Shown here piece by piece: positions 1 to 64,000 of a stretch of DNA of 64,000 nucleotides. Source of the stretch: an uncultured Bacilli bacterium. Its GTDB lineage: Bacteria > Bacillota_I > Bacilli_A > RF39 > UBA660. The first letter of the stretch is position 1. Every line of letters starts with the position of its first letter. Location: positions 11,554-75,553 of the forward strand of contig CAKOQD010000002.1 in the NCBI GenBank assembly GCA_934101185.1, in the 5' to 3' direction. Under the pieces are notes generated by a model. That model did no database searches, was not told the DNA's origin, and worked only from the letters and a program-made list of their open reading frames with translations. The translations under genes and the position numbers were made by a program.

Positions 1-38
1 TTCCCAAGGACACCAGGAAACTGTGATTACTAAGAAAA

Positions 39-68
39 AAAGACTTAAATCCAAAAGATTAAGTCTTT
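39..68. terminator. Stem-loop between a + strand reading-frame tail (stop at 31-33) and the convergent 68..523 gene
   Basis: Perfect 9-bp arms aaagactta / taagtcttt around a 12-nt loop, between convergent frames. Confidence 0.4.
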
Positions 69-523
69 TAAAATACATTTTGCCCAGTATCAATATCACT
101 ATTTTGATACTTAACAGAAACATACAAAGTAAGCAAAGCAAGACCTAAAGTAATAAGATTAATAAATATTCTAATATACTGTTCATTCAAATTGCCATTT
201 TTCTCTTTAACAATATCTAAAGCAACAAAACTACTATATAAGAAAAGACACACTATAAATATAGCAAACAATCTATTACCGATATTTATCTTATTCCTCT
301 TATCCTTATCTATCATATTTACATTAAGTATTTCAAGTTTTTCACTATAAGTAAGAATAATTGAAATAATTATAGATATAATAAATAATAATGAAGCAAT
401 TATCTGGAGATTAAAATTGTCTATTTCCTTATTAGTTGTATTCATAATTAATTTTACGGAGGATAACATGGATTTAATACCAAAAAATGTATCATTAGAA
501 AACTTTTTCAACGAAAATATCAA
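68..523 (-). CDS. Hypothetical integral membrane protein (about 4 hydrophobic segments)
   Basis: 151-aa ORF with long hydrophobic stretches. One of the few minus-strand ORFs not shadowing a + strand gene over most of its length. No family recognised. Confidence 0.45.
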   Translation of the reverse strand: MIFSLKKFSNDTFFGIKSMLSSVKLIMNTTNKEIDNFNLQIIASLLFIISIIISIILTYSEKLEILNVNMIDKDKRNKINIGNRLFAIFIVCLFLYSSFVALDIVKEKNGNLNEQYIRIFINLITLGLALLTLYVSVKYQNSDIDTGQNVF

Positions 524-839
524 TATGAAATGTGATATCTATGAAAAAGATGACAAATACTTTATCGAAGTAGATTTACCCGGAGTAAAAAAAGAAAACA
601 TAAACATTTCTTATAGCAAAGGCTATCTAAATATTAAAACAACACAAAAAGACGAAGTACAAGAAGAAAATAAAACATACATCAGAAGAGAACGAAACTA
701 TAAAAAACTAGAACGAAGCTTTTACGTCGGAGATGTTGAAGAAACAAAAATAAAAGCAACCTACAAAGATGGAATATTAAATGTAACAATTCCAAAACAA
801 AAAGATAACAATACAAATAAGAGAATTAGTATAGATTAA
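468..839 (+). CDS. Hsp20/alpha-crystallin family small heat-shock protein
   Basis: Motifs DIYEKDDKYFIEVDLPGVKKENI and ATYKDGILNVTIPK. ATG at 468 follows the RBS acggagga, so it is preferred over the track start at 417. Confidence 0.85.
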   Translation: MDLIPKNVSLENFFNENINMKCDIYEKDDKYFIEVDLPGVKKENINISYSKGYLNIKTTQKDEVQEENKTYIRRERNYKKLERSFYVGDVEETKIKATYKDGILNVTIPKQKDNNTNKRISID

Positions 840-906
840 AATTCTCTTTTTTCTTTACTTTTATTATACTAATTTGATATACTCTTATTATCGGGAGTGA
901 TACAAA

Positions 907-1623
907 ATGAAAATACAAATATATTTTATGCTATTTATAACATACGCCATCATCGGTTGGATACTCGAAACAACCTATGTATTCATTGGAACAAAAAAAC
1001 TATACAACAGGGGATTCATGGTTGGACCATACATACCAATATATGGAGTAGGATGTTTACTAATAACAATACTATTAAGTAGATACCAAGATTCAGTATT
1101 TGGATTATTTTGCATGTCAATGGTAATATGCTCACTACTAGAATATTTCACAAGCTACATAATGGAAAAACTATTCAAAACTAGATGGTGGGACTATAGT
1201 AAAAGAAGATACAATATAAATGGAAGAATATGCTTAGAAACAATGGTACCATTTGGATTAGTATCATTAATAGTAATATATTTCTTAAACCCATTCTTTA
1301 TAGACTTATACGAAACAATGAACCCAACAGGACTAAACATTCTATGCATAATAATAGCAATAATATTTATGACCGACTTCATCTTCTCATTCATCGTAGT
1401 ATCAGGATACTCTAAAACATTAAAAAATATCAAAGCAGTTAACAAAGACGCTACTCAAGACATCAACCAATACATCAAAGACCTATTCACAAAAAAATCA
1501 TACTTCTCTAGACGTCTTGTAAAAGCATTCCCTAACATGAAAGTTGTAGATAAAATAAAGAAAAAACTACAAGAACTAGTCGAAGAACAAAAAGCAGAAA
1601 AAAAAGAAACAGTAAATAAATGA
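907..1623 (+). CDS. Polytopic membrane protein resembling the putative ABC-transporter type IV (CmpB-like) family
   Basis: 238 aa. N-terminus FMLFITYAIIGWILETTYV and multiple TM segments. RBS gggagtga upstream. Confidence 0.55.
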   Translation: MKIQIYFMLFITYAIIGWILETTYVFIGTKKLYNRGFMVGPYIPIYGVGCLLITILLSRYQDSVFGLFCMSMVICSLLEYFTSYIMEKLFKTRWWDYSKRRYNINGRICLETMVPFGLVSLIVIYFLNPFFIDLYETMNPTGLNILCIIIAIIFMTDFIFSFIVVSGYSKTLKNIKAVNKDATQDINQYIKDLFTKKSYFSRRLVKAFPNMKVVDKIKKKLQELVEEQKAEKKETVNK

Positions 1624-1630
1624 TAAAGCA

Positions 1631-1662
1631 AGCACAATTGTAAAAAACAATTTGCTTTTTTT
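1631..1662 (+). terminator. Intrinsic terminator after 907..1623
   Basis: agcacaattg / caatttgct stem (one bulge) followed by a T-run. Confidence 0.6.
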
Positions 1663-1663
1663 C

Positions 1664-1692
1664 TTGATATTAACAAATAAATATTATATAAT
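1664..1692 (+). promoter_or_regulatory. Sigma-A type promoter for tig
   Basis: TTGATA, 17-nt spacer, TATAAT, about 25 nt upstream of the tig RBS. Confidence 0.55.
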
Positions 1693-1716
1693 ATTAACGA
1701 AAAGGAGAGGAATAAT

Positions 1717-2976
1717 ATGGAAAAAAATAACAATATACATAACGTAACAGTTAAATTTACAAAAGAAGAATTTGATAATGCTATAGACAAAGCATTCGAT
1801 AAAAAGAAAAAAGACATCAAAATGGATGGATTTAGACAAGGAAAAGTACCAAAAGATGTTTATCTAAAAAAAGCAGGAAAAGAATCTTTATACATGGATG
1901 CACTTGATATCCTATTACCAACTGCATATGATAAAGCCTTAAGCGAAGGAAAATATGCTCCAATTATTGAACCAAAAGTTGATATAAAATCAATTGGTGA
2001 TGAAGGAGTAGAACTAGAATTCGTTATTACAACAATGCCCGAAGTAAAAATTAAAAAATATAAAGGACTAAAAGTTAAAAAAGATAAAGTAGAAGTAACA
2101 CAAGAAGAAATAGATCATGAAATAGAACACTTACTATCTAAATACAACGAAATAGTAGTCAAAGAATTCGGTGAAGTAGAAAATACAAACACTGCAGTAA
2201 TAGACTTCGAAGGATTTAAAGATGGAGTAGCATTCGCTGGTGGAAAAGGAGAAAACTATCCACTAGAAATCGGTTCAAACACATTCATCCCAGGATTTGA
2301 AGAACAATTAATCGGAATGAAAAAAGATGAAGAAAAAGAAATCAATGTAACATTCCCAGAAGACTACCATGTCGAAGACTTAAAAGGAAAAGAAGTAACA
2401 TTCAAAGTAAAAGTCAATGAAATAAAAGAAATAGTAAAAAGAGAATTAGATGAAGAATTCTTCGAAGATTTAGGCCTTGAAGGAGTAAACTCTAAAGAAA
2501 CACTTGAAGAAGAAATTAAAAAGAATATCGAAGCATCTAAAGAACACGAAACAGAAGAAAAATACATAGATGACCTACTTGATGCAGTAGCAAAACAAAC
2601 TACTACTGACATTCCTGAAGAATTATTAAACGATGAAATCAATCACATGGTTAAAAGATTCGAAGAACAAGTAAGAATGCAAGGAATAGCACTTGAAACA
2701 TTCTATGAAATAACTAAATCAACTGAAGAAGATCTAAGAAATCAAATGAAACCAGAAGCTGAAAAACACATTATGTATAGATTCATCATTGATACTATAA
2801 AAAATGAAGAAAAAATCGAAGTATCAACTGAAGAAGCAGAAAAAGAAGCTGAAGAACTAAGTAAAAAATATGAAATGGATAAAAACCAACTATTAGAAAT
2901 GTATGGTGGAATAGAAACATTAAAATATGAACTTGAAGTAAGAAAAGTAATTGATTTCTTAAAAGAAAATAACTAA
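1717..2976 (+). CDS. tig: Trigger factor (ribosome-associated PPIase chaperone)
   Basis: 419 aa. N-terminal GFRQGKVPKDV motif, FKBP-type middle domain (IDFEGFKDGVAFAGGKGENY), typical acidic C-terminus. Confidence 0.95.
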   Translation: MEKNNNIHNVTVKFTKEEFDNAIDKAFDKKKKDIKMDGFRQGKVPKDVYLKKAGKESLYMDALDILLPTAYDKALSEGKYAPIIEPKVDIKSIGDEGVELEFVITTMPEVKIKKYKGLKVKKDKVEVTQEEIDHEIEHLLSKYNEIVVKEFGEVENTNTAVIDFEGFKDGVAFAGGKGENYPLEIGSNTFIPGFEEQLIGMKKDEEKEINVTFPEDYHVEDLKGKEVTFKVKVNEIKEIVKRELDEEFFEDLGLEGVNSKETLEEEIKKNIEASKEHETEEKYIDDLLDAVAKQTTTDIPEELLNDEINHMVKRFEEQVRMQGIALETFYEITKSTEEDLRNQMKPEAEKHIMYRFIIDTIKNEEKIEVSTEEAEKEAEELSKKYEMDKNQLLEMYGGIETLKYELEVRKVIDFLKENN

Positions 2977-2977
2977 A

Positions 2978-3002
2978 AATAAGCAATTGCTTATTTTTTT
3001 TA
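2978..3002 (+). terminator. Intrinsic terminator after tig
   Basis: Perfect palindrome aataagcaattgcttatt followed by T8. Confidence 0.75.
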
Positions 3003-3016
3003 AGAAGGTGAACTAA

Positions 3017-4195
3017 ATGGAAAACATGATCCTAATAAAATATGGTGAACTAACTACCAAAAAAGACAATAGAAAACAATTTATAAACATTCTATATAAT
3101 AATTTAAAAGAAAAAATTAAAAAATATGATGCTAAAATAATAAAAGAACATGCAAGAATGTATATAATATGCAATGAACATACTAATGAAATATTAGATA
3201 TAGTATCAAATACATTCGGTATCCATGCGTTTAATATCTGCTATAAGACACATACTAATACCGAAGACATTAAGTCTTTAACACTAGAACTTTTAAAACA
3301 AAAAAACTTTAAAACATTCAAAGTAGAAACAAAAAGAAGAGATAAAAATTTTCCTATAAAAAGCATGGACTTTAATCATGTGATAGGAAGTCATATTCTA
3401 AAAAACATAAATGACATAAAAGTAGAAGTACAAAACCCAGAAATACTAGTACACATTGAAATAAATAAAGAAGATACATACATCTACTTTAATGACATTA
3501 AAGGACTCGGAGGATATCCTGTCGGAGTTCAACAAAAAGGATTATTAATGCTATCCGGAGGAATAGACTCACCAGTCGCAGGATACTTAGCACTAAAAAG
3601 AGGAATAAAAATAGATGCAATCTACTTTGAAGCAATACCTCACACTAGTCTAAATGCTAGAGAAAAAGTAAAAACATTAGCAAAAGAACTTTTAAAATAT
3701 ACAACAGATATTAATCTATACGTTGTACCAATAACAAAACTACAAGAAGAAATATATAAAAACTGTGACTCTACATACATAATAACAATACTAAGAAGAA
3801 TGATGTATCGCATTAGTGAACAATTAGCAAATAAAAATGAACAATTAGTTCTAATAAATGGTGAATCAATTGGTCAAGTTGCAAGTCAAACACTAAACAG
3901 CATGAGAGTAATAAATGAAGTAGTAAAAATTCCTGTTATTAGACCAGTAGCTTGCCTAGATAAACTAGAAATAATAGAAATTGCAAAAAAAATAAATACA
4001 TATGAAACAAGCATATTGCCTTATGAAGACTGTTGTACTATATTTGTTCCACGTCATCCAGTAATAAATCCTAAACATGAAAAATGCTTAAAAGAAGAAC
4101 AAAAAATTAATTATGAACAATTAATAAAAGAATCAATTGATAACACAATGATTATTAATATAAAAGACGAAGAACAATTTAGTGATATTCTTTAA
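3017..4195 (+). CDS. thiI: tRNA 4-thiouridine(8) synthase ThiI
   Basis: 392 aa. THUMP-like N-terminus and PP-loop motif LSGGIDSPVAGY. Confidence 0.9.
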   Translation: MENMILIKYGELTTKKDNRKQFINILYNNLKEKIKKYDAKIIKEHARMYIICNEHTNEILDIVSNTFGIHAFNICYKTHTNTEDIKSLTLELLKQKNFKTFKVETKRRDKNFPIKSMDFNHVIGSHILKNINDIKVEVQNPEILVHIEINKEDTYIYFNDIKGLGGYPVGVQQKGLLMLSGGIDSPVAGYLALKRGIKIDAIYFEAIPHTSLNAREKVKTLAKELLKYTTDINLYVVPITKLQEEIYKNCDSTYIITILRRMMYRISEQLANKNEQLVLINGESIGQVASQTLNSMRVINEVVKIPVIRPVACLDKLEIIEIAKKINTYETSILPYEDCCTIFVPRHPVINPKHEKCLKEEQKINYEQLIKESIDNTMIINIKDEEQFSDIL

Positions 4196-4220
4196 ACCAA
4201 AAATTACCAACAAAAAAAAC

Positions 4221-4249
4221 GTATGAAATTGTCAAAAAATCACATTCTA
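4221..4249 (+). promoter_or_regulatory. Forespore (sigma-G/F type) promoter candidate for the SASP gene
   Basis: GTATG, 17 nt, CATTCTA. This matches the published GHATR-N17/18-CATNNTA pattern and sits directly upstream of a SASP gene. Confidence 0.45.
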
Positions 4250-4274
4250 TAAATGTATAGGAGGTGAAAATACA

Positions 4275-4484
4275 ATGAATCAAAACAAAGCAAATAGCAA
4301 GCTAGTAGTTCCAGGAGCTAAACAAGCTATCGAATCTATGAAATATGAAATAGCTAGAGAATTTGGTGTTACTTTAGGTCCAGATGCTACTTCAAGAGCT
4401 AATGGTTCAGTTGGTGGAGAAATCACTAAACGTTTAGTTGAAAGAGGAATGAATCAATTAAGCGGTGGAAACTACACTAAATAG
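4275..4484 (+). CDS. Alpha/beta-type small acid-soluble spore protein
   Basis: 69 aa. Conserved [10 protein letters not shown] and GGEITKRLV blocks. Confidence 0.92.
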
Positions 4485-4500
4485 TTAGTATAAATTACAA

Positions 4501-4540
4501 AAAAGGATAGAAAAGGTTTATTTTTCTATCCTTTTGTTTT
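4501..4540 (+). terminator. Intrinsic terminator after the SASP gene
   Basis: Perfect 12-14 bp stem aaaaggatagaaaa / ttttctatcctttt followed by a T-rich tail. Confidence 0.8.
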
Positions 4541-4566
4541 ATAATATACTAACAAGAGGTGGAAAT

Positions 4567-5205
4567 ATGATACCAAAAAAATTAATCAAAAAATATGATG
4601 AACTAGTTACAAATGAAAAATATAATACTCTACTACACGAAACAATAAAAAAAATTACCAAAGATGGTACTTTTATACTCGGAGCAGGAGATAATCTTTT
4701 CATTTTAAAAAATGAAGAAGAAACAAAAGTACTAGAATTATCAGTAACAGAACAAGATGAAAAATATCTACTTAATTTAAAAATTGATATAAACGAAGAA
4801 GACTTAAAATTAAAACAAGATATAAAAATAAACTTTTATAAAAATATAGTCTATATAGAAAATAAAAAACTAGAAAACAACCAAGAAACATCCCTAATTG
4901 AACAATATATAGACAATGAATTAAAAATATACTACTTAGTTGAAGAAAACCAAGAACAAGAAACATTATCACATAAAGTTATGTATATTCTAGATGATAA
5001 AACAGTAGCAACATATGAAATAGATTATGTTGGACTAGAAAAACAAGAAAGAATAAAAAAATCAAAAGAAATAAAACCATTCGTATTTAATGATATGGAA
5101 AACAAAGAAGAATGTAAAATAGAATATAATGATGATATTCCAAAAAGAACATATAAAAAATTAGAAAGGAAAGTAATTAAAGAATTAAAGAAGGTTTTAA
5201 AATAA
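4567..5205 (+). CDS. Hypothetical protein, Lys/Glu-rich
   Basis: ATG at 4567 preceded by the RBS agaggtgg. No family recognised. Confidence 0.5.
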   Translation: MIPKKLIKKYDELVTNEKYNTLLHETIKKITKDGTFILGAGDNLFILKNEEETKVLELSVTEQDEKYLLNLKIDINEEDLKLKQDIKINFYKNIVYIENKKLENNQETSLIEQYIDNELKIYYLVEENQEQETLSHKVMYILDDKTVATYEIDYVGLEKQERIKKSKEIKPFVFNDMENKEECKIEYNDDIPKRTYKKLERKVIKELKKVLK

Positions 5206-5324
5206 TTCTTTTTTTCTACAATTTTCATCTAAATAAAAAGTAGTACAAAGACAAAAATAAGTTATAAAAAAAGAAATAATAACTAAAAATATTGTCTAAA
5301 AATAATACATAATACAAGAAAAAC

Positions 5325-5353
5325 TGGACAAAAAAGTTAAATTATGGTATAAT
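5325..5353 (+). promoter_or_regulatory. Sigma-A promoter with extended -10
   Basis: TGGACA, 17 nt, TGgTATAAT. The predicted start site lies after the track ATG at 5355, which supports the 5385 start. Confidence 0.5.
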
Positions 5354-5384
5354 TATGCCATTATTTATTAAGGGGGCATCAAAA

Positions 5385-6761
5385 ATGAAAATTATATTTG
5401 ACACAGATGGAACACTAACAAATTTTAATAAATTTATAAATCTAAATGCACTAAAATATTTTGAACAAGAATACGGTATGGAAATAGTTAATCCCAAAGC
5501 CTTAGAACCCGAAGACATTTTTGATATGGATAACTTCTTTGCTAAAAAATACCATATAGAAAAAGAAGAATCAAAACTATATACAAAAAAAGCCATAGAC
5601 AAATTTTGGATAAACATACCAAGATTCATAAAGTTTTCAGTACTAGATAAATTTAGAAAAGGAGCAACAGATTTCATAAACAACTCTATTAAAAACAATC
5701 ATACAATCGAAGTTCATACCAGCAGAGCTAAAACAACTGAAGATACTCCAATCGGAGAACTATCAAGAAAATTCACTTACTTACAATACAAAGCAAATGG
5801 AGCAAAAATACCATATAATGCTTTTCATTTCTATAAAAATGATGAAGAAAAAACTAAAGCAATAATTGCAAGCAAACCAGACATAGTATTCGAAGACAAA
5901 CCTGAAATAATCGAACAATTAAATAAAAATGGTATAAAAACAATATGCGTAAGTGGAGTACATAATGAAGAAGTAAAAGAATCAAAACTAACAAAAAAAA
6001 TAACTGATTTTGATCAAGTAGAGCAAGTAATAGATAAACTACTAGGTAATAATAAATACACTATGGAAAATAGAGTACACGAGTCAGATAACTTCTATAA
6101 AAAAGTAAGAGTCATAAGAACAGTTATTTTAAAAGAGTTTAATCCAATAGTAATAAACGAGAGCAATTTACTAAACAAAAAAGAAAATGAAAGTATCATT
6201 ATTGCACCAAATCATCAAAGTACAGTTGATCCACTTATAATCACAAGTATAATTGATGAAAACATTCACTGGGCAGCATTAAAAAGATTCTTTGATGCCC
6301 AAGATAGTATATTCAATAATAATAAAAATCCATTATTATGCAAACTAACAGCATACTCATTTAAAAAATTCGAATACTTTCCAATAGAAAGACTAAAAGA
6401 CAATCCAAAAGCCAACAATCTAAAAGCCTTAAAAGACATGGCACTATTCTTAAAAAACAATCAATACGTTGGTATATTTCCTGAAGGAACAACCAATAAA
6501 TCAAAAGAACAAGACTTTGGATACTTTGAACCAAGCTTCATTTCATTAGCAAAAAATGGCGATGCATTCATTCAACCAGTAACAGTTCTATGGATAAAAG
6601 ACTTAGACATAGAACACAAAGTAATTATTAATTTTGCTACCCCATTCAAACTAGAAAATATGACAAAAGAAGAAGCTTACAATAAATACCTTGAAATCCA
6701 AAAAGAACAACTAGAAGAAAATAAAAAAATAAGAAAACAACTAACTAAGACAAAAAAATAA
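5385..6761 (+). CDS. Fusion protein: N-terminal HAD-like hydrolase domain plus C-terminal 1-acyl-sn-glycerol-3-phosphate acyltransferase (PlsC-type) domain
   Basis: FDTDGTLT (HAD motif I) at the N-terminus. NHQSTVDP (H-x4-D) and FPEGT acyltransferase motifs in the C-terminal half. Confidence 0.7.
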   Translation: MKIIFDTDGTLTNFNKFINLNALKYFEQEYGMEIVNPKALEPEDIFDMDNFFAKKYHIEKEESKLYTKKAIDKFWINIPRFIKFSVLDKFRKGATDFINNSIKNNHTIEVHTSRAKTTEDTPIGELSRKFTYLQYKANGAKIPYNAFHFYKNDEEKTKAIIASKPDIVFEDKPEIIEQLNKNGIKTICVSGVHNEEVKESKLTKKITDFDQVEQVIDKLLGNNKYTMENRVHESDNFYKKVRVIRTVILKEFNPIVINESNLLNKKENESIIIAPNHQSTVDPLIITSIIDENIHWAALKRFFDAQDSIFNNNKNPLLCKLTAYSFKKFEYFPIERLKDNPKANNLKALKDMALFLKNNQYVGIFPEGTTNKSKEQDFGYFEPSFISLAKNGDAFIQPVTVLWIKDLDIEHKVIINFATPFKLENMTKEEAYNKYLEIQKEQLEENKKIRKQLTKTKK

Positions 6762-6831
6762 CAAAAAATATTTAAAAAACAAAAGAAAAATAGTATAATT
6801 AACTTATAAAAAAATAAAGGAAGTGATCAAT

Positions 6832-8670
6832 ATGCATCCGAGTATACCTTTACTAATAGCAAGTTTAATTTATACTATTTTAATTTTTGTCCTATTTTGT
6901 AAAAAAGAAAAAGTAAAAACAGTAGAAAATAAAATATACTTTTCATTACTAATAACAGTAATAATAGGAATAATATTAGACATATGCGGAATATATTGTC
7001 ATTTATACCTACCAGATAATAGCTTTATAAGATGGTTTGTAGTAAAACTATATTTAGCCTACTTACTTGTATTTGTCTATTTAATAACCACATATGTTGT
7101 ATTAATATCCTATCATAAAGAAATGGCCCTAACAAAAGAAAAAGAACAAAGCAAAAAAGTAAAACACATATTAAACACTTTAAATATAATACTTGCAATA
7201 TCATTAATACTAAATTTCGTTTTAACATTTACATACTATAAAGAAGGAAACCAAGTATATCTATTTGGAAGCAATACAATCTATGTATATGGAATATCAG
7301 CACTAGGTATACTAAGTTGGATATACTTTGTAATAAAAAACAGAAAAAATATATCAATAAAAAAAATAGTACCAATAATGCTATTCGTAGCATTCTGTGT
7401 CCCAGTAATACTATTACAACTATCAAACCCACAAATACTAGTAGTCACATCATTAACAGCGTTTTTAGTTAACTTCATGTATCATACAATAGAAAACCCT
7501 GATACCCAAATAATAGATTTATTAACAAGAAATAAAGAACTTACTGAAAAATCAGTAAATGAAAAATCTAATTTCTTATTTAAAATATCACAAGAACTAA
7601 GAAAACCTATCAAAGATATATCTAAAGATATAAATCTATTAAAGGATGAAAATAATAAAGAAATAGAAAAAGAATTAATTGAACAAATAGATAATAATGC
7701 AAAATGTGCAAACTTTATAATAAATAATATTACTGATATAAGTAGTATGGATATAAAAAATAGTAATATAAAAGAAGACAATTATAATATAAAAAGATTA
7801 TTTAAAGACATAGAGTTAAGCACTAATAATAATCTAAAAAATAATAATAAAGATAGTAAGATAAAGTTTACTATAAAAGAAAATACTAGTTATCCAGAAA
7901 CTGTATATGGAGATAAGATTAAGTTAAAACAAATAATAATGTCTGTAATAAATAATTCAATAAAATACACCGATAATGGTCACATAGATTTAGAAATAGA
8001 TGCAATAGTAAGATATGATATGTGTAGATTTATATTTACAATAACAGATACAGGAATAGGAATGGACATAATTAAGGTAAATAAATTATTATCAAAAGAA
8101 GAAGAATTAAAAGACAATATAATCGAAGAGAATAATCTTAATTTAAGTATACCTATAGTAAAAAAACTATTAAAAATAGTCGGAGGAAATATAAATATAA
8201 CAAGTAAAGAAAATAAAGGTACAACAGTAACATTAGTAATAAATCAAGAAATAAACTATGATAGTACTGGTTTAATATTAAAAGATATAAATAACTATAG
8301 TAATCCTAAAAGAAAACTAAGAGTCCTTCTCGTGGACAATAATGATGAATTAGAAAGAGTAGAAAAGATTCTTGATGAAAGAGATATAGATAAAGTAGTA
8401 ACATTATTTGGACAAGATTGCATAGATAAGATAGAACATAATGAAGAATATGATTTAATAATAATAAAAGATGAGTTAAAAGAAGAAACAGCTTATGAAA
8501 TATTAAATAAATTAAAACAAATACCTAAGTTTAAAACGCCAGTAATAATTGCAATAGATAAAGAAAAAGAATTTATAAAAGATCATTTTATAAAAGATGG
8601 TTTTAAAGATTGTATTATTCTAAATGATGATAAAAAAGCCTTAGAAAAAACTCTAAATAAATATATTTAA
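6832..8670 (+). CDS. Membrane-bound hybrid histidine-kinase-like protein with degenerate phosphorelay residues
   Basis: About 6 N-terminal TM segments. The H-box reads FKISQELRKPI, with Gln where His is expected. It has an N-box NNSIKYT, a G-box DTGIGMD and a C-terminal receiver-like domain. ATG at 6832 follows the RBS aaggaag. Confidence 0.7.
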   Translation: MHPSIPLLIASLIYTILIFVLFCKKEKVKTVENKIYFSLLITVIIGIILDICGIYCHLYLPDNSFIRWFVVKLYLAYLLVFVYLITTYVVLISYHKEMALTKEKEQSKKVKHILNTLNIILAISLILNFVLTFTYYKEGNQVYLFGSNTIYVYGISALGILSWIYFVIKNRKNISIKKIVPIMLFVAFCVPVILLQLSNPQILVVTSLTAFLVNFMYHTIENPDTQIIDLLTRNKELTEKSVNEKSNFLFKISQELRKPIKDISKDINLLKDENNKEIEKELIEQIDNNAKCANFIINNITDISSMDIKNSNIKEDNYNIKRLFKDIELSTNNNLKNNNKDSKIKFTIKENTSYPETVYGDKIKLKQIIMSVINNSIKYTDNGHIDLEIDAIVRYDMCRFIFTITDTGIGMDIIKVNKLLSKEEELKDNIIEENNLNLSIPIVKKLLKIVGGNINITSKENKGTTVTLVINQEINYDSTGLILKDINNYSNPKRKLRVLLVDNNDELERVEKILDERDIDKVVTLFGQDCIDKIEHNEEYDLIIIKDELKEETAYEILNKLKQIPKFKTPVIIAIDKEKEFIKDHFIKDGFKDCIILNDDKKALEKTLNKYI

Positions 8671-8899
8671 TAAAATAAACACTCGCTTAGAGACTATCGA
8701 GAATATGGATAATAAATACCATAAAACCAGTAAAACAAACCAAATCCAAAATACAACTTGGCATATACAATTATAAAATTTGCAAAAACACTTGCAAAAA
8801 TCATATATTTATAGTATATTATTGTTGTTCCATTTCTTGGATAAATGAAAATCCTTATTTATCTAGGTTCTGGTGAAAATATATAAGGAGGTAAATAAA

Positions 8900-9169
8900 A
8901 TGGCTTTAAGTGTAGAAAAAAAACAAGAAATAATTAAAAACTTCGCAAGAGGTGAAAAAGATACAGGTTCTGCTGAAGTACAAATAGCAATCTTAACTGA
9001 AGAAATCAAAAACTTAACAGAACACTTAAAAGAACACAAACACGATTACCATTCTAGAAGAGGTCTTTTAAAGAAAGTAGGACAAAGAAGAAGTTTACTT
9101 AACTACTTAAAAAATAAAGACGTTACTAGATATCGTGAAGTTGTTAAAAAATTAGGATTAAGAAAGTAG
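8900..9169 (+). CDS. rpsO: 30S ribosomal protein S15
   Basis: [15 protein letters not shown]...[22 protein letters not shown] aaggagg. Confidence 0.96.
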
Positions 9170-9207
9170 GCACTATTTTTTAGTGTCTTTTATTTTAGGA
9201 GGAATAT

Positions 9208-11325
9208 ATGAAAAAAACATTCGAATACGACTTTCGCGGTCGTAAGATAATAGTAGAAGTAGGACAATTAGCAAAACAAGCAGCATCATCTTGCTTAGTA
9301 AGATATGGAGATACAGTAGTATTAACTGCAGTAACAAATGGAAAAGAGCCAACCACTGGAGACTTCTTTCCACTTATGGTATTATATCAAGAAAAACAAT
9401 ACTCAGTAGGTAAAATACCAGGTGGTTTCATAAAAAGAGAAGGAAGACCAACAGAAAATGCAACCCTTGCTGCTCGTCTAATCGATAGACCAATTAGGCC
9501 ACTATTTAAAGAAGGATTCAAAAACGAAGTACAAGTAATAAATACAGTACTATCAGTAGACACAGCAAACTCACCAGAAATGACAGCATTATTTGGATCA
9601 AGTCTAGCACTAACAATAAGTGATTTACCATTTCTAGGACCAATCGCCTCAGTAGTGGTGGGAAGAGTAGACGGAAACTTTGTAATAAACCCAACACCAG
9701 AACAACAAGAACTAAGCGATATCTATCTTACAGTCGCAGGTACAAAAGATGCAATCAACATGGTTGAATCATCAGCAAAAGAAGTATCTGAAGAAGATAT
9801 GCTTGACGCATTAATGTATGGACATGAAGCAATCAAAGAATTAATAGCGTTCGAAGAACAAATAAAAGAAGAAATTGGAAAACCTAAAAAAGACTATCCA
9901 ATCATTAAAATAGACGATGAAATAAACTCAAAAGTAAGAGATATGATTACTGTTAAAATGCTAAACGCCATTCAAATTGAAGAAAAACTAGCACGTCAAG
10001 ATAAAATAGATGAACTAAAAGAAGAAGTACGTGAAAAATTTAAAGAACTATATAAAGATGATGAAAATTTAAATGATATTATAAAACAAGTAAACGAAGT
10101 ACTCGAAGCAATCGAATATGAAGAAATAAGAAGACTAATAACAGAAGAAAAAATTAGACCAGACGGAAGAAAAGTAGATGAAATTAGACCATTATCATCT
10201 GAGGTAGATATCTTACCGCGTACACACGGATCAGCACTATTCACAAGAGGACAAACACAAGTACTTAGTATTACAACACTAGGTTCAATAAGTGAATACC
10301 AAATACTAGATGGACTATCAGACGAAGAAGGAAAAAGATTCATGCATCACTATAACTTCCCACAATTCAGTGTCGGAGAAACAGGAAGATATGGTGCTCC
10401 AGGAAGAAGAGAAATAGGACACGGTGCCCTTGGAGAAAAAGCCCTATCACAAGTTCTTCCATCCGAAGAAGAATTCCCATACACAATAAGAGTAGTATCA
10501 GAAGTATTAGAATCAAACGGTTCATCATCACAAGCTTCAATATGTGCAGGATGCATGTCACTAATGGCCGCAGGTGTACCAATAAAAGACATGGTCGCAG
10601 GAATAGCCATGGGATTAATAACAAATAACGATAAGTATACAATACTAACCGATATTCAAGGAGCAGAAGACCACTTCGGAGACATGGACTTCAAAGTCGC
10701 AGGGACTAAAAAAGGTATATGCGCTTTACAAATGGATATCAAAATACAAGGAATTACAAAACAAATACTACAAGAAGCATTACAACAAGCTAAAAAAGCA
10801 AGATTTGAAATCCTAGAAAACATGAAAACAGCAATAAGTGAACCAAGAAAAGAATTATCACCATATGCACCAAAAATAAAACAAATGAAAATAAAAGAAT
10901 CACAAATAAAAGATGTAATTGGACGTGGTGGTGACGTAATCACAAAAATTATTCAAGACTCAAGCAACGTAATAAGCGTTAATGATAAAAATGCCATTAA
11001 AATAGACATCGAAGACGATGGAAGAATAATTCTATACCACAGTGATTACACTGTAATAGACAAAGCAATAAAAATGATCGAAGACATAACAAGAGAAGTC
11101 GAAGAAGGACAAATATACACTGCTAAAGTAGTAAAAGTTGAACCATTCGGATGCTTCGTTGAAATATGGCCAGGTTGCGAAGGACTAGTACACATCTCTA
11201 AACTATCAAAAGAAAGAGTAGAAAAAGTTGAAGACGTAGTAAAAGTTGGAGACGAAATAGTAGTAAAAGCAATCGGAACAGACAATAAAGGAAGATTAAA
11301 CTTCTCAAGAAAAGATGCAATGTAA
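9208..11325 (+). CDS. pnp: Polyribonucleotide nucleotidyltransferase (PNPase)
   Basis: 705 aa. Two RNase PH domains, KH and S1 domains. Classical rpsO-pnp synteny. Confidence 0.97.
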
Positions 11326-11450
11326 TCTTTTCTTTTTTTGTAAACAAAATGTAAACAAACGTAAAAAACACATGTAAAATATACATTTTTTTCATTTTTA
11401 TTAAGGAATCCTATAATAATATGCGTTCAATATATACGAGAGGTGATAAA

Positions 11451-12638
11451 ATGAAAAAAATTTTCATAACAATATTGCTTGTTTTAATACCACTAAATGT
11501 ACAAGCAATAAATAATCAAACAACATTTAGTGAAACAAAACTATGCAAATACTATAAAGAAACCAAAGTATTTACAAACTACACAATCGAAGGAGAAAAC
11601 CCCAAAGAATATCCATTCAAAAGCAATGAACAAATTATAAAAAAATATGAAACAGAAATAAAACCAGAAGAAAAACCAAATAGAATAATACAAGAAGAAA
11701 CATATAATAACTATAATCCAATAAAAAAAATAAATAGAATAGTAACAAGATACGATATGGTTGGACTAGTCTATGAATTAGAAATCTATGAAAAAGATCA
11801 AAAACTAGACTATACACTATCATCAAACAATGATAACCAATATAAACATATAAATGACAATCAACTAAATCTATATGATAAAATAAATCTCAATTTTATA
11901 GATATCAATCTATCCCACGAAGTAGATCCATTAGATATAACTATAAAAATATACTTACGTAGATATTTTGATACTTTAGACATTTATACATACTTATTTC
12001 CAAAAGAATACACAAAAAAATTTAACATTATAGAAATAAAAAAAGAATATGATTACATAAATAATAGTAAAAAGATAACATTCGAAGATGATTACGAAGT
12101 AAGACCATATGAGATAAAAATAACACAAGAAGACATAAAAACATATAAATATAGCGATGAAATAATAACAACACAAGAAGAATTAGAAACACCACTATAT
12201 AACAAACTACCAAGTGCTAAAAAATATAAATATCAAGATACACTATTTAAATACTACAAAATAGAAAAAGAATACCAAGAAGGATACCATAAAACACTCG
12301 ATGGATACATAAAAGATGAAACAAAATGTATTAGTTCGTTCTCAGAACAAAAAAATAATATATTTGAAAAAATACCAGTAACAAAAAAGTTGCAAGCAAG
12401 TATCAAAGTAGACGCCAAAGAAGAAAAAACAGATACAAATACAAAAGAAATAACCAATACTAGTAATCTATTAGTATACAAAAAACAAATAAATACTAAA
12501 AAAGAAAATAATTTGTCGTACAAAGAATCAAAGAAAAAAACAAAAACCAACAAAATATTATACATACTCCCTGTTATAATCTTAAGCATAATATTCCTAT
12601 TAGGATATTTACTATATAACTTATTAAAGGAGAGATAA
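11451..12638 (+). CDS. Hypothetical exported protein with N-terminal signal sequence and C-terminal TM anchor
   Basis: MKKIFITILLVLIPLNVQA signal-like N-terminus, C-terminal ILYILPVIILSIIFLLGYLLY. RBS gagaggtga. No family recognised. Confidence 0.55.
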   Translation: MKKIFITILLVLIPLNVQAINNQTTFSETKLCKYYKETKVFTNYTIEGENPKEYPFKSNEQIIKKYETEIKPEEKPNRIIQEETYNNYNPIKKINRIVTRYDMVGLVYELEIYEKDQKLDYTLSSNNDNQYKHINDNQLNLYDKINLNFIDINLSHEVDPLDITIKIYLRRYFDTLDIYTYLFPKEYTKKFNIIEIKKEYDYINNSKKITFEDDYEVRPYEIKITQEDIKTYKYSDEIITTQEELETPLYNKLPSAKKYKYQDTLFKYYKIEKEYQEGYHKTLDGYIKDETKCISSFSEQKNNIFEKIPVTKKLQASIKVDAKEEKTDTNTKEITNTSNLLVYKKQINTKKENNLSYKESKKKTKTNKILYILPVIILSIIFLLGYLLYNLLKER

Positions 12639-12639
12639 A

Positions 12640-12975
12640 ATGTATAACATTGATATGGAATTTGTAAAAGGCATATTCATCATAAGACTAAGTGGAATAT
12701 TCAACAAAAATGCTTGCAACCAATTAGAACAAGATCTAGAACAATTAATAATAAAAAATGGTATAAAATATTTACTAATTAACCTAGAAAGCATTAAAAA
12801 AATAGATGCAAAAGCAATAGAAATAATCTTTGATAACTATATGAAACTGATAAAAAGAAATGGAAAACTAATAATATGTGGAATAAATAATCTATTTGAA
12901 AACAATAACATAATAACAAACAATCTATTACAAATAAAAGAAGAACAAGAAGTATTTGATTATGTAACACTATGA
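12640..12975 (+). CDS. spoIIAA: STAS-domain anti-sigma-factor antagonist (SpoIIAA-like) lacking the phosphorylatable Ser
   Basis: 111 aa. Aligns by eye with B. subtilis SpoIIAA; LNLEDLSFMDSSG corresponds to INLESIKKIDAKA here. Lies in the spoIIA-spoVA synteny. Confidence 0.65.
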   Translation: MYNIDMEFVKGIFIIRLSGIFNKNACNQLEQDLEQLIIKNGIKYLLINLESIKKIDAKAIEIIFDNYMKLIKRNGKLIICGINNLFENNNIITNNLLQIKEEQEVFDYVTL

Positions 12976-13616
12976 TAGATTTAAATGAATTAATAATACA
13001 AAATGAACCACTAATTTATTCCGTTATAAATAGATACAAAGAATATTTTGACATTGAAGACCTGTATCAAACCGCCGCAATTGGACTAATAAATGCCTAT
13101 AAAAACTATAAAAATGATAAACAAACCAAATTCTCATCATATGCCTATTTCTACATGAAAGGAGAAGTAAAAAAATATATAAGAGAAAGCAATACACTAA
13201 AAATAAGTAAAGAACTAATAAAACTAAACACATGTATAACAAAAGCTAAAGAAATTCTATATCAAAAACTAAATAGAGAACCAACTGATTTTGAATTATC
13301 ACTATTCTTAGAAATAGATGAAAGCCAAATAGCAAATGCTAAACTAGCCACATCATTAGTAGAATCTCTAGATAACGACATTGATGATGATTTATACAAC
13401 AAAATAGGATACATCCAAAAAGAATACGAAGGAGAAATACTAGATCTAAAAACAGAAATAAATAATCTGAAAGAACTAGAAAAACAAATAATAATATCAA
13501 GATATGAAGAAGGTTTAACTCAACAAGAAGTATCAAAACTATTAGGAATAAATCAAACTAAAGTATCAAGAGAAGAAACAAAAATATTACAAAAATTAAG
13601 AGATAGGTTGACATAA
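12972..13616 (+). CDS. sigF: Sigma-70 family sporulation sigma factor, divergent SigF-like
   Basis: 214 aa. Regions 2 (YQTAAIGLINAYKNY) and 4 (LTQQEVSKLLGINQTKVSR). Its start overlaps the STAS stop codon (ATGA). Followed by spoVAC/AD/AE. Confidence 0.65.
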   Translation: MIDLNELIIQNEPLIYSVINRYKEYFDIEDLYQTAAIGLINAYKNYKNDKQTKFSSYAYFYMKGEVKKYIRESNTLKISKELIKLNTCITKAKEILYQKLNREPTDFELSLFLEIDESQIANAKLATSLVESLDNDIDDDLYNKIGYIQKEYEGEILDLKTEINNLKELEKQIIISRYEEGLTQQEVSKLLGINQTKVSREETKILQKLRDRLT

Positions 13617-13669
13617 CCTATTTTTTGTATGAAAAAATATAAAAAAACCATAATAAAAATGGTGATAAA

Positions 13670-14113
13670 ATGAAACAAGAAAACTATGAAAAAATAGTAA
13701 AAACAAATCTACCAGATGAAAATAAACTGTCCAATGCCTTAATAGCTTTCTCAGTTGGAGGACTAATCGGAGCATTCGGGAACTTCCTAATAGAAATATA
13801 TTCATATCTATTTGAAATATCAAGAAACGACTCAGCAGTATTTATGATTATAACCCTCATCTTTATTGCATGCCTCTTAACAGCCATCGGAGTATTTGAT
13901 ACCTTTGTAAAAACAGGAAGAATGGGTCTTATAATACCAATAACAGGATTCGCACACTCTATGCAAAGTGCAATACTAGACTATAAAAACGAAGGTTTAA
14001 TCTATGGATTTGGTTCAAACATCTTTAAATTAGCGGGCTCAGTAATTCTATATGGAGTAGTATCATCATACTTCTTTGCTCTTATAAGATTCCTACTAGG
14101 AGTCGCCCTATGA
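13670..14113 (+). CDS. spoVAC: Stage V sporulation protein AC
   Basis: 147 aa. NALIAFSVGGLIGAFGN and a 4-TM pattern typical of SpoVAC. Confidence 0.88.
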   Translation: MKQENYEKIVKTNLPDENKLSNALIAFSVGGLIGAFGNFLIEIYSYLFEISRNDSAVFMIITLIFIACLLTAIGVFDTFVKTGRMGLIIPITGFAHSMQSAILDYKNEGLIYGFGSNIFKLAGSVILYGVVSSYFFALIRFLLGVAL

Positions 14114-15105
14114 CATTTGAATTTAATAACGTATACATAAAAAACACCTCAACAATATCAGGACCAATCGAAGCAAAAGGACCACTAAATAAATACTTTG
14201 ATAAGACTTATAAAGACTTTTATATAAATAGTAAATCATTAGAAAAATCAGAAGTAAACCTTCAAAAAGAAAGCATAGAAACTCTAATAGATAAAGAAAA
14301 TATTACAAAAGAACAAATAGATATATTAATATCCGGAGACTTACAAAATCAAATAACAGCATCATCATATGCAGCAAAAGACTATGAAATACCATTCATC
14401 GGAGTCTATAGTGCCTGTGCAACATCAACACAGTCAATAATACTTGCATCAACTATTCTAGAAAGCAAAAAAGCAAAAAACATTATATGTACAACAAGTT
14501 CAAATAACCTAGTATCAGAAAAACAATTTAGAAATCCAGTAGAATATGGTGCACCAAGTCCTAAAACAAAAACATTCACATCAACCGGAGGAGCATCAAT
14601 ACTATTAACAAATGAAAAAACAAATATAAAAATAACATCTGGTACAATAGGAAAAATAATAGATCTAAACCAAAATGATCCAAACCATATGGGAGCAGTA
14701 ATGGCACCAGCTGCCGCAGATACAATATATAATCATTTAAAAAACAACAATGAAAAAGTAAGCGATTATGATCTAATCCTAACCGGAGACCTAGGAATAT
14801 ATGGAAAAAAGATACTAAAAGAATACATGGACCAAAAATACAAGATAAAACTAGGGGAGAACTATGATGACTGTGGAACAATGCTATATGACATAAAAAA
14901 CCAAAAAGAAATAACCGCTGGGGGATCAGGACCAGTCTGTAGTGCCTTAGTAACCTATGGATACATATACAACGAAATGAAAAATAAAAATCTAAAAAAA
15001 GTTTTATTCGTAGCAACCGGTGCACTATTCTCACCAACATTCATATATCAAAAACAAAACATTCTATCAATTGCCCATGCAATAACAATGGAGGTGGTAA
15101 AATGA
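14110..15105 (+). CDS. spoVAD: Stage V sporulation protein AD
   Basis: 331 aa thiolase-like fold. STISGPIEAKGPL near the N-terminus. Translationally coupled to its neighbours. Confidence 0.88.
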   Translation: MTFEFNNVYIKNTSTISGPIEAKGPLNKYFDKTYKDFYINSKSLEKSEVNLQKESIETLIDKENITKEQIDILISGDLQNQITASSYAAKDYEIPFIGVYSACATSTQSIILASTILESKKAKNIICTTSSNNLVSEKQFRNPVEYGAPSPKTKTFTSTGGASILLTNEKTNIKITSGTIGKIIDLNQNDPNHMGAVMAPAAADTIYNHLKNNNEKVSDYDLILTGDLGIYGKKILKEYMDQKYKIKLGENYDDCGTMLYDIKNQKEITAGGSGPVCSALVTYGYIYNEMKNKNLKKVLFVATGALFSPTFIYQKQNILSIAHAITMEVVK

Positions 15106-15452
15106 GTTATATAACATCATTTCTATTCGTAGGGATACTATCTCTAATAGCACAATTAATATTAGATAAAACCAAACTATCCGCAGGACACATTACCAGC
15201 ATGTTCGTAGTAATAGGCTCATTCCTAGACACATTTAGTATATATGATAAAATAATACAACATGTTGGCGGAGGGGCACTAGTACCAATAACAAGCTTTG
15301 GTCATTTACTAATACATGGCGCACTAGAAAGAACCAATCAATCCGGTGCAACAGGTATCTTAATGGGAATGTTTGACCTTACTGCAACAGGAATAACAAG
15401 CGCAATTATCTTTAGTTTTGTATTTGCACTTATATTTAAACCAAGAAACTAA
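15102..15452 (+). CDS. spoVAE: Stage V sporulation protein AE (AEB-type)
   Basis: 116-aa membrane protein, FLFVGILSLIAQLILDKTKLSAGHI. Confidence 0.85.
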   Translation: MSYITSFLFVGILSLIAQLILDKTKLSAGHITSMFVVIGSFLDTFSIYDKIIQHVGGGALVPITSFGHLLIHGALERTNQSGATGILMGMFDLTATGITSAIIFSFVFALIFKPRN

Positions 15453-15525
15453 AAATAACGCAAGTTATTTTTTCTTTGTAATAACAAGAAAATATGATAT
15501 AATTATACATGTTAAAGGTGATTAT

Positions 15526-16242
15526 ATGGAGTATAATTTTAAAATAAACGATTTCGAAGGACCACTTGATTTACTATTACACTTAATAAAAGAACAAGAT
15601 ATGGATATTATGAACATTGAAATAGTAAAATTAACAGACCAATATTTAGACTTCATAGATAATATGAAAGAAAAAAATCTAAACATTGCATCAGAATATC
15701 TAATACTTGCATCAGAATTAATGTACATCAAATCGAAAAGTCTCCTTCCAAATATAAAAGATGAAGAAGAACAAGAAGAACTAACAGAACTAAAAGAAAA
15801 CTTAATAAATAGATTATTAGAATATGAGCAATATAAAAAAATAACCCAAGACTTCAAAGAACTCGAAGAACAAAGACATGAATTCTATACTAAGTCTCCA
15901 TCTAATCTAAAAGAATATATTGATCCCAAACAACAACTATCTGATGATATAACACTCGAAGACTTATTAAAAGCATTTCAAAACTACTTAAAAAGACAAC
16001 AAATAAAAAAACCAATTACTACCAAAATAACAACAAAAGAAATATCAATCGAAGAAAGAACAAAATCTATAAAAAATATCTTAAAAACAAAAAGAAAAGT
16101 AGAATTCTTTGATCTATTCGAAGATATATCAAAACCATATGTAGTAGTAACATTTCTTTCAATCTTAGAAATGGCAAAAAATAATGAACTAAAAATAACA
16201 CAAGAAAATAACTTTGATAAAATATACTGTGAGGTGGCGTAA
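15526..16242 (+). CDS. scpA: Segregation and condensation protein A
   Basis: FEGPLDLLLHLIKEQDMDI N-terminus. ATG at 15526 is used rather than the in-frame upstream track start. Confidence 0.9.
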   Translation: MEYNFKINDFEGPLDLLLHLIKEQDMDIMNIEIVKLTDQYLDFIDNMKEKNLNIASEYLILASELMYIKSKSLLPNIKDEEEQEELTELKENLINRLLEYEQYKKITQDFKELEEQRHEFYTKSPSNLKEYIDPKQQLSDDITLEDLLKAFQNYLKRQQIKKPITTKITTKEISIEERTKSIKNILKTKRKVEFFDLFEDISKPYVVVTFLSILEMAKNNELKITQENNFDKIYCEVA

Positions 16243-16805
16243 TGAAATCAGTACTTGAAGGACTACTATTTATAACCGGAGATGAAGGATTAACAATTAA
16301 AGAGATAAGCGAAGTCCTAGAAATAGAACAAGATGATGCACTTGAACTAATAAACGAACTAAAACAAGACTACTCAAATGAAGAAAGAGGAATAATGATC
16401 CAAGACTTTGCAGGAAAATATAAACTAACTACAAAAAAAGAACATAAAACCTACTATGAAAAACTATCGGAACTATCAAGCAATAAAACACTTTCACAAT
16501 CAGCACTTGAAACACTAGCAATAATAGCATATAACCAACCTATAACTCGTTTAGAAATAGATGAATTAAGAGGAATCCAATCAAGTCAAATGATTAGAAA
16601 CCTAATATCAAGAGACTTAGTAAAAGAAGTAGGAAGAAAAGATGCAGTAGGGAAACCAAGACTATATGCCGTAACAGATGAGTTTTTAGACTATTTTGGA
16701 TTAACATCATTAAATGAACTCCCTACAATAGAAGTAGAAGAATCAGATGACGTTGAACTATATAATTCAAAATACAAAGAAGAGGAAGAAATAGAACAAC
16801 TATAA
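16242..16805 (+). CDS. scpB: Segregation and condensation protein B
   Basis: LEGLLFITGDEGL and ALETLAIIAYNQPITRLEIDELRG motifs. Coupled to scpA. Confidence 0.9.
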   Translation: MKSVLEGLLFITGDEGLTIKEISEVLEIEQDDALELINELKQDYSNEERGIMIQDFAGKYKLTTKKEHKTYYEKLSELSSNKTLSQSALETLAIIAYNQPITRLEIDELRGIQSSQMIRNLISRDLVKEVGRKDAVGKPRLYAVTDEFLDYFGLTSLNELPTIEVEESDDVELYNSKYKEEEEIEQL

Positions 16806-16904
16806 TTTTCTACTTTTTAATGAACAAATCTTCAAAAGATGTGATATAATAAATATATCTTATCTTGAAAAAAGGCAAGAAATAGAACAATTATAGTTCT
16901 TTAT

Positions 16905-16991
16905 GCCTGCGTGGCGGAATTGGTAGACGCGCTGGACTCAAAATCCAGTGGTAGCAATATCGTGTGGGTTCGAGTCCCACCGCAGGCACCA
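16905..16991 (+). tRNA. tRNA-Leu, anticodon CAA, with encoded CCA
   Basis: Hand-folded cloverleaf. Acceptor gcctgcg/cgcaggc, D-arm gcgg-aattggtaga-cgc, anticodon stem ctgga/tccag with loop ctCAAaa, long variable arm, T-arm gtggg-ttcgagt-cccac, discriminator A plus CCA. Confidence 0.9.
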
Positions 16992-17002
16992 TTGACGAAT
17001 CT

Positions 17003-17057
17003 GTTCGAACTATTCGAACTTTGATATATATAATCAATCGAAAGATTGGTTTTTTTC
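17003..17057 (+). terminator. Two stem-loops downstream of tRNA-Leu, the second with a T-run
   Basis: gttcgaa-cta-ttcgaac hairpin, then atcaatc-gaaa-gattggt followed by T7. Confidence 0.55.
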
Positions 17058-17094
17058 TGTTTTCAGGAAGAAATCATAGGAAAGGTTGGTGTCT

Positions 17095-17370
17095 ATGATT
17101 AATGTAATCAAAAAAGAAATTGATATGGAGAAATCTTTAAAGAAACGATTAGAGATTATATGTGATTTTTGTAATACTACTCCAACTATTATAAATGGTA
17201 GTATTCGTAAAATTGATAAGACAAATTTGAATTATATCGAACCACATAGAATAATTATCAATAACATAATGTTTCTTGCTTTTAATTATTCTAATGAAAT
17301 CTATATCAATAATTTAAGCAAAAAGATTAAAATATCAGAACTTGAAAACTACATAAAAACTATGAACTAA
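17095..17370 (+). CDS. Small orphan protein, island paralog family A (copy 1)
   Basis: 91 aa. RBS aggaaagg. 65 of 90 residues identical (hand alignment, no gaps) to the ORF at 19220..19492. Confidence 0.6.
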   Translation: MINVIKKEIDMEKSLKKRLEIICDFCNTTPTIINGSIRKIDKTNLNYIEPHRIIINNIMFLAFNYSNEIYINNLSKKIKISELENYIKTMN

Positions 17371-17704
17371 TACTTATTCCCTACAAATAGGTAATAGACA
17401 AAATAAGAAAAATGTTGTATTATGTAATTGATTTACAAAGACTTATTTTGAGAAGTAAAAGTATTAGTTTGTAGTACCCTTACTTCTCTTTTTTTGAAAA
17501 TTAGAAAAAGGGAGATGATAATTAATGTATGATGATGTAAAGAAGATACTTTTAACGAATTAAAAGATAAATACAATTTTAGCAAAGAACACGATGATAA
17601 AGGAAAAGATGATTTTAAGATAGAAATTTAATTAAAAATGTTGATTTTATTAAAAAAATAATGTATAATAGTAAGTCCTTAACAGATTGGGGGGGAAATT
17701 TATC

Positions 17705-19012
17705 ATGTTAAAAGAAAAAAAATCAGTGTTTTTGATTTATGATAAAAAAATAGCACCACGTTTCAATAAGTTATTATCTGAAAATTTAGAAATTGAAACT
17801 GAACTTGAAGATTATGGATGTAATAAACTTGTTTCAGTTTCGGTTGAAGATTATCAAAGAGCTTTAGAGGAAGGTCTCAACATTTCAAATCTAAATCATT
17901 GGGATATGAGTTGGGTAAATGCTTATAAAGAGCCAAGACCAGTTGGATATATTAATGTAATGTATAGTAGTTTACCAAAAACAAGAGAAGCCAGTTCTTT
18001 ATGGGAATCATTTGAATTACCTGATCATTGTCCTATTGATATTAAAGAATATATTGAGAAATTACAAGCATTTTTAGGTGGACGCCCTATAAAAATTAAA
18101 TACAATAGTTCTGATAATGCAATAGAGTTTTTAGTTAAAGGTTCATTAGAAGATTATGAACTTGTAAAACAACAATGTGAAGGATTTAATTATGTTATGA
18201 AAAATTCACCTTTTATTAAAACTACATTTTTAGAAAAAGATGGAACTTTAATTAGAACTGAAAAAGAAGAGAAAAAAGAAGAATCAAGCCTTAAATCTTA
18301 TTTTAATGAATCTATGTTTGTGGATGGTTTATTAAGACCAGAAGGTTCTAATATTGCACCAAAAACAGATACTGACCAAGATTTAACAACAGGTTATAAA
18401 TATAATAGTTGTAGATTTGGTGCTAGAGATTTTGATATCAGTTCTGTTGGGATTTATGATTTGACAGAAAGTATTCAAGGAACATTCCTTATTTATGAAG
18501 AAAAAGATTATAATCACTATTGGAATAATGAAAAAGATGAACAAACGAGTTGTAAATCAATAATGCCTTTCACTATGCTAGATAATGGTAGTTTTGAAAG
18601 TAAAGTTACTATTCAAGATGGAGAAACAGTAGTAGTAAACACAAGTGTAAATGTTATTAGAAATATAGTCGGTTGTAATTTTGATGGTAAGAGTGTAAGA
18701 GATGGATTGTTTTCTGGACTTGCACATGAAGATTGTAGAGGTAATTTTGAATTAAACGAATATTATAAAACAATTTCTAATAGAACAAGATTACTTCATT
18801 ATTCTAAATCTTCTGGTTTCTTTGAGGTGTATGAATTGCCTAATGGATGGGTTGTTGAAGATGGAATCTCAAAGTTAGAATATCCAAAGGTATTTGATGA
18901 TGTAGATTTTGATAAGCAAGATAAGGATCTAGAAGAAATTAATGGTATTTTAGCATCACGAACTAATAGCAAAATTATGTCTTTAGTTAAAAGAATTGAT
19001 AATAGCAAGTAA
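17705..19012 (+). CDS. Orphan 435-aa protein, no recognisable domain
   Basis: Long uninterrupted ORF with island-type codon usage. ATG at 17705 is 9 nt after a G7 tract that acts as the Shine-Dalgarno. Strong terminator follows. Confidence 0.7.
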   Translation: MLKEKKSVFLIYDKKIAPRFNKLLSENLEIETELEDYGCNKLVSVSVEDYQRALEEGLNISNLNHWDMSWVNAYKEPRPVGYINVMYSSLPKTREASSLWESFELPDHCPIDIKEYIEKLQAFLGGRPIKIKYNSSDNAIEFLVKGSLEDYELVKQQCEGFNYVMKNSPFIKTTFLEKDGTLIRTEKEEKKEESSLKSYFNESMFVDGLLRPEGSNIAPKTDTDQDLTTGYKYNSCRFGARDFDISSVGIYDLTESIQGTFLIYEEKDYNHYWNNEKDEQTSCKSIMPFTMLDNGSFESKVTIQDGETVVVNTSVNVIRNIVGCNFDGKSVRDGLFSGLAHEDCRGNFELNEYYKTISNRTRLLHYSKSSGFFEVYELPNGWVVEDGISKLEYPKVFDDVDFDKQDKDLEEINGILASRTNSKIMSLVKRIDNSK

Positions 19013-19032
19013 AAATTTGCTATTATTTTTTT
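19002..19032 (+). terminator. Intrinsic terminator after the 435-aa orphan
   Basis: atagcaa / ttgctat stem overlapping the stop codon, followed by a T-run. Confidence 0.7.
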
Positions 19033-19040
19033 AAATTTTA

Positions 19041-19190
19041 TGGTAATATATATTTAGTGATTGATTCTTATATCAATCGTTGCGGTAAAAAGTTGTAGAT
19101 AACTACGACAATGGCACCATTGGGAAATCTGCTCGAACTATTCGAACTTTAAATATATGAATCAATCAGAAATGATTGATTTTTTCGTTT
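19041..19190 (+). repeat. tRNA-acceptor-end-like element, copy 2 (promoter, hairpin, minihelix ending GGCACCA, hairpin, terminator)
   Basis: TGgTAATAT extended -10. gattgat-tcttat-atcaatc hairpin. gttgtag-ataa-ctacgac hairpin then aatGGCACCA (19113-19119). Downstream is alignable by eye to the region after tRNA-Leu. Confidence 0.6.
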
Positions 19191-19219
19191 CTTGAAAAAA
19201 TCATAGAAAGGATTTGTCT

Positions 19220-19492
19220 ATGGTAAATATTATTAAAGAAGAAATTGAAATTGAAGAATCTTTAGAATCGAGGTTAAGAGTAATATGTGATTTTTGTAAT
19301 ACTACTCCAACAATAATAAATGGTAGTATTAGAAGAATTGATAAAACTAATTTAACTTATATTGAACCACATAGAATATATATTAAAAACAATTTATATC
19401 TAGCATTTAATTATTCAAGTGATATATATGTTAATAATTTAGGTAAAAAGATTAAATTATCTGAATTAGAAGATTATATAAAATGTTTATAA
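19220..19492 (+). CDS. Small orphan protein, island paralog family A (copy 2)
   Basis: 90 aa. RBS agaaagga. Shares the invariant core ICDFCNTTPTIINGSIR-IDKTNL-YIEPHRI with 17095..17370. Confidence 0.6.
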   Translation: MVNIIKEEIEIEESLESRLRVICDFCNTTPTIINGSIRRIDKTNLTYIEPHRIYIKNNLYLAFNYSSDIYVNNLGKKIKLSELEDYIKCL

Positions 19493-19498
19493 AATACC

Positions 19499-19526
19499 TT
19501 GATTTTTAGAATTAATAGTATATAAT
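19499..19526 (+). promoter_or_regulatory. Sigma-A type promoter upstream of the recombinase-remnant leader
   Basis: TTGATT, 16 nt, TATAAT. Confidence 0.45.
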
Positions 19527-19575
19527 AAATAACCAATAAATGAGGAAGGTATCTTCTAGAAATGGAGGTACATCA

Positions 19576-19656
19576 ATGATAAGACAGAATATACATTTAT
19601 TAAAAATATTTATTATTGAATTAACTAGAGAGCGAGAGGTATTAGCTTGGATTTAA
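19576..19656 (+). CDS. Possible 26-aa leader peptide overlapping a terminator stem
   Basis: RBS aatggagg 7 nt before the ATG. The ORF runs into the 5' arm and loop of the 19627-19677 terminator. Confidence 0.3.
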   Translation: MIRQNIHLLKIFIIELTREREVLAWI

Positions 19657-19677
19657 TATCTTTTGCTCTCTTTTTTC
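19627..19677 (+). terminator. Strand-specific 17-bp stem-loop plus T-run (attenuator-like)
   Basis: agagagcgagaggtatt pairs fully with aatatcttttgctctct only if three G-U pairs are allowed, so as + strand RNA only. Followed by T5. Confidence 0.6.
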
Positions 19678-19699
19678 GTATTAAAAGGAGGAATATGTT

Positions 19700-20212
19700 A
19701 TGAATGAAGAAAAGAAAATAGCGGGTTTATATACGTGTATTAACGGAAGATCAGGCACGAGAAGGATTTAGTTTACCAGAACAAGAAAAGCGTTTAAGGA
19801 CTATGATGAGTTAAAAAAGAATTATAATAAACAAAGACAAAAAATAAATAAACTTAATAATCAGACAAAGGACTTAAATACAAAATCAGAAGAAATAAAA
19901 GATATTATTAATAATTTAAAAAATGAGAATTCTATATTAAAAGAAAAGAATAAAACTCTTCAAAATGAACTAAATAATCTAAAAGAATTATTTGAAAAAA
20001 TTAAAAATAAAATTAACAATCTATATCACTTCTTTGTAGATAAAATGTGGGGTAATAAAGAAAAATGTGATAAATATTATCCAGTTGCTTATGAATTATA
20101 TGGTAAGAATATTTTAGAAGAAGAACAAATAAGAGGTATATTAGGAACTAAAAATAGATTTGCAGAAATAGATAGAGATTCTAAATCAAAAGACGATGAT
20201 TTTGAATTATAA
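19700..20212 (+). pseudogene. Remnant of a large serine recombinase: frameshifted N-terminus with mutated catalytic Ser, internal deletion, C-terminal coiled-coil fragment
   Basis: Frame 0 gives MNEEKKIAG... then a stop at 19769. The +1 frame gives YIRVLTEDQAREGFSLPEQEKRLR (Y-x-R-V-S-T-x-x-Q motif with Ser replaced by Leu) then a stop at 19812. Frame 0 resumes as a start-less Asn/Lys/Leu-rich coiled-coil ending at 20212. Confidence 0.7.
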
Positions 20213-20249
20213 AAAAAGAGGAATAATATCCTCATAGTTAAATATAAGA

Positions 20250-20483
20250 TTATTCCTTAACATATCCAATGTTACTAGGTTTGCTTGGATCAAATGTTAA
20301 GTTGCAAATACTAGCAACAAGACCATAAATTCCAAAAGTAACAATTGTAAGGAAAAAATATGCTGCAGTTCTACTTCTATATCCTTCAGGTTTTAAATTA
20401 GTATGATTAATAATTATACTACCAATCCATCCTAAAAAGAATGTTAACAAAAATCTTACTACATTATTATTGTCTTTTTCCAT
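20250..20483 (-). CDS. Small two-TM membrane protein, TM2-domain-like
   Basis: 77 aa. FLLTFFLGWIGSIIINH and FFLTIVTFGIYGLVASI hydrophobic helices. Confidence 0.5.
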   Translation of the reverse strand: MEKDNNNVVRFLLTFFLGWIGSIIINHTNLKPEGYRSRTAAYFFLTIVTFGIYGLVASICNLTFDPSKPSNIGYVKE

Positions 20484-20555
20484 ATTACACTTACTCCTTC
20501 CAATTATAATTATACAATAAATTTTTATAAAAGTCTTTAATTAATGACAATTTTA

Positions 20556-20680
20556 TGATAATATTTATATAGATTGATTCATATGAATCGTTATTGCCGA
20601 AAAAAGTTGTAGACCTCTACGTCGTCGGCACCAGATTGATTGATAACTCGAACTTTTTATAGTTCGAGTTTTGATATATC
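20556..20680 (+). repeat. tRNA-acceptor-end-like element, copy 3
   Basis: TGaTAATAT extended -10. gattc-atat-gaatc hairpin. tgccga...tcggca stem enclosing the gttgtaga/tctacg hairpin and ending GGCACCA (20627-20633). Then a perfect 10-bp hairpin aactcgaact/agttcgagtt and TTTGATATAT. Confidence 0.6.
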
Positions 20681-20792
20681 TAAATTTATAATAAAATATT
20701 CATATAGATAAATTGAATTGAATCAATTTAGAAAACATACTTGCATAATGACTTAACCATTATGCAAATATATTGAAATATGGAGGAAATTT

Positions 20793-21323
20793 ATGAACGA
20801 AAAAATGTATTATTATTTATTAGAAAATAAACTATTAACGCATGGGATTGGAAATGTTAGTGACCAGGAAACATATTTTAAATTTGAATCAATAATCAAA
20901 AATGGTGGTCTAATGTCATTACAAAAATTAAAAGAATTAGGAATAAATGTATCTGGAAAAGTTAGTGGATTAAGAGATACACCTGAAAGTAGAATATCTT
21001 TTTTTAATCCATCCACCCCACAAATTAAAAAGAGATTATTATCAGAACACTTTTATTATTTTCTACCATTTAATCCTAACGTAATATTTTTTATAATTGA
21101 TGGAACAAATATTGATTTACAACAACATTCTGATATTTCTTTTGAAATAACTACAGAAAGTGGGTTTGTTTCTATTGATAATTTTAAAGGAATAATAGCT
21201 CCAAGCGAATGCATTGAATATATAAATAGTATTCAGAATAAGTATGGAATTTGTTTACCAATATATGATTTTGATTTTAATATGATGAATGATATAAATG
21301 ATAGTTTTAATAAATATAAATAA
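20793..21323 (+). CDS. Orphan 176-aa protein, possibly a distant paralog of 24904..25752
   Basis: RBS tggagga. Shares by eye the SIIKNGGL / EIVKNGLI block and the C-terminal ES-x-hydrophobic ... G-I-(I/L) block with the 282-aa ORF. Confidence 0.55.
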   Translation: MNEKMYYYLLENKLLTHGIGNVSDQETYFKFESIIKNGGLMSLQKLKELGINVSGKVSGLRDTPESRISFFNPSTPQIKKRLLSEHFYYFLPFNPNVIFFIIDGTNIDLQQHSDISFEITTESGFVSIDNFKGIIAPSECIEYINSIQNKYGICLPIYDFDFNMMNDINDSFNKYK

Positions 21324-21325
21324 TC

Positions 21326-21432
21326 AGAAGTTGTTCTACTTCTTCCTTTAGGGCACCATAGGAAAATTAGTCGAACTAATCGACTTTATATATGAAAGGT
21401 TAATCCTCGGTTAACCTTTCATATATGTTTTG
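21326..21432 (+). repeat. tRNA-acceptor-end-like element, copy 4, plus a 16-bp perfect-stem terminator
   Basis: agaagt-tgttct-acttct hairpin, tttagGGCACCA (21352-21358), agtcga-actaa-tcgact hairpin, TTATATATG, then atatatgaaaggttaa / ttaacctttcatatat stem. Confidence 0.6.
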
Positions 21433-21598
21433 AAAGAAGCTGATTAGTTATGCAAATAATAAAGGAAAAACTAGTATATATGAAACTGGTTTAATACGAA
21501 AATCTTCATATATTGCAATGGTTTTTAAAAAGAATAATAAAGAATAATATTGAAACACTAGATGAATTATTTAGATTAGACCCATTGCCATATGTAAT

Positions 21599-21627
21599 TT
21601 GCATTAAATATAAAATTGTGCTATAAT
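21599..21627 (+). promoter_or_regulatory. Sigma-A promoter with extended -10 driving the T-box leader
   Basis: TTGCAT, 17 nt, TGcTATAAT. Confidence 0.6.
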
Positions 21628-21633
21628 TTGTTC

Positions 21634-21892
21634 ATCGGCAATGACTAGGAATAGTAATTTTATAATTTATTTTAGAGAGTTATCGGTTGGTGAAAGATAA
21701 TATAAATTAAAAATGAAAGACACCTATGAGCTACTTGTTTGAAATTAATAGTAGAATAAGTCGGATGTAAACCGTTATCTCATTGAGTGATTATATATTT
21801 AATTTCTGTTTACATATATAATAAATTGGGTGGTACCGCGGATTATAACAGTTATTCGTCCCTTTGTGGATAATATAACTGTTTTTTATTAT
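21634..21892 (+). promoter_or_regulatory. T-box riboswitch leader, probable Asp (GAC) specifier
   Basis: AGAGAG bulge and GGTTGGTGAAAG distal loop in stem I. GAA-A-GAC-A in the specifier-loop position (GAC at 21719-21721). T-box sequence AATTGGGTGGTACCGCG (about 21824-21840). Terminator aacagttat...ataactgtt followed by T6. Confidence 0.8.
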
Positions 21893-21914
21893 ATATTGAA
21901 TAGGAGGAAGAAAA

Positions 21915-23228
21915 ATGAAAAAAATATATTTTAAAAATTTAAATGAATATTTTGGACAAGAAATAACTATTGAAGGTTTTGTCGATAATATTCGTGATTT
22001 ACAATATGTTCAATTTTTAATTGTTAGAGACACTACAGGTAAGGTTCAAGTAACAATTGAAAAAAACGAAAATAATAGTAAATTAAATGAAATTGTTTCT
22101 AATTTAGCAATTGAAAGCACGGTTAAAATTATTGGAACATTATTTAAAAATGAGAAAGTTAAACTTAATGGAATGGAGCTAATACCAAACGATATATTTG
22201 TAACTAGTAAATGTTTGGAGGAATTACCTTTAAACTATAAAGATAGCAAGTCCGCACTATTGGATACTAGATTAAATTATAGATTTTTAGATTTAAGAAG
22301 TGAAAAAAATATTCTTATGTTTAAAGTTCAAACTTGTATGATTAATGCTATGAGAGAATTTGTTATAAAAAATAATTTTACAGAGATCCACACTCCTAAA
22401 ATTATTAGTGTAGCAAGTGAATCTGGCGCAGAAGTTTTTGAAGTAAAATACTTTGATAGAAAAGCATATTTAGCACAAAGTCCTCAATTTTATAAACAAA
22501 TGGCTATGTGTAGTGGTTTTGAAAAGGTATTTGAAATTGCACCAGCATTCAGAGCAGAAAACTCTAATTCATATAGACACACTACAGACTTTACATCATT
22601 CGATATTGAGATGAGTTATATCGAATCTTTAGAAGAACTTATGGATTTTGAAGAAGATTTATTTATTGCGGGGTTATCCGCAGTTAAAGAAAAATATGGG
22701 GAACAAATCAAAGAATTATTTAATGTAGATGTTATTATTCCTACTAAACCATTCCCAAGAATTAAGTTAGAAGAATTATATAAGGAATTAGAAAAAGAAT
22801 ATGATTTTAAAATGAATTATGAAGATGTTGGAGATATGAATGCAGAATCAGAGAGATTAGCATCTAAGTATGTTATGGAAAAATATGGGCATGAGTTTGT
22901 ATTTATAACAGACTTTAGTGCTAAAAAAAGAGCGTTCTATCATAAGAGAGAAAAAGGTATTCCACAAGGGGCTGACCTTATTTGGAAAGGCTGTGAAACA
23001 ACTACTTTAGCATTAAGAGAACATAACTATGAAACTTTATGTGAACAAGCTAAAGAAAAGGGATTAGGAGAAGATGTTAAGTTTTATCTTGAATTCTTTA
23101 AATATGGTTGTCCCCCTCATGGAGGATTTGCTCTTGGAGTAGATAGAATAACTATGCTATTATTAGAAACAGGTTCTTTAAAAGAAACAATGTTTATATT
23201 TAGAGGTCCTAGTAGAATAGAACCATAA
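21915..23228 (+). CDS. aspS: Aspartyl-tRNA synthetase, short archaeal/eukaryal-like type (AspRS2)
   Basis: 437 aa. OB-fold N-terminus. Class IIb motifs FRAENSNSYRHTTDFTSFDIEM and PPHGGFALGVDR. C-terminal FRGPSRIEP resembles the archaeal-type FPRD-x-x-R-L-x-P tail. The T-box specifier GAC agrees. Confidence 0.8.
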   Translation: MKKIYFKNLNEYFGQEITIEGFVDNIRDLQYVQFLIVRDTTGKVQVTIEKNENNSKLNEIVSNLAIESTVKIIGTLFKNEKVKLNGMELIPNDIFVTSKCLEELPLNYKDSKSALLDTRLNYRFLDLRSEKNILMFKVQTCMINAMREFVIKNNFTEIHTPKIISVASESGAEVFEVKYFDRKAYLAQSPQFYKQMAMCSGFEKVFEIAPAFRAENSNSYRHTTDFTSFDIEMSYIESLEELMDFEEDLFIAGLSAVKEKYGEQIKELFNVDVIIPTKPFPRIKLEELYKELEKEYDFKMNYEDVGDMNAESERLASKYVMEKYGHEFVFITDFSAKKRAFYHKREKGIPQGADLIWKGCETTTLALREHNYETLCEQAKEKGLGEDVKFYLEFFKYGCPPHGGFALGVDRITMLLLETGSLKETMFIFRGPSRIEP

Positions 23229-23232
23229 AATT

Positions 23233-23254
23233 AAGGGGACAAAATCCTCTTTTT
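23233..23254 (+). terminator. Terminator after aspS
   Basis: aagggga / tcctctt stem (one G-U pair) followed by a T-run. Confidence 0.5.
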
Positions 23255-23255
23255 G

Positions 23256-23408
23256 TGTTATAATTGTATTAGTTGATAGTTATTACTAACTATTTCTTTT
23301 GCTCTAGAAGTTGTTCTACTTCTTCCATTAGAGTACCAGTTTAAAAATAAACTCGGACTTTTAAAGTTCCGAGAGTAATAAATTACTAACAGAAATGTTA
23401 GTTTTTTT
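23256..23408 (+). repeat. tRNA-acceptor-end-like element, copy 5
   Basis: TGtTATAAT extended -10. gctcta...tagagt stem enclosing agaagt-tgttct-acttct and ending AGTACCA (23332-23338). ctcgga/tccgag hairpin. ctaaca-gaaa-tgttag followed by T7. Confidence 0.6.
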
Positions 23409-23508
23409 GCTGTTTAAAAGAAAATGAAAAATTATATGTTAGCAATAGAAATAAAAATAGTAATTTATTAAGATTAATGATATGATTTAATAAACAAGGA
23501 GGTTACAA

Positions 23509-24822
23509 ATGAAAAATTTAAATAGTGAATTACTTAATAAATTTGACAATTTATATAAAAAAGATAAAAATAATAAAATAATAGAAAATGCAATTAAAAA
23601 TGTAGGTATCAATAAAGTTTGCTTAAACAATGAAATAGTTAACAAAACAATAAATATTTTTAATATAGAACTGCCAAAATCAAAAATATATAATCAAGAA
23701 GAATCAGAACGCTGTTGGATACATGCAGGTATAAATTTAATAAAAAATAATATTGCTAAAAACCTTAACATTGAAGAAAGTGAATATGCTTTATCTGTAA
23801 ACTTTTTAGCTTTTCTAGATAAGATGGAAAAATCTAATACTATTTATAACAGAATTATAGAAAATAATAATTTTAACTATGAAGAAGAAATTAAAAAAGA
23901 ATATTTAAAATTTGGTATATACGAAGGTGGATATTTTGAGTATTTTAAAGCACTAGTAAATAAATATGGAATTGTTCCAGAAAATGTTATGCCGGATGTT
24001 GAATGCAGTAAGAAATCTGAAGAATTAACCAAAATTCTTAGTGATAAAGTAAAAAAAGATATATTAAAACTAATTAAATTAAAAAAAGAAAAATGTAATA
24101 ATTTAGACGTTATAAAAGAAGAAATGCTAACAGAAAACTATAATATGTTAGCAAAATGTTTAGGAGAGCTACCTTTTAATTTTGATTATGAATATAAAAC
24201 TAAAGATGGAAAATATAAAAAAATCACTAATATAACTCCTAAAGAATTCTCAAACAATTATCTCACTATTAACTTAAATGATTTTATTGGTGTTGCTAAT
24301 GTACCAATGTACAACAAAGAATATAATAAGCTATATAGAAAAGAGCATACTGAAAATGTATATGAAAATAGTTATGTTGAATTCATTAATTTACCAATTG
24401 AAAATTTAAAAGATTTAGCGATTAAACAATTAAAAGATGGGGTTCCTGTATGCTTAGGTTGTGATATGAAAAAAATGCGAGCAGATAAATTAGGAATAAT
24501 GGATTCTAATTTATACAATTATAAAGATACATTTAATATTGAGCTATTATCCAAAGAAGAAGCATTATCCATACATGATATCGATTTTCAACATGTAATG
24601 TTAATTACTGGAGTTCATATTGAAGATGACAAAGCAGTTAGATGGAAAATTGAAGACAGTTATGGTGATAAAGTTCATAAAGATGGTTATTATATAATGA
24701 ATGATAACTTCTTTGATGATTTTGTAATAGAAGTCATAATTGATAAGAAACACTTAAGCCAAGATCAATTAGATATATTAAGCCAAGATCCAATTTTATT
24801 TGATGTAACTGAACCATTCTAA
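23509..24822 (+). CDS. pepC: Aminopeptidase C (C1B bleomycin-hydrolase family cysteine peptidase)
   Basis: 437 aa. Active-site context QEESERCWIHAGINL and a conserved C-terminal region. Confidence 0.8.
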   Translation: MKNLNSELLNKFDNLYKKDKNNKIIENAIKNVGINKVCLNNEIVNKTINIFNIELPKSKIYNQEESERCWIHAGINLIKNNIAKNLNIEESEYALSVNFLAFLDKMEKSNTIYNRIIENNNFNYEEEIKKEYLKFGIYEGGYFEYFKALVNKYGIVPENVMPDVECSKKSEELTKILSDKVKKDILKLIKLKKEKCNNLDVIKEEMLTENYNMLAKCLGELPFNFDYEYKTKDGKYKKITNITPKEFSNNYLTINLNDFIGVANVPMYNKEYNKLYRKEHTENVYENSYVEFINLPIENLKDLAIKQLKDGVPVCLGCDMKKMRADKLGIMDSNLYNYKDTFNIELLSKEEALSIHDIDFQHVMLITGVHIEDDKAVRWKIEDSYGDKVHKDGYYIMNDNFFDDFVIEVIIDKKHLSQDQLDILSQDPILFDVTEPF

Positions 24823-24903
24823 CAAAAAACTTAGTAAAGAACATTACCATTTAACACTAAAAATAAAAATGATATAATAGTTGCAAGATGTAGGAGGCTA
24901 ATT

Positions 24904-25752
24904 ATGAATAAAAATGATTACATAGAAATAACAGAAGAAAAATTAAAAGACAATTCTAAAAAGATTATGATAAATCAAATAAATAAATATTACAAATCAA
25001 AAGAATATGTAAATCCCAAATGTAAATATTCTGTTGGAGACAATGTAGTTTTAAAAAAAGGAACATTATTACATGGAACATATAAAAATATTGATGGATT
25101 AAAAGAAATTGTAAAGAATGGATTAATATCAAGTTGGTTTATAAATGATAGATTATCAAAATATCCAAGTTCTGTTGGTGTATGGAAATTAAAAAAAGAT
25201 TCCTTACTAAAAGACTATATAAATTTTTATTCTGGAGGCACTATTTTATATAGTGGTATTATTGAAAATGGTATAGACACACAAAAAAATAAGACCTCAG
25301 TTATTCCATATGATGAAATGCATAATATTATTGATATTACAAGCAGTATTAATTGTCATATGTGGACTCTAGAACAAACAAAAGAAGCAAGATTTATGCC
25401 TAGTTTTGTTCAAGATAGAATTCAAATAGGTATTATATTTAATGGAGACAATAACTACACAAAAGAATTACTGAAGGGCGACATATTAGAACCTGATTTT
25501 ATTGATGATGAAAATGTTAAGAATTTCGTTAATTCAAATTACTACGACAAATTTTTAAAAGATAGAAAAAACAAAGACGATTTCTTTACTGATCGAGAAA
25601 GTGCTATTTTATTTGGGTTACCATCGAACTTAATCGAAGGAATACTAGTTGGAAGAATATATGAAAAAGATGACTTAATTTTAAAAGAAATAAAAGAATT
25701 ATTACCAAAATGTTATATATGTAACCTAGATGGAAAAATAATAAAAGAATAA
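24904..25752 (+). CDS. Orphan 282-aa protein with weak ADP-ribosyltransferase-like motifs
   Basis: RBS taggaggc. LLHGTYKNIDGLKEIVKNGLIS near the N-terminal third and DRESAILFGLPSNLIEGILVG near the C-terminus. No firm family assignment. Confidence 0.55.
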   Translation: MNKNDYIEITEEKLKDNSKKIMINQINKYYKSKEYVNPKCKYSVGDNVVLKKGTLLHGTYKNIDGLKEIVKNGLISSWFINDRLSKYPSSVGVWKLKKDSLLKDYINFYSGGTILYSGIIENGIDTQKNKTSVIPYDEMHNIIDITSSINCHMWTLEQTKEARFMPSFVQDRIQIGIIFNGDNNYTKELLKGDILEPDFIDDENVKNFVNSNYYDKFLKDRKNKDDFFTDRESAILFGLPSNLIEGILVGRIYEKDDLILKEIKELLPKCYICNLDGKIIKE

Positions 25753-25789
25753 AAAACGTAAGATATGGAATTTTTTAGATGGTGATAAA

Positions 25790-26350
25790 ATGAAAAAACA
25801 TGTAAAAGTAATGTTTGGAACAACAAGCGGTGCAAAAAACAATTTTAATTATAAAATAGGTGAAGTAAATATCAGTGATAATTGGAATCCTAATGCTAGT
25901 ACTGGAAAAGAATTTGGAGGTTTTAATTATTGTAGTGAAGACTGTATTTTAAGATGGTTGCACAGGGGAGATACTATATATGATGTAGAAATTCCTAAAG
26001 ATGCTGAAAACATTAAAATAGAAGGTGCTACAACACTCTATAGAACTAATAAAATCATTATACAAAATCCAAAAAAGATAGATGATGAGTTAGCACTTCA
26101 TTTCTATAAAATATCAAAAATACCAGAAAAATCCTATTATATATCACTAGCAGTTGTCTCACTAATGAACTACAAAAAAACTGCATATCAGATATTGAAA
26201 GATAAAGTTAACAAAGAAAATATTGATTCAGTACTAGAAGATTGGAACGATTTTATGTGGCACAAAGGTAAAAATGATAGAAGAAATAAAAATGAACTAA
26301 TAAAAAAAATAGAAGATGAGTTATATAAAATAAAAAACATTAAGCTATAA
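25790..26350 (+). CDS. Orphan 186-aa protein
   Basis: RBS gatggtga. The block GGFNYCSEDCILRWLHRGDTIYDVEIP resembles a domain common in phage and island hypothetical proteins. Function unknown. Confidence 0.55.
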   Translation: MKKHVKVMFGTTSGAKNNFNYKIGEVNISDNWNPNASTGKEFGGFNYCSEDCILRWLHRGDTIYDVEIPKDAENIKIEGATTLYRTNKIIIQNPKKIDDELALHFYKISKIPEKSYYISLAVVSLMNYKKTAYQILKDKVNKENIDSVLEDWNDFMWHKGKNDRRNKNELIKKIEDELYKIKNIKL

Positions 26351-26603
26351 AAAATTAATAAAAATAAAAAAGACAATATAAAATCATCTTTTTTTACACA
26401 AATATACTTACAAACATCTATTGTTTTTATATTATTAGTCATTAACTTTTAACTAAGTATATACAAATTAAATCTAAAAATATCACTAAAAATCATAAAA
26501 ATATTCAATGAATTTATATCTTTCTTGTCTTTGTACCTAACACAAAAAGCAACTATTAACATTAAAAGAATAACATGATATAATGAAAACGGAGGAAACG
26601 ATT

Positions 26604-27188
26604 ATGATTATAGGTATATGTGGTAATTCCGGAAGTGGCAAGACTACTTTAGCCAATCAAATAATAAAATCAACAGACAATAAAGCAATACATCTAGAAA
26701 TAGATAAAATTGGTCATAAAGTTTTATTGCTTCCTGAAGTAAAAAAAGAATTGATAAAACTATATGGAAACAAAATACTAAGTGAAAGCGATATCGATAG
26801 AAAAAAACTAAGCACAATAGTTTTTGATTCTAAAATAGAAATGGATAAACTAACTGATATTACATGGAAATATATGCAAATAGAAATTGACAACTTTCTA
26901 GAAAATAATAAAAATAAAATAGTAATCTTAGATTGGATGTTATTATCAAAATCAAAATATTTTGACATGTGTGATATAAAAATACTTTTAAATACACCAT
27001 ACGATATAAGAAAAAGAAGAGCAACAAGAAGAGATAACATAAGTGAAGAATCATTTAACTTAAGAGATCAGGCTAGTATAACTTACAATGAAGAGAACTT
27101 TGATTATGTTTTAAAAACTAATGAAATTGACAAGAAAAAGCTAGTAAAGTCTCTGTACAAAAGTCGAAAACAAAGGAAAAATAAATGA
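26604..27188 (+). CDS. coaE: Dephospho-CoA kinase-like P-loop kinase
   Basis: IIGICGNSGSGKTTLA P-loop. The layout after it resembles CoaE (IDRKKLSTIVFDS). ATG at 26604 follows the RBS ggagg. Confidence 0.6.
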   Translation: MIIGICGNSGSGKTTLANQIIKSTDNKAIHLEIDKIGHKVLLLPEVKKELIKLYGNKILSESDIDRKKLSTIVFDSKIEMDKLTDITWKYMQIEIDNFLENNKNKIVILDWMLLSKSKYFDMCDIKILLNTPYDIRKRRATRRDNISEESFNLRDQASITYNEENFDYVLKTNEIDKKKLVKSLYKSRKQRKNK

Positions 27189-27661
27189 AACAAGTATTAG
27201 ACTATTTAGAAACCAAAAACATAAAATATGAAATAATTCATCATAAACCTGCGATGACAACTGAAGAAGCAGATAAATATATCGAAGGAAAAGAAGGAGT
27301 TCGTTCAAAAACTATATTTATGACAAATAAAAAAGATAAAAAGTTTTATCTAATTATAATGGACGACTCTAAAAGATTAGATATAAAAAAGATGAATGAA
27401 CTAACAAATGATAAACTCCACTTTGCAAAAGAAGAACAACTAAAAGAAAAACTAGGATTAAAAACAGGAACAGTATCAATATTTGGACTAATAAATAATA
27501 AAGATCATGATATTAACATCTATATAGATAAAGATATAATAAACGAAAAACTAATAACATTTCACCCAAATGATAACACCGCAACTATCTTTATAACCCT
27601 ACAAGATATGTTTAAAATACTAAATGATTTAGATTACTCTTATGAAATAATAAAACTATAA
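27185..27661 (+). CDS. YbaK/ProX-type aminoacyl-tRNA editing (deacylase) domain protein
   Basis: 158 aa. KTIFMTNKKDKKFYLIIMDDSKRLDIKKM and TGTVSIFGL blocks typical of the YbaK/ProX family. Confidence 0.65.
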   Translation: MKQVLDYLETKNIKYEIIHHKPAMTTEEADKYIEGKEGVRSKTIFMTNKKDKKFYLIIMDDSKRLDIKKMNELTNDKLHFAKEEQLKEKLGLKTGTVSIFGLINNKDHDINIYIDKDIINEKLITFHPNDNTATIFITLQDMFKILNDLDYSYEIIKL

Positions 27662-27668
27662 AACACTT

Positions 27669-28307
27669 TTATTCAGGAAAATAAAGCAACTTTATTTTCT
27701 TGTTTTTTATTTCAATAAGACCCTCATCCTTAAGATTCTTAAGCTCTCTACTCATTGCACTCCTGTCAATTGCTAAATAATCAGCAAGAGCAGTAAAAGA
27801 AGAAGGAACATACACAATTCTAGCATTTGTATCCATATAAGAATACTTAAAATAAGAAAGAAGTTTATTTCTAATAGTCTTATTAGTCAAAATATCAACT
27901 CTTTCATTATTTGAAGTCAACTTCTTTTGAGTAATCTCTAATAAATTAATCAAAAACTGACTAAAAATTGAAGAATTAATATTAGCATTACTATATATAT
28001 AAGCAGTATCAATAAAAATAACCAAAGACTCTTCCTTAGCAATAACATCATAATCACTATTAACTAAATTAGATATATTAGTTCCGAAAACATCCCCCTC
28101 ATCAAGCACCTCAACTAAAGACCTATTACCAGCACTATCAGTCTTTATAATATTAAGATAACCAGTCTTTACAATTGCAATATAATTATTCATTTTAATC
28201 TTACTTGACACTAACTCATTTACACTAAAATGTAAACTAGAAGCCTCCAACATTTTTAATAAAAATCCCTGTTTACTAGGGTGAATTCCTTTGAATAAAT
28301 CGTTCAT
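27669..28307 (-). CDS. Crp/Fnr family transcriptional regulator
   Basis: 212 aa. cNMP-binding-like N-terminal domain and C-terminal HTH (LADYLAIDRSAMSRELKNL). Confidence 0.8.
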   Translation of the reverse strand: MNDLFKGIHPSKQGFLLKMLEASSLHFSVNELVSSKIKMNNYIAIVKTGYLNIIKTDSAGNRSLVEVLDEGDVFGTNISNLVNSDYDVIAKEESLVIFIDTAYIYSNANINSSIFSQFLINLLEITQKKLTSNNERVDILTNKTIRNKLLSYFKYSYMDTNARIVYVPSSFTALADYLAIDRSAMSRELKNLKDEGLIEIKNKKIKLLYFPE

Positions 28308-28346
28308 AATATCCCTCCCAAAAATATTTTAACATTATTTTTAAAA

Positions 28347-28362
28347 TGTTGCAATTGCAACA
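28347..28362. promoter_or_regulatory. 16-bp perfect palindrome TGTTGCAATTGCAACA, candidate operator
   Basis: Perfect dyad in the 113-nt divergent intergenic region between the Crp/Fnr gene and nrdD. Confidence 0.45.
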
Positions 28363-28420
28363 ATAACAATTTTCGACAAAATTATATAATTAAAATGTAA
28401 AAAAATAGGAGGAGTAAAAA

Positions 28421-30574
28421 ATGAAAGTAATTAAAAGAGACGGACACATGGTTGATTATTGTCCTGAAAAAATCGAAGCAGCCATATTAAAAGCAAATAA
28501 GGAAGTAGAAGAAAACCAACAAGCATCACACACACAAATAAGAAACATTGAAAAATACATTGAATCACTTGGTAAGAAAAGAATTCTTGTCGAAGATATT
28601 CAAGATATTATAGAAATGAAACTTATGTCAATAGGTAAGTATGAACTAGCTAAAAAATACATTACTTATAGATATACAAGAGAACTAGTTAGAAAAAGTA
28701 ACACTACTGACTTGGCCATTAAAGAACTAATAGATGGAGAAAGTGAATACTGGAACACAGAAAACTCAAATAAAAATGCTAAAGTAGTAACAACACAAAG
28801 AGACTATTTAGCGGGAATAACAAGCACAGACATTACAAGAAGATTTTTATTACCAGAAGACATAGTAGAAGCACATGATGCTGGAATAATACATTTCCAC
28901 GATGCTGACTACTTTGCACAAAATGCACTACATAATTGTGACTTAATAAACCTAGAAGATATGTTACAAAATGGTACAAATATAAATGGAGTAATGATTG
29001 AAAAACCACATAAATTTTTAACTGCAGTAACAATTGCAACTCAAATCATAACAGCAGTATCATCAAGTCAATATGGGGGAGTATCAATAACACTTACACA
29101 CTTAGCACCATTCGTAAGGGACAGTTATAACAGATATTTAAAAATATATAAAGCACGTAAATTACCAAAAGAACAATGCGAAAAATTTGCAAAAGAAGAT
29201 TTAAAAACAGAAATTACCGCAGGAGTACAAACATTCCAATACCAAGTTAATTCAATGACTACTACTAACGGACAAGCACCATTCTTAAGCGTTTGCATGT
29301 ATCTTGGCGAAACAAAAGAATATAAAGAAGAATTAGCAATGATTATCGAAGAATTCTTACATCAAAGAATCGAAGGAATGAAAAATGAAAAAGGAGTTTA
29401 TATAACCCCAGCTTTCCCTAAACTATTATACGTACTTGAAGAAGATAACATCCACGAAGATAGTAAATACTACTATCTTACACAATTAGCAGCAAAATGT
29501 ACTGCTAAACGTATGGTACCAGACTATATATCAGAAAAAATGATGTTACAACTTAAAATAGATAAAAATGGAAATGGTAACTGTTATCCATGTATGGGAT
29601 GCCGTTCATTCCTAACTCCATACGTTGATGAAAACGGAAAACCAAAATATTATGGTAGATTCAATCAAGGAGTTGTAACAATAAACTTACCAGACGTTGC
29701 TTTATCATCAGACAAAGACGAAGAAACATTCTTTAAAATATTTGATGAAAGACTAGAACTATGCCATAGAGCACTTCAAATAAGACATAAAAGACTATCA
29801 AAAGCAACAAGCGATGTAGCACCAATCCTATGGCAATATGGAGCACTAGCAAGACTTCCAAAAGGAGCAAGCATTCATGACTTACTACATAATGGATACT
29901 CAACAATTTCACTTGGATACGCTGGTCTTTATGAATGTGTAAAATATATGACAGGACACTCTCATACAGATAATGGTAAAGGAAAAGAATTTGCTATTAA
30001 AGTAATGCAAAGAATGAATGAAAAATGTAAAGAATGGAAAGAAAAAGAAAACATTGACTATAGTGTATATGGAACACCACTAGAAAGTACAACATATAAA
30101 TTTGCAAAATGCTTAAGAGATAGATTCGGAGTAATCAAAGGAATAACAAACCGTGACTATATAACAAACTCATATCACGTACCAGTATTCGAAGAAATAG
30201 ACGCATTTACAAAACTAAAACTTGAAAGCGAATTCCAAAACCTATCACCTGGGGGAGCAATATCATACATTGAAACACCAAACCTACAAAACAATTTAGA
30301 TGCTGTTATCGAAGTAATTAAATTCATCTATGACAACATTATGTATGCTGAATTAAATACAAAGTCAGACTACTGCCAAAAATGTGGATTTGATGGAGAA
30401 ATACTATTAAATGATGACCTTGAATGGTACTGTCCACAATGTGGTAATAAAGATCATGATACCCTAAACGTTGCAAGACGTACATGTGGATACATTGGAA
30501 CAAAGTTTTGGAACAGAGGAAGAACCCAAGAAATAAAAGAACGTGTTCTACACTTAGACAATAAGGAAGACTAA
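28421..30574 (+). CDS. nrdD: Anaerobic ribonucleoside-triphosphate reductase
   Basis: 717 aa. ATP-cone N-terminus, C-terminal Zn-ribbon CQKCG...CPQCG and glycyl-radical motif RRTCGYIG. Confidence 0.95.
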   Translation: MKVIKRDGHMVDYCPEKIEAAILKANKEVEENQQASHTQIRNIEKYIESLGKKRILVEDIQDIIEMKLMSIGKYELAKKYITYRYTRELVRKSNTTDLAIKELIDGESEYWNTENSNKNAKVVTTQRDYLAGITSTDITRRFLLPEDIVEAHDAGIIHFHDADYFAQNALHNCDLINLEDMLQNGTNINGVMIEKPHKFLTAVTIATQIITAVSSSQYGGVSITLTHLAPFVRDSYNRYLKIYKARKLPKEQCEKFAKEDLKTEITAGVQTFQYQVNSMTTTNGQAPFLSVCMYLGETKEYKEELAMIIEEFLHQRIEGMKNEKGVYITPAFPKLLYVLEEDNIHEDSKYYYLTQLAAKCTAKRMVPDYISEKMMLQLKIDKNGNGNCYPCMGCRSFLTPYVDENGKPKYYGRFNQGVVTINLPDVALSSDKDEETFFKIFDERLELCHRALQIRHKRLSKATSDVAPILWQYGALARLPKGASIHDLLHNGYSTISLGYAGLYECVKYMTGHSHTDNGKGKEFAIKVMQRMNEKCKEWKEKENIDYSVYGTPLESTTYKFAKCLRDRFGVIKGITNRDYITNSYHVPVFEEIDAFTKLKLESEFQNLSPGGAISYIETPNLQNNLDAVIEVIKFIYDNIMYAELNTKSDYCQKCGFDGEILLNDDLEWYCPQCGNKDHDTLNVARRTCGYIGTKFWNRGRTQEIKERVLHLDNKED

Positions 30575-30575
30575 A

Positions 30576-31073
30576 ATGAGATACAACAAAATTCGTAAAA
30601 TGGACATATCAAATGGACCAGGAGTAAGAGTATCAATATTCATGCAAGGATGTACATTCAATTGTAAAAATTGCTTCAATCCTGAAACTCACGACTTTAA
30701 CGGAGGAAAAGAACTAACAGATGAAGTAATAGAACATATACTAGAACTTGCAAAAAAAGAATACATCGAAGGACTTTCAATACTCGGGGGAGAACCACTT
30801 CACCCAAAAAATATTGATGCATCTACCAAACTAGCTAAAAAGTTTAAAGAAACATATCCAGAAAAAACAATATGGGTATGGACAGGATTTAACTATGAAA
30901 ACAATTTAAAAGATAAAGAAATCTTAAAATATATTGACTATCTAGTAGATGGACAATTTATCGAAGAACAAAAAAATCCTAAATTAAAATATGCTGGATC
31001 CTCAAATCAAAGAGTAATAGATATAAAAAAGACTCTAAAAAAAGGACAAGTAGTAGAAATTAAAAACAATTAG
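30576..31073 (+). CDS. nrdG: Anaerobic ribonucleotide reductase activating protein (radical SAM)
   Basis: 165 aa. GCTFNCKNCFN cluster motif. Immediately follows nrdD. Confidence 0.9.
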   Translation: MRYNKIRKMDISNGPGVRVSIFMQGCTFNCKNCFNPETHDFNGGKELTDEVIEHILELAKKEYIEGLSILGGEPLHPKNIDASTKLAKKFKETYPEKTIWVWTGFNYENNLKDKEILKYIDYLVDGQFIEEQKNPKLKYAGSSNQRVIDIKKTLKKGQVVEIKNN

Positions 31074-31201
31074 GCTCATCATTGATGAGTCTTTACTTTG
31101 TAAAATATAATAAACAATAACTATAAAACAAATGTCAACTTAACTATTTTCCTTTGGAAATAAATACTTTTAATGATATAATAAAAAAGGAGATGATGAA
31201 T

Positions 31202-33103
31202 ATGGCACTAAAATATGATGAAAATAGTATAAAAATACTCGAAGGACTAGACGCAGTAAGAAAAAGACCAGGTATGTACATTGGTTCAACAGATAAAAGA
31301 GGACTACATCACTTAGTCTGGGAAATCGTTGATAACTCTATAGATGAAGTAATAAATGGCTTTGGTAACTACATAAAAATAACCCTATATCCAGATGGTA
31401 GTGTTGAAGTAGAAGACCATGGACGTGGACTACCAACAGGAATGCACTCAAGTGGTAAATCAACCCCAGAAGTAATATTTACAATCCTACATGCTGGAGG
31501 AAAATTTGAAACAAGTGGATATAAAGTATCCGGAGGACTACACGGTGTAGGTTCATCAGTAGTAAATGCCTTATCAGAATGGCTTGAACTAACCATAAGA
31601 AGAGACGGTTATGAATATAATATGCGCTTTGAAAACGGCGGTAGAGTAGCAAAACCACTTACTAAAGTTGGAACTACAAATAAAACTGGTACAACAGTAA
31701 GATTTTTACCAGACAAAGAAATATTCCAAAGCATAAACTTCTCATACACAACAATCGCTGAAAGAATGCAAGAATCAGCATTTCTACTTAAAGGTCTAAC
31801 AATTGAATTAATTGATATTGAAGATAAAAAACACGATAAATTCTTTTATGAAGATGGACTATCAGCATTTGTAGAAATGATCAATGAAAACAAAACACCA
31901 CTTCATAAAGTCCACACAATAACAGGAACAAAAAATGATATTGAAGTCGATATTGCATTCCAATACACTGACTCATATAGTGAAAACATAATATCCTTCG
32001 TAAACAATGTAAAAACAACAGACGGAGGAACTCACGAAGTAGGATTTAAAACAGCACTTACTAAAGTCTTCAATGACTACGCCAAAAATAATAATTTCCT
32101 AAAAGCAAAAGACAAAGCATTTGATGGTTCCGATGTACGTGAAGGATTAACAGCCATTATATCATTAAAAATACCAGAATCATTACTACAATTCGAAGGA
32201 CAAACAAAATCAAAACTAGGAAGTCCAGTAGCAAGAACAGCAGTCGAATCAATCGCAACTGAAAAACTATCATTCTTTCTTGAAGAAAATAAAAAAGTTG
32301 CAACAGATATAATAGACAAATCACTAAAAAGTAAACTAGCTCGTGAAGCAGCAAGAAAAGCCCGTGAAGAAGTAAGAAAAGGAAAAAATAAAAATGCTAA
32401 AGAAAAATTAATGTCAGGAAAGCTTACTCCTGCTAGTAAAAAAGATAAAACAAAAAATGAACTATTCTTAGTCGAAGGAGACTCTGCCGGAGGATCAGCA
32501 AAACAAGGAAGAGATAGAAAATTCCAAGCGATCCTACCACTAAGAGGTAAAGTTTTAAATACCGAAAAAGCAAAATTCGAAGATATTCTAAAAAATGAAG
32601 AACTAAATACAATGATTTATACAATCGGCGCTGGATCAGGTTCTAACTTTGAAAAAGAAGATATAGAATATGACAAAGTAATAATAATGACCGATGCCGA
32701 TGACGATGGTGCCCATATTCAGTGCCTATTACTTACATTCTTCTATAGATATATGCGCCCATTAATTGAACTAGGAAAACTATACATTGCTATGCCACCA
32801 TTATTTAAAATAACAAGTGGTAAACAAGTAGATTACGCTTACACCAATGAAGAACTAAGAGAAAAAACAAAAGATAAGAAATGTGAGATTCAAAGATATA
32901 AAGGATTAGGTGAAATGAATGCCGAACAACTATGGGAAACAACAATGAATCCACTCACAAGAACACTTGTAAAAGTAAACATTGATGATGCATCGCTCGC
33001 AGAAAAAAGAGTAAGCGTTCTAATGGGAGACAAAGTAGAACCAAGAAAAGAATGGATTGAAGAAAACGTTGAATTCTCATTAGAAGACGATTATAAAATA
33101 TAA
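31202..33103 (+). CDS. Type IIA DNA topoisomerase subunit B (ParE or GyrB)
   Basis: LEGLDAVRKRPGMYIGST, GHKL ATPase, Toprim (EGDSAGG, DADDDGAHI). No adjacent A subunit, so ParE versus GyrB is not resolved. ATG at 31202 follows the RBS aaggaga. Confidence 0.85.
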   Translation: MALKYDENSIKILEGLDAVRKRPGMYIGSTDKRGLHHLVWEIVDNSIDEVINGFGNYIKITLYPDGSVEVEDHGRGLPTGMHSSGKSTPEVIFTILHAGGKFETSGYKVSGGLHGVGSSVVNALSEWLELTIRRDGYEYNMRFENGGRVAKPLTKVGTTNKTGTTVRFLPDKEIFQSINFSYTTIAERMQESAFLLKGLTIELIDIEDKKHDKFFYEDGLSAFVEMINENKTPLHKVHTITGTKNDIEVDIAFQYTDSYSENIISFVNNVKTTDGGTHEVGFKTALTKVFNDYAKNNNFLKAKDKAFDGSDVREGLTAIISLKIPESLLQFEGQTKSKLGSPVARTAVESIATEKLSFFLEENKKVATDIIDKSLKSKLAREAARKAREEVRKGKNKNAKEKLMSGKLTPASKKDKTKNELFLVEGDSAGGSAKQGRDRKFQAILPLRGKVLNTEKAKFEDILKNEELNTMIYTIGAGSGSNFEKEDIEYDKVIIMTDADDDGAHIQCLLLTFFYRYMRPLIELGKLYIAMPPLFKITSGKQVDYAYTNEELREKTKDKKCEIQRYKGLGEMNAEQLWETTMNPLTRTLVKVNIDDASLAEKRVSVLMGDKVEPRKEWIEENVEFSLEDDYKI

Positions 33104-33118
33104 AAAGAAGGTGATAAA

Positions 33119-33673
33119 ATGTATAAAAAATATATAAAGCAAATAATAGATACAATAATTGCTACAATACTATTTATCATTTTATTACCTTTAATAATTA
33201 TAGTATTAATAATTACCTTTATAGATCTAGGATTGCCACTTCATAATACACTAAGATATCGTGAAGGTAAAAACAAAAAGCCATACATTATGTATAAAAT
33301 AAGAACTAAAAAACTAGGAATGGAATATGTAACTGATGGTACAGAGTATACAAAAATAAGCTATATAATTGACAGATTAAGACTAAATGAACTACCACAA
33401 TTAATAAATGTTATAAAAGGAGACATGGCACTTGTAGGACCAAGACCATTCATACCAAAAGACATCCTTCCAAATGATAAAATACCAAAGGAAAGATATC
33501 TAGTAAAACCAGGACTAACAGGACTTGCTCAAGTAAACGGAGGAAGAAACATAACACATAAACAAAAACTAGAATATGACGTTATTTACTATAATAATAT
33601 CAGTTTCTTATACGATTTAAAAATAATTTTAAAGACACCAAAAAGTTTGTTGAGAAAAGACAATTTTAAATAA
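33119..33673 (+). CDS. Polyprenyl-phosphate sugar phosphotransferase (bacterial sugar transferase family, small EpsL/WbaP-C type)
   Basis: 184 aa. One N-terminal TM segment. LPQLINVIKGDMALVGPRP motif. Confidence 0.8.
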   Translation: MYKKYIKQIIDTIIATILFIILLPLIIIVLIITFIDLGLPLHNTLRYREGKNKKPYIMYKIRTKKLGMEYVTDGTEYTKISYIIDRLRLNELPQLINVIKGDMALVGPRPFIPKDILPNDKIPKERYLVKPGLTGLAQVNGGRNITHKQKLEYDVIYYNNISFLYDLKIILKTPKSLLRKDNFK

Positions 33674-33695
33674 AATGAAACAAGAAAGGATTAAT

Positions 33696-35150
33696 ATGAA
33701 GAATTTTATTACAAAATTTAATACAAAAAACTTTAAAATTGGAAGCTTTGATGTAAATGTTGCAAAAAGTAAAGAATTAATTAAACAAAACAATAACCTA
33801 AGCGAAGAACAAGCAAAAGATATATTAAGTTCAATGCCTACCACTCATCGTGCATCTATTATAGATAATAACGATAATTATATAGGATACATTGGAATAT
33901 ATGACATCAATGGAAAAAATGATTCATGTAAAATTAGATTTGAAACTAATAGAAATCTTACCTATGAAGAAAGAAAAGAAATACTTGAAACATACAAAGA
34001 ATATCTAGAAAACTTAAATCTAATAAACTATAAAGAAATAAATTATACTTCCAATGAAACAAAAACTAAAGAAACAAATCCAGTAGAAGACAAATTTATT
34101 AATATGAATTCAAACCATCTATCTTCTGGAATATCTGAAGAAACATTAAAATACTTCAGTAGTCAGTACAATATACCTAATTTAAACTTTCCATTTACTG
34201 TAAAAGATGGAGAAAAATTAATTGGTATCATTGGAGTAACAAACCTAATATGGTCAAATAAAAGAGCAACAATTCAACTATTTATAGATAAAAAATATGA
34301 TGAAGAATACTTGGTATCATTTGCAAGTTATATAATAAATGAATATTTAGAATATTTACATGCTTACAATCTACACAATATTTCAATACAAGCAGATGGA
34401 AGTGATGAGCTTAAAAATGACATTATCACTTCAAGTAATATGAAAATGTTTGCAGTCTTACCATTTGCATCAGAAAAAGATGAAAAACTAAACTCACTAT
34501 TTATGTATCAACATTTTCCCAATATAACAAATGAATTTGAAATAAAAGAACAAAATAAATCAGTTCCAATAGACTATTTTGATACAGAAAAAAAAGAAAT
34601 AGATGATGTAATTCTTCTAGAGGATGGATACAAATTAGTTAACTCAAAAGCTTTTGAAAAAGAAAAGATAGATATAAATAAACTAATTAATTCTCATGCA
34701 AAATGTCTGCGATATAAAGAACAATTCTCAGTCCCACTAGGAGAATACAAACTATTTCCTCAAATAGGAAATGGTAACTATGGAATATCTAGAGCAATTA
34801 AAAGCTATACTTATGTACTTGTTAATAAAGAAAACGACTACAGTGGATACATAAATATTCTTCATGAAAACCTAAAAAACAAAAATGTAGAAATAGAAAT
34901 AGGTATAGAACCATCTCTTCAAGGTCAAGGATTAGGAACAGAAGTACTCGAAGCATTCTATGAAGAACTATTTAGTGTAGGATATTCAAGTGTATCAAGT
35001 GTTGTATTCAGTTTTAATGAAAAATCCTTAAAATTACACAAAGCATTAGCACAGTATAATGGAGCAAGAAAAGAGTCATACTATATAAATGGAAAATTAT
35101 GGGATATGAACTATTTTACCAAAGTAAATCCTAAAATAGAAAAAAGATAA
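33696..35150 (+). CDS. Multi-domain GNAT-like protein (three RimJ/RimL-like repeats, only the last with an intact acetyl-CoA motif)
   Basis: Three repeats of an IGYIG/IGIIG ... hydrophobic-core pattern. QGQGLGTEVLEAF occurs only in the C-terminal repeat. Confidence 0.55.
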   Translation: MKNFITKFNTKNFKIGSFDVNVAKSKELIKQNNNLSEEQAKDILSSMPTTHRASIIDNNDNYIGYIGIYDINGKNDSCKIRFETNRNLTYEERKEILETYKEYLENLNLINYKEINYTSNETKTKETNPVEDKFINMNSNHLSSGISEETLKYFSSQYNIPNLNFPFTVKDGEKLIGIIGVTNLIWSNKRATIQLFIDKKYDEEYLVSFASYIINEYLEYLHAYNLHNISIQADGSDELKNDIITSSNMKMFAVLPFASEKDEKLNSLFMYQHFPNITNEFEIKEQNKSVPIDYFDTEKKEIDDVILLEDGYKLVNSKAFEKEKIDINKLINSHAKCLRYKEQFSVPLGEYKLFPQIGNGNYGISRAIKSYTYVLVNKENDYSGYINILHENLKNKNVEIEIGIEPSLQGQGLGTEVLEAFYEELFSVGYSSVSSVVFSFNEKSLKLHKALAQYNGARKESYYINGKLWDMNYFTKVNPKIEKR

Positions 35151-35193
35151 AACAAAAAAGAACCTCGAATAATTTCGAAGTTCTTTTATTATA

Positions 35194-35796
35194 CTATCTA
35201 TTATAGTATTCAACTATTAATGATTCATTAATTTCAGGATTAAGTTCACTTCTTTCAGGAAGTCTAACATAAGTACCTTCTAATTTAGATTCATCAAAAG
35301 TAACAAATTCAGGTCTTTTAATAGCCTTTTCTAAAGCAGCCTTAACAGCTTTATGATCCTTAGATTCTTCTTTTAAAGCTATAGTTGAACCAACTTTAAC
35401 TCTAAATGATGGAATATCTACTTTCTTACCATTAACAGTAATATGACCATGATTAACTAATTGTCTAGCAGCTCTTCTTGTCGGAGCAAAACCCATACGA
35501 TAAACTAAATTATCTAATCTAGATTCAAGAAGTTTTAAGAAGTTTTCACCATGAAGACCAGCAAGTTTACCAGCTTCATTGAAAGTTTTCTTAAATTGTC
35601 TTTCATTTAGTCCATACATAAATCTAACTTTTTGTTTTTCTTTTAATTGAACACTGTAGTTAGAAGGTTTTCTCTTACGATCTTGACCATGTTGACCTGG
35701 TCCATAAGGACGTCTAGCAAGTTCTTTACCATTTTCTAAAATAGAAAAACCAGTACGACGAGCTTGCTTATAACTAGAACCTGTATATCTTGACAT
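35194..35796 (-). CDS. rpsD: 30S ribosomal protein S4
   Basis: [18 protein letters not shown]... and the S4 RNA-binding domain. Confidence 0.96.
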
Positions 35797-35995
35797 AATT
35801 CATTCTCCTTTCAAAGTTTATTTACAATAAACATCGAAAATCATATTTTACTACTTTGCAGGGTGTTTAATCTATGCCTTCGCTTAACAGCAAAAGTTAC
35901 TAACAATCTCAAATAAACACAATTACAAAACATAAAATAACGCTGTTCAATGTATATGCAGTACTAATTATATAAAAATTATACGTAAAAGTCAA
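35797..35995 (-). promoter_or_regulatory. rpsD promoter plus long (about 170 nt) 5' leader
   Basis: Minus-strand TTGACT (35995-35990), 17 nt, TATAAT (35972-35967). A long untranslated leader fits the S4 autoregulation known in Bacillus. Confidence 0.45.
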
Positions 35996-36071
35996 GAAAA
36001 ATTGCACTTTACACTTTCAAAAAAAAACAAAATGCTTTATAATAGTTAAGTACAAAAGAGGTGATACAAGT

Positions 36072-37193
36072 ATGAATCAAATAACAAAACAAGATACAAT
36101 CATAATGAAACTATTACACTACTTCATAACAGAACAAAATTACAACCCAATTATCCTGCATGGTGCTCAAAACGAAATATGGTTAGAAAACATGAATAGT
36201 GATTATAAAATAGTTAGACTTGTATCAAACTATATTCATAATAATGAACAATTTGACTATGACATTTTTAAAACTCAAAAAATAACCAAAAACATTAAAA
36301 GAAAAACATTTAATTTCAATATGAATGTTTTAAGCATATATACAGATCTTGGAGATAACGTTGAATTAAAAAACGAAAAAGGAATAGACTGTGTTGAAAT
36401 AGAAAAAGAAAGCGAAATAAAAAAAGAATTAAAAAATTACTTCCCCGATATAGAAGAAAAACTTGATTTTAAAGAAAAAGGAATTGATTTATTTATTAAA
36501 ATAACTGATGATATAAATCAAAAAAACATGGAAAAAGCAAGAAAAATAGATGCGATATTTACCCCAAAAACTCCAATAGTTACATACACTATTATAGCAA
36601 TAAATGTATTTATATTCTTATTTGCAATATTATTTAATACTAGTGACTTTGTCGTGGGTCTATTATCAAACTACGGTCCATACATAAGAGAAGGTCAATA
36701 CTATAGACTATTAACAAGTGAATTTGTACACGTTAATATCCTCCACATCCTATGTAATATGTATGCACTATACATAATAGGTTCACAAGTAGAAAACTAC
36801 TTTGGAAAAATAAAATATATAATAATATACATAATAAGTGCAATAACAGCATCACTACTATCAATGCTACTAAATATGAACACAGCATCAATCGGAGCAA
36901 GTGGAGCAATCTTTGGACTTATGGGAGCATTACTATACTTTGGTATAAACTATAGAGTATACTTAGGAACAGCTCTAACCAAAGAAATACTACCAGTAAT
37001 TATTCTAAACCTTTTATTAGGATTCACCCTATCAGGAGTCGATAACTTTGCCCATTTCGGGGGACTAATCGGAGGATTCTTAACAACAATGGCCGTAGGC
37101 ATATCTATAAAAAAAGAAGATAGAGTAAATGGAATAATACTTACTATTTTATACATTGGATTCTTAATATTTATGAATTTCTTTTACGTATAA
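36072..37193 (+). CDS. Rhomboid family intramembrane serine protease with a cytoplasmic N-terminal extension
   Basis: GASGAIFGLMGA (catalytic Ser) and FAHFGG (catalytic His) within 6-7 TM segments. Confidence 0.85.
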   Translation: MNQITKQDTIIMKLLHYFITEQNYNPIILHGAQNEIWLENMNSDYKIVRLVSNYIHNNEQFDYDIFKTQKITKNIKRKTFNFNMNVLSIYTDLGDNVELKNEKGIDCVEIEKESEIKKELKNYFPDIEEKLDFKEKGIDLFIKITDDINQKNMEKARKIDAIFTPKTPIVTYTIIAINVFIFLFAILFNTSDFVVGLLSNYGPYIREGQYYRLLTSEFVHVNILHILCNMYALYIIGSQVENYFGKIKYIIIYIISAITASLLSMLLNMNTASIGASGAIFGLMGALLYFGINYRVYLGTALTKEILPVIILNLLLGFTLSGVDNFAHFGGLIGGFLTTMAVGISIKKEDRVNGIILTILYIGFLIFMNFFYV

Positions 37194-37268
37194 GACAAAT
37201 ATTGTCTTTTTTTTCTTTGTTTATTAATAATATTAAATATGATAAAATAAATATGAGGAGTTAAAAAT

Positions 37269-38234
37269 ATGAAAAAAATACTTGTAATATTTGGTGGAAA
37301 AAGTAATGAACATGATGTTAGCATTTCATCAACAAAAAGCATTTCTAAAAACATAGACAAAAATCTTTTTAAAGTGGATTACATCTACATAGATAAAAAA
37401 GGTATATGGAAAAAAGTAAAAGATCCAAATAACTTAAACAATTACAAAAAAGTAAAAAACTATAATATCATAACAAAATATGATAAGATCTTTCCGTTAA
37501 TACATGGAGAATTTGGAGAAGACGGAAAGATACAAGGACTATTTGAAATATATAATGTAAATTATGTAGGATCTAACACAAAGACAAGCGCTATTGCAAT
37601 GGATAAAGTAATAACAAAAGAATTAGTAGAACAACTAGGTATCCCGGTAGTAGACTATCTTTATATAAACAAAAATAACTATGACATTGAAAAACTTAAA
37701 AAACAAATAACAAAAAAGATAAAATATCCATGCTTTATAAAACCTGCAAACGCAGGAAGCAGCTTTGGAGCCCAAAAAGTAGAAAACCCTAAGCTCTTGG
37801 AAGAAAAACTAAATGAGACATTTAAATATGATAATAAAGTATTAGTAGAAAAACTATTAGACAAAAGAGAAATAGAAGTAGCGATACTAGGCAATGAAAA
37901 TAGAATAATATCAGAACCAGGAGAAATAATAATAGATAAAAATCTATACGATTATGAGACAAAATATAATGATATTAATACTAAAATACAATTAGCAAAC
38001 CTAACTAAAAAAGAAAAAGAAACCATTAAAAAATATGCCATAACCATATATGAAAAATTAGAATGTAAAGACTTAGCAAGAATAGATTTCTTTATTGAAA
38101 ATGAAACAAACAAAATATACTTCAACGAGATAAACACTATGCCAGGTTTTACAAAACTTTCAATGTATCCATTCTTAATTGAACAAAAAAACATTACCTA
38201 TAAAGAACTAATTACAAAACTAATGGAGGACTAA
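37269..38234 (+). CDS. ddl: D-alanine--D-alanine ligase
   Basis: FGGKSNEHDVSISS N-terminus, ATP-grasp core, C-terminal FNEINTMPGFT. Confidence 0.9.
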   Translation: MKKILVIFGGKSNEHDVSISSTKSISKNIDKNLFKVDYIYIDKKGIWKKVKDPNNLNNYKKVKNYNIITKYDKIFPLIHGEFGEDGKIQGLFEIYNVNYVGSNTKTSAIAMDKVITKELVEQLGIPVVDYLYINKNNYDIEKLKKQITKKIKYPCFIKPANAGSSFGAQKVENPKLLEEKLNETFKYDNKVLVEKLLDKREIEVAILGNENRIISEPGEIIIDKNLYDYETKYNDINTKIQLANLTKKEKETIKKYAITIYEKLECKDLARIDFFIENETNKIYFNEINTMPGFTKLSMYPFLIEQKNITYKELITKLMED

Positions 38235-38235
38235 T

Positions 38236-39417
38236 ATGAATGAAAAAGAAGTAATAACATCAACAGTAAATAACTTTGGAAACGCAATCACTAAAATAGA
38301 CAATAAAGTAGTATTCGTAGAAAAAGCATTACAAGACGAAACACTAAAAGTACAAATAATAAAAGACTATAAAAACTATCAAATAGCAAAAATTATAAAA
38401 ATAATAAAACCAAATAAAAATAGAATAAAACCAGTATGTAAATACTATGATAAATGCGGAGGATGTGCATTCCTACACACTACAAATGAAGAAGAACTAT
38501 CTATAAAAGAAAACTATATAAAAGAATTATTCAAAGACTATGAAGTAAAAAGTATTGTAAAAACAAATGAATATAACTATAGAAACAAAGTAACCCTACA
38601 TATTAAAAATAAAAAAATAGGTTTCTATCAAAAGGGTACAAATGAATTGGTAGAAATAGATACTTGTCATTTATTAAAAGAGCAACTAAACGAAGTAATT
38701 AAAATACTTAAAAATATAGATTTAAAAGATATAAAAGAAATAATGATAAGAACAAATGAAAACAAAGACATAATGATTAAAACAATAGGAACCATCAAAA
38801 ATGACGATATATTAAAAATACTAAAAATAAACAATTTAAAAAGCCTGTATCAAGACGATAAATTAATATACGAAGAACCATATATAAAAGAAAATATAAA
38901 TAATATAAAGTATACAATATATCCAGATGCATTCTTTCAAGTAAATAAAGAAGGCATGATAAAACTATACGATTTAAATAGAAAATATGCAGAAAAAGGA
39001 AATAAACTATTAGATTTATACTGTGGAACAGGAACAATAGGAATATATTTAAGTGACTTATATAAAGAAGTATTTGGAATAGAAATAAACAAAGACTCAA
39101 TAAAAAATGCTAAACTAAATAAAAAATTAAACAACATAAAAAACATTGACTTCATATGTAGTGATGCCAGTAACATTAAAGAAAAATATGATACTATAAC
39201 AGTAGACCCTCCAAGAGTAGGGCTATCAAAAAAAGTAATAGAAAAAATACTTGAAATAAAACCTGAAAAAATTATATATACATCATGCAACCCTAATACA
39301 TTAAAAAGAGATATAAAATTGCTTGAAGAAAACTATTCTGTAAAAGAAATAACTCCAGTAAATATGTTTCCAAAAACAGAACATATTGAATGCATTGCAT
39401 TACTAACTCATAAATAA
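38236..39417 (+). CDS. 23S rRNA (uracil-C5)-methyltransferase, RumA/RlmD family
   Basis: TRAM-like N-terminus, Fe-S Cys cluster CKYYDKCGGCAFLH, SAM motif LDLYCGTGTIG, VDPPRVG. Confidence 0.85.
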   Translation: MNEKEVITSTVNNFGNAITKIDNKVVFVEKALQDETLKVQIIKDYKNYQIAKIIKIIKPNKNRIKPVCKYYDKCGGCAFLHTTNEEELSIKENYIKELFKDYEVKSIVKTNEYNYRNKVTLHIKNKKIGFYQKGTNELVEIDTCHLLKEQLNEVIKILKNIDLKDIKEIMIRTNENKDIMIKTIGTIKNDDILKILKINNLKSLYQDDKLIYEEPYIKENINNIKYTIYPDAFFQVNKEGMIKLYDLNRKYAEKGNKLLDLYCGTGTIGIYLSDLYKEVFGIEINKDSIKNAKLNKKLNNIKNIDFICSDASNIKEKYDTITVDPPRVGLSKKVIEKILEIKPEKIIYTSCNPNTLKRDIKLLEENYSVKEITPVNMFPKTEHIECIALLTHK

Positions 39418-39437
39418 AACTAAAAAGGATGATGATT

Positions 39438-39767
39438 ATGGAAAAGATTTATAATAAATTAGTCAGAGACAATATACCAGATATTATTAAAAATAATGGA
39501 GAAATACCAATAACAAAAACTCTAGATCAAAACGATTATAAAAAAGAATTAGAAATTAAATTAAATGAAGAATACCATGAAGTATTAGAATCAAGTGGAA
39601 AAAACAGAATAGAAGAATTAGGAGACATGCTTGAAGTAATAAAAGTCTTAGCGGAGCTGGAGGGCAGTAGTCTAAATGAAGTAATTGAAACATCAAAGAA
39701 AAAATGTTTAAAACGTGGTGGCTTTAGTAAAAAAATATTTCTTATAAAAACAAAAGAAAATGATTAA
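39438..39767 (+). CDS. MazG-like nucleoside triphosphate pyrophosphohydrolase domain protein
   Basis: KLVRDNIPDII N-terminus and EEYHEVLE...EELGDMLEV acidic helices. Confidence 0.65.
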   Translation: MEKIYNKLVRDNIPDIIKNNGEIPITKTLDQNDYKKELEIKLNEEYHEVLESSGKNRIEELGDMLEVIKVLAELEGSSLNEVIETSKKKCLKRGGFSKKIFLIKTKEND

Positions 39768-39783
39768 ATGTTAAGGAGTTACT

Positions 39784-40230
39784 ATGTACGAAATAAAAGA
39801 AATAAGTATTAATGAACTAAATACCAATGAAAATATTTTTAATACTTTAAGAGAGATATACGAAAACTTTGATACTTGGTTAGAAAAATTAAAAAAAGAA
39901 AATACAAAATGTTATATAACTACAAATTCTAAAGAAATAACATCTCTAATGATTCTGAAAATAGATGAAAAAGATTCAAATCAAATAACTACAAAAGAAA
40001 AACTACTTAAAATAAGAACTCTAATAGTAAAAGATAAAAATAAAGGAATTGGAAATAGATGCTTAAATAAATCAATAGAAATAGCTAAACAAAATAATAT
40101 AAATTATGTCTATATAACTTGTAAAAATAATAACAAAGAAATGATTGAATTCTTAAATAAACACTCATTCAAACTATACAATGAGTTGGAAGAAGAAAAC
40201 ATATATCTATTAAAAATAGAAAGGAAATAA
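39784..40230 (+). CDS. GNAT family N-acetyltransferase
   Basis: 148 aa. KNKGIGNRCLNKSIEIAK acetyl-CoA-site-like block. Confidence 0.55.
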   Translation: MYEIKEISINELNTNENIFNTLREIYENFDTWLEKLKKENTKCYITTNSKEITSLMILKIDEKDSNQITTKEKLLKIRTLIVKDKNKGIGNRCLNKSIEIAKQNNINYVYITCKNNNKEMIEFLNKHSFKLYNELEEENIYLLKIERK

Positions 40231-40232
40231 AA

Positions 40233-40565
40233 ATGAAAAGATGGCAATTTTAAACAGATAATGACAAGTTAATAGAACTAGTTTTAAAAGGACAAAAAAG
40301 AGCTACCACATCACTATATAATGAATACATTAAAGAACAAGAACCACTCCCTAAAAAAGGAGAAAAAAGCATTATTCAGTACTCTAACAATAAAGATGCA
40401 TGCCTAATAGTAATAGAAAAAGTAATTATTACACAGTTCAAAAATATAACTGAAGAACTTGCCTTTATCGAAGGAGAAGGGGATAAATCATTCAATAAAG
40501 AATCTAAAGTAGTATTTGAAATATTTAAAGTATTAAAAAATACTAATTATAAGGAGTCAATATGA
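40233..40565 (+). pseudogene. ASCH-domain gene inactivated by an in-frame stop at codon 7 and an apparent C-terminal deletion
   Basis: ATG at 40233 gives MKRWQF then TAA (40251). The same frame continues TDNDKLIELVLKGQKRATTSLY...ELAFIEGEGDKS, typical of ASCH/YqfB-like proteins, but ends early. There is no internal Met restart. Confidence 0.6.
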
Positions 40566-41017
40566 TAATAGAAAAAGTAAATAATATTAATGATGCTAAA
40601 AAATGCAATGAATTATTAACTAAATTGTTAATGAGTGAAAGTAAATACGATAAAAACTTAAGAAATGATTACATAATAACAAACTACTTTGAAAATAAAT
40701 ATCAAAATGAAGATAACATTCTATTAATTGCTAAACAAGAAGAAAACGTAATAGGATACGCATACTGTAAAATAAATGAACTTCCAGGAGGCCCCATTAT
40801 ATCAAAAGTAACCTTACTAGATGGAATCTTTGTCGAAGAAAAATATAGAAAACAAAAAATAGCAACAAAACTAATTAATGAATGCAAAAACTGGAGTAAA
40901 AAAATCGGAGCAACTTACTTTGAAATAAAAGTTGCAAAAGAAAATATAAATGCTTTAAAACTATATGAACAAATAGGCTTTAAAGACTTCGAACACAAAA
41001 TGAGAATACAATTATAA
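40562..41017 (+). CDS. GNAT family N-acetyltransferase
   Basis: 151 aa. EEKYRKQKIATKLINECKNWSKKIG motif A. Confidence 0.7.
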   Translation: MIIEKVNNINDAKKCNELLTKLLMSESKYDKNLRNDYIITNYFENKYQNEDNILLIAKQEENVIGYAYCKINELPGGPIISKVTLLDGIFVEEKYRKQKIATKLINECKNWSKKIGATYFEIKVAKENINALKLYEQIGFKDFEHKMRIQL

Positions 41018-41111
41018 GAGTAAAAACACTGTAAACTATTCATTACAAACCTTGTAAAAAGTATTAAAAAAGACTATACTAATTATATAAAAGAAATAAA
41101 GAGGTGGAACT

Positions 41112-41183
41112 ATGGTAAATACTGTGGTAATAATATTACTAATTTTATGTGCATGTGTTGGAATATATCTAATAAAATGTTAA
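41112..41183 (+). CDS. Possible 23-aa hydrophobic micropeptide upstream of murD
   Basis: Strong RBS agaggtgg 5 nt before the ATG. MVNTVVIILLILCACVGIYLIKC. The stop lies 14 nt before the murD ATG. Confidence 0.35.
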   Translation: MVNTVVIILLILCACVGIYLIKC

Positions 41184-41197
41184 CAAGGAGAGATAAC

Positions 41198-42550
41198 ATG
41201 TTTGAAAACAAAAAAATCTTAATATTAGGCTTTGCAAGAAGCGGATACGATGCTGCCAAATATTTAATAAATAAAAATAATCAAGTAATAGTAACAGATA
41301 AAAAAGAAATAAAAGACGAAAAATATAATGAATTAAAAGAACTTGGAGTACAATTTGTAATGAATGATTCAAAAACTGATATTTTAGATAATACATTTGA
41401 TTATCTAATTAAAAGTCCTGGAGTTCCAATAGATCATCCATACGTCATAAAGGCAAAACAACTCCAAGTAGAAGTCATAAATGAAGTAGAAATGGCATAT
41501 CGCATAATTAGAAAAGAACATAATATAAAACTAATTGCCATAACAGGTAGCAACGGAAAAACAACAACTACAACACTCATTTATAATATGCTAAAACAGT
41601 CTCATGACAACGTCTTTCTAGCGGGAAACATTGGTTATCCATTATCAGGATTTATAGAAAAAGTAAAAGATAATGATATAATCGTAATGGAAACATCGTG
41701 TCAACAACTAGAAAACTTAAAAGAGTTCAAACCAGATATTGCAGTAATGACTAATATCACTGAAGCACATATCGATTTTATGAAAACATATGAACACTAT
41801 AAATATGTAAAAAGTAAACTACTACAAAATCAAACAAAAGAAGACATTGCTATTTTAAACAATGAATCAGAAGACTTAAAAGAAGCAACAAAAGATGCTA
41901 AATCAACTAAAAAATACTTCTCATCAAAAAATACTATAAATGGATGCTACATAAAAGACAATGAAATATATTATTATGATGAAAAAATAATAGACTTAAA
42001 AGATATCAAATTACGCGGAATGCATAATTACGAAAACATTATGGCATCCATCATGGCAGTAAAAGAATTAAACATTACAAACGAAGATATAAAGAAAGTA
42101 CTAACAACCTTCATGGGAGTAGAACATCGTCTAGAATATGTTAACACAGTTAATAATAGAACATTCTATAATGACACTGAAGCAACAAATATAAAATGTA
42201 CTCAAATAGCACTTTCCTCATTTGAAGAACCAACCATAATAATACTCGGAGGACTAGAAAGAGGACAAAACTTCAATGACTTACTACCATATATGAAAAA
42301 TGTTAAAGCAATCCTAGCAATTGGACAATGTAGAAAAAGAGTAGTAGACTTTGCAAAAGAAAATAATATAGAAGTATTTGAATACGAACATCTAAAAGAT
42401 GCAACTTTAAAAGCCTATGAAATATCACAAGAACACGATGTAATATTACTTAGTCCTGCCAGTGCATCATGGGATCAATACAAACAGTGCGAAGACAGAG
42501 GAGCAGAATTTAAAAATATAGTCAATAACTTAATTGACAATTCAAAATAA
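41198..42550 (+). CDS. murD: UDP-N-acetylmuramoyl-L-alanine--D-glutamate ligase
   Basis: ILILGFARSG Rossmann N-terminus, ITGSNGKTTTT P-loop. RBS aaggaga before the ATG at 41198. Confidence 0.9.
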   Translation: MFENKKILILGFARSGYDAAKYLINKNNQVIVTDKKEIKDEKYNELKELGVQFVMNDSKTDILDNTFDYLIKSPGVPIDHPYVIKAKQLQVEVINEVEMAYRIIRKEHNIKLIAITGSNGKTTTTTLIYNMLKQSHDNVFLAGNIGYPLSGFIEKVKDNDIIVMETSCQQLENLKEFKPDIAVMTNITEAHIDFMKTYEHYKYVKSKLLQNQTKEDIAILNNESEDLKEATKDAKSTKKYFSSKNTINGCYIKDNEIYYYDEKIIDLKDIKLRGMHNYENIMASIMAVKELNITNEDIKKVLTTFMGVEHRLEYVNTVNNRTFYNDTEATNIKCTQIALSSFEEPTIIILGGLERGQNFNDLLPYMKNVKAILAIGQCRKRVVDFAKENNIEVFEYEHLKDATLKAYEISQEHDVILLSPASASWDQYKQCEDRGAEFKNIVNNLIDNSK

Positions 42551-42590
42551 ATATGTTAATTTAAAATAGAAAAGAAGGGAGAGGTAAAAT

Positions 42591-43331
42591 ATGCCAACTA
42601 ATAACGAAGAAACAAAAGAAACTAAAAAACAAGCACCTAAAAAAACAACGAGTGCTAAAAAGACTACTAGCACAAAAACAACTACTACACCAAAGAAAAC
42701 TACCACAACTAAAACAAGTACTGCTAAAAAAAGTACAACAACTAAAAAGACAACTACCAAAACTACAACAAAAAAAGATGAAACAGTAAAAAAACAAGCA
42801 CCAAAAACAACTGCTAAAACTTCAACTAAAAAAACAACAAGTGCTAAAAAAACTACTACAGCACCTAAAAAAGAAGAGGTAAAAAAAGAAACTCCAAAGA
42901 AAGAAAATATAAAACAAGAACCAAAAGAAGAAAAGAAAGACTTTGTTGAAGAAGCAATGGATGTAGTAGAAAACATTATGGATACTAAAGATACAACAAA
43001 CAAATATAAAGAAGATGACATAGCTAAAAACACAGCAGTATCTATTCTTGCATACCTTGGAATCCTAAGTTTAATTCCGTATTTCCTATGCAAAGATAGT
43101 AAATTTGCAATGTTCAATGCTAAACAAGGAGTAAACTTATTTATCCTTGAAGTAATTTGTGCACTTCTAGCAAACATTATTAATCTATTCACTCCATGGT
43201 GGATAGCAAGAGCAATAATTTATGTTGTATATTTAATATTCGTTCTATTATCATTAATCGGAGTTATAAACGTATTAAATGGTAAAGCAAAAGAACTACC
43301 ATATGTAAGTGCATTTAAATTTATAAAATAG
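42591..43331 (+). CDS. Membrane protein: Lys/Thr-rich low-complexity N-terminus plus DUF4870-like C-terminal TM domain
   Basis: About 100 aa of KKTT(S/T)(A/T)KK-type repeats, then AYLGILSLIPYFLCKDSKFAMFNAKQG and two further TM helices. Confidence 0.7.
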   Translation: MPTNNEETKETKKQAPKKTTSAKKTTSTKTTTTPKKTTTTKTSTAKKSTTTKKTTTKTTTKKDETVKKQAPKTTAKTSTKKTTSAKKTTTAPKKEEVKKETPKKENIKQEPKEEKKDFVEEAMDVVENIMDTKDTTNKYKEDDIAKNTAVSILAYLGILSLIPYFLCKDSKFAMFNAKQGVNLFILEVICALLANIINLFTPWWIARAIIYVVYLIFVLLSLIGVINVLNGKAKELPYVSAFKFIK

Positions 43332-43424
43332 ACTTTGACGTAAAAACTCAAAGTTTTTTTTATTTGATTGTATAAAAAAAAATAATATGGTACAATACTT
43401 ATATAAATAATAAAGGGTGATACT

Positions 43425-46250
43425 ATGAATTTTATAAAAAATAATTATAAAAAAATAACTCCATTTGTAGTAATAATGTTAATAGCGATAATCTCGTATT
43501 CAGCTACACAATCATCATATGCCCAAACAACTACAAAAACGTTTACAAGACAAGAAATACAAGACATGATAGTATCCACTGCAACAAGTTACCTAAGAAA
43601 CAACACATATTCAGACTACGATCAACATTCAATGGATGCATCATCTACATATAATGGTTCATCAATTACAACATTCAACTGGAGAGACTTTAACATAACA
43701 CCAGAAATGGTAAGTAGAACCAATAACTTCCATGATGACTGTAGTAGTTTCGTAACACAAGTATTAATAAACTCAATAGACTATGACTTCTCAAATTACT
43801 ATAACTATACATCAAATACATTCTACTTATTTAAAAACTTTACTTACACACAGTCTAAGTCATCAAAAACGACATTTATCGAAGGCTATAAAAGAACAGG
43901 AAAAAGTATTTCAACATTCTTCTTCAATAAATTAGCAAACTCTATAGCAAACGTATCTAAAGGAACAGAATATAAAAATGATACAGACTTTGTAAACTAT
44001 TATTATGAATTCACTGGAAGTGAAACAACATCTAAAAGAAATACTGTAATCTCAAGCGTTAAACAAAGACTACAAAAAGGAGACATCGTAGTATATAGAC
44101 ACACAACATCATCAGGAAGTGCTGGAGGACACGTTATGGTCTATGCCGGAGACTTCTACGACAACAATGGTACAAAAATGACTGGATTCATTCATTCAAC
44201 AGGAAAAAGCTATGACTTTACAACAGAAACACTAAATAGAGATAAATATGCAGTACAAACAGGTACAATGACTGTTAAAATAGATGATATAATAAACGAT
44301 ACCAAAACAACATCATACATGATTCTAAGACCAATAAACTATTACTGCTCATCAAAAGATTCATGCAGTCTAACCGTACCAAACAATTCATTAGCAAGAC
44401 CATCTATGAAAGAATTAAAAATAGAACAATACATATCAAAAGACAATAAAGATATTTCAAAATACAACAGTGTCAATATTAATGATACACTTACATATAA
44501 TTTAGATATAAAAAATATTAAAATAAACCCAATAAAAAACATTACAATAACCGCAGAAACACCAAGCAATACAACCTATGTTAGTTGTAATAATGATTGT
44601 AAATATAACAACAATGAAATAACTTGGACACTAGGTAATAATAGTAATATAACAAGCAATACATATAGTTATACAGTAAAAGTAGATAAACAAACAACAA
44701 TTACTAATACAGGTTTTAAAATAAAAAATCCTGATAATACAATCCTTCAAATGAGTGAATTAAATACCAATATAAATCCAAGTATTAATAATGAACTAGA
44801 TACTAATGTATTAACAAGTATAATAAAACTATCCCAAGAATTAAATAAAAATGGATATCTAACATACGGAACAAGTACAAACAATAACATTTATAAAACA
44901 GACATCACTACTATAAATGAAAATAATAAAGTAACAATCTCATCAGTAGACTATATAAAGTTCTTATACTACAATGCCTATGGAATAGACTTAAGTACCA
45001 TGACAAAAGATAATATAAAAACATCACTATTTAATACTCAAAGCAGTCTATACTCTAGAAAAACTACTAATAGTGATGCTATATCACAAATGCTTGTACC
45101 AGGACTATATGGAGGAAGACTACTTAAAGGAAATGATAACAACGACCGTACAAGATTTATGGTACCAAGCGATCTTGAATTTGGAGACATAGTAACATTC
45201 TACACATCAAATGCAACTCTAATAAATATATATATCTATCTAGGTCAAGAAAATAACTATCCAACATTCTTAAGAATAGCAAGTGATAACACAATAACAA
45301 AACTAACAAACACATCAGCAGAAGAACTATTTAATTCACTATATGCTAAAAGTCTATTTGCAATATTTAGACCTACAAGATACTATGGAGTAACAATAAC
45401 CCTACAAGACAATAATAAAAAAGATCATATAACCCTAGCTAAAAACACAACCTATAGAAATCTACCAATAATAGAAAAAAAATACACTGTAACATATGAA
45501 TATAACACAACACCTGATAATGAAAACAAAGAAAAAGATATAATTGATGATATATTCGATGGATGGTATAAAGGCTCTACAAAAGTAGATGAAAAAACAA
45601 CAATTACTGATCAAATGCCACATACACTAACAGCAAAATATACAAATAAAGAAATAACATTACCAACACCAATAAAAAATGGGTTCAAGTTCTTAGGATG
45701 GTACAAAGACTCAACTCTACAAAATAAAGCATCACAAACTAATAAATATACACCACAAAGTGATATAACACTATATGCTAAATGGGAAGAAGAACAACCA
45801 GACCCATCACCAGAACCACCAAAAGAATTTGACATAACATCAGATGAATTCACTATAAAAGATGGCTATATCTACTTAAAAGAAAATAATAAAGAGTTTA
45901 CAAGCTATATAAATAAATTAAAATATGATAAATCATTTAACTATAACTTAAAACTATATGATAACAATAAAGAAATAACAAATAATATAGTATTTACAGG
46001 ATCTAAACTAAAAGCAATAGACAATGACACAGTAATAAAAGAATATATAAACATTGTAAAAGGTGATGTTAATAAAACAGGAACAGTAACAATGGCAGAC
46101 GTTATGAAACTAGTAGACTATCTATTTGATAACGACACGATGACTGAAGACTATAACCTAAAAGCAGGAGATGTCAATAATACTAACACAGTAACAATGG
46201 CCGATGTTATGAAACTAGTAGACTACATTCTAGAAGGAGGAGAACTATGA
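43425..46250 (+). CDS. Large secreted protein: NlpC/P60-like cysteine peptidase domain, beta-rich middle, two Listeria-Bacteroides (Flg_new) repeats, C-terminal type I dockerin
   Basis: Signal peptide. DDCSSFV (Cys) and GGHVMVYAGD (His). FDGWYKGST and FLGWYKDST repeats. Duplicated Ca-loop/helix GDVN(K/N)T(G/N)TVTMADVMKLVDY(L/I). 38-nt DNA repeat at 46084-46121 / 46189-46226. Confidence 0.75.
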   Translation: MNFIKNNYKKITPFVVIMLIAIISYSATQSSYAQTTTKTFTRQEIQDMIVSTATSYLRNNTYSDYDQHSMDASSTYNGSSITTFNWRDFNITPEMVSRTNNFHDDCSSFVTQVLINSIDYDFSNYYNYTSNTFYLFKNFTYTQSKSSKTTFIEGYKRTGKSISTFFFNKLANSIANVSKGTEYKNDTDFVNYYYEFTGSETTSKRNTVISSVKQRLQKGDIVVYRHTTSSGSAGGHVMVYAGDFYDNNGTKMTGFIHSTGKSYDFTTETLNRDKYAVQTGTMTVKIDDIINDTKTTSYMILRPINYYCSSKDSCSLTVPNNSLARPSMKELKIEQYISKDNKDISKYNSVNINDTLTYNLDIKNIKINPIKNITITAETPSNTTYVSCNNDCKYNNNEITWTLGNNSNITSNTYSYTVKVDKQTTITNTGFKIKNPDNTILQMSELNTNINPSINNELDTNVLTSIIKLSQELNKNGYLTYGTSTNNNIYKTDITTINENNKVTISSVDYIKFLYYNAYGIDLSTMTKDNIKTSLFNTQSSLYSRKTTNSDAISQMLVPGLYGGRLLKGNDNNDRTRFMVPSDLEFGDIVTFYTSNATLINIYIYLGQENNYPTFLRIASDNTITKLTNTSAEELFNSLYAKSLFAIFRPTRYYGVTITLQDNNKKDHITLAKNTTYRNLPIIEKKYTVTYEYNTTPDNENKEKDIIDDIFDGWYKGSTKVDEKTTITDQMPHTLTAKYTNKEITLPTPIKNGFKFLGWYKDSTLQNKASQTNKYTPQSDITLYAKWEEEQPDPSPEPPKEFDITSDEFTIKDGYIYLKENNKEFTSYINKLKYDKSFNYNLKLYDNNKEITNNIVFTGSKLKAIDNDTVIKEYINIVKGDVNKTGTVTMADVMKLVDYLFDNDTMTEDYNLKAGDVNNTNTVTMADVMKLVDYILEGGEL

Positions 46251-48172
46251 TAAAAAATATAAAATACCTACTATTTTTAGGACTATTTCTAATTCCATTA
46301 AATACAAATGCTGCATCAAGTAGTGTATCACTAAGCTGTCCATCAACTGCAAACCCAGGAAATACCATAAGTTGCAACATATCAATGAAAACAACCGGAG
46401 CAGTAGCAAATGGAATATCATTAAAATATGATTTCACAAGTGGCTTATCATACGATAGCTTTACCCCATCATCATCATTTACACCACTAAAAAGTACTGC
46501 AACTGGCTTTGCACTAAATGGTTCTGGTGGAGTACCATCATCAGTATCAATCGGAACTTTAAGAGTAAAAATATCAAACTCAGTTAATGGAGGTCAAAGT
46601 TATAAAGTAACACTTAAATCAATAGACGTATCAACATATGATTCATCCACAAATAATTATGACGATTTATATCCGAACGATGCAACAGCGCAAATAAGAA
46701 TAAAATCATCAAACAACAATTTATCAAGCTTATCAGTATCAGGACATGAAATAAACTTCAATAAAAACACAACAACATATACATTAGAAACAACATCATC
46801 AAAAGTAACAGTAAGTGCAACAAAAGAAGATTCATATGCTACTATATCTGGTACAGGAACAAAAAGCTTATCATATGGACTAAACACAATCAAAGTAGTA
46901 GTAACATCAGAAACAGGATCAAAGAAAACATACACAATAAACATAACAAGAAAAGATACTAGATCAGATGATGCAAAACTATCATCATTAACAGTAAGTA
47001 ATGCTAATATAAACTTTACACCTAATCAAACAATATATAATACATCAGTTGGATCAAGTATATCAAAAGTACAAATATCAGCTAAAACAAACAATGATAA
47101 AGCAACATTTACAACAGGATATGGTCCAAGAACAGTAAACCTATCATATGGACAAAATACATTCAAACTAATAGTAAAAAGTGAAAAAGGTAACACTAGA
47201 ACATATACAATAAATATAACGAGAAAAGATACTAGATCATCAAATAACAATCTATCAAGTCTATCAGTATCAGTAGGCAAAATAAATTTCAATAAAAATA
47301 CAACAACATATAACATAGATACTAAAAACGATGTAACTAGTGCAACTATAAGTGCAACACTTGAAGATCAAAAATCAACATTTGTAAGTGGATACGCTCC
47401 AAGAACAGTTTCTTTAAAAGAAGGATTCAACTCTTTCCAAATAAAAGTTAAAAATGAAAAAGGCACTATTAAAACATACACAATAAACATAACAAGAGAA
47501 GACGGAAAAAGTAGAAACAATAATCTAAAAGACTTAACACTTAGCACTGGTAATATAACATTTGATAAAAATAATTTAAATTATAACGTAACAGTAGAAT
47601 ATGAAATAGAAAAACTAACAATAAATGCAACACCTGAAGATCAAAAAGCAAAAGTTACATATCAAAAAGAAAATACCTTAAAAGTTGGAGAAAACAAAAT
47701 AACAATAACAGTCGAAGCAGAAAATAAAAGTACTAAAAACTATACAATAACAGTAACTAGAAAAGAAGAAGGGAAAAAACTATCAAACGTAAGCAGTCTA
47801 TCATCATTATACATTGATGGAAAACAAATAACTCTAAATGAAAATCAAACAGAGTATACATACCAAACAACACAAACAGCAGCAAACGTAAAAGCAACTC
47901 CTACAGATCCTAATGCAAACATCACAATAATAGGAAACAATAGTATAAAAGATGATAGTATAATACAAGTAATAGTAACAGCAGAAGATCAATCAACAAC
48001 AATATATAAAATAAAAATAGAAAAAAAAGAAGATAAAAACAACACTTTGTTAATAATATTAATTCCAACTATAATAATAGTTATTGGTATAATAACATTT
48101 GCAATAATAACAAAAAACAAAAATAAAACAAAAGAAATAGACGCAAATCTATTAAACTTAAATAGGAAATAG
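46247..48172 (+). CDS. Membrane-anchored surface protein: N-terminal cohesin-like domain, five cadherin-like beta-sandwich repeats, C-terminal TM anchor
   Basis: Signal peptide. About 140-aa beta-domain (GNTISCNISMKTTGAVANGISLKYDF...GTLRVKISN). Repeats start LSSLSVS/LSSLTVS and end YTINITR. C-terminal LLIILIPTIIIVIGIITFAII. ATGA overlap with the upstream gene. Confidence 0.7.
   Translation: MIKNIKYLLFLGLFLIPLNTNAASSSVSLSCPSTANPGNTISCNISMKTTGAVANGISLKYDFTSGLSYDSFTPSSSFTPLKSTATGFALNGSGGVPSSVSIGTLRVKISNSVNGGQSYKVTLKSIDVSTYDSSTNNYDDLYPNDATAQIRIKSSNNNLSSLSVSGHEINFNKNTTTYTLETTSSKVTVSATKEDSYATISGTGTKSLSYGLNTIKVVVTSETGSKKTYTINITRKDTRSDDAKLSSLTVSNANINFTPNQTIYNTSVGSSISKVQISAKTNNDKATFTTGYGPRTVNLSYGQNTFKLIVKSEKGNTRTYTINITRKDTRSSNNNLSSLSVSVGKINFNKNTTTYNIDTKNDVTSATISATLEDQKSTFVSGYAPRTVSLKEGFNSFQIKVKNEKGTIKTYTINITREDGKSRNNNLKDLTLSTGNITFDKNNLNYNVTVEYEIEKLTINATPEDQKAKVTYQKENTLKVGENKITITVEAENKSTKNYTITVTRKEEGKKLSNVSSLSSLYIDGKQITLNENQTEYTYQTTQTAANVKATPTDPNANITIIGNNSIKDDSIIQVIVTAEDQSTTIYKIKIEKKEDKNNTLLIILIPTIIIVIGIITFAIITKNKNKTKEIDANLLNLNRK
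46715..48030 (+). repeat. Five tandem in-frame coding repeats of about 270 nt (cadherin-like modules)
   Basis: Recurring ...LSSLSVSxxxINFNKNTTTY...KTYTINITRKDTRS units. DNA blocks such as tacacaataaacataacaagaaaagatactagatca recur with few changes. Confidence 0.65.
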
Positions 48173-48196
48173 TAAAAATTGCTATTTCCTTTTTTT
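48164..48196 (+). terminator. Intrinsic terminator after the cohesin-like gene
   Basis: aggaaatag / ctatttcct 9-bp stem overlapping the stop codon, followed by T6. Confidence 0.75.
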
Positions 48197-48245
48197 AAAA
48201 ACTATTATATAATGAATATAGACATAAGAGTAGGGTGGTTAAAAT

Positions 48246-49184
48246 ATGCAAAATTATATAGAACAATTAAAGATAAAATACGATTACGACGATAAAACAA
48301 TAAATGCACTAACTAAAATAATCCCTGCTTTAATAGACTATTATGGAATAGAATATGAAGATACAATTCTAAAAGCAATAAACGATACAGAAATAATATG
48401 TTGTAATTCCTATCAAACAATATCAAAAATAAAAGAAGAAAAAAAACTAACCCAAAAAACAGAAAACACTCAAATAAAAGACATAGAGTCTGAAGGTGCC
48501 TACCTTTCAAATATTAAAATAATTTATAACGAAATACAAAACAAATATGAAATAATAAAACAAAATAGAAAAATAGTAATATCCCATACATACAATCTAG
48601 ATTCACCAAAAGGGCTTGAAGTATTAATACTAAATATATGTAGAACAATAAAAGCAGAAAACGAAGAATACACAGTAGACGGCAACACTTTAATTCAAAA
48701 AGAAGGTCTATCTGAAAGAACATATCAAATATCAATGGATGAAGAAAATATAAACCTAGACTTATCACATGAAACAAATATAGGTATTCATATAGGTTCC
48801 TTATTATATGATACAGAACAAATAGAATCAATCATTCTAAAAGACAAATATGACACCCATAAATATGATTATTTAAGACTAATAATAAAATACATAAAAG
48901 AAGTATTTGAACTAAAAGAAACTCTAAATGAAGAAGAACTATTAAAAAATAATGCTTTTAAAAACATATATCAAAACAAAAAACAATTCGAAGAACTATC
49001 AAATCAAATAGATGAATGCTTAAATATAGAACACGAAATGGTAATATATGCCATGAATAGAGAAGAAAAAGATAAATTAGAACAAATACTAAAAGAAACA
49101 TTCGAAGAAAAAATGATCAAAGAATTAGTAATACTAAAAAAAGAATCAGACAAAATAAAAAGAGTTAAAACTCCTGAGTACTAA
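48246..49184 (+). CDS. Hypothetical protein, Glu/Lys-rich
   Basis: 312-aa ORF with the RBS gggtggt. No family recognised. Its 3' end overlaps the convergent radical SAM gene by 20 nt. Confidence 0.5.
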   Translation: MQNYIEQLKIKYDYDDKTINALTKIIPALIDYYGIEYEDTILKAINDTEIICCNSYQTISKIKEEKKLTQKTENTQIKDIESEGAYLSNIKIIYNEIQNKYEIIKQNRKIVISHTYNLDSPKGLEVLILNICRTIKAENEEYTVDGNTLIQKEGLSERTYQISMDEENINLDLSHETNIGIHIGSLLYDTEQIESIILKDKYDTHKYDYLRLIIKYIKEVFELKETLNEEELLKNNAFKNIYQNKKQFEELSNQIDECLNIEHEMVIYAMNREEKDKLEQILKETFEEKMIKELVILKKESDKIKRVKTPEY

Positions 49185-50055
49185 AATCAGGAATAAAACT
49201 CTTTTTTTGTGTACCATCCTCTTGAACAAAACAATTCCTAATACCTAAATCATAAGCATAATCAATCATTCTATAATACTCATCATTAGATAAAACACGA
49301 TTAAGCTCATCAAACTCCAACTCTCTAATCGGTGTATATTGATTCATTATACTAATAAAAATATCATCATGATACTTATCATATAAATAATCTATAATCT
49401 TAACAGAATCATCATAACAACCAGGCAACATTAAATGCCTTACAACAACACCTTTTTTTATAATACCATCATCATCAAAAACAGGACTACCAACTTGTCT
49501 ATACATCTCCTCAATCGCAGAACTAGCATACTTAAAATAATCAGGACAACTAGAATACTTAACAGCAAGATCATTAGAATAATACTTAAGATCAGGTAAA
49601 TAAACATCAACAATGCCATCAAGCATCTTAAGAGTAGATACATTCTCATAACTACTAGTATTATAAACAATAGGAATACTAAGACCCTTTTTCTTTGCAA
49701 GAAGAAGTCCTTCACGTATCAAAGGAACATAATGAGTCGGAGTAACCAAATTAATATTAAGAGCACCTTTATTTTGTAAATCAATACAAATATCACTAAA
49801 CTTAGAAACACTAATTTCCTTTCCAACACATTCACTACTAATCTCATAATTTTGACAAAAAACACATCTTAAATTACAATTACTAAAAAATATAGCACCA
49901 CTACCCAAATCTCCAGATATCGGAGGTTCCTCAAAAAAATGAAGAGCGGCACGAGCTATTTTTAATTTATTATTTGCTTTACAAAAGCCAATACTATTAT
50001 TACGATTAACACCACATTCTCTTGGACATAACTTACAACATGAAAAATAATCCAT
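49165..50055 (-). CDS. Radical SAM protein, PflX/YjjW-like (pyruvate formate-lyase-activase-related)
   Basis: CNLRCVFCQNYEIS CxxxCxxC motif. N-terminal CCKLCPRECGVNR cluster. ATG at 50055 gives the MDYFSCCKLCP start. Confidence 0.75.
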   Translation of the reverse strand: MDYFSCCKLCPRECGVNRNNSIGFCKANNKLKIARAALHFFEEPPISGDLGSGAIFFSNCNLRCVFCQNYEISSECVGKEISVSKFSDICIDLQNKGALNINLVTPTHYVPLIREGLLLAKKKGLSIPIVYNTSSYENVSTLKMLDGIVDVYLPDLKYYSNDLAVKYSSCPDYFKYASSAIEEMYRQVGSPVFDDDGIIKKGVVVRHLMLPGCYDDSVKIIDYLYDKYHDDIFISIMNQYTPIRELEFDELNRVLSNDEYYRMIDYAYDLGIRNCFVQEDGTQKKSFIPDFSTQEF

Positions 50056-50131
50056 AATACCACCAAAAAATATTATAACAAAAATGAATAAAAATAACAA
50101 AAAAATATCACTACATAAACAGGTGATAATA

Positions 50132-50902
50132 ATGAGTAAATATAAAGTAGATATAACAGGACTAAATACAAATAGTATTAAAGTCCTAACCCAAGAAGAA
50201 ATGGAAGAACTATTTATAAAAATGCAACAAGGAGATCAAAATGCAAGAGATGAATTAATACATGGTAATCTAAAACTAGTACTATCAATTCTAAAAAGAT
50301 TCAATAAAAAAGATGAAAACTTAGACGATCTCTTTCAAATTGGATGCATTGGACTAATAAAAGCAATAGATAACTTTGATCTATCATACCAAGTAAAGTT
50401 CTCAACATATTGTGTTCCAATGGTAATGGGAGAAGTAAGAAGATACCTAAGAGATAACAATAGCATAAGAGTAAGCCGAAGTATAAAAGATACAGCCTAT
50501 AAAATATTAAAACTAAAAGATGAACTAACTATAAAAAATGGAAAAGAACCAACAGATGATGAATTAGCTAAACTATTAGAAATAGATAAAGCAGAACTAG
50601 CATTAGCACTAGATTCATTAAGACAACCAGTAAGCTTATTTGAACCAATATACAATGATGGGGGAGACACTATCTATTTATTTGATCAAATTGAAGATAA
50701 AAAAAATAATAACGACCTAGACATCCGATTAGCGGTCAATAAAGCAATAGAAAATCTAACAGAAAGAGAACAATACATAATAGATCAAAGATTCATAATA
50801 GGAAAAACCCAAATGGAAATAGCGCAAGAACTAGATATATCACAAGCACAAATATCTAGAATAGAAAAAACAGCACTACAAAGAATAAGAAAACAACTAT
50901 AA
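50132..50902 (+). CDS. sigG: Sporulation sigma factor SigG
   Basis: Strong by-eye identity to B. subtilis SigG (DDLFQIGCIGLIKAIDNFDLSYQVKFSTYCVPMVMGEVRRYLRDNNSIRVSRS). RBS aggtga before the ATG at 50132. Confidence 0.88.
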   Translation: MSKYKVDITGLNTNSIKVLTQEEMEELFIKMQQGDQNARDELIHGNLKLVLSILKRFNKKDENLDDLFQIGCIGLIKAIDNFDLSYQVKFSTYCVPMVMGEVRRYLRDNNSIRVSRSIKDTAYKILKLKDELTIKNGKEPTDDELAKLLEIDKAELALALDSLRQPVSLFEPIYNDGGDTIYLFDQIEDKKNNNDLDIRLAVNKAIENLTEREQYIIDQRFIIGKTQMEIAQELDISQAQISRIEKTALQRIRKQL

Positions 50903-51132
50903 CAATATTAGACAATTTACAAACAAAATTAATGTATACAAAATACATAAATAAGAACATATAAAAGTAAAACAAAATAAAAACATTGTCAAATACTTGT
51001 ATAAAACTACTAAAAGTAGTATATTATATATAAAGAAGCACGATCCTTGAACGTCGACTTCTTGTTGATTTCTAAGTTGTGACGTTTCCCTATATCAGAG
51101 AGACGTCATATTTATATTATTTTCACATTAAG

Positions 51133-51207
51133 CTATCTCATGATGTGAAATAATAATAAATATATAATTATAAGCAGGGAAAAAATTAGAAAATCTTTTT
51201 TACTCAT
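51133..51207 (-). CDS. Candidate type I toxin-like 24-aa hydrophobic peptide
   Basis: Minus-strand RBS gtgaggtg 6 nt before the ATG. MSKKDFLIFSLLIIIYLLLFHIMR. Own consensus promoter. 5' UTR hairpin can pair with the SD. Confidence 0.35.
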   Translation of the reverse strand: MSKKDFLIFSLLIIIYLLLFHIMR

Positions 51208-51269
51208 AACTATCACCTCACTTTCTTAAAAAAGTAGTGAAGCCGACGCCCAAAGATACGTGCAATATA

Positions 51270-51297
51270 AATATAGCAATAAATGTTTGTGTGTCAA
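51270..51297 (-). promoter_or_regulatory. Near-consensus minus-strand promoter for the small hydrophobic ORF
   Basis: Minus strand TTGACA (51297-51292), 16 nt, TGcTATATT (-10 at 51275-51270). Confidence 0.45.
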
Positions 51298-51413
51298 GTT
51301 TGTTGAGAGTAGAAAAAACTAACAAGAAATAGTACTTGAAAAAGTGCTATTTTTGTTATAGAATTAACTTATAAGAAACTATGGAGGTAAAACTATGACA
51401 AACAATAATTCGT

Positions 51414-52823
51414 ATGGGGGGGGGGCAAAATACTTATAACCCTTTAAAAAACAAAGGAAGAAATAAAAAGATAATAACTATAATAATATTCTTAGTACTA
51501 ATAGTAGTTAGTATTTCTTTTGCTTTGTTTAATCCAAGTATCAACTTACTAGGAAGAAGAAATATAAAAATATCTAAATGTGAACTTGATATAAACTTTA
51601 AAGAAAGTGATGAGTTAATGCTAGTTAGTAAGTATCCCATATCAAAAGAAGGAGCTTTAAAGTATGATGCAAAAGATATAACTATAACTAATAATTCTAC
51701 ATGTGATACAGCATATTTCAAATTAACTATAAAAGACTTAAGTAATTCAAGTATAAATAAAGATAAGATAAATTATCAATTAATAGATAAAAGTAATAAT
51801 AATGAAATAGCAGATAAAAATCCAGATAATTTTTTAGTACAAGATTCACTTACTAAAGGAAATAGTAAATCATATAGTATAAGAATATGGATAGATGAGA
51901 GAGCTACAAATACTGATTTATATGTAAATGGAGATACAACAAAACCTATTGAATATAAATATGCACTTAATATTGAAGCAACCGATAAAAAACTAAAAGA
52001 AGATTATGCCTTAGATTTTGCACTAGCAAATGTAGGACAAAATGGATTAGAATTAGTAACACATGAAATAGATGATACATTACAAGTAGATAGTAAGTTT
52101 GCAAGTGAATATAGATATCGTGGTGGAAATGTAAATAACTATGTAACATTTAATAATGAGACATGGAGAATAATAGGAATAATACCTACTGAAGATGAAA
52201 ATGGTAATGTAGAAAATAGATTTAAAATTGTTAGTCAGGATTCACTTAGTGCAATTGATGGATGGGATACTAATGCTGCAGTTAGTTGGGAAAATGCAGA
52301 AGCTAACACATATTTAAATGATAACTATTATTATGATATGCTAAATGATACGGCGAGAGGTATGATAGGAACGACAAAATATTATCTTGGTTTAGCTCCA
52401 GGAACTTCTTCTGAAGTTTGGAAAGCTGAGCGTTCTAATTCTGATGAGTACTTTTTGGATTTAAATGGTAATGTGATTTCGAAAAACCATGTAAACAAAT
52501 TAGCACTAATTTATGCAAGTGATTATGGATATGCTGCTGATTCTTCTTGCGATGCTTTGACTACTCTTACTGCTCAAAATGTTACTGATACGGATACAAT
52601 AATAGCTTGCAAGGACAATAATTGGATGTATCAAACTTTGAAAGGTTATATAATTACCCAGCCTTCTAATCCGCAAGTTTGGTTAGTTATTGAAGACGGA
52701 GTAGTTAGAATGTCTATTTCTAGTCCTTTTGATATGTATCCAGTCCTAACACTCTCATCCAATGTAAAAATATCCGGAGGATCTGGCACAAGTTCTGACC
52801 CATACCAATTACAATTAAACTAA
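51414..52823 (+). CDS. Exported or membrane-anchored protein of unknown function, probably phase-variable at the G tract
   Basis: 469 aa. N-terminal TM/signal anchor KKIITIIIFLVLIVVSISFALF. C-terminal GGSGTSSDPYQL tail. The ATG at 51414 has no SD. The SD-bearing ATG at 51395 is in the +2 frame and would join this ORF with G9. Confidence 0.7.
   Translation: MGGGQNTYNPLKNKGRNKKIITIIIFLVLIVVSISFALFNPSINLLGRRNIKISKCELDINFKESDELMLVSKYPISKEGALKYDAKDITITNNSTCDTAYFKLTIKDLSNSSINKDKINYQLIDKSNNNEIADKNPDNFLVQDSLTKGNSKSYSIRIWIDERATNTDLYVNGDTTKPIEYKYALNIEATDKKLKEDYALDFALANVGQNGLELVTHEIDDTLQVDSKFASEYRYRGGNVNNYVTFNNETWRIIGIIPTEDENGNVENRFKIVSQDSLSAIDGWDTNAAVSWENAEANTYLNDNYYYDMLNDTARGMIGTTKYYLGLAPGTSSEVWKAERSNSDEYFLDLNGNVISKNHVNKLALIYASDYGYAADSSCDALTTLTAQNVTDTDTIIACKDNNWMYQTLKGYIITQPSNPQVWLVIEDGVVRMSISSPFDMYPVLTLSSNVKISGGSGTSSDPYQLQLN
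51416..51425 (+). repeat. Homopolymeric G10 tract at the 5' end of the 51414..52823 ORF
   Basis: The track translation MGGGQ requires ATG plus nine further G. It is the longest G/C homopolymer seen in this AT-rich window. Confidence 0.85.
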
Positions 52824-52830
52824 CTAATAT

Positions 52831-52902
52831 GTAAAGCAACCTAGTATAAAAGCGTAAAGCAACCCATTATAAATTGACAAACCACATCTTTTAATATAAA
52901 AT
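52831..52902 (+). promoter_or_regulatory. Two 11-nt direct repeats GTAAAGCAACC (23-nt period) immediately upstream of a sigma-A promoter for the yfhO-like operon
   Basis: Repeats at 52831-52841 and 52854-52864. TTGACA (52874-52879), 17 nt, TAAAAT (52897-52902). Confidence 0.45.
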
Positions 52903-52930
52903 TATATGTGATTTAAGGGATGTGATCTAA

Positions 52931-55450
52931 ATGAAAAAATATGATAAAAGAGACTATATAAACCTAGCAATTTTAATCATATTTTTTTTAGTATTTATAA
53001 CTATATTAATGCTATGTACAAAAAACTCAATATATGGTTCAAAACTAGACTATGCAGATCAACACTACATGATCCCCGAATACTTTAGAACTCTTTTCTA
53101 CAATAGCAAACACCTATTTCCAAACTTAGCCCTTAACTTAGGAATGGGACAAAACATATACAACTTTTCATACTATGGACTACACAGTCCAATAATACTA
53201 ATATCATACCTATTACCATTCATTAAAATGGCAACTTATATACAAATAGTCTCTATCATCTGCATAATACTTGATATACTTCTATTCTATAGATACATAT
53301 CAAACCACTATGAAAATAAAACAATAAGATTCATATCAACATTTATACTACTTTGCTCAGCATCACTAATACTTCACTCACACAGACACATAATGTTTGT
53401 AAACTACATGCCATTTCTAATACTAGGATTCATATCAATAGATAACTACTTTAATCAAAACAAAAAAACACTCCTTATGATAAGCATAACCTTAATAATA
53501 CTAACAAGCTACTTCTTTAGCGTCCCAGCCTTAATAAGTCTAATACTATACGCAATATTTATCTACTTACAAAACAACAATTTCAAATTAAAAAACTTTA
53601 TAACAACATTCTTAAAACTATCCATTTACTTTATAATACCAATAATGATAAGCGCAATCCTCTTATTTCCAACCCTAACAGCAATTTTAAATAATAGACT
53701 AGACAATAACACTACAACATCACTAATAAATCTTATAACTCCAAACCTATCATTTGAATACCTATTATATAGTTGTTACTCACTTGGATTAACAAGCTCA
53801 TTTATACTTGCACTTGCAAACGGTCTATTATCAAAACAAAAACAGTACAAGTTCTTAAGCATAACATTCCTATTACTTGGACTATTCCCAATATTTATCT
53901 ACATCCTAAACGGAGGAATGTATATAAATGCTAAAGTCTTAATACCAATGGTACCACTTGCAATAATACTTCTTTCAAAACTATTTAGTGATATCATAAA
54001 TAAAAATATAAAACTAATTCCTTTACTAGTCCTAACAATAGTATTAAGCCTAATAGGAAGTATAAACTTTAACTTTGACAGAGTATACCTAATAGACATA
54101 ACATTCCTATTACTTTGCTTAGTTCTAACAGTAAAAAGAAAAAGCAACATAGTATACTTTATAATAATACTAATGTCCACAGTTAACTTAATAAGCGTAA
54201 ATGTAATAGATAAACTAGAAACAAAAGATCAAATAAAAACCCAATATAATGAAAACATTAAAGATTTAATTAAAGAAAATACTAATCTAGAAAAAACCCA
54301 CGTCGAAATAAAAGATAACATAAATGACACTAATAACATAAGAAACATAAATGAAATGAAAACTACTATGTACTCATCACTTACTAATAAATACTACAAC
54401 AATTTCTACTGGAACGAAATAAACAATAACAATCCATATCGTAACTCAACAATAATAAGTGGAACAGATAATATTTTCTATAACATATATACAAATACAA
54501 AAAACTATATAACAACAAAAGAAGCACCAATCGGGTACCAATTAGTAAAACAACAACAAAACTATAAATTATATCAAAACCCTGATACATTTAAAACAAT
54601 ATATGCAAATACTAACTTAATGTCCTTAAATGAATATAAAAAACTTTCTCATCCCGAAAGCACTGAGGCCTTATTAAACTACACAATAGTAAATGATAAT
54701 AATATAAAATCAAACTATAAAACAAATATAAAAGAAATAAACTATAATGAAGAAAAAATACCATTTACAAAAAAAGATAATAAATACTCATTTAAACTAG
54801 ATAAAAAAACCAACTACACCATTACATTAGAAAAAAACTATCAAAACAAAATCCTAATGATAAGTTTTGATATGGACTATTCACAAAAATGTTCTATCGG
54901 AGATACATACATAATAATAAATGGTGTAAAAAATACTCTAACTTGCAAGAGTTGGAAATATCATAACCAAAACTATACATTTGATTATGTCTTATCAAGT
55001 GATAATATCAACTCACTAGATATAACAATATCAAAAGGAAAATTCATAATAGAAAACATAAAAGTATATGAAATGGACTACAACGATTTAAAAAACATTA
55101 ATAAAACACACGATAACTTAAATATAACAAGTATAAAAGAAAACCAAATAAATGGTACAATAAACGTAAAAGAAGACTCATACTTAAACATAAATATTCC
55201 ATATGATAAAGGATTCGAAATATACATAGATAACATCAAACAAGACTATGAGTTAATAAACACAGCATTCATGGGAACAAAAATATCCAAAGGAGTCCAT
55301 GAAGTAAAAATAATATACAATGCTCCAATGTTAAAACAATCAAAAATAATATCACTAATCGGAGCAATACTATTTATAATTATAACAATAATAGACAAAA
55401 GAAAGAAGGTTGAATATGAAAAAAGTATCAATGATAATACCATGCTATAA
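52931..55450 (+). CDS. YfhO family polytopic membrane protein (glycosyltransferase-C-like; cell-envelope polymer glycosylation)
   Basis: 839 aa. About 13 N-terminal TM segments, large extracytoplasmic C-terminal domain, final TM. The architecture and the GT2/GtrA neighbours match YfhO systems. Confidence 0.7.
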   Translation: MKKYDKRDYINLAILIIFFLVFITILMLCTKNSIYGSKLDYADQHYMIPEYFRTLFYNSKHLFPNLALNLGMGQNIYNFSYYGLHSPIILISYLLPFIKMATYIQIVSIICIILDILLFYRYISNHYENKTIRFISTFILLCSASLILHSHRHIMFVNYMPFLILGFISIDNYFNQNKKTLLMISITLIILTSYFFSVPALISLILYAIFIYLQNNNFKLKNFITTFLKLSIYFIIPIMISAILLFPTLTAILNNRLDNNTTTSLINLITPNLSFEYLLYSCYSLGLTSSFILALANGLLSKQKQYKFLSITFLLLGLFPIFIYILNGGMYINAKVLIPMVPLAIILLSKLFSDIINKNIKLIPLLVLTIVLSLIGSINFNFDRVYLIDITFLLLCLVLTVKRKSNIVYFIIILMSTVNLISVNVIDKLETKDQIKTQYNENIKDLIKENTNLEKTHVEIKDNINDTNNIRNINEMKTTMYSSLTNKYYNNFYWNEINNNNPYRNSTIISGTDNIFYNIYTNTKNYITTKEAPIGYQLVKQQQNYKLYQNPDTFKTIYANTNLMSLNEYKKLSHPESTEALLNYTIVNDNNIKSNYKTNIKEINYNEEKIPFTKKDNKYSFKLDKKTNYTITLEKNYQNKILMISFDMDYSQKCSIGDTYIIINGVKNTLTCKSWKYHNQNYTFDYVLSSDNINSLDITISKGKFIIENIKVYEMDYNDLKNINKTHDNLNITSIKENQINGTINVKEDSYLNINIPYDKGFEIYIDNIKQDYELINTAFMGTKISKGVHEVKIIYNAPMLKQSKIISLIGAILFIIITIIDKRKKVEYEKSINDNTML

Positions 55451-56366
55451 TGAAGAAGACAATGTAGAATTATTCTACAAAGAAGCAGTAAAAACATATA
55501 AAGAACAAAACTATAAACTAGAACTAGTATTCATTGATGATGGTTCAAAAGACAATACTTTAAAAAACTTAAAAGAACTAACCAAAGAACAAGACTGTGA
55601 AATAAAAGTTCTATCATTCTCAAGAAACTTTGGAAAAGAATCAGCAATTTATGCCGGATTAAAAAACACAACCGGAGACTACACTGTAATAATAGACGCT
55701 GATCTTCAACAACCACCAGAACTAACTATAAAAATGGCCAACATTCTTGATGAAAATAAGTACGATTGCGTTTGCTACTACCAAGAAGAAAGAATAGAAA
55801 ACAAACTATTATCAAAAATAAAAAATACTTTCTATAAAACAATGAACAAAATGTCCGAAGTAGAACTAAAACAAGGTGCTAGTGATTTTAGAATGTTTAA
55901 TAACAAAGTAAAAAACTCCTTACTAGAAATAAAAGAATACTATCGTTTCTCTAAAGGAATATTCTCATGGATAGGATATGATACTAAATACTTACCATAC
56001 ATTCCAAAACAAAGAAACTCAGGAACAACTAAATGGAGCTTTATAAAACTTTTAAAATACGGAATAAGTGGAATAATATCTTTTTCAACAATGCCATTAA
56101 AACTAGCAACATACTCAGGACTAACCCTTTCACTAGTAGCATTTATCTACTTATTCATCATAATAATTCAAAAACTATTCTTTGAAATATCAATACCAGG
56201 ATACCCAACAGTAGTATCATGCATACTTCTAATCGGAGGATTTCAACTATTCTGTATTGGTATCATCGGAGAATACTTAGGAAAAACATATATAGAAACA
56301 AAAAATAGGCCAATATATATAATAAAGGAAGAAATAACAAATGATAAAACTAAAAAATCTATATAA
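55416..56366 (+). CDS. Family 2 glycosyltransferase, GtrB/CsbB-like polyprenyl-phosphate sugar synthase
   Basis: SMIIPCYNEEDN, FIDDGSKDNT, IIDADLQQPPE (DxD). Two C-terminal TM helices. Confidence 0.85.
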   Translation: MKKVSMIIPCYNEEDNVELFYKEAVKTYKEQNYKLELVFIDDGSKDNTLKNLKELTKEQDCEIKVLSFSRNFGKESAIYAGLKNTTGDYTVIIDADLQQPPELTIKMANILDENKYDCVCYYQEERIENKLLSKIKNTFYKTMNKMSEVELKQGASDFRMFNNKVKNSLLEIKEYYRFSKGIFSWIGYDTKYLPYIPKQRNSGTTKWSFIKLLKYGISGIISFSTMPLKLATYSGLTLSLVAFIYLFIIIIQKLFFEISIPGYPTVVSCILLIGGFQLFCIGIIGEYLGKTYIETKNRPIYIIKEEITNDKTKKSI

Positions 56367-56763
56367 AAAATATAAAGAAATAATAAATTATCTAATAATC
56401 GGAGGTCTAACAACAGTAGTAAGCCTTGCAACATTCTACATAGTAAGAATATTTTTTCTAACAAACGACACTCAACTAGATATACAAATATCAAATATAA
56501 TATCATGGTTCTTCGCAGTACTATTTGCATTTATAACCAATAAAAAATATGTATTTGAATCAAAAAAAGAAGGAAAAGAAAAACTAATAGAAATGATAAA
56601 ATTCTATCTATCTAGAATTACAACTCTTTTAATAGATATGGCTACAATGTGGTTACTAACTGCACCATTAAACATAAATGATAAAATATCAAAAATAATA
56701 GTACAATTCATAATAGTAGTCCTAAACTACGTATTCAGTAAAATATTTGTATTTAATAAATAA
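56341..56763 (+). CDS. GtrA/GtcA family small membrane protein
   Basis: 140 aa, 4 TM. INYLIIGGLTTVVS and FITNKKYVF motifs. Confidence 0.8.
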   Translation: MIKLKNLYKKYKEIINYLIIGGLTTVVSLATFYIVRIFFLTNDTQLDIQISNIISWFFAVLFAFITNKKYVFESKKEGKEKLIEMIKFYLSRITTLLIDMATMWLLTAPLNINDKISKIIVQFIIVVLNYVFSKIFVFNK

Positions 56764-56789
56764 CATACTAAAAAATAGTATGTTTTTTT
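56763..56789 (+). terminator. Intrinsic terminator after the GtrA-like gene
   Basis: acatacta / tagtatgt 8-bp stem followed by T6. Confidence 0.75.
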
Positions 56790-56822
56790 AATCAAAAGAG
56801 TACAATTAAATAGGTGATATAA

Positions 56823-57047
56823 ATGCGATTATCAGAACTACAACATAAAGACATAGTAAACTTAGATGGAAAAAAGATAGGAAACATTATAGATGTAAAA
56901 CTAAATCAAGATGGAACCTTAATATCATTAGTAATAGAAACACAAAAAACTCTATTTAGAATCGGATCAAAAGAAAACGAAGCAGAAATAAGTTGGGACA
57001 AAATCCAAAGAATAGGAGAAGACGTTATCTTAGTTAAGATTAATTAA
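56823..57047 (+). CDS. YlmC/YmxH family sporulation protein (PRC-barrel)
   Basis: 74 aa. MRLSELQHKDIVNLDGKKIGNIIDV. Confidence 0.85.
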   Translation: MRLSELQHKDIVNLDGKKIGNIIDVKLNQDGTLISLVIETQKTLFRIGSKENEAEISWDKIQRIGEDVILVKIN

Positions 57048-57095
57048 TGACACAAAAATAAAAATATGTTAAAATATAACATATTAGGTAGTAGT

Positions 57096-57209
57096 ATGAA
57101 AAAAAGACTAAGAAAGGCATTAAAAGAAACAGAAAAAATTATAAATGATAAAAATAAAAAAGGATACAAAACAATTAAAGAACTATTTGAAGCATTAGAA
57201 GACAATTAA
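57096..57209 (+). CDS. Possible 37-aa basic/acidic small protein
   Basis: MKKRLRKALKETEKIINDKNKKGYKTIKELFEALEDN. Only a weak RBS (taggta). Resembles C-terminal tails of small antitoxin-like proteins, but there is no partner gene. Confidence 0.25.
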   Translation: MKKRLRKALKETEKIINDKNKKGYKTIKELFEALEDN

Positions 57210-57270
57210 ACAATTTTAACTTAACTTATATGAAAAAATAATATAAAAAAAGATGCAATCTATCATCTTT

Positions 57271-57717
57271 TTATTTGAGTTTGTAACCTAATTTTTCTAA
57301 TTCTAATATAGCAATCGCAGATAATTCATCTTTTGATAATTTACTAATATCAAAGAAATCTGCACCAAGAGAATCATCATTTACATCATTTACTTCTACT
57401 TCTTTTTTAATTTCGTTAGTATAACTTAAAACTTTAAAGAAAATACCAATATGATGAACTTTTGCTAAAACATCTTCCTTAACTTGCCAGTCGAAAAAAA
57501 CAGAGTCAGCATCAAACAATTGGTAATCAACTACTTCAATACCAACTTCTTCCATTAACTCTCTTTTTAAAGCATTTTCAGGTTTCTCACCAAACTCTAT
57601 TGTACCACCAGGTAAATCTAACTTTCCATTATATGGACCACCAAACTTCTTAATAAGTAAAATCATATTGTCTTTAATAATCAATCCATAAGCTCCTAAA
57701 TGTTTCATTTCTTTCAT
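57271..57717 (-). CDS. NUDIX hydrolase
   Basis: Nudix box GGTIEFGEKPENALKRELMEEVGI. Confidence 0.85.
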   Translation of the reverse strand: MKEMKHLGAYGLIIKDNMILLIKKFGGPYNGKLDLPGGTIEFGEKPENALKRELMEEVGIEVVDYQLFDADSVFFDWQVKEDVLAKVHHIGIFFKVLSYTNEIKKEVEVNDVNDDSLGADFFDISKLSKDELSAIAILELEKLGYKLK

Positions 57718-57835
57718 TATTTATTCCCACTTTCTTATTTCTATTCAATACAATTATAACACACTTGGAATAATTAGTAATAAAATTAACACTATAATCT
57801 CAATATATGATAAAATTGTACCAGGAGTGATCGCA

Positions 57836-58246
57836 ATGAATGGAAACAAAATAATAGTTCATACACTAATTAAAACAAATAAAGGATATCTAGTTACAAA
57901 AAGATCAAAAGAGGAAACAACATATAAAGAATATTGGGACATACCCGGAGGGTTAGCAAATTATGGTGAGCTTCCTAGAAAAACCGCAATTAGAGAAACT
58001 AAAGAGGAAGTCGGGTTAGATATTACACCAACTAGAATAATACACGAAGATAGTAATTTTGATAAACCAAAAAACTTAATTTTTATTAGATTAGTATATT
58101 TATGTGAATTAAACTCAAAAATTGATGAAATAATCTTACAAGAGGAAGAACATTCAGAATACAGATTCATTAAATCTTTAAAAGACTTAGAAAATGAAAA
58201 GATTTGCCCATTTCTTTTCGAAGTATTTAATAACCCATTGGTGTAA
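57836..58246 (+). CDS. NUDIX hydrolase
   Basis: Nudix box GGLANYGELPRKTAIRETKEEVGL. ATG at 57836 lies 8 nt after aggag. Confidence 0.8.
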   Translation: MNGNKIIVHTLIKTNKGYLVTKRSKEETTYKEYWDIPGGLANYGELPRKTAIRETKEEVGLDITPTRIIHEDSNFDKPKNLIFIRLVYLCELNSKIDEIILQEEEHSEYRFIKSLKDLENEKICPFLFEVFNNPLV

Positions 58247-58310
58247 GTCTAAAAATATCTTACAATTTACTTATTAAAACATATATGTTAAAATATAACT
58301 GGTGATTTAA

Positions 58311-58775
58311 ATGCAAAAAAAAATCTATATAACTTCATTTATATTAATGCTTATAGATTTACTAACAAAATACTTAGTATCAAACTATTTAACATTTAAA
58401 GAAGTAATACCTAATTTCTTTAATATATATTTAACTCACAATAATGGGGCCGCATTTTCTATATTAAAAAACAATCAAATACTATTAATAATAATATCAA
58501 TACTTGTATTATTTTATATAATAAAATACATGATACCAAAAATAACAACAAATATAGAATATATCTCAATATCAATGATAATCGGTGGAACACTAGGAAA
58601 CCTATTTGATAGAGTATACCATAACTATGTAATAGACTTCATAAGCTTAAAAATATTTAAATACAACTTTCCAGTATTTAACCTAGCAGACATCTTAATA
58701 ACATGCGGAGCAATAATCTTAATAATAATTCTAATAAGGAGTGATAAAAGTGCAAATAATCTCGGACAAAAGTAA
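58311..58775 (+). CDS. lspA: Lipoprotein signal peptidase (signal peptidase II)
   Basis: HNNGAAFS and FNLADI motifs, 4 TM. Confidence 0.9.
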   Translation: MQKKIYITSFILMLIDLLTKYLVSNYLTFKEVIPNFFNIYLTHNNGAAFSILKNNQILLIIISILVLFYIIKYMIPKITTNIEYISISMIIGGTLGNLFDRVYHNYVIDFISLKIFKYNFPVFNLADILITCGAIILIIILIRSDKSANNLGQK

Positions 58776-59637
58776 TATAAGACTAGATGCTTACTTATCT
58801 GAAGAAACAGAATATACAAGAAGCAAAATACAAAAACTAATAAAAGATAATCAAATAACAGTAAATGATAAAAAGACAAACTCAAGTTACAAATTAAAAG
58901 AAAATGACATAATAAACATCAATGAACTAGAAGAAGAAATAACGGATATCTTACCAGAAAAAATGGATTTAGATATAGTTTATGAAGATGAATACCTAGC
59001 AATAATAAATAAACAAAGTGGACTAGTAGTCCATCCAGCAGTAGGCAATCTAAATCATACCTTAGTAAATGGTCTTTTATATCATTTTAATGAAATAAGT
59101 AATAAAAATACAATAAGACCAGGAATAGTCCATAGACTAGATAAAGATACAAGTGGTCTTATGATCGTAGCTAAAAACGATCAAGTTCATGAAAAACTAT
59201 CAAACATGATAAGAAAAAAACAAGTAGAAAGAAAATACCTTGCACTAGTCTGGGGAGTAGTAAGACATGACAAAGGAACAATTGATGCTCCAATTGGAAG
59301 AGACATCAACAATAGACAAAAATATGCGGTAACAGACATCAATAGTAAAGACTCGATAACACACTTTAAAGTAATTGAAAGATATAAAGAAGCAACTTTA
59401 ATTGAATGTACTCTAGAAACCGGTAGAACTCATCAAATAAGAGTGCATTTATCATACATTGGACACCCAATAGTAAATGATGAAGTATACTGCAATAAAA
59501 AATTAATAAATAAAGACTTTGGTCAAATGCTTCATTCAAAAAGTATAAAACTAATTCATCCAGTAACAAAACAAGAACTATACTATGAACAAGAACCACC
59601 AAAAAAATTTATAGAAATATTAGAACAATTTAAATAA
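58750..59637 (+). CDS. rluD: RluA/RluD family 23S rRNA pseudouridine synthase
   Basis: S4-like N-terminus, HRLDKDTSGLMIVAK catalytic motif. GTG at 58750 is preferred (9 nt after aggag); the track start is 58741. Confidence 0.85.
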   Translation: MQIISDKSNIRLDAYLSEETEYTRSKIQKLIKDNQITVNDKKTNSSYKLKENDIININELEEEITDILPEKMDLDIVYEDEYLAIINKQSGLVVHPAVGNLNHTLVNGLLYHFNEISNKNTIRPGIVHRLDKDTSGLMIVAKNDQVHEKLSNMIRKKQVERKYLALVWGVVRHDKGTIDAPIGRDINNRQKYAVTDINSKDSITHFKVIERYKEATLIECTLETGRTHQIRVHLSYIGHPIVNDEVYCNKKLINKDFGQMLHSKSIKLIHPVTKQELYYEQEPPKKFIEILEQFK

Positions 59638-59847
59638 AGACATCTATCTATTGGCAAAGGGGTCGAAGTGGTATTAATTAAAAACAAAATATAAGAAATG
59701 GAGTGTAACAAATAGATATTTATAGAATAAAAATAGGTTTTCCGGGCCAATAAATAAATGTCTGATACCACTATAAACTATATCAAAAACCCTGTCAAAT
59801 GACCAAATCAAAGATTTTAACACCAAAAAACATACCAAAAATAAGAT

Positions 59848-59870
59848 TTGCCCTAGGGCAATTTTTATTT
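59848..59870 (+). terminator. GC-containing stem-loop plus T-run in the rluD-ackA spacer
   Basis: ttgcc-ctag-ggcaa followed by tttttattttt. Confidence 0.55.
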
Positions 59871-60097
59871 TTAAAATAATAAAACAAACATCCGTTCATA
59901 AAAAACTAGACTAAATCTTAAAAATGAACAAATTAACAAAAAATGAAAAAAATTACAACTCCTAAAATAAGACCATTTTCTTACCCCAAAAATGTCATCA
60001 TAAAACACTAATTCATTACAAAAAATATAACAATTACCTAGAAAAATATCATATTTTGTGTTATTATACTTATAGTAATTAGAAAGGAAGAGGTAAA

Positions 60098-61276
60098 ATG
60101 AAAATATTATCAGTAAATGCAGGAAGTTCATCATTAAAATTTCAAATGTATGAAATGCCTGAAGAAAAAGTACTTATTTCCGGAGTATTTGAACGTATAG
60201 GAATAGGAAATAGCTTCTATACAATAAAACTAAACGGAGAAAAAATCAAAAAAGAAAGAGAAGTTTCTAATCATGAAGAAGCAGTTAAAATCTTAACTGA
60301 AGAACTATTAGAAAACAAAGTAGTTTCATCACTAGATGAAATTGAAGCAATTGGACATAGAATGGTACACGGAGGAGACAAATATCAAACATCTACAATA
60401 ATTGATGAAGATGTAATAAAATCATCTGAAGAATTATTAGAATTAGCACCAATTCATATTCCAGCAAACCTAACTGGAGTAAGAGCATTCCAAAAAATAA
60501 TTCCAAATGCAACAGCAGTCGCAGTATTTGATACATCATTCCATCAAACACTACCAAAAGAAGCATACATCTATCCAGTACCATATGAATGGTATGAAAA
60601 ATATGGAGTTAGAAAATATGGTTTCCATGGTACAAGTCATAAATACGTTTCAATGAGAATGAATGAAATACTAGGAAGAACAGACACAAAAATAATTACA
60701 TGCCATATCGGAAGTGGTGGTTCAATATCAGCAGTTCTAAATGGTAAATCAATTGATACATCATTAGGATTCACACCAAATGCTGGTATAGTAATGGGTA
60801 CAAGAAGTGGAGACATAGACGCTTTAATTATTCCATTCATCATGAAAAAAGAAAACTTAACAATATCTGAAGTAGACAACATTCTAAATAAGAAAAGTGG
60901 ACTACTTGGAATTAGTAAAAAATATAGTGATTCAAGAGATATCGAAGAAGGTATTAAAAATGGTGATGAACTATGCAAACTAGCTCAAGATATATATGTA
61001 AGAAGAATAGTAGAATACATTGCTAAATACTATGTATTACTTGGAGGATGCGATGCAATTGTTATGACCGCAGGAGTCGGAGAAAACTCAATTCCAACAA
61101 GAAAACAAATTCTAGATAAACTATCTGTACTAGGAGTCCAAATAGATGAAGAAAGAAACAACATTCGAGGAGAAGAACAATTAATCACTAAAGACACATC
61201 AAAAATACCAGTATGGGTAATCCCAACAGATGAAGAATTAATGATCGCTAGAGATACATATGAACTAGCAAAATAG
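60098..61276 (+). CDS. ackA: Acetate kinase
   Basis: MKILSVNAGSSSLKFQ, GFHGTSH, TAGVGENS motifs. Confidence 0.95.
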   Translation: MKILSVNAGSSSLKFQMYEMPEEKVLISGVFERIGIGNSFYTIKLNGEKIKKEREVSNHEEAVKILTEELLENKVVSSLDEIEAIGHRMVHGGDKYQTSTIIDEDVIKSSEELLELAPIHIPANLTGVRAFQKIIPNATAVAVFDTSFHQTLPKEAYIYPVPYEWYEKYGVRKYGFHGTSHKYVSMRMNEILGRTDTKIITCHIGSGGSISAVLNGKSIDTSLGFTPNAGIVMGTRSGDIDALIIPFIMKKENLTISEVDNILNKKSGLLGISKKYSDSRDIEEGIKNGDELCKLAQDIYVRRIVEYIAKYYVLLGGCDAIVMTAGVGENSIPTRKQILDKLSVLGVQIDEERNNIRGEEQLITKDTSKIPVWVIPTDEELMIARDTYELAK

Positions 61277-61289
61277 AAAGAATGATAAA

Positions 61290-62261
61290 ATGTATAAACA
61301 AATATTTAAACAAATAAAAAAATATAATAATATTGTATTAGTAAGACACGTTGGAATAGATCCTGACGCAATGGCCAGTCAAACAGCATTAAGAGATTCA
61401 ATAAAACTAACATTTCCTGAAAAAAACGTCTATGCAATTGGAAATGGTACAGTAAGATTTAACTACATGGGAAAACTAGATAAAAACATTGATTTTTCTA
61501 CCATAAATAATATCTTATTAATAGTTTTAGACACACCAGATATAAAAAGAGTAGACATGGGAGATCTTGAAAAATACGATTATAGTATAAAAATAGATCA
61601 CCATCCATTTGTTAATAAGTTTTGCGATATAGAACTAATAAACGATAAAAAATCAAGTGCTTCAGAAATGGTATACGATTTAATTACAAATACAAAACTA
61701 AAACTAAACGAAGAAATAGCAAAAACACTATTCTGTGGAATAGTATCAGATACTAATAGATTCATGTTTTCTAACTCTAGTTCTGAAACATTTAAATGTA
61801 TATCAAACATCCTAAAAGAATATCCATTCGACATAACAAAATTATACAAAGAAATATACAAAAGACCATTCTCTGAAATACAACTATTCGGACACATGAT
61901 AAGCAATATGAAAATATCAGACTATGGAGTAGGATATGTTAAAATAGGAAGCCAAACACTTACTAAATACAATCTTGATACAGCATCATCAGGTAACCTA
62001 ATAAATGATTTCAATAACATTGAAGAATTACTTGTATGGCTATGTGCAACCGAAGATATAAAAAACAGTTGCATAAGAGTATCAATCCGCTCTAACGGAC
62101 CAGTCATAAATAAAGTAGCAGAAAAATATAATGGTGGTGGACATAACCTAGCATGCGGTGCTAGACTATCATCATTCGAAGACGTAGACTTATTAGTAAA
62201 AGACCTAGACTATGTCTGCAAAAAATATATAGAAAGTAGTGATATAGATGAAAATTACTAG
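61290..62261 (+). CDS. nrnA: DHH/DHHA1 phosphoesterase, NrnA-like oligoribonuclease/pAp phosphatase
   Basis: DPDAMAS, IDHHPF (DHH), GGGHNLACGA (DHHA1). Confidence 0.8.
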   Translation: MYKQIFKQIKKYNNIVLVRHVGIDPDAMASQTALRDSIKLTFPEKNVYAIGNGTVRFNYMGKLDKNIDFSTINNILLIVLDTPDIKRVDMGDLEKYDYSIKIDHHPFVNKFCDIELINDKKSSASEMVYDLITNTKLKLNEEIAKTLFCGIVSDTNRFMFSNSSSETFKCISNILKEYPFDITKLYKEIYKRPFSEIQLFGHMISNMKISDYGVGYVKIGSQTLTKYNLDTASSGNLINDFNNIEELLVWLCATEDIKNSCIRVSIRSNGPVINKVAEKYNGGGHNLACGARLSSFEDVDLLVKDLDYVCKKYIESSDIDENY

Positions 62262-62841
62262 TTGCGAATTCAAAATAAGTGCTGTTCGCCGTAGCCAATA
62301 CCCCGAAGACAATCTACCAGAATTCATGCTTGTAGGAAGAAGCAACGTTGGTAAAAGTAGCTTTATCAACATGCTTGTTAATAACAAAAAAATGGCAAGA
62401 GTATCAAATACACCAGGAAAAACAAAAAATCTAAACTTCTTCTTAGTAAACAATGACTTCTTTTTAGTGGACGTTCCAGGATATGGATACGCAAGCGTTA
62501 GTAAAAAAGAACAAAGAAAATTTGGTCTTATGATCGAAGAATACCTAGAAAAAAGAGAAAACCTAAAAAGAACTTTCATGCTAGTAGACATAAGACATAA
62601 ACCATCAAATGACGATGTGTTAATGTACAAGTTCTTAAAATATTACAACGTTCCAGTAACAATAATAGCTACTAAAATAGACAAACTACCTAAATCAAAA
62701 CTTCCAAAAGCTGAAGAATTAGTAATAAAAACACTCCAGTTAGAAAATACAGACAAATTAATTCTAATATCAAACACTACAAAACAAGGAAGAGATTTAG
62801 TATTAAATGAAATCGAAGACCTAATATCAGAAACATTATAG
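62248..62841 (+). CDS. engB: Ribosome biogenesis GTP-binding protein YsxC/EngB
   Basis: GRSNVGKSSFIN (G1), DVPGYGYA (G3), TKIDK (G4). Confidence 0.9.
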   Translation: MKITSCEFKISAVRRSQYPEDNLPEFMLVGRSNVGKSSFINMLVNNKKMARVSNTPGKTKNLNFFLVNNDFFLVDVPGYGYASVSKKEQRKFGLMIEEYLEKRENLKRTFMLVDIRHKPSNDDVLMYKFLKYYNVPVTIIATKIDKLPKSKLPKAEELVIKTLQLENTDKLILISNTTKQGRDLVLNEIEDLISETL

Positions 62842-62873
62842 GTCTTTTTTCATACAATATTCTAGGTGTTTAT

Positions 62874-63338
62874 ATGAAAATAATTACTAATAAAGATGAT
62901 TTAAATATAATTATCTATAAAAATGAGATAAACTGTGATCTAAAACAAAAAGATCACTTAGAAAAATACATAAAAAAAATAATACTAAATATTAAAAGAA
63001 AAAATATTATAAACATAAATGGTTTTTATAAAATAAATGTATACCATAATGAAAAGTTTGGTATAATCTTAGACATATTAAAAGAAGATGAACTAGACTT
63101 CTTCAAAGACTTCTTAGACTTTAAAGTAATAGTAAATTATAATAGTGATATTTACTTTTCATTCGATGATTACTTCATAATTAATAATAAAAACATATAC
63201 TATAATGATAATAAATACTATATAAACATTAAAAACTTAAAACAAAAAGAAATACTAAAACTATCAGAATTTGCAAAAATAATATATGGAAAACCACTCG
63301 AAGACATAAAATCAAAATTAAAACTTGTAATAGCGTAA
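62874..63338 (+). CDS. Hypothetical protein
   Basis: 154-aa ORF with core-type codon usage. No family recognised. Confidence 0.45.
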   Translation: MKIITNKDDLNIIIYKNEINCDLKQKDHLEKYIKKIILNIKRKNIININGFYKINVYHNEKFGIILDILKEDELDFFKDFLDFKVIVNYNSDIYFSFDDYFIINNKNIYYNDNKYYINIKNLKQKEILKLSEFAKIIYGKPLEDIKSKLKLVIA

Positions 63339-63373
63339 TTTATATGTTAATATACAAAGAAAGAAGGGATAAT

Positions 63374-64000
63374 ATGTTTAAATTTAGTGAAGAAAAAATA
63401 AATAATTTAACAAGTGAAAAACTACAAAATAAAATGGAAACATTTAAAAGTACAATGGAAGAAACATTTAAAAGTAAAGACTTAAAATATATGAATGATA
63501 ATCTAGAAACATTAAGAATCTTTATATTAAAATCAAAACTATTTCAATATCCATATAAAGCAATGTATAACAATTCATCAAATGAACTAATGATTCTAGA
63601 AGAAGATGATACAATATACCATGAACTATTACATCTATCATGTAATAATAGAAAAAACAAAAACACCATAAGAGGCTTTACTCACTATACAAAAAAACAA
63701 AAAAATATCTTATCATTTGGTACTGGATTAGATGAAGTATATACTGAAATATTAGCAAACAGACTATTTAATAAAGAAATAAATGCAACAACTCCAAAAA
63801 CAGTAGAACTAGTATTACAATTAGAACAATTAATAGATAATTTACCATCACTATATCTTAATTCAGACTTATATGAATTAGTTTTAGAACTAAGTAAATA
63901 CACAAATATAAATGAATCATTAGAGTTCATATACAACATTGATAGACTATATACACTAGAACAAAATATAAAAAATCATGATAAATACAATGAAATATAT
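63374..64000 (+). CDS. Hypothetical protein with an HExxH motif, 3'-truncated by the window edge
   Basis: ATG at 63374 after the RBS gaaggga. The frame stays open to position 64000 (209 codons). Contains YHELLHLS, a possible zinc-metallopeptidase motif. Confidence 0.5.
   Translation, partial: MFKFSEEKINNLTSEKLQNKMETFKSTMEETFKSKDLKYMNDNLETLRIFILKSKLFQYPYKAMYNNSSNELMILEEDDTIYHELLHLSCNNRKNKNTIRGFTHYTKKQKNILSFGTGLDEVYTEILANRLFNKEINATTPKTVELVLQLEQLIDNLPSLYLNSDLYELVLELSKYTNINESLEFIYNIDRLYTLEQNIKNHDKYNEIY

What the first reader, a model, noticed from the sequence alone, without database searches (positions are those of the whole stretch)
12640..13616. spoIIA-like operon without spoIIAB, and a SpoIIAA homolog lacking the phospho-Ser
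The canonical order is spoIIAA-spoIIAB-sigF followed by spoVA. Here the STAS gene stop overlaps the sigma gene start (ATGA at 12972), so there is no room for the anti-sigma kinase SpoIIAB. In a by-eye alignment the SpoIIAA phospho-acceptor (D-S58-S-G) corresponds to D56-A57-K-A (GCA at 12808-12810). The sigma factor is short (214 aa) and far more divergent than the well-conserved SigG at 50132. Together this suggests a rewired or simplified forespore sigma-activation switch.
Basis: partly seen in the sequence, partly recalled or inferred. Interest (0 to 1): 0.65.

Follow-up and report, generated by a model that had tools for sequence, protein, structure and literature searches.

The report
Sigma-F operon lacking SpoIIAB kinase
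An uncultured gut bacterium (RF39-type Bacilli), like at least 80 related species, keeps the first forespore sigma-factor operon but has lost the anti-sigma kinase SpoIIAB and the phosphorylated serine of its partner SpoIIAA, so the textbook switch that starts spore-specific gene expression cannot work here as described.

Summary
A 111-aa STAS gene (12640-12975) ends in ATGA on the start of a 214-aa sigma gene (12972-13616), with no gene between them. spoVAC/AD/AE follow.

- **STAS protein:** by sequence and predicted fold it is closest to SpoIIAA. Ala57 (GCA 12808-12810) sits where the phospho-Ser58 should be.
- **Sigma factor:** it is closest to sigma-F but scores far below the family cut-offs. 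The window's SigG is canonical.

The same spoIIAB-less arrangement occurs in all 80 related species found, which are RF39-type "Bacilli/Mycoplasma/Tenericutes" MAGs.
- Only 17 of 181 clade STAS proteins have Ser or Thr at the acceptor position.
- STAS is under purifying selection (dN/dS about 0.02-0.34), yet it was lost at least five times.
- Spo0A boxes precede the operon in 43 of 78 loci. A sigma-G/F-type promoter precedes spoVAC in 34 of 71.
- No SpoIIAB-like ORF was found in 885 kb of clade DNA.

A 2024 gene-content survey already listed spoIIAB and spoIIE as reduced or absent in RF39, so the loss itself is partly known. The Ser-less, translationally coupled STAS and its repeated loss appear to be new.

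I could not test whole-genome absence for this organism. The present role of the STAS protein is unresolved. I rate this a new variant of a known system.

The parts
11421..12638 (+). Unknown protein with a signal peptide and a C-terminal membrane anchor. It is 405 aa from the first ATG. The likely real start is 11451, giving the 395 aa of the public gene calls. Its stop lies 1 nt before the STAS start, so it is probably co-transcribed with STAS and sigma.
   Evidence: ORF. No Pfam or NCBIfam hit. Homologues lie directly upstream of STAS in L010/11/20, L021, L037, L040, L044 and L049. The best sigma-70-like promoter match is at 11389-11417, but promoter matches in this region are no more frequent than chance.
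12640..12975 (+). SpoIIAA-derived STAS-domain protein, 111 aa, with a strong Shine-Dalgarno sequence (AAGGAGAG) upstream.
   Evidence: Pfam STAS 2e-10. TIGR02886 gives 42 bits against a cut-off of 115. PDB hit 1AUZ at 3e-9. AF2 model has pLDDT 84 and pTM 0.80. Its best fold matches are SpoIIAA chains 1TID/1TH8/1THN, TM 0.81-0.84. dN/dS is 0.02-0.34.
12808..12810 (+). Codon GCA = Ala57, at the position of the phospho-acceptor Ser58 of SpoIIAA (N-terminus of helix 2).
   Evidence: Ungapped HMMER alignment to 1AUZ. Sequence. This column holds Ser/Thr in only 17 of 181 clade proteins.
12972..12975 (+). ATGA overlap of the STAS stop and the sigma start. There is no Shine-Dalgarno sequence before the sigma ATG, so the two genes are inferred to be translationally coupled.
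   Evidence: The -4 overlap is conserved in about 35 species loci. Loci with a gap of +7 to +9 nt, or with no STAS gene, carry AAGGAGG before the sigma gene instead.
12972..13616 (+). Divergent, short sigma-F-type sigma factor, 214 aa. Regions 2, 3 and 4 are present. It lacks about 26 N-terminal residues compared with sigma-F of 1L0O.
   Evidence: It is 36% identical to the window's SigG. The clade is monophyletic in an NJ tree.
13627..13655 (+). Forespore-type (sigma-G/sigma-F consensus) promoter-like site, GTATG-N17-CATAATA, upstream of spoVAC.
   Evidence: The pattern GHATR-N17-18-CATNHTA occurs within 120 nt upstream of spoVAC in 34 of 71 loci. About 0.007 per locus would be expected by chance. 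The consensus itself is recalled from the B. subtilis literature.
13670..14113 (+). spoVAC
   Evidence: PF03862 1.9e-30; TIGR02838 144 bits.
14110..15105 (+). spoVAD
   Evidence: PF07451 4e-121; NF006160 410 bits, above its cut-off of 402.
15102..15452 (+). spoVAE (SpoVAEB type)
   Evidence: TIGR02839 128 bits.
50132..50902 (+). Canonical sigG. It is context for the operon: it shows that the second forespore sigma factor is well conserved in the same genome.
   Evidence: NF006071 gives 370 bits against a cut-off of 372, with the alignment starting at ORF residue 17.

Best explanation
This is the spoIIA (sigma-F) locus of an uncultured, AT-rich, RF39-type gut member of the Bacilli, in a reduced form.

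Shown:
- The operon encodes a SpoIIAA-derived STAS protein whose stop overlaps the start of a divergent sigma-F orthologue.
- spoIIAB is deleted from the operon in the whole clade.
- The STAS protein has lost the conserved phospho-acceptor.
- Both genes are under purifying selection.
- spoVAC/AD/AE follow, behind a forespore-type promoter.
- In most relatives the operon sits behind Spo0A boxes.

Inferred:
- The SpoIIE / SpoIIAA-P / SpoIIAB phosphorylation-driven partner switch does not operate here.
- Sigma-F activity is set mainly by synthesis, through Spo0A-dependent transcription and translation coupled to the STAS ORF.
- The STAS protein survives as a kinase-independent accessory regulator of this sigma. 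Its partner is unknown.
- STAS is useful enough to be conserved but dispensable enough to have been lost at least five times.
For: - **Identity of the genes:**
- **Arrangement:** it is conserved on 18 contigs of this species and in 80 species representatives. STAS lies directly upstream of the sigma gene in about 64 of them, and nothing is ever inserted between the two.
- **No SpoIIAB-like ORF:** phmmer --max at E<=50 found none in 885 kb (window plus 80 loci). The query was validated first: it hits SpoIIAB 1TIL at 2e-68 and RsbW at 8e-14. Pfam on the rest of the window shows no SpoIIAB or PP2C/SpoIIE.
- **Acceptor column:** E40 D33 K19 N15 Y13 S11 T6 and others among 181 clade proteins. It is still variable across 131 clusters at 50% identity.
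- **Selection:** dN/dS for STAS is 0.02-0.34, similar to the sigma gene and spoVAD.
- **Spo0A boxes:** 43 of 78 loci have one, against 0.033 expected per 300 nt.
- **Forespore promoter:** 34 of 71 loci have the sigma-G/F-type site before spoVAC, against 0.007 expected.
- **dacF-like gene:** it lies directly upstream of the sigma gene in L078, as in the B. subtilis dacF-spoIIA arrangement (the B. subtilis layout is from memory).
- **STAS loss:** at least five independent events.
Against: - I could not scan the whole genome. Proteins in this clade evolve fast: its own sigma-F and SpoIIAA fall far below the family cut-offs. A divergent or non-homologous anti-sigma elsewhere could therefore have been missed, both here and in the KO-based survey, whose genome list as held here shows only 5 RF39 entries.
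- The window itself has no perfect Spo0A box near the operon, and its promoter is undefined.
- Sporulation has never been observed in RF39. One classifier gives RF39 MAGs a 0% sporulation probability (PMC12536801).
- Strong purifying selection on STAS shows it has a function, but that function is not identified.
Confidence: 0.7

Rival explanations
1. The STAS protein has itself become the direct binding partner of this sigma factor, acting as a kinase-free anti-sigma or a holder/chaperone. It would be made in fixed ratio with the sigma through translational coupling. Forespore-specific activation would come from differential stability or from transient gene asymmetry rather than from phosphorylation.
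For: - The ATGA coupling with no Shine-Dalgarno sequence before the sigma gene is typical of stoichiometric partners.
- The pair stays adjacent in about 64 of 80 species although the only known SpoIIAA partners are gone.
- STAS is under purifying selection.
Against: - I know of no precedent for a SpoIIAA-type protein binding sigma-F directly.
- A mirror-tree test shows no STAS-sigma co-evolution beyond shared phylogeny: partial r = 0.06, p = 0.15.
- STAS was lost at least five times with no obvious change in the sigma factor.
- Only two STAS residues are invariant across the clade.
Confidence: 0.2
2. A divergent SpoIIAB/RsbW-like or non-homologous anti-sigma is encoded elsewhere in the genome. 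The STAS protein would still be its antagonist but would be controlled without phosphorylation, as reported for the non-phosphorylated mycobacterial anti-anti-sigma-F RsfA.
For: - Proteins in this clade are so divergent that curated models miss them. SigF scores 136 bits against a cut-off of 321, and SpoIIAA scores 42 against 115.
- Many STAS homologues here lack even a Pfam call.
- I examined only 64 kb of this genome.
- Non-phosphorylated antagonists exist in other partner-switching systems (PMC8256260, and my memory of Beaucher et al. 2002).
Against: - The published survey finds spoIIAB reduced or absent in RF39.
- No HATPase_c-type small protein occurs in 885 kb around the locus in 80 species.
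- The loop that contacts SpoIIAB is free to vary, even to Asp/Glu. In canonical SpoIIAA those residues mimic the inactive phospho-form (the mimic effect is from memory).
- STAS is repeatedly lost.
Confidence: 0.15
3. The pair is not a working sigma-F module. Either it is a SigB-like or other alternative-sigma unit unrelated to sporulation, or it is a decaying relic in a lineage that no longer forms spores.
For: - All equivalog cut-offs are missed.
- RF39 has no cultured spore-former.
- The SpoMAG classifier scores RF39 MAGs as non-sporulating.
- Several core genes (spoIIE, spoVD, spoVB) are reported reduced or absent.
Against: - HMM ranking is SigF (136 bits) > SigG (107) > SigB (72). The best PDB hit is sigma-F.
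- Synteny with spoVAC/AD/AE holds in nearly all loci.
- Spo0A boxes and forespore-type promoters are strongly enriched.
- ORFs are intact with dN/dS well below 1 in more than 80 species.
- The same window has a canonical sigG and an alpha/beta SASP gene.
Confidence: 0.07

Closest known systems
B. subtilis / clostridial spoIIA operon (spoIIAA-spoIIAB-sigF) with the SpoIIE phosphatase
   Same: - The STAS protein is closest in sequence and fold to SpoIIAA.
- The sigma factor is closest to sigma-F.
- The operon lies directly upstream of spoVA genes.
- Relatives have Spo0A boxes upstream, and one relative has a dacF-like gene upstream.
   Different: - There is no spoIIAB.
- The phospho-acceptor Ser is replaced and not conserved.
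- The sigma factor is shorter and very divergent.
- The STAS and sigma genes are translationally coupled.
- STAS is dispensable in several sub-lineages.
- SpoIIE is reported absent or reduced in the order.
Published gene-content observation for order RF39 (PMC10868615, Microb Genom 2024)
   Same: [quoted passage not shown]
   Different: That study works only at KO presence/absence level on a few high-quality genomes. It does not describe the retained SpoIIAA-like gene, the loss of its phospho-site, the coupling to sigF, the promoter elements or the repeated STAS loss.
Non-phosphorylated anti-anti-sigma factors and non-canonical STAS-only proteins (mycobacterial RsfA; V. fischeri SypA; review PMC8256260)
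   Same: These are single-domain STAS proteins that act without the canonical phospho-cycle, or on partners other than a kinase anti-sigma.
   Different: RsfA still works through an RsbW-type anti-sigma (UsfX/RsbW1), and SypA is still phosphorylated by SypE. Here no kinase or anti-sigma partner is detectable, and the context is the sporulation sigma-F locus.

Membership tests
spoIIA partner-switching module (SpoIIAA / SpoIIAB / sigma-F) | STAS-domain anti-anti-sigma homologous to SpoIIAA | tested here: met
   Pfam STAS 40.7 bits, above the cut-off of 22.6. Best PDB sequence hit is SpoIIAA 1AUZ at 3e-9. The AF2 model is closest to SpoIIAA chains, TM 0.81-0.84. It falls below the TIGR02886 equivalog cut-off, 42 against 115.
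spoIIA partner-switching module (SpoIIAA / SpoIIAB / sigma-F) | Conserved phosphorylatable Ser (Ser58 in the D-S-S-G loop) on the STAS protein | tested here: not met
   The window has Ala57 at this position. Only 17 of 181 clade proteins have Ser/Thr there, and the column is highly variable.
spoIIA partner-switching module (SpoIIAA / SpoIIAB / sigma-F) | GHKL-type anti-sigma kinase SpoIIAB encoded between the STAS and sigma genes | tested here: not met
   The ATGA overlap leaves no room for it. No locus in 80 species has an inserted gene. No SpoIIAB-like ORF was found in 885 kb.
spoIIA partner-switching module (SpoIIAA / SpoIIAB / sigma-F) | SpoIIAB and the SpoIIE (PP2C) phosphatase present somewhere in the genome | not testable with these tools
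   Only 64 kb of this genome is available, and neither gene is in it. The literature reports both as reduced or absent in RF39.
spoIIA partner-switching module (SpoIIAA / SpoIIAB / sigma-F) | Spo0A-dependent promoter (0A boxes) upstream of the operon | tested here: inconclusive
   A perfect TGTCGAA/TTCGACA box occurs within 300 nt upstream in 43 of 78 related loci, against 0.033 expected. The window has none near the operon; the nearest is a one-mismatch TGTCGTA at 12515.
spoIIA partner-switching module (SpoIIAA / SpoIIAB / sigma-F) | Synteny with spoVA (and dacF) as in Bacilli and Clostridia | tested here: met
   spoVAC/AD/AE lie 53 nt downstream in the window and downstream in nearly all loci. 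A Peptidase_S11 dacF-like gene lies directly upstream of the sigma gene in L078.
Sporulation sigma factor SigF (NCBIfam TIGR02885 equivalog; SigB/F/G subfamily TIGR02980) | Score at or above the curated cut-off | tested here: not met
   TIGR02885 gives 136 bits against a cut-off of 321. TIGR02980 gives 148 against 234. These are still the two best-scoring families, ahead of SigG (107) and SigB (72).
Sporulation sigma factor SigF (NCBIfam TIGR02885 equivalog; SigB/F/G subfamily TIGR02980) | Sigma-70 regions 2, 3 and 4 present, with closest solved relative sigma-F | tested here: met
   Pfam r2, r3 and r4 all exceed their cut-offs. 1L0O chain C (sigma-F) hits at E 4e-25; the next-best hit is at 3e-14.
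GTDB order RF39 (taxonomic placement of the window) | Close relatives assigned to RF39 | tested here: inconclusive
   The clade includes 'Mycoplasma sp. CAG:611' (L088) and many 'uncultured Mycoplasma/Tenericutes/Bacilli' MAGs. Family CAG-611 is placed in RF39 (PMC8035907). I did not run a direct GTDB classification of the window.

The most novel reading that the evidence does not exclude
A whole order-level clade of gut Bacilli may run endospore-type forespore gene expression with a two-gene sigma-F module. In this reading a Ser-less SpoIIAA descendant controls sigma-F directly, without kinase, phosphatase or anti-sigma. That would be a minimal, phosphorylation-free solution to compartment-specific sigma activation, and it would show that SpoIIAB and SpoIIE are not universal requirements for sporulation.
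Probability: 0.15. Interest if true: 0.8.

Novelty: new variant of a known kind. Interest (0 to 1): 0.55.

Why it matters
SpoIIE, SpoIIAA, SpoIIAB and sigma-F form the paradigm for how asymmetric division is turned into cell-specific transcription. [quoted passage not shown] One recent classifier even finds spoIIAB in all of its predicted spore-formers.

Here a large, widespread gut clade keeps sigF, sigG, spoVA, SASP genes and Spo0A-controlled promoters under selection. It has nevertheless discarded the kinase and the phospho-site.
- If these bacteria sporulate, they do so by another activation route.
- If they do not, they use the forespore sigma cascade for something else.

Either answer bears on the minimal sporulation gene set. 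It also bears on how sporulation capacity is predicted from MAGs, because RF39 is currently scored as non-sporulating partly for lack of these genes. Finally, it bears on transmission of a common but uncultured human gut lineage.

Tried and rejected
- **Single-sequence STAS search.** It found only 7 relatives. I recovered the family through the genomic context of the sigma homologues and then through profiles.
- **Whole-genome search for SpoIIAB/SpoIIE.** Not possible. The one genome-contig scan went on defining the clade, and protein searches cannot be restricted to one genome. I relied on 885 kb of local context plus the literature.
- **KO table of PMC10868615.** The supplement as stored is truncated and holds no spoIIA entries.
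- **Mirror-tree co-evolution of STAS and sigma, controlling for SpoVA proteins.** No signal: partial r 0.06, p 0.15. This is a weak test, so the result is inconclusive rather than negative.
- **Spo0A box and sigma-70 promoter scans in the window.** Both were at chance level, so the window's own promoter is undefined.
- **Fused STAS-linker-sigma AlphaFold prediction.** I prepared the pairs but did not submit.
- **Genetic code 4 (TGA = Trp).** Some public gene calls of this locus read through TGA. I rejected this reading. All long conserved ORFs are intact under code 11, and TGA ends 5 of 48 long + strand ORFs. It would add only one residue to STAS in any case.
- **The upstream 405-aa protein as a replacement anti-sigma.** Rejected. 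It has a signal peptide, a C-terminal anchor and a cytoplasmic tail of only about 3 residues.

Full report
**1. What is in the sequence**

The window is about 27% G+C. On the + strand, rpsO and pnp are followed by these genes:
- An ORF of 405 aa, or 395 aa from the likely start at 11451. It has a signal peptide and a C-terminal membrane anchor and ends at 12638.
- A 111-aa ORF at 12640-12975.
- A 214-aa ORF at 12972-13616. The 111-aa ORF's TGA stop overlaps this ORF's ATG (ATGA).
- After 53 nt, spoVAC (13670-14113), spoVAD (14110-15105) and spoVAE (15102-15452).
- Then scpA and scpB.

The 111-aa protein is a STAS domain (Pfam E 2e-10). Its best NCBIfam family is the SpoIIAA equivalog, but at 42 bits against a cut-off of 115. 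Its best PDB sequence match is B. subtilis SpoIIAA (1AUZ, E 3e-9). The alignment is ungapped and places window D56-A57-K58-A59 on D57-S58-S59-G60. Codon 12808-12810 is GCA. An AlphaFold2 model built on 121 homologues has pLDDT 84 and pTM 0.80, with helix 2 starting at residue 57. It is closest to the SpoIIAA chains of the SpoIIAB complexes 1TID, 1TIL, 1TH8 and 1THN (TM 0.80-0.84), ahead of RsbV and RsbS.

The 214-aa protein has sigma-70 regions 2, 3 and 4.
- Its best families are SigB/F/G (148 bits, cut-off 234) and SigF (136 bits, cut-off 321). SigG (107) and SigB (72) score lower.
- Its best PDB match is sigma-F of 1L0O (E 4e-25). The alignment starts at sigma-F residue 31.
- It is 36% identical to the window's own SigG.
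- SigG, by contrast, is canonical: 370 bits on the SigG equivalog, cut-off 372.

**2. Not an accident of one contig**

The identical sigma protein is on 18 metagenome contigs, from Hadza and other human gut samples, always in the same arrangement. Sigma homologues of 54-96% identity carry the same order of genes, STAS(111 aa)-sigma-spoVAC-AD-AE-scpAB. These include contigs of 539 kb and 857 kb and the NCBI MAG GCA_051872415.1.

A scan of GTDB species-representative genomes with the clade profile returned 80 loci. They are titled 'Bacilli bacterium', 'uncultured Mycoplasma sp.', 'Tenericutes UMGS1449' and 'Mycoplasma sp. CAG:611'. GTDB family CAG-611 belongs to order RF39 (PMC8035907). I therefore place the clade in or around RF39, by inference.

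My ORF and phmmer analysis of these loci shows:
- STAS lies directly upstream of the sigma gene in about 64 of 80. About 35 have the -4 overlap, and most others have a gap of +7 to +9 nt containing an AAGGAGG Shine-Dalgarno sequence.
- No gene is ever inserted between STAS and sigma.
- In 16 loci there is no STAS gene at all, and the sigma gene has its own Shine-Dalgarno sequence.
- On an NJ tree of the sigma proteins, the STAS-less loci fall into at least five separate groups.

**3. Is SpoIIAB really gone?**

It hits SpoIIAB 1TIL at 2e-68 and also detects RsbW at 8e-14. With phmmer --max at E<=50 it finds nothing in any ORF of 40 aa or more across the window plus 80 species loci, 885 kb in all.

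Pfam and NCBIfam scans of the other long ORFs in the window show HATPase_c only in a hybrid histidine kinase (6823-8670) and a GyrB/ParE-type protein (31154-33103). They show no PP2C/SpoIIE.

I could not scan the whole genome. [quoted passage not shown] There is a caveat. That survey is KO-based, and its genome list as held here shows only 5 RF39 entries. This clade's own SigF and SpoIIAA fall well below curated thresholds, so a divergent anti-sigma could escape such a screen.

**4. The phospho-site**

The strongest internal evidence that no kinase acts on this STAS protein is evolutionary.
- In 181 unique clade STAS proteins, the Ser58 column reads E40, D33, K19, N15, Y13, S11, F9, M8, L7, T6, A5 and others. 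The preceding acidic residue is kept in 172 of 181.
- An exhaustive profile search of 1.84 billion representative proteins finds 211 clusters at E<=1e-10. The same column stays variable across the 131 best full-length representatives.
- NCBI names these proteins 'hypothetical protein', and many lack even a Pfam STAS call.

**5. Functional or decaying?**

Nei-Gojobori dN/dS on 20 species pairs is 0.02-0.34 for STAS. That is the same range as for the sigma gene and spoVAD. STAS is therefore a selected protein, not a spacer ORF kept only for coupling.

The regulatory signals also look alive.
- A perfect Spo0A box (TGTCGAA or TTCGACA) lies within 300 nt upstream of the first gene of the operon in 43 of 78 loci, against 0.033 expected. 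It typically sits at -50 to -60, often with a second box 26 nt further upstream.
- In the L023-L042 group the reverse box overlaps the -35 of a conserved promoter-like element.
- A sigma-G/F-type promoter (GHATR-N17-18-CATNHTA; consensus from memory) precedes spoVAC in 34 of 71 loci, against 0.007 expected. This includes the window at 13627-13655.
- In L078 a Peptidase_S11 (dacF-like) gene lies directly upstream of the sigma gene, recalling the dacF-spoIIA arrangement of B. subtilis (the B. subtilis layout is from memory).
- The window also has an alpha/beta SASP gene at 4275-4484.

Together these results support orthology with the spoIIA locus and a maintained forespore-type programme.

The window itself has no perfect Spo0A box near the operon, and sigma-70-like promoter matches there are at chance level. 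In the window's sub-clade, STAS follows the upstream membrane-protein gene by 1 nt. The three genes are probably one transcription unit with an undefined promoter. The best match is at 11389-11417.

**6. How it most likely works**

Shown:
- The kinase gene is missing from the operon.
- The acceptor residue is gone.
- STAS and sigma are conserved and, in the window's group, translationally coupled.
- STAS is dispensable in several lineages.

Inferred:
- The SpoIIE / SpoIIAA-P / SpoIIAB partner switch does not operate.
- Sigma-F activity is governed mainly by when and how much is made, through Spo0A-dependent transcription and coupled translation.
- STAS acts as a kinase-independent accessory factor whose partner is unknown.

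A direct STAS-sigma interaction is the most interesting sub-hypothesis, but it has no positive support. A mirror-tree test controlling for SpoVA proteins gave a partial r of 0.06, p = 0.15. An anti-sigma elsewhere in the genome remains possible. The idea that the pair is unrelated to sporulation, or is a relic, is poorly supported.

**7. Comparison with what is known, and novelty**

This works like a stripped-down spoIIA operon. As a member of the canonical partner-switching module it fails two defining features that I tested: the phospho-Ser and spoIIAB.

[quoted passage not shown] Turicibacter, an Erysipelotrichia-type gut spore-former, has all three spoIIA genes. The order-level absence of spoIIAB and spoIIE in RF39 was already noted in 2024, so the loss itself is not new.

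What appears new:
- The retained, Ser-less SpoIIAA-derived family, large and mostly unannotated.
- Its translational coupling to sigF.
- The conserved Spo0A and forespore promoters.
- The repeated secondary loss of STAS.

Whether RF39 sporulates at all is disputed. PMC10868615 predicts that it does. SpoMAG gives it 0% probability.

I rate this a new variant of a known kind, of moderate-to-good interest.

Noticed in passing
window 12972-12975, 14111-14113, 15103-15105; loci L001-L010: Several public (ENA) gene calls for this locus read through TGA as if under genetic code 4: STAS 112-114 aa, SpoVAC 156 aa, SpoVAD 334-346 aa. Under code 11 all long conserved ORFs are intact, and TGA ends 5 of 48 long + strand ORFs. 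The code-4 calls therefore look like an annotation artefact for this AT-rich 'Mycoplasma-like' lineage.
   Followed up: partly
window 11421-12638: An unknown protein of about 400 aa, with a signal peptide and a C-terminal anchor, ends 1 nt before the STAS start. Homologues sit in the same position in several sub-lineages (L010/11/20, L021, L037, L040, L044, L049). It has no Pfam or NCBIfam family. It may be a sporulation-associated surface protein co-transcribed with sigF.
   Followed up: partly
L047, L048, L059-L064, L066, L068, L074, L075, L078, L085-L087: In these species the sigma-F-like gene has no STAS gene upstream. It follows unrelated genes such as a putative dUTPase or a diacylglycerol-kinase-like gene, still with a Spo0A box and spoVA downstream. 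STAS was lost at least five times independently.
   Followed up: yes
L078:3910-5064: A D-Ala-D-Ala carboxypeptidase gene (Peptidase_S11 + PBP5_C, dacF-like) lies directly upstream of the sigma gene, as in the dacF-spoIIA arrangement of B. subtilis.
   Followed up: partly
window 13627-13655: A sigma-G/F-type promoter-like site, GTATG-N17-CATAATA, lies upstream of spoVAC. The motif is conserved in 34 of 71 related loci.
   Followed up: yes
window 4275-4484: An alpha/beta-type small acid-soluble spore protein gene (69 aa, PF00269 in public calls). PMC10868615 states that SASPs were lost in the ancestors of these orders.
   Followed up: no
window 6823-8670: A hybrid histidine kinase (615 aa) lies three genes upstream of the operon. 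In close relatives the corresponding gene is split (L002) or is a 528-aa protein with no Pfam call (L010/L011). It is a variable locus and a possible sporulation-initiating kinase.
   Followed up: no
window 21632-21866 and 16905-16991: A T-box leader (146 bits) lies upstream of a class II Asp/Asn/Lys-type aminoacyl-tRNA synthetase gene (21915-23228). A tRNA-Leu(CAA) gene lies after scpB.
   Followed up: no
window 43425-48172: Two large secreted proteins. The 941-aa protein has NlpC/P60, DUF11, Listeria-Bacteroides repeat and dockerin domains. The 641-aa protein has four cadherin-like domains. A dockerin in an RF39-type genome is unexpected.
   Followed up: no
proteins P0346, P0356, P0359, P0371, P0378, P0382: Large proteins of 563-1511 aa, each with three separate stretches matching the clade STAS profile. 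Their origin is unknown, and they have not been characterised here.
   Followed up: no
literature: Published predictions disagree on whether RF39 sporulates. PMC10868615 predicts spore formation with altered regulation. SpoMAG (PMC12536801) gives RF39 MAGs 0% probability, and spoIIAB is one of the nine genes it finds in all predicted spore-formers.
   Followed up: partly

Follow-up and report, generated by a model that had tools for sequence, protein, structure and literature searches.

The window, the whole 64,000-nt stretch of DNA from an uncultured Bacilli bacterium that was analysed, carries a tRNA-Leu(CAA) gene followed by four modules and a distal variable region (Table 1), and a GC skew of +0.2 to +0.3 with island-type composition spans from about 17000 to about 26000. 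Five copies of a composite motif built around RGYACCA had been predicted at the module boundaries, and all five were located there (16981-16991, 19092-19119, 20595-20633, 21326-21358 and 23301-23338). A hairpin stands ahead of ACCA in each, that of copy 1 being the T-arm of the tRNA; a second hairpin with a TCGAAC or CTCGG core follows 11-14 nt 3' of ACCA, and TT(T)RATATAT is found in copies 1-4. Copies 1, 2 and 5 also show the predicted stem-loop and its T-run, but the counterpart in copy 4 (21398-21424) has no real T-run.

Table 1. Features of the tRNA-Leu array; tildes mark approximate limits.
Feature	Position	Strand	Remark
tRNA-Leu(CAA)	16905..16991	+	ARAGORN; Rfam tRNA, 63 bits
T-loop GTTCGA	16968-16973	+	half-site spacing
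3' end GGCACCA	16985-16991	+	half-site spacing
Copy 1 right arm	16992..17057	+	left end (P' arm) of module 1
TTCGAAC hairpin	17003-17019		inverted copy of T-loop motif
Extended -10-like TTTGATATATATAAT	17020-17034		
Hairpin with T-run	17034-17049		terminator scan
Module 1 body	17086..19012	+	
p9x, 94 aa	17086-17370		true start probably 17095
Leader with terminator hairpin	~17449-17495		then LSR-type RBS and only about 12 codons
441-aa ORF (p441)	17687-19012		
Copy 2	19041..19190	+	62 bits; P arm of module 1, then P' arm of module 2
Extended -10-like TGGTAATAT	19041-19049		
Hairpin 1	19059-19078		
X strand	19081-19086		
Hairpin 2	19092-19109		
Y strand	19110-19116		
Core GGCACCA	19113-19119		
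Module 2 body	19214..20483		
p9x, 92 aa	19214-19492		
Leader terminator	19627-19671		
LSR N-terminal remnant	19725-19805		24/27 aa identical to intact LSRs; E 9e-13
55-aa ORF			module 2
DUF4234-like 77-aa ORF	20250-20483	-	
Copy 3	20556..20672	+	50.8 bits; P arm belongs to module 2
TGATAATAT	20556-20564		
Hairpin 1	~20573-20589		
X strand TGCCGA	20595-20600		
Hairpin 2	20606-20623		
Y strand TCGGCA	20625-20630		
Core GGCACCA	20627-20633		
CTCGAAC...GTTCGAG hairpin			right arm, after core
Module 3 cargo	20793..21323	+	176-aa ORF (p176), function not assigned
Copy 4	21326..21495	+	37.1 bits
Truncated P arm	21326-21351		
Core GGCACCA	21352-21358		then P' arm
Module 4 cargo	21632..23228	+	
T-box leader	21632-21866		Rfam T-box, 145.7 bits
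Non-discriminating aspartyl-tRNA synthetase (AspRS)	21915-23228		NCBIfam NF003483, 446.9 bits
Copy 5	23256..23410	+	22.9 bits
TGTTATAAT	23256-23264		
Hairpin 1	~23275-23294		
X strand GCTCTA	23301-23306		
Hairpin 2	23307-23322		
Y strand TAGAGT	23329-23334		
Variant core AGTACCA	23332-23338		
CTCGGAC hairpin and terminator-like hairpin			right arm
Distal variable region	23509..27188	+	PepC-like peptidase, 282-aa ORF, 186-aa ORF, CoaE-like kinase

The RGYACCA heptamer by itself is weak evidence, with 37 instances in the window where 11.6 would be expected; specificity comes with the composite motif. A profile for nhmmer made from 42 copies, none of them from the window or its species, matches exactly the five sites and nothing more in the 64 kb (62.0, 50.8, 37.1, 35.2 and 22.9 bits; E 2e-18 to 4e-6); the next-best match in the window scores 3.5 bits, and the maximum in ten shuffled windows is 9 bits. 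Matches lie only 3' of tRNA genes and on the tRNA strand; they are absent from the rest of the window, from 80 flanking genome loci and from about 1 Mb of control DNA, and 1.07 Mb of viral loci with chance occurrences of GGCACCA-N10-14-TCGAACT gave none at E<=0.01. Across window, loci and controls, this is not the distribution of a genome-wide terminator or REP-like repeat.

Among contigs of the window's species, which have identical ScpB, entire modules are present in some and missing from others, with the breakpoints precisely at GGCACCA. In one contig (L001) the tRNA ACCA is joined straight to the right arm of copy 3 with a 7-bp overlap of the alignments, such that the junction is 7 bp of identity between otherwise unrelated arms. 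A second (L002) runs from the tRNA through module 2 and copy 3 into the backbone, with the whole distal region missing, and in three others (L003, L005 and L007) there is another module, 1', whose end is formed by a stem of its own plus GCACCA. The placement of the copies between gene modules, already part of the original prediction, is strengthened by this comparison, and the anticipated module-wise presence and absence across strains is seen. Between species, the AspRS stretch (21596-23274) has 96% nucleotide identity to a locus (L132) from a species whose ScpB is only 76% identical. Right arms and AspRS cargo are far more alike between species than ScpB, suggesting that both have moved by horizontal transfer. 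At another locus (L176), a p186 homologue forms a stand-alone cassette bounded by two att copies.

Intact elements of 5.4-6.2 kb with the same ends occur in relatives and in gut metagenomes, and encode p9x (91-94 aa), a large serine recombinase (LSR) of about 640 aa, a Mob_Pre (MobV) relaxase and cargo. The order at L144 is tRNA-Leu, p91, a 599-aa LSR (PF00239 and PF07508), the Mob_Pre relaxase and a distal GGCACCA copy. Most of 80 metagenome loci have p9x and then the LSR, and at least 10 of the 80 have a P arm rather than a tRNA ahead of the p9x element, as in tandem arrays. Neither p9x nor p441 falls in a Pfam or NCBIfam family. The LSR has partial NCBIfam matches to CcrB, CcrC and CcrA, far under the cut-offs, and no close relative among PLSDB plasmids or GenBank phages, where no match exceeds 33% identity. 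Neither circular contigs nor, in the literature searched, a description of the element family were found.

The window itself contains, behind tRNA-Leu, a tandem array of four decayed modules, all of which lack the integrase they once had. Modules 1, 2 and 4 are decayed elements, each with vestiges of p9x, the LSR or both: the LSR of module 1 is lost, the remnant in module 2 has RVLTEDQ for the catalytic RVSTEDQ, with the catalytic serine mutated, and module 4 retains a p91-like stub, the third p9x of the window. The stub starts at ATG 21451, and the stretch 21352-21479, which takes in these first p9x codons, matches the attL region of the L144 intact element at 88% identity. With no functional integrase in the window, activity here is either historical or dependent on an LSR acting in trans.

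Copy 1 is tRNA-Leu fused to the left end of an element, and in each of copies 2-5 the right end of an element (P arm) is joined through a short core to the left end of the module after it. Judged by their position, the T-loop and the GGCACCA end of the tRNA would supply copy 1 with its chromosomal half-site on the left (B arm) and its crossover core, and the TTCGAAC hairpin beyond them is probably the tRNA terminator too. The right arms of copies 1 and 2 are 89% identical, and the two copies have about 400 bp in common at about 80% identity. Copy 4 is without the upstream part of its left arm because the 176-aa ORF extends up to it. Three features count against reading the copies as att sites: p9x does not follow the right arms of copies 3 and 5, the core of copy 5 has TA in place of the CA of the others, which matters if crossover falls there, and there is no recognisable att copy at the far end of the distal region. 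The native tRNA trailer or an arm of another element type are candidate origins for the right arms of copies 3 and 5.

Element arms begin directly after CCA, ahead of p9x-LSR, behind 15 different tRNA genes that have only (G)C-N-CCA and the T-loop in common, and the direct repeats of attL and attR are just 5-8 bp, (G)C(A/T)CCA. One 638-aa LSR is found, 100% identical, at Thr(ggt), Thr(cgt) and Leu(tag), a pair 99.4% identical is split between Arg(acg) and Lys(ctt), and a 100% identical pair between Gly(gcc) and Gly(ccc). The distance from the start of the outer motif, RGTTC, to the centre is 24 nt in tRNAs, 23 nt in reverse-complemented P' arms and 28-29 nt in P arms, a gap equal to the 4-5 bp known to separate attB from attP spacing in large serine integrases. 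The P' arm thus has the motif at attB-type rather than attP-type spacing, unlike a canonical symmetric attP, which counts against the att reading.

The sites, the module-by-module variation among strains and the linkage to an LSR are observed directly, and it is very probable that all five copies are att sites of small integrative mobilizable elements inserted by that LSR at tRNA CCA ends. Insertion would be precise, at the encoded CCA 3' end. Copy 1 would run from the B arm (T-loop GTTCGA and acceptor 3' strand) through the core into the P' arm; in copies 2-5 a P arm (AAAGTTGTAG... with (G)CACCA) would come first, followed by the core and the left end of the module beyond. The LSR, as the presumed catalyst, would bind two motifs placed symmetrically around the first C of CCA, one in the T-loop and the other, its inverted copy TCGAAC, in the right arm, and would cut at a dinucleotide within CCA before strand exchange. 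The P' arm would provide a new tRNA trailer and terminator, and probably also the promoter and operator of p9x-LSR; we infer a role for p9x as well. Since the occupied site would still be attB-like, newcomers could integrate next to the tRNA and displace earlier elements downstream. Recombination of the tRNA site with any internal junction would remove or move blocks of modules, and the array here would be mobile only with an LSR supplied in trans. The original proposal was that integrative elements accrete in tandem at one tRNA and leave att sites behind, and it has the support of the comparative data; the recombinase family, the decay of the elements and the lack of restriction to tRNA-Leu go beyond it. 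Its caveat, that the hairpins preceding ACCA are not the tRNA-Leu T-arm, holds for copies 2-5, where they are element DNA, but not for copy 1. The hairpins differ from the T-arm because the integrase is an LSR rather than a tyrosine integrase and the shared core is short.

The P arm may have a further function, although this is rather unlikely: it could be a transcribed mimic of the tRNA acceptor and T-arm (a minihelix with an NCCA end) with its own outward promoter or, under the same joint estimate, a structure that works in single-stranded DNA, for example as a lagging-strand origin following MobV-mediated transfer. The repeats would then also be small structured-nucleic-acid genes, a layer added to, and compatible with, their being att sites. 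A -10-like box lies 75-83 nt 5' of the CCA end, with a TG extension in 26 of 48 copies, but such hexamers are frequent at 26% GC. The X and Y strands close a stem just ahead of (A/T)CCA, with pairing of -4.14 kcal/mol within copies and -2.82 between copies; none of 5000 permutations reached the observed value, a test that is inflated because the copies are related by descent. Differences between X and Y are compensatory (GCCGA/TCGGC, GCTCTA/TAGAGT, CCTAAA/TTTAGG), also in close relatives (GCCAA/TTGGC versus GCCG/CGGC). Hairpin 1 is paired in 92% of cells and changes on both sides in five of six pairs, and single-sequence folds give z-scores of -2.6 to -2.9. In contrast, hairpin 2 shows mainly sequence conservation, with its pairing disrupted in several copies, RNAalifold run on a MAFFT alignment yields no consensus structure, and the P arm has no tRNA-like or other Rfam match even at E<=5 and no ARAGORN hit. 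For the single-stranded variant, TTATTGCCGAAAAAAAGTT in copy 3 resembles the RSB motif TTATGCCGAGAAAATTT of ssoA origins, but BLAST against plasmids lends no support to an sso. To our knowledge, covarying P-arm stems are required by no known serine-integrase mechanism, which counts against the att reading.

It is very unlikely that the modules are integron-like cassettes, whose structured sites a dedicated integrase at the tRNA would recombine in folded single-stranded form. The small, integrase-less and often single-gene modules (p176; p186 at L176) would suit such a system, as would bounding sites that keep structure more than sequence, but no IntI-type integrase or attI was found, the linked recombinase is an LSR, which acts on double-stranded sites, and the p9x and LSR vestiges of modules 1, 2 and 4 mark decayed elements rather than born cassettes. 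Islands of a tyrosine integrase, with the repeats as displaced tRNA 3' fragments, are hardly credible: tRNA 3' ends are the classic targets of these enzymes and tandem arrays at tRNA genes are well known, but the reading is contradicted by the short core, with only 5-8 bp common to the tRNA and sequence left of it unrelated to the tRNA-Leu T-arm, and by the LSR that adjoins attL, while no tyrosine recombinase domain was found in ten element ORFs scanned, a set without p9x and several small ORFs. Equally improbable is a generic intergenic terminator or REP-like repeat, with strain differences arising by homologous recombination or slippage, for which the terminator-like hairpins of the right arms and the long similarity of copies 1 and 2, a possible substrate for homologous recombination, could be cited, but which is contradicted by the confinement of the motif to tRNA genes, by identical arms behind many different ones and by the 7-bp identity at the L001 junction.

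For LSR-inserted elements at CCA ends, the clostridial integrative mobilizable elements of the Tn4451/Tn4453 family are close counterparts, at about 6 kb with a large serine recombinase (TnpX) and a MobV-type relaxase (TnpZ Mob/Pre). In the circular form of Tn4451 the joint creates the tnpX promoter, and the outward-facing -10 box of the P arm resembles this. A review (PMC5704250) describes the Tn4451 serine integrase as catalysing excision and integration without an RDF and with very short identical cores. Tn4451 has low target specificity, whereas the elements here use tRNA CCA ends, and differ further in the conserved p9x and attenuator-like leader ahead of the LSR. The Dehalococcoides ssrA islands (DsiB, CcrB-like) are likewise tandem serine-recombinase islands 3' of a tRNA-like gene (tmRNA), with the integration module adjoining attL and a conserved, non-matching motif left of the repeat; those without an integrase are interpreted as cis-mobilizable, another likeness. 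However, they are larger, belong to another phylum, have a second, small serine recombinase (DsiA) and insert within the T-loop of a single target gene with a 20-bp direct repeat, whereas here crossover is placed at CCA, with a core of 5-8 bp and many tRNA genes.

SCCmec and psi-SCC elements at rlmH (CcrAB/CcrC) also have large serine recombinases, accrete in numbers at the 3' end of one gene and include recombinase-less members bounded by the same sites, but the target is protein-coding, two recombinases often act together, and the elements are much larger and lack a relaxase. Tandem accretion of CIMEs (ICESt1/ICESt3 and streptococcal IMEs) is similar in that decayed elements retain att sites, entry is at a regenerated target and blocks are mobilisable in cis; the CIME and ICESt1/ICESt3 cases involve tyrosine integrases, and streptococcal serine-integrase IMEs insert inside genes, disrupting them. 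Canonical large serine integrase sites (LI/A118, SPbeta, Bxb1, phiC31) likewise have imperfect dyad symmetry and a short crossover core, and their outer motif (zinc-ribbon domain) lies 4-5 bp nearer the centre in attB-type than in attP-type half-sites. In contrast to these, attP-type spacing is found here only in the left arm of the element and attB-type spacing in the right-hand arm, the chromosomal right half-site appears unconstrained, and one enzyme serves several tRNA genes.

All five copies of the motif that had been likened to a tRNA acceptor end, one at the end of tRNA-Leu(CAA) (copy 1) and four downstream of it (copies 2-5) that separate modules 1-4, are present where the original prediction had placed them. 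The heptamer RGYACCA by itself is not rare in the window, which is of 26% GC, with 37 occurrences against 11.6 expected. As a whole, the composite motif is unique. With a profile made from 42 copies, all from other organisms, the five sites score 62.0 to 22.9 bits (E 2e-18 to 4e-6), the next-best match in the window reaches 3.5 bits, and shuffled windows give at most 9 bits. The region from about 17000 to about 26000 is also distinct in composition, with a GC skew of +0.2 to +0.3 and a low AT skew.

It had been foreseen that the motif might be a generic terminator or a REP-like repeat, which would be dispersed over the genome away from tRNA genes. Such dispersal is seen neither in the window nor in related or control loci; matches occur only 3' of tRNA genes and on the same strand. 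A profile of the non-tRNA copies, run with nhmmer on 80 species-level genome loci, finds copies only 3' of tRNA-Leu(CAA), on its strand, and none of 1.07 Mb of unrelated viral loci that carry a loose form of the pattern by chance gives a match to the 42-copy profile at E<=0.01. The loose pattern, GGCACCA-N10-14-TCGAACT, was set aside as chance in all of the viral-contig loci that have it (at least 120), which contain no p9x, the conserved protein of 91-94 amino acids found in the elements described here, and was kept as a negative control. A tRNA island of the Islander type, made by a tyrosine integrase, accounts poorly for the array: no tyrosine recombinase domain was detected in the element ORFs scanned, and no displaced tRNA 3' segment is present, the left arms of the copies being unrelated to the tRNA-Leu T-arm, with only 7 bp in common. 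Nor are the copies tRNAs or tRNA-like genes, given that Rfam RF00005 and its clan match only the genuine tRNA-Leu, and copies 2-5 give no match at E<=5 with Rfam and none with ARAGORN. An integron cassette array is improbable, as there is no IntI-type integrase in the window or related loci and the linked recombinase is a large serine recombinase (LSR).

Ten metagenome contigs with a ScpB identical to that of the window were compared with it by BLAST, and the junctions were read from the sequence. Contig L001 is collinear with the window to the ACCA of the tRNA (16991) and resumes at 20627; what the two alignments have in common is exactly the 7 bp GGCACCA. L001 therefore lacks modules 1 and 2 and has the right arm of copy 3 attached to its tRNA. 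In contig L002 the tRNA is followed by module 2 from 19113, the left arm of copy 3, GGTACCA and the backbone gene at window 27185, such that modules 1, 3 and 4 and the stretch from pepC to the coaE-like gene are absent. Three contigs (L003, L005, L007) have a different first module, with a gene for a 132-aa protein and, at its end, a stem of its own (GATATAAG...CTTGTATC), after which come GCACCA and the module 2 arm; three others (L004, L008, L009) agree with the window. The comparison of strains at this tRNA, proposed with the original prediction, thus reveals presence and absence of modules with breakpoints on the GGCACCA core, in support of the interpretation of the copies as att sites of tandem accretion. 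Several contigs, from the species of the window and from related species, stop exactly at the tRNA 3' end, as is expected of an assembler at a polymorphic junction.

The distal border of the island is of a different kind, with no att copy within 23410-27188. The stretch 23509-27188, with genes for a pepC-like protein, the 282-aa and 186-aa ORFs and a CoaE-like kinase, is missing from one strain contig, L002, in which a 100-nt right arm (TTAAAGATTTATTCGAACTAGAAATAGTCCGTTTTTT...) at 9430-9535, not present in the window, precedes the YbaK-like gene. In the window, the CoaE-like gene overlaps the start of the YbaK-like gene and no att copy lies at that border. In another species (L176, 12985-13808), a homologue of the 186-aa ORF, 50% identical, stands as a one-gene cassette with an att copy on either side, and the window ORF therefore probably once had att sites of its own.

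Intact elements of the same family were found in related genomes and in gut metagenomes. One of them, L144, measures 6.2 kb from the tRNA to the distal copy and encodes a 91-aa p9x, a 599-aa LSR and a MobV-type relaxase (Mob_Pre). The LSR has Resolvase and Recombinase domains (PF00239 and PF07508), as does the 648-aa LSR of L213, and a CxxC...CxxC zinc ribbon is visible in its sequence. The same p9x-LSR pair is found in two other loci, L170 and L199, and a metagenome scan with a p9x alignment gave 80 more, most of which have, after p9x, an LSR with 41-56% identity to the L144 enzyme. Complete elements, from attL to attR, are 5.4-6.2 kb long and encode p9x, an LSR (638-662 aa) and Mob_Pre (about 460-476 aa); their cargo is one to three genes, for example for a NUDIX hydrolase, an AAA+ ATPase or a DnaJ-domain protein. 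Mob_Pre (PF01076) was detected in four of the four complete elements with that ORF scanned (L144, L213, L241 and L272). As in integrative mobilizable elements (IMEs) with an LSR, a relaxase is present without conjugation pore genes, the size of the elements leaving no room for T4SS genes, and the LSR, of which the window keeps only a remnant, lies beside one element end. Nothing from PLSDB plasmids or GenBank phages has more than 33% identity to the LSR, whose matches in NCBIfam, to CcrB, XisF, CcrC and CcrA, are all sub-threshold. A terminal-overlap search of complete contigs found no circular ones; the presence/absence breakpoints at the core and the identical elements at different tRNA genes are indirect evidence of excision and re-integration. 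Three loci from one sample (L218, L245 and L285; ERZ773108) have equal coverage, 154-160x, and each has a p9x-LSR element, which suggests that there are several element copies per genome at different tRNA genes.

The element arm begins immediately after CCA at 15 tRNA genes: Thr (ggt, cgt, agt), Leu (taa, gag, tag, caa), Gly (gcc, tcc, ccc), Arg (cct, tct, acg), Cys (gca) and Lys (ctt). The attL and attR of one locus have 5-8 bp in common, (G)C(A/T)CCA, which is the very short direct repeat, without a long duplicated target fragment, of an LSR IME. The core is the 7 bp GGCACCA in the window and is minimal at tRNA-Arg(cct), with CACCA, and at tRNA-Gly(ccc), with CTCCA. Because CCA is the sole sequence common to all sites, the 2-bp crossover would be placed inside it. 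A 638-aa LSR, 100% identical and with an identical P' arm (the left end of the element), is found at Thr(ggt), Thr(cgt) and Leu(tag); a pair of LSRs 99.4% identical is found at Arg(acg) and Lys(ctt), and a 100% identical pair at Gly(gcc) and Gly(ccc). Judged by these enzymes, the target range is not one tRNA per integrase. The tRNAs of one enzyme have RGTTCRAKTCY-N9-GCACCA in common, that is, the T-loop and the 3' end.

The architecture of the sites can be read from consensus sequences. That of attL, from 60 unique sites, is ...GGTTCGAtTCc-N-GCaCCA followed by ttgacgAATCTGTTCGAACTtTT..., in which the GTTCGA of the T-loop and the TCGAAC of the right arm are mirror-symmetric about the first C of CCA. 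The P-type consensus, from 49 unique copies, is aaAaaGTTGTAGAtatCTtc..caa..GCaCCA. The outer motif RGTTC starts 24 nt from the centre in B arms, the tRNA-side half-sites (52 of 60), 23 nt from it in reverse-complemented P' arms (48 of 60) and 28-29 nt from it in P arms, the right ends of elements (40 of 49). The published distinction between the attB and attP types of large serine integrases is a 4-5 bp shift of the motif read by the zinc-ribbon domain; the B and P arms have the expected offset, and the spacing of P' is attB-like. The attB-like P' arm may therefore let an occupied tRNA end accept another element. Since no common motif is seen in the native right arms of terminal attR sites, which are terminators of diverse kinds, the tRNA half seems to carry most of the target information.

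An ATCAATC/GATTGAT palindrome precedes p9x in the window and, with the opposite arrangement, makes up hairpin 1 of the P arm. By a crude measure, the motif shared by P and P' arms averages 9.5 nt for the arms of one element versus 7.9 nt for those of different elements, and both arms change together in other elements, with TTAACCTT common to the arms of L144 and GTATCAATTTC to those of L285. This recurrence of the palindrome in the element's own P' arm, in element-specific variants, suggests a common ligand of both arms, and a protein encoded by the element, perhaps p9x, might bind the palindromes that flank the core.

An array like that of the window could form in three steps. A first element would integrate at the tRNA CCA, such that its P' arm replaces the tRNA trailer and brings a terminator-like hairpin, an extended -10-like box and a palindrome with a T-run before p9x; the TT(T)RATATAT recognized in the original prediction would be this box. 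A later element would then integrate at the tRNA end and give rise to an internal junction in which its P arm and the P' arm of the older element flank the core. Copies 2-5 are composed in this way (P-core-P'), and junctions of that type lie directly before a p9x gene in at least 10 of 80 metagenome loci. Finally, recombination of the tRNA site with an internal junction would allow the intervening modules to leave as one circle with P-core-P', a step that reproduces the difference between L001 and the window. There is precedent in Tn4451, whose serine integrase works in both directions without an RDF (PMC5704250), in the CIME/accretion model of arrays of decayed elements and in the Dehalococcoides ssrA islands, which are tandem arrays at the tmRNA gene.

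The modules of the window (Table) agree with such a history: as in cis-mobilizable elements and tandem accretion arrays, four modules lie side by side at one target, bounded by five sites, with no intact LSR and no relaxase, and p9x and vestiges of the LSR are retained among them. The remnant in module 2 is identical to intact LSRs in 24 of 27 positions, with its catalytic serine changed (RVSTEDQ to RVLTEDQ) and its frame broken. The 64 kb hold no further LSR-like sequence, so that the array is without an integrase of its own; as only this 27-aa remnant with a mutated catalytic serine is left, the window copies are taken as decayed members of the family.

Table. Features of the island and its surroundings, in window positions
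Feature	Position	Description
Sporulation genes	12972-15452	sigma-F-like and spoVA (spoVAC/AD/AEB), upstream of scpAB
tRNA-Leu(CAA)	16905-16991	directly after scpA-scpB
T-loop GTTCGA, copy 1	16968-16973	centre of symmetry 16989
Right-arm TCGAAC, copy 1	17005-17010	centre of symmetry 16989
Module 1	16992-19112	p9x (94 aa), conserved leader with terminator hairpin, LSR-type RBS, only about 12 codons, then 441-aa ORF
Palindromes before p9x	17032-17056, 19161-19185	ATCAATC/GATTGAT
Leader, module 1	17449-17495	between p9x and LSR start
441-aa ORF	17687-19012	no significant Pfam or NCBIfam match
P-arm hairpin 1	19059-19078, 20573-20589	palindrome in opposite arrangement
Module 2	19120-20626	p9x (92 aa)
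Leader terminator, module 2	19627-19671	between p9x and LSR remnant
LSR remnant, module 2	19725-19805	27 codons
Module 3, 176-aa ORF	20793-21323	only ORF of module; no significant Pfam or NCBIfam match
Module 4		first 128 bp 88% identical to L144 attL region, including first p9x codons; then T-box leader and non-discriminating AspRS
T-box	21632-21866	leader of AspRS gene
AspRS	21915-23228	non-discriminating
282-aa ORF	24904-25752	no significant Pfam or NCBIfam match; sub-threshold WH_MCM2 match only
186-aa ORF	25790-26350	homologue in L176

The T-box sequence in module 4 reads GGGTGGTACCGCG. Window 21596-23274 is 96% identical in nucleotide sequence (97% in protein) to L132 13020-14698, from a species whose ScpB is only 76% identical to that of the window, a disparity that indicates a recent horizontal transfer of the T-box/AspRS cassette between species.

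A serine-integrase half-site would not need all the structure that is seen in the P arm. A -10-like box, found 75-83 nt upstream of the CCA end, has a TG extension in 26 of 48 copies and is followed by hairpin 1, mostly GATTGAT...ATCAATC, in which 92% of cells are paired and five of six pairs vary on both sides in one copy or another. Next are a short X strand, an A-run, hairpin 2, which is often broken among copies, and a Y strand, complementary to X, that stops immediately before (A/T)CCA; the pairing of X and Y would give an acceptor-stem-like closure. The pairing of X and Y is stronger within a copy than between copies (-4.14 vs -2.82 kcal/mol) and none of 5000 permutations reaches the observed value, in a test that shared descent inflates. 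Compensatory changes are seen between close relatives (GCCAA/TTGGC vs GCCG/CGGC) and across types (GCCGA/TCGGC, GCTCTA/TAGAGT, CCTAAA/TTTAGG). RNAalifold found no consensus structure in a MAFFT alignment of 24 P arms, in which the variable linker misaligns the X strand; therefore, a per-sequence duplex test and explicit counts of hairpin pairs were used. The Rfam search at E<=5 returned nothing in the P arms of copies 2-5. Coding potential in the left arm was rejected, with a frame that is open in copies 2 and 3 and not kept in copies 4 and 5, a stop just upstream and no bias of the substitutions to third codon positions.

Copy 3 has a stretch similar to the RSB motif of ssoA origins; a BLAST search of its arm against plasmids for a single-strand origin gave only noise. 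A transcribed mimic of a tRNA minihelix and a single-strand structure, for example a lagging-strand origin, are two non-exclusive layers that could be added to the att-site function, both of low probability. A joint reading, which we regard as improbable, is that the LSR reads the T-loop motif together with an encoded CCA, so that nearly any tRNA gene that encodes CCA is usable, and that the right end has, with a promoter of its own, a transcribed or single-strand-folded mimic of an acceptor/T-arm minihelix. In the excised or tandem state, such a mimic would take the place of the tRNA ahead of the p9x-LSR operon. Were this true, a serine-integrase system would have a structured nucleic-acid component, which is not known for that class of recombinase.

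The protein p9x is represented by 4,519 clusters in the protein collection, of which the few named ones are 'hypothetical' and none, among the clusters listed, has a Pfam domain. It belongs to no Pfam or NCBIfam family, has no homologues in GenBank phages or PLSDB plasmids and, although its AF2 model has a pLDDT of 80.6, matches no PDB fold at E<0.4. A role as an RDF or regulator is suggested by its position. Between p9x and the LSR gene is a leader of about 200 nt, found in modules 1 and 2, in L213 (10283-10520) and L144 (11572-11780), and in L241, L272 and L288; it is absent from Rfam. At its 3' end, a strong terminator hairpin with a T-run directly precedes the LSR RBS, with a stem whose sequence varies among elements, and a CAATAAATGA box lies upstream in the leaders of module 2, L213 and L144. 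The arrangement looks like attenuation control of integrase expression.

On its own, the window is an ordinary decayed genomic island, and the kind of system is already known: LSR integrative mobilizable elements, their decay to cis-mobilizable elements and tandem accretion. Among the closest named systems are the Tn4451 family, with an LSR and a MobV relaxase, the Dehalococcoides ssrA islands and the SCC composite islands. The element family behind the island can be called a new form of this kind. What sets it apart is insertion at the encoded CCA end with the tRNA left intact, many tRNA genes per enzyme, p9x, the attenuator-like leader before the LSR and the structured P arm with its promoter-like box. 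No description of such a family was found in the literature searched, which did not cover all journals. In reviews, serine-integrase IMEs insert inside genes and disrupt them, and tRNA goes unmentioned in a large survey of the attachment sites of LSRs. Tyrosine integrases are seen as the enzymes that integrate at tRNA 3' ends; here a serine integrase uses the CCA end and the tRNA is undamaged. The family is abundant and unannotated in gut Bacilli, with one enzyme at several different tRNA genes. If the enzyme truly reads the T-loop and CCA, it would offer uncultured low-GC Firmicutes a natural multi-site integrase and, as a candidate tool, would find its landing sites already in the genome. 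For annotation, the window island becomes an array of decayed mobilizable elements whose cargo includes a horizontally transferred, T-box-controlled, non-discriminating AspRS.

The host is an uncultured gut bacterium of the class Bacilli, and the MAGs nearest to it among genome records bear the labels Bacilli, Tenericutes or 'Candidatus Onthousia'. The sigma-F-like and spoVA genes upstream of scpAB mark the host as a spore-former, though several related MAGs carry Tenericutes/Mollicutes labels.

Follow-up and report, generated by a model that had tools for sequence, protein, structure and literature searches.

A tandem accessory array of mostly decayed mobile-element units at the 3′ end of tRNA-Leu(CAA) in an uncultured Bacilli bacterium, and its relation to elements carrying a large serine recombinase

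The array behind tRNA-Leu(CAA)

The window analysed here, a stretch of 64,000 nucleotides from an uncultured Bacilli bacterium, contains from 16992 to ~26538 a tandem array of five units (U1-U5), which are mostly decayed small mobile elements (Table 1). A repeat of the tRNA 3′ end marks the junctions, with GGCACCA at 16985, 19113, 20627 and 21352 and AGTACCA at 23332, and a doubtful junction relic lies near 26533. The four plus-strand copies of GGCACCA fall within 4.4 kb, each of them between gene modules, while 0.8 copies are expected for the whole window and none of 100 shuffles reached the observed count.

Table 1. Features of the tRNA-Leu(CAA) locus (positions in the window; LSR, large serine recombinase)
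Feature	Position	Strand	Description
tRNA-Leu(CAA)	16905-16991	+	ARAGORN; Rfam tRNA, 63 bits; 3′ end GGCACCA (16985-16991) is the integration point, junction J0
Unit U1	16992-19119 (2128 bp)	+	W-type left end; A1, B441
U1 left end		 	W-type: ~12 nt, hairpin GTTCGAActaTTCGAAC at 17003-17019, terminator hairpin next
A1	17095-17370	+	U1; 91 aa; A-T skew -0.17
B441	17705-19012	+	U1; orphan, 435 aa; A-T skew -0.07
U1 right end	19040-19119		TGnTAATAT promoter-like motif, hairpin GTTGTAGATAACTACGAC, then GGCACCA (J1)
Unit U2	19120-20633 (1514 bp)	+	W-type left end; right end 20555-20633, closing with GGCACCA (J2)
A2	19220-19492	+	U2; 72% identical to A1
LSR remnant	19702-19812	+	U2; ~37 codons, 2-nt deletion, catalytic Ser to Leu (RVS to RVL)
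Mob_Pre relaxase remnant	19799-20212	+	U2; last 138 codons, joined to LSR remnant by microhomology
Membrane protein, 77 aa	20250-20483	-	U2; weak DUF4234
Unit U3	20634-21358 (725 bp)	+	G-type left end GATTGATTGATAACTCGAAC...GTTCGAGTTTT; C176; X-type right end
C176	20793-21323	+	U3; orphan
U3 right end		 	X-type AGAAGTTGTTCTACTTCTTCCTTTAGGGCACCA; J3, GGCACCA at 21352-21358
Unit U4	21359-23338 (1980 bp)	+	L-type element relic; L-type left end 21359-21425
L-type A gene relic	21450-21494	+	U4; first 8 codons, MQIIKEKL...
T-box(Asp) leader	21632-21866	+	U4; RF00230, 145.7 bits, all 219 model positions matched
AspRS	21915-23228	+	U4; 437 aa, non-discriminating archaeal-type; NF003483, 447 bits
Terminator	23233-23251		U4, after AspRS
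U4 right end		 	X-type; closes with AGTACCA at 23332-23338 (J4)
Unit U5	23339-26538 (~3.2 kb)	+	G-type-like left end; PepC, D282, E186
PepC	23509-24822	+	U5; Pfam Peptidase_C1_2, E = 3e-115
D282	24904-25752	+	U5
E186	25790-26350	+	U5
U5 right end	26505-26538		Tentative; degenerate X-type, ...CTTTCTTGTCTTTGTACCT
coaE (dephospho-CoA kinase)	26583-27188	+	TIGR00152, 78 bits; A-T skew 0.22, intermediate

The bounds of U1 were set with the repeats D1, D6 and D7 and by sequence inspection. Its second gene, B441, had no match in Pfam, NCBIfam, PADLOC or PHROG. A preliminary description made from the sequence alone had counted A1 and A2 among the orphan ORFs of the block, but both are paralogues within a large family. 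The serine-recombinase remnant noted there is present, although it comprises only the ~37 codons in U2 that are fused to the end of the relaxase gene. A fuller copy of U2 in two metagenome loci (L103 and L092) consists of A, an LSR pseudogene, a 380-aa Mob_Pre and the 77-aa gene and is 99.9% identical to the window in the shared part; compared with it, U2 is to be regarded as a deletion derivative of a mobilizable A-LSR-Mob element that has lost ~2.8 kb internally. Other copies of U2 are located behind tmRNA, tRNA-Leu(TAG) and tRNA-Arg(TCT).

At the start of U4, ~125 nt (21352-21475) closely match the left end and the beginning of A in an intact element (L024, see below), and U4 is read as a relic of an L-type LSR element in which these parts were retained. 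The T-box of this unit has the specifier GAC (Asp) and precedes AspRS, so that specifier and amino acid of the enzyme match; the T-box-controlled AspRS and PepC of the preliminary description are in agreement with Rfam, NF003483 and Peptidase_C1_2. The X-type right end of U3 also closes a cassette with an E186 homologue in another species (L056). Neither U3 nor U5 contains a recombinase relic or an A-gene relic, and therefore the junction types are the sole basis for their descent from LSR elements; moreover, what is taken as a G-type left end may be no element end but a terminator native to tRNA-Leu. The right end of U5, tentatively placed near 26538, is the least certain part of the array; the stretch 26480-26560 aligns weakly with J3, J4 and the junction of L056. 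The earlier estimate of ~26400 for the end of the block is close to the position given by junction relic and composition, but some haplotypes additionally lack coaE, to 27184. By the junction relic coaE is outside the array, and it is within the strain-variable region.

A promoter and a terminator for almost every module had also been proposed. Terminator-like sites are indeed over-represented (6 observed, 1.3 expected), whereas a generic promoter scan remained at chance level (84 observed, 79.7 expected). An integron was rejected, as no intI was found among the block ORFs, the junctions mimic tRNA ends and the units bear promoter-like motifs.

In the array as a whole the att-like junctions J0-J4 are retained, while recombinase and relaxase are reduced to the two relics in U2, and domain profile searches of the block ORFs gave no other recombinase domain. 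No working recombinase or relaxase is encoded, and the array, which is accessory and accreted, is probably immobile on its own.

Composition and variation among strains and species

In sliding windows the GC skew rises from about -0.05 to +0.2 to +0.3 and the AT skew falls from ~0.3 to ~0.1 over 17000-26000, with a near-constant G+C content across the block. For the 45 genes on the plus strand outside the block, the third-position (A-T)/(A+T) is 0.37 ± 0.10 and the third-position (G-C)/(G+C) is -0.48 ± 0.19. The 8 genes inside (17095-26350) have A-T skews between -0.17 and +0.11, with z from -5.1 to -2.5, and a Mann-Whitney test separates the two groups both in A-T skew (p = 6.8e-8) and in G-C skew (p = 5.4e-5). 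The preliminary description had claimed a switch in codon usage exactly at the tRNA 3′ end, with flanks that have an A-rich sense strand and favour ATA, CTA, TTC, AAC and GAC. These claims were confirmed: ARAGORN and Rfam end the tRNA at 16991, all five codons are rarer inside the block than outside, and both the sliding-window and the per-gene skews break with high significance.

The bias of native minus-strand genes is mirrored relative to the plus strand, and the native bias is therefore mutational and strand-linked. From the tRNA-proximal to the distal gene the A-T skew is -0.17, -0.07, -0.02, -0.03, 0.03, 0.02, 0.11 and 0.10, U1 being the most atypical unit and U5 (0.02-0.11) nearer to native. 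Such a distal climb is expected if the newest insertions are nearest to the tRNA.

The arrangement is no assembly artefact, since 6242-19187 and 18441-30483 are found at 100% identity in contigs obtained independently from other samples, and there are single contigs that extend from A1 through into PepC. In metagenome contigs of the same species whole units are missing or swapped exactly at the junctions, even between strains with identical ScpB, the deficits being U1+U2, U1, U3+U4 or U3-U5. The contig without U1+U2 (L001, J0|J2) has homology to 16991 and then from 20627, with only GGCACCA common to both. Three contigs (L002, L102, L105) are devoid of U1 (J0|J1), and in two others (L003, L101) U1 is swapped, from J0 to J1, for a unit of 688 bp that contains a 132-aa ORF. 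In L105, 20656 is additionally joined to 23351 (J2|J4), so that U3+U4 are absent. In a further haplotype (L002, L102, L106-L108), J2 is followed by ~100 nt of unique sequence and then directly by proX, from its ATG at 27185, and 20691-27184 is missing. As this common haplotype is deleted through coaE and its right side has no recognisable junction, other recombination processes are also active here. The accessory nature of the block is thus supported, but not its description as one 9.4-kb island, since at least five units were separately gained, each with a copy of the tRNA 3′ end at its border.

Beyond the species, scpA-scpB-tRNA-Leu(CAA) is conserved in ~60 related species, while the sequence after the tRNA is different in nearly all of them; in a more distant species (L033) crp-nrdDG is immediately 3′ of the tRNA. 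The comparison of neighbourhoods proposed earlier therefore gave varying cargo after the tRNA and a block not conserved in relatives. In a sister species (L012) the T-box/AspRS region (21596-23274) is 95.8% identical at the nucleotide and 97% at the protein level, compared with 80% for core DNA; the AspRS unit was transferred across species.

Intact relatives and alternative origins

Intact relatives of the units have a size of 5.3-9.2 kb (one exception, 3.1 kb) and 5-7 ORFs, which encode a 91-aa A protein of unknown fold, an LSR, a MobV/Mob_Pre relaxase and a few cargo proteins. Starting from the tRNA, the order is left end (TCGAAC hairpin, terminator), A, LSR, relaxase, cargo and right end, the last composed of a promoter-like motif, a small hairpin and a terminal ...C-A/T-CCA. 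The fully annotated intact element L024, located 3′ of tRNA-Leu(CAA), encodes A, a 599-aa LSR (Resolvase, 1e-36; Recombinase, 7e-20; Zn_ribbon_recom) and Mob_Pre (9e-32), with neither a second recombinase nor a tyrosine recombinase. A Mob_Pre relaxase is also present in L103, and the intact elements gave no T4SS-type hits. They have the make-up of integrative mobilizable elements (IMEs), with a putative integrase gene of their own, an own relaxase without conjugation-pore genes, and attL/attR at a specific target.

Full-length LSR homologues were found in ~50 metagenome loci, and in every locus recovered with A as bait the LSR adjoins A. The A-LSR module follows directly after CCA in 29/29 loci with an identifiable upstream RNA gene, A starting ~92 nt further on. 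The hosts comprise at least 15 kinds of tRNA (among them Leu with four anticodons, Thr, Lys, Phe, His, Cys, Arg with three, Glu, Asn and Gly) as well as tmRNA, and LSRs sharing 95% identity occupy different tRNAs. Right junctions with ...C(A/T)CCA were recovered for 18 elements. Within the species of the window itself, a number of the LSR copies have become pseudogenes (e.g. L103). From their sequences the intact relatives appear to be inserted by a serine recombinase behind almost any tRNA or tmRNA gene, and with their full LSR and relaxase they make the recombinase remnant of the window the key to the mechanism.

The block is likely to be a composite accessory array that arose as small IMEs, and cassettes descended from them, were repeatedly inserted in a site-specific manner at the 3′ CCA of tRNA-Leu(CAA). 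This reading is well supported by the junction repeats, the presence or absence of whole units, the transfer of the AspRS unit between species, the relatedness of U2 and U4 to LSR elements and the location of intact elements behind many different tRNAs. If the units were instead exchanged only by homologous recombination, e.g. upon transformation or conjugation, between the conserved flanks and similar post-tRNA terminator modules, the CACCA repeats would be parts of conserved terminator/promoter modules and not recombination sites. U1 and U2 share 79-89% identity across ~380 nt of their left-end modules, which could support homologous exchange and the gain or loss of U1, and the replacement of 20691-27184 described above is in line with such exchange, as is the unusual divergence of proX and crp in the same haplotype (92%, compared with 99% for nrdD). 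However, the breakpoints in L001 and L105 share at most 7 nt, and identical element ends are found behind at least 15 unrelated tRNA genes whose flanks have only CCA in common; together with the full LSR of the elements and a reconstructed attP that is near-palindromic about the junction, this makes homologous exchange alone an unlikely origin.

A classical tRNA island of a tyrosine integrase, with the integrase gene lost and the direct repeats as tRNA 3′-end copies, would explain the repeats bordering the units, and tRNA-Leu 3′ ends are typical targets of tyrosine integrases, e.g. in NBU1 and streptococcal Tyr_1 elements (PMC5357655, PMC5704250). Such an origin is nevertheless highly improbable, given that neither the window block nor the intact L024 element contains a tyrosine recombinase, that the LSR is next to A in all A-baited loci and that an LSR remnant is retained in the window. 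Islander-type islands have at their far end a displaced tRNA fragment, usually of at least 15 nt; here, the repeat is no longer than 5-7 nt, and what precedes it does not come from the tRNA, the hairpin at this place being no tRNA T-arm. A native origin of the block, with a deviating composition caused by internal factors such as expression level or a recent inversion relative to replication, is equally improbable. Its third-position bias does lie between those of native plus- and minus-strand genes, as after a recent inversion, but strains that share an identical ScpB differ in the units they carry, the AspRS unit is almost unchanged in a species with 80% core identity, and other genes occupy the site in related species. 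The block is dispensable, recently acquired DNA, which accounts for the compositional anomaly, and the second AspRS and PepC are consequently not to be assigned to the core metabolism of this uncultured gut lineage.

Proposed insertion mechanism and known systems

The attP sites reconstructed for U1 (CGACAATGG-CA-CCATTGACG) and L024 (CACTATGG-CA-CCATAGGG) are near-palindromes centred on the CA that precedes CCA. Where the target has A73, the right end closes with CACCA, and at the two U73 targets with a known right end it closes with CTCCA. The putative core co-varies with the discriminator base in 3/3 elements (CA, CT, CT), and the crossover assignment is based on these three elements of a single subfamily. 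TCGAAC is present 13-20 nt past CCA in every kind of element left end and mirrors the T-loop GTTCGA.

The scheme deduced from these sequences comprises integration by the LSR, the exact crossover, a role of A and mobilisation in trans. The LSR would pair a palindromic attP (e.g. TATGG-CA-CCATA) with the terminus of a tRNA or tmRNA gene, and strands would be exchanged within or just before discriminator and CCA, probably at positions 72-73, so that the tRNA would be left intact and the element would begin directly after CCA. A newcomer would land beside the tRNA and displace older units outward; these would decay by internal deletion, with A, LSR and relaxase lost and junctions and cargo kept. 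The array of the window would then be mobile only if a related element provided the LSR in trans, and its genes would look foreign because of their short exposure to the strong strand-specific mutation bias of the genome. Canonical LSRs recombine attP x attB only, and insertion at an occupied tRNA (attL) would be non-standard. Stacking beside an occupied tRNA needs a permissive enzyme or a target regenerated by the left end of the element; since the TCGAAC of the left end mirrors the T-loop, insertion might regenerate a usable target. A subterminal inverted repeat by the outward promoter may allow A and LSR to be switched on only in the circular form. The cargo (second AspRS under an Asp T-box, aminopeptidase PepC) may be beneficial. 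The chances are about even that, more generally, the LSR clade, which is always paired with A, uses the conserved tRNA/tmRNA end (T-loop ... C72-N73-CCA) as a near-universal att site and turns the tRNA genes of these gut Bacilli with small genomes into growing integron-like cassette arrays. In that case it would be the first family of serine integrases known to have tDNAs as their specific targets.

According to the Islander paper (PMC4383910), tRNA genes are not known as targets of serine recombinases, and serine-recombinase IMEs insert inside genes according to a review of IMEs (PMC5704250); tRNA/tmRNA targets have so far been reported for tyrosine integrases only. If the LSR is the integrase, both rules would be broken, and at many tRNAs. 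The family would represent a new class for tRNA-island detection, as present tools seek tyrosine integrases and longer tRNA fragments. Moreover, nature would here provide an LSR for a multi-copy target of high conservation, a case of interest for the engineering of bacterial genomes with integrases, and the arrays would offer a tractable case of cassette arrays arising without an integron.

Among known systems, the tandem accretion of IMEs and cis-mobilizable elements (CIMEs) in Firmicutes (ICESt1/CIME; IME_Sag2603_tRNAlys; PMC5704250) is alike in site-specific integration at a gene's 3′ end, with tRNA and housekeeping genes as targets, in the loss of integration and transfer genes with att kept, in the insertion of the next element beside the target gene, and in the outcome, an array of decayed units with att-like junctions between them. 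At tRNA genes, however, the described cases have tyrosine integrases and longer identity blocks, whereas here only an LSR, a core of 5-7 nt and many tRNAs are found. NBU1 of Bacteroides is likewise mobilizable, with its own relaxase, and integrated at a tRNA-Leu 3′ end (PMC5704250). NBU1 differs in its tyrosine integrase IntN1, a 14-bp common core, a single target and another phylum. The clostridial mobilisable transposons Tn4451/Tn4453 have ~6 kb, an LSR, a MobV-family relaxase and no own conjugation genes (PMC5704250). Tn4451 encodes the large serine recombinase TnpX and the Mob_Pre TnpZ, and it moves via a circular form by exchange at a 2-bp core. It has low target specificity and inserts within genes, whereas the present elements are positioned precisely after the CCA of tRNA/tmRNA genes and always contain the A gene. 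The LSR has at most ~35% identity to any LSR of the plasmid and phage collections, and the likeness to Tn4451 is one of domain architecture.

The SCC islands of staphylococci are inserted by the CcrAB LSRs at the 3′ end of rlmH (orfX), which is not inactivated, and the substrates of the Ccr recombinases are not limited to the canonical attP x attB pair. Stacked elements and recombinase-less pseudo-elements with short direct repeats between them are common to both systems; target gene, recombinase lineage and cargo are different, and here one recombinase with A takes the place of ccrA/ccrB and a relaxase is present. With respect to cargo, Clostridium acetobutylicum has an extra T-box-regulated second AspRS, which is archaeal-type, ~430 aa long and non-discriminating. 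The clostridial T-box has an Asn specifier, whereas the gene of the window has no linked gatCAB/asnB, is preceded by a GAC (Asp) specifier and is the cargo of a mobile element.

Composition and units of the block

The only tRNA gene in the window, tRNA-Leu(CAA), is located at 16905-16991, and the preliminary description had placed an accessory island with abruptly switched codon usage directly behind it. In sliding windows, the GC skew rises right after this gene from about -0.05 to +0.2 to +0.3 and the AT skew, about 0.3 before, drops to about 0.1 in the block; both are back at background near 26000-27000, with nearly flat G+C throughout. Outside the block, the 45 plus-strand genes have a third-position (A-T)/(A+T) of 0.37 +/- 0.10, with C3 > G3, and the five minus-strand genes mirror this; for the eight block genes (17095 to 26350) the bias is nearly nil (-0.17 to +0.11; Mann-Whitney p = 6.8e-8). 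The compositional switch is thus borne out far beyond chance.

The host bias itself is extreme and strand-linked. The plus-strand genes of the window have an A3 of about 0.55 vs a T3 of about 0.25 with C3 > G3, and the native minus-strand gene at 49165-50100 shows a sense A-T skew of -0.58, mirrored like the other four, which points to a mutational asymmetry unusually strong for a Firmicute. Only one other plus-strand gene has an island-like composition, namely an orphan ORF at 51414-52823 (469 aa; third-position A-T skew -0.04; no match in a Pfam search), which is separated from the sigma-factor gene preceding it by about 500 nt of non-coding DNA (region 50900-52823).

The last seven bases of the tRNA, GGCACCA, occur again on the same strand at 19113, 20627 and 21352, and a degenerate copy, AGTACCA, is present at 23332. 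For GGCACCA 0.8 copies are expected per whole window, and all copies sit between gene modules. Each copy is followed by about 12 nt, a small TCGAAC-containing hairpin, a run of A/T and a terminator hairpin, and is preceded by a TGnTAtAAT-like motif about 60 nt before it and by a small hairpin directly ahead of CACCA. A generic promoter scan of the AT-rich window DNA gave chance level only. With these tRNA-3'-end repeats as junctions (J0-J4) the block is divided into five units.

Units of the array behind tRNA-Leu(CAA), in order from the tRNA
Unit	Position	Content
U1	16992-19119	A1 and the 435-aa orphan B441
U2	19120-20633	A2, recombinase and relaxase relics, small membrane protein
U3	20634-21358	orphan C176
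U4	21359-23338	T-box and AspRS
U5	23339 to about 26538	PepC and orphans D282, E186

The left boundary is exact (16991|16992), so that the block indeed starts at the tRNA 3' end as described before. The right boundary is less sharp: a weak relic of an X-type right end is located at 26505-26538, where the composition turns towards native, and in a common haplotype coaE is missing as well, with the gap reaching to the start of proX at 27185. Family searches agreed with the gene content noted earlier, i.e. a T-box-controlled AspRS, PepC and ORFs without family match. The cargo includes a second AspRS (437 aa, non-discriminating type) controlled by an Asp T-box, the leader of which scored 145.7 bits with the specifier GAC, as well as PepC.

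A1 and A2, the two copies of a 91-aa protein (A), are paralogues with 72% identity, and the left-end DNA of U1 and U2 including the A genes is 78-89% identical. The AlphaFold2 model of A is confident (pLDDT 90.6), and neither PDB (best E = 0.66) nor BFVD (best E = 0.04) yielded a significant structural neighbour; therefore, no function can be read from the fold. Clustered at 50% identity, the A family falls into 831 clusters, of which many are truncated. For A1, B441, TM77, C176, D282, E186 and the 132-aa ORF of a replacement first unit, Pfam, NCBIfam, PADLOC and PHROGs gave nothing usable; a defence function cannot be claimed.

Haplotypes and the locus in related species

Human gut metagenome contigs encoding identical ScpB or ProX were used as strain set. 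In L001 the tRNA CCA is joined straight to 20634, i.e. U1 and U2 are absent. In L002, L102 and L106-L108 the tRNA is followed by U2 and then proX, without U1 and without 20691-27184. L003 and L101 carry another first unit of 688 bp with the 132-aa ORF and the same kind of junctions, and in L105 J2 is joined to J4, U3 and U4 being absent. Further independent contigs match the window arrangement at 100% identity, so that it is no chimera.

L002 (9536-10658) represents the haplotype without U3-U5 and coaE. Its ProX and Crp share only 92% identity with the proteins of window 27185-28307, compared with 99% for the neighbouring NrdD; this suggests recombination or replacement at the island edge. On the contig of L103/L092 (ERZ4561932 NODE_306), smpB-tmRNA and a fuller U2-type element are joined to U3-U5-coaE-proX at 99.9% identity, either because two copies of the element have truly rearranged or by an assembly jump through the repeat. 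A second variable spot, window 33675-35150, carries an ORF of 491 aa that ends in a GNAT acetyltransferase domain; haplotypes L002 and L102 as well as the sister species L012 lack 33686-35147, and L091 and L093 have it.

The order scpA-scpB-tRNA-Leu(CAA) is kept across about 60 related species of the uncultured Bacilli lineage (records labelled Bacilli, Tenericutes, Ca. Onthousia or CAG:582), and the genes after the tRNA differ in almost all of them; in a more distant species (L033) crp-nrdDG follow directly. The core DNA of the sister species L012 is 80% identical to the window vs 95.8% for the T-box/AspRS segment (97% at protein level), and the segment was therefore recently transferred between species. 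Behind the AspRS unit of L012 (14703-14750), a W-type A gene is preserved for its first 15 codons (MINVIKQEVKTEEHL) before a stop, which makes it another decayed element start. In a distant species (L056, 10680-13873), a separate cassette array follows tRNA-Leu(CAA), its three CCA-type junctions lying at ~11680, ~13020 and ~13768; one cassette carries a 50%-identical E186 homologue and is closed by the same X-type right end as window U3 and U4. On the other side of the tRNA, scpAB is adjoined by sporulation genes (window 11421-15452: SpoIIAA-like STAS, sigma factor, spoVAC/AD/AE), to which L104 adds yabP/yqfD; these are unexpected for a mollicute, and some records label the lineage Tenericutes or Mollicutes.

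Intact relatives and putative attachment sites

An intact element of 6.2 kb was found right behind tRNA-Leu(CAA) of another species (L024). It contains an A homologue, a large serine recombinase (LSR) of 599 aa with Resolvase, Recombinase and zinc-ribbon domains, a Mob_Pre relaxase and three ORFs, and ends with ...CTATGGCACCA followed by a terminator-type flank. In the window's own species a fuller U2 (L103/L092) consists of A, an LSR pseudogene, a 380-aa Mob_Pre relaxase and a 77-aa gene, and the window U2 has lost about 2.8 kb of it, from LSR codon ~37 to Mob codon ~243, at a short microhomology. Within the LSR relic of U2, 2 nt are deleted and Leu has replaced the catalytic Ser. U4 opens with an L024-type left end and eight initial A codons, from which it passes into the T-box. 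Therefore, at least U2 and U4 are decayed LSR/Mob_Pre elements. Of the other units, U1 still has its A gene with both ends, and only ends are left in U3 and U5. Exact-protein look-ups of AspRS and B441 returned the window context only, with no sign of U4 or U1 at other tRNAs. The accessory-island reading is supported in the form of an accreted, largely dead array, the recombination mechanism of which we infer from comparative anatomy.

A strong terminator-like hairpin with a 19-bp stem lies between A2 and the recombinase relic (19627-19671); A and LSR are adjacent in intact relatives, so that the two may be separately controlled.

For a survey of the family, the L024 recombinase was used as bait against metagenome contigs. 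At all loci with an identifiable upstream RNA gene (29/29) the element begins immediately after CCA, with a constant A gene start ~92 nt after CCA and always the same orientation. The host RNA genes are tRNA-Leu (CAA, TAG, GAG), Thr, Lys, Phe, His, Cys, Arg (three anticodons), Glu, Asn and Gly as well as tmRNA. LSRs 95% identical to each other were found behind different tRNAs, and U2 copies are also present behind tmRNA, tRNA-Leu(TAG) and tRNA-Arg(TCT).

The right ends of 18 elements finish with ...CACCA (A/T before CCA), regardless of the acceptor sequence in the host tRNA, and the exchange must therefore fall within the last five bases. The base before CCA equals the host discriminator in 3/3 related elements with both ends known, being A in L130 and T in L128 (tRNA-Cys) and L145 (tRNA-Gly). 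From these few cases, the LSR would cut at positions 72-73. Right and left ends, when joined, form near-palindromes around that dinucleotide (CGACAATGG-CA-CCATTGACG; CACTATGG-CA-CCATAGGG), which look like serine-recombinase attP.

Accretion and comparison with known systems

From the tRNA outward, the third-position A-T skew is -0.17 for A1, -0.07 for B441, -0.02 for A2, -0.03 for C176, 0.03 for AspRS, 0.02 for PepC, 0.11 for D282, 0.10 for E186 and 0.22 for coaE, with 0.37 for native genes. This stepwise rise is the order expected if new arrivals insert adjoining the tRNA and older units have acquired the host bias over a longer time. TCGAAC occurs between +13 and +20 in the post-CCA modules of all three left-end types (W, L and G); it mirrors the T-loop GTTCGA, and an occupied site may therefore still resemble a target. 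Under this hypothesis, accretion would be explained by the occupied site remaining a target, a non-standard behaviour for an LSR.

Each element type has an 11-13-nt inverted repeat, in three unrelated sequence versions. The left arm, 36-45 nt inside the left end, is the 5' arm of the terminator, and the right arm is located 47-62 nt inside the right end, directly after the promoter-like motif. The repeat could serve as a protein site, or as an RNA antiterminator limiting the expression of A and LSR to the circular form; RNA folding supported the antiterminator for the W-type attP transcript, not for the L-type. A tRNA-like minihelix RNA formed by the right-end hairpin and CACCA was considered and rejected: the acceptor-like pairing is clear in J2 (TGCCGA/TCGGCA) and is not kept in J1, L012, L030 and L117.

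According to the Islander paper, tRNA genes are not a known target of serine recombinases (PMC4383910). A literature search, including work after that paper, found no report of such targeting, by which absence is not proven, and annotated phage and plasmid collections contained no close relative of the LSR (identity at most about 35%). The LSR and Mob_Pre backbone of the intact relatives recalls Tn4451, and LSR-driven stacking at the 3' end of a gene is alike in SCC composite islands. Decayed mobilizable elements stacking in tandem at tRNA 3' ends are well described for tyrosine integrases (PMC5704250, PMC5357655). In the window block, which is a variant of this known accretion, the interesting part is the underlying element family, the putative integrase of which is an LSR.
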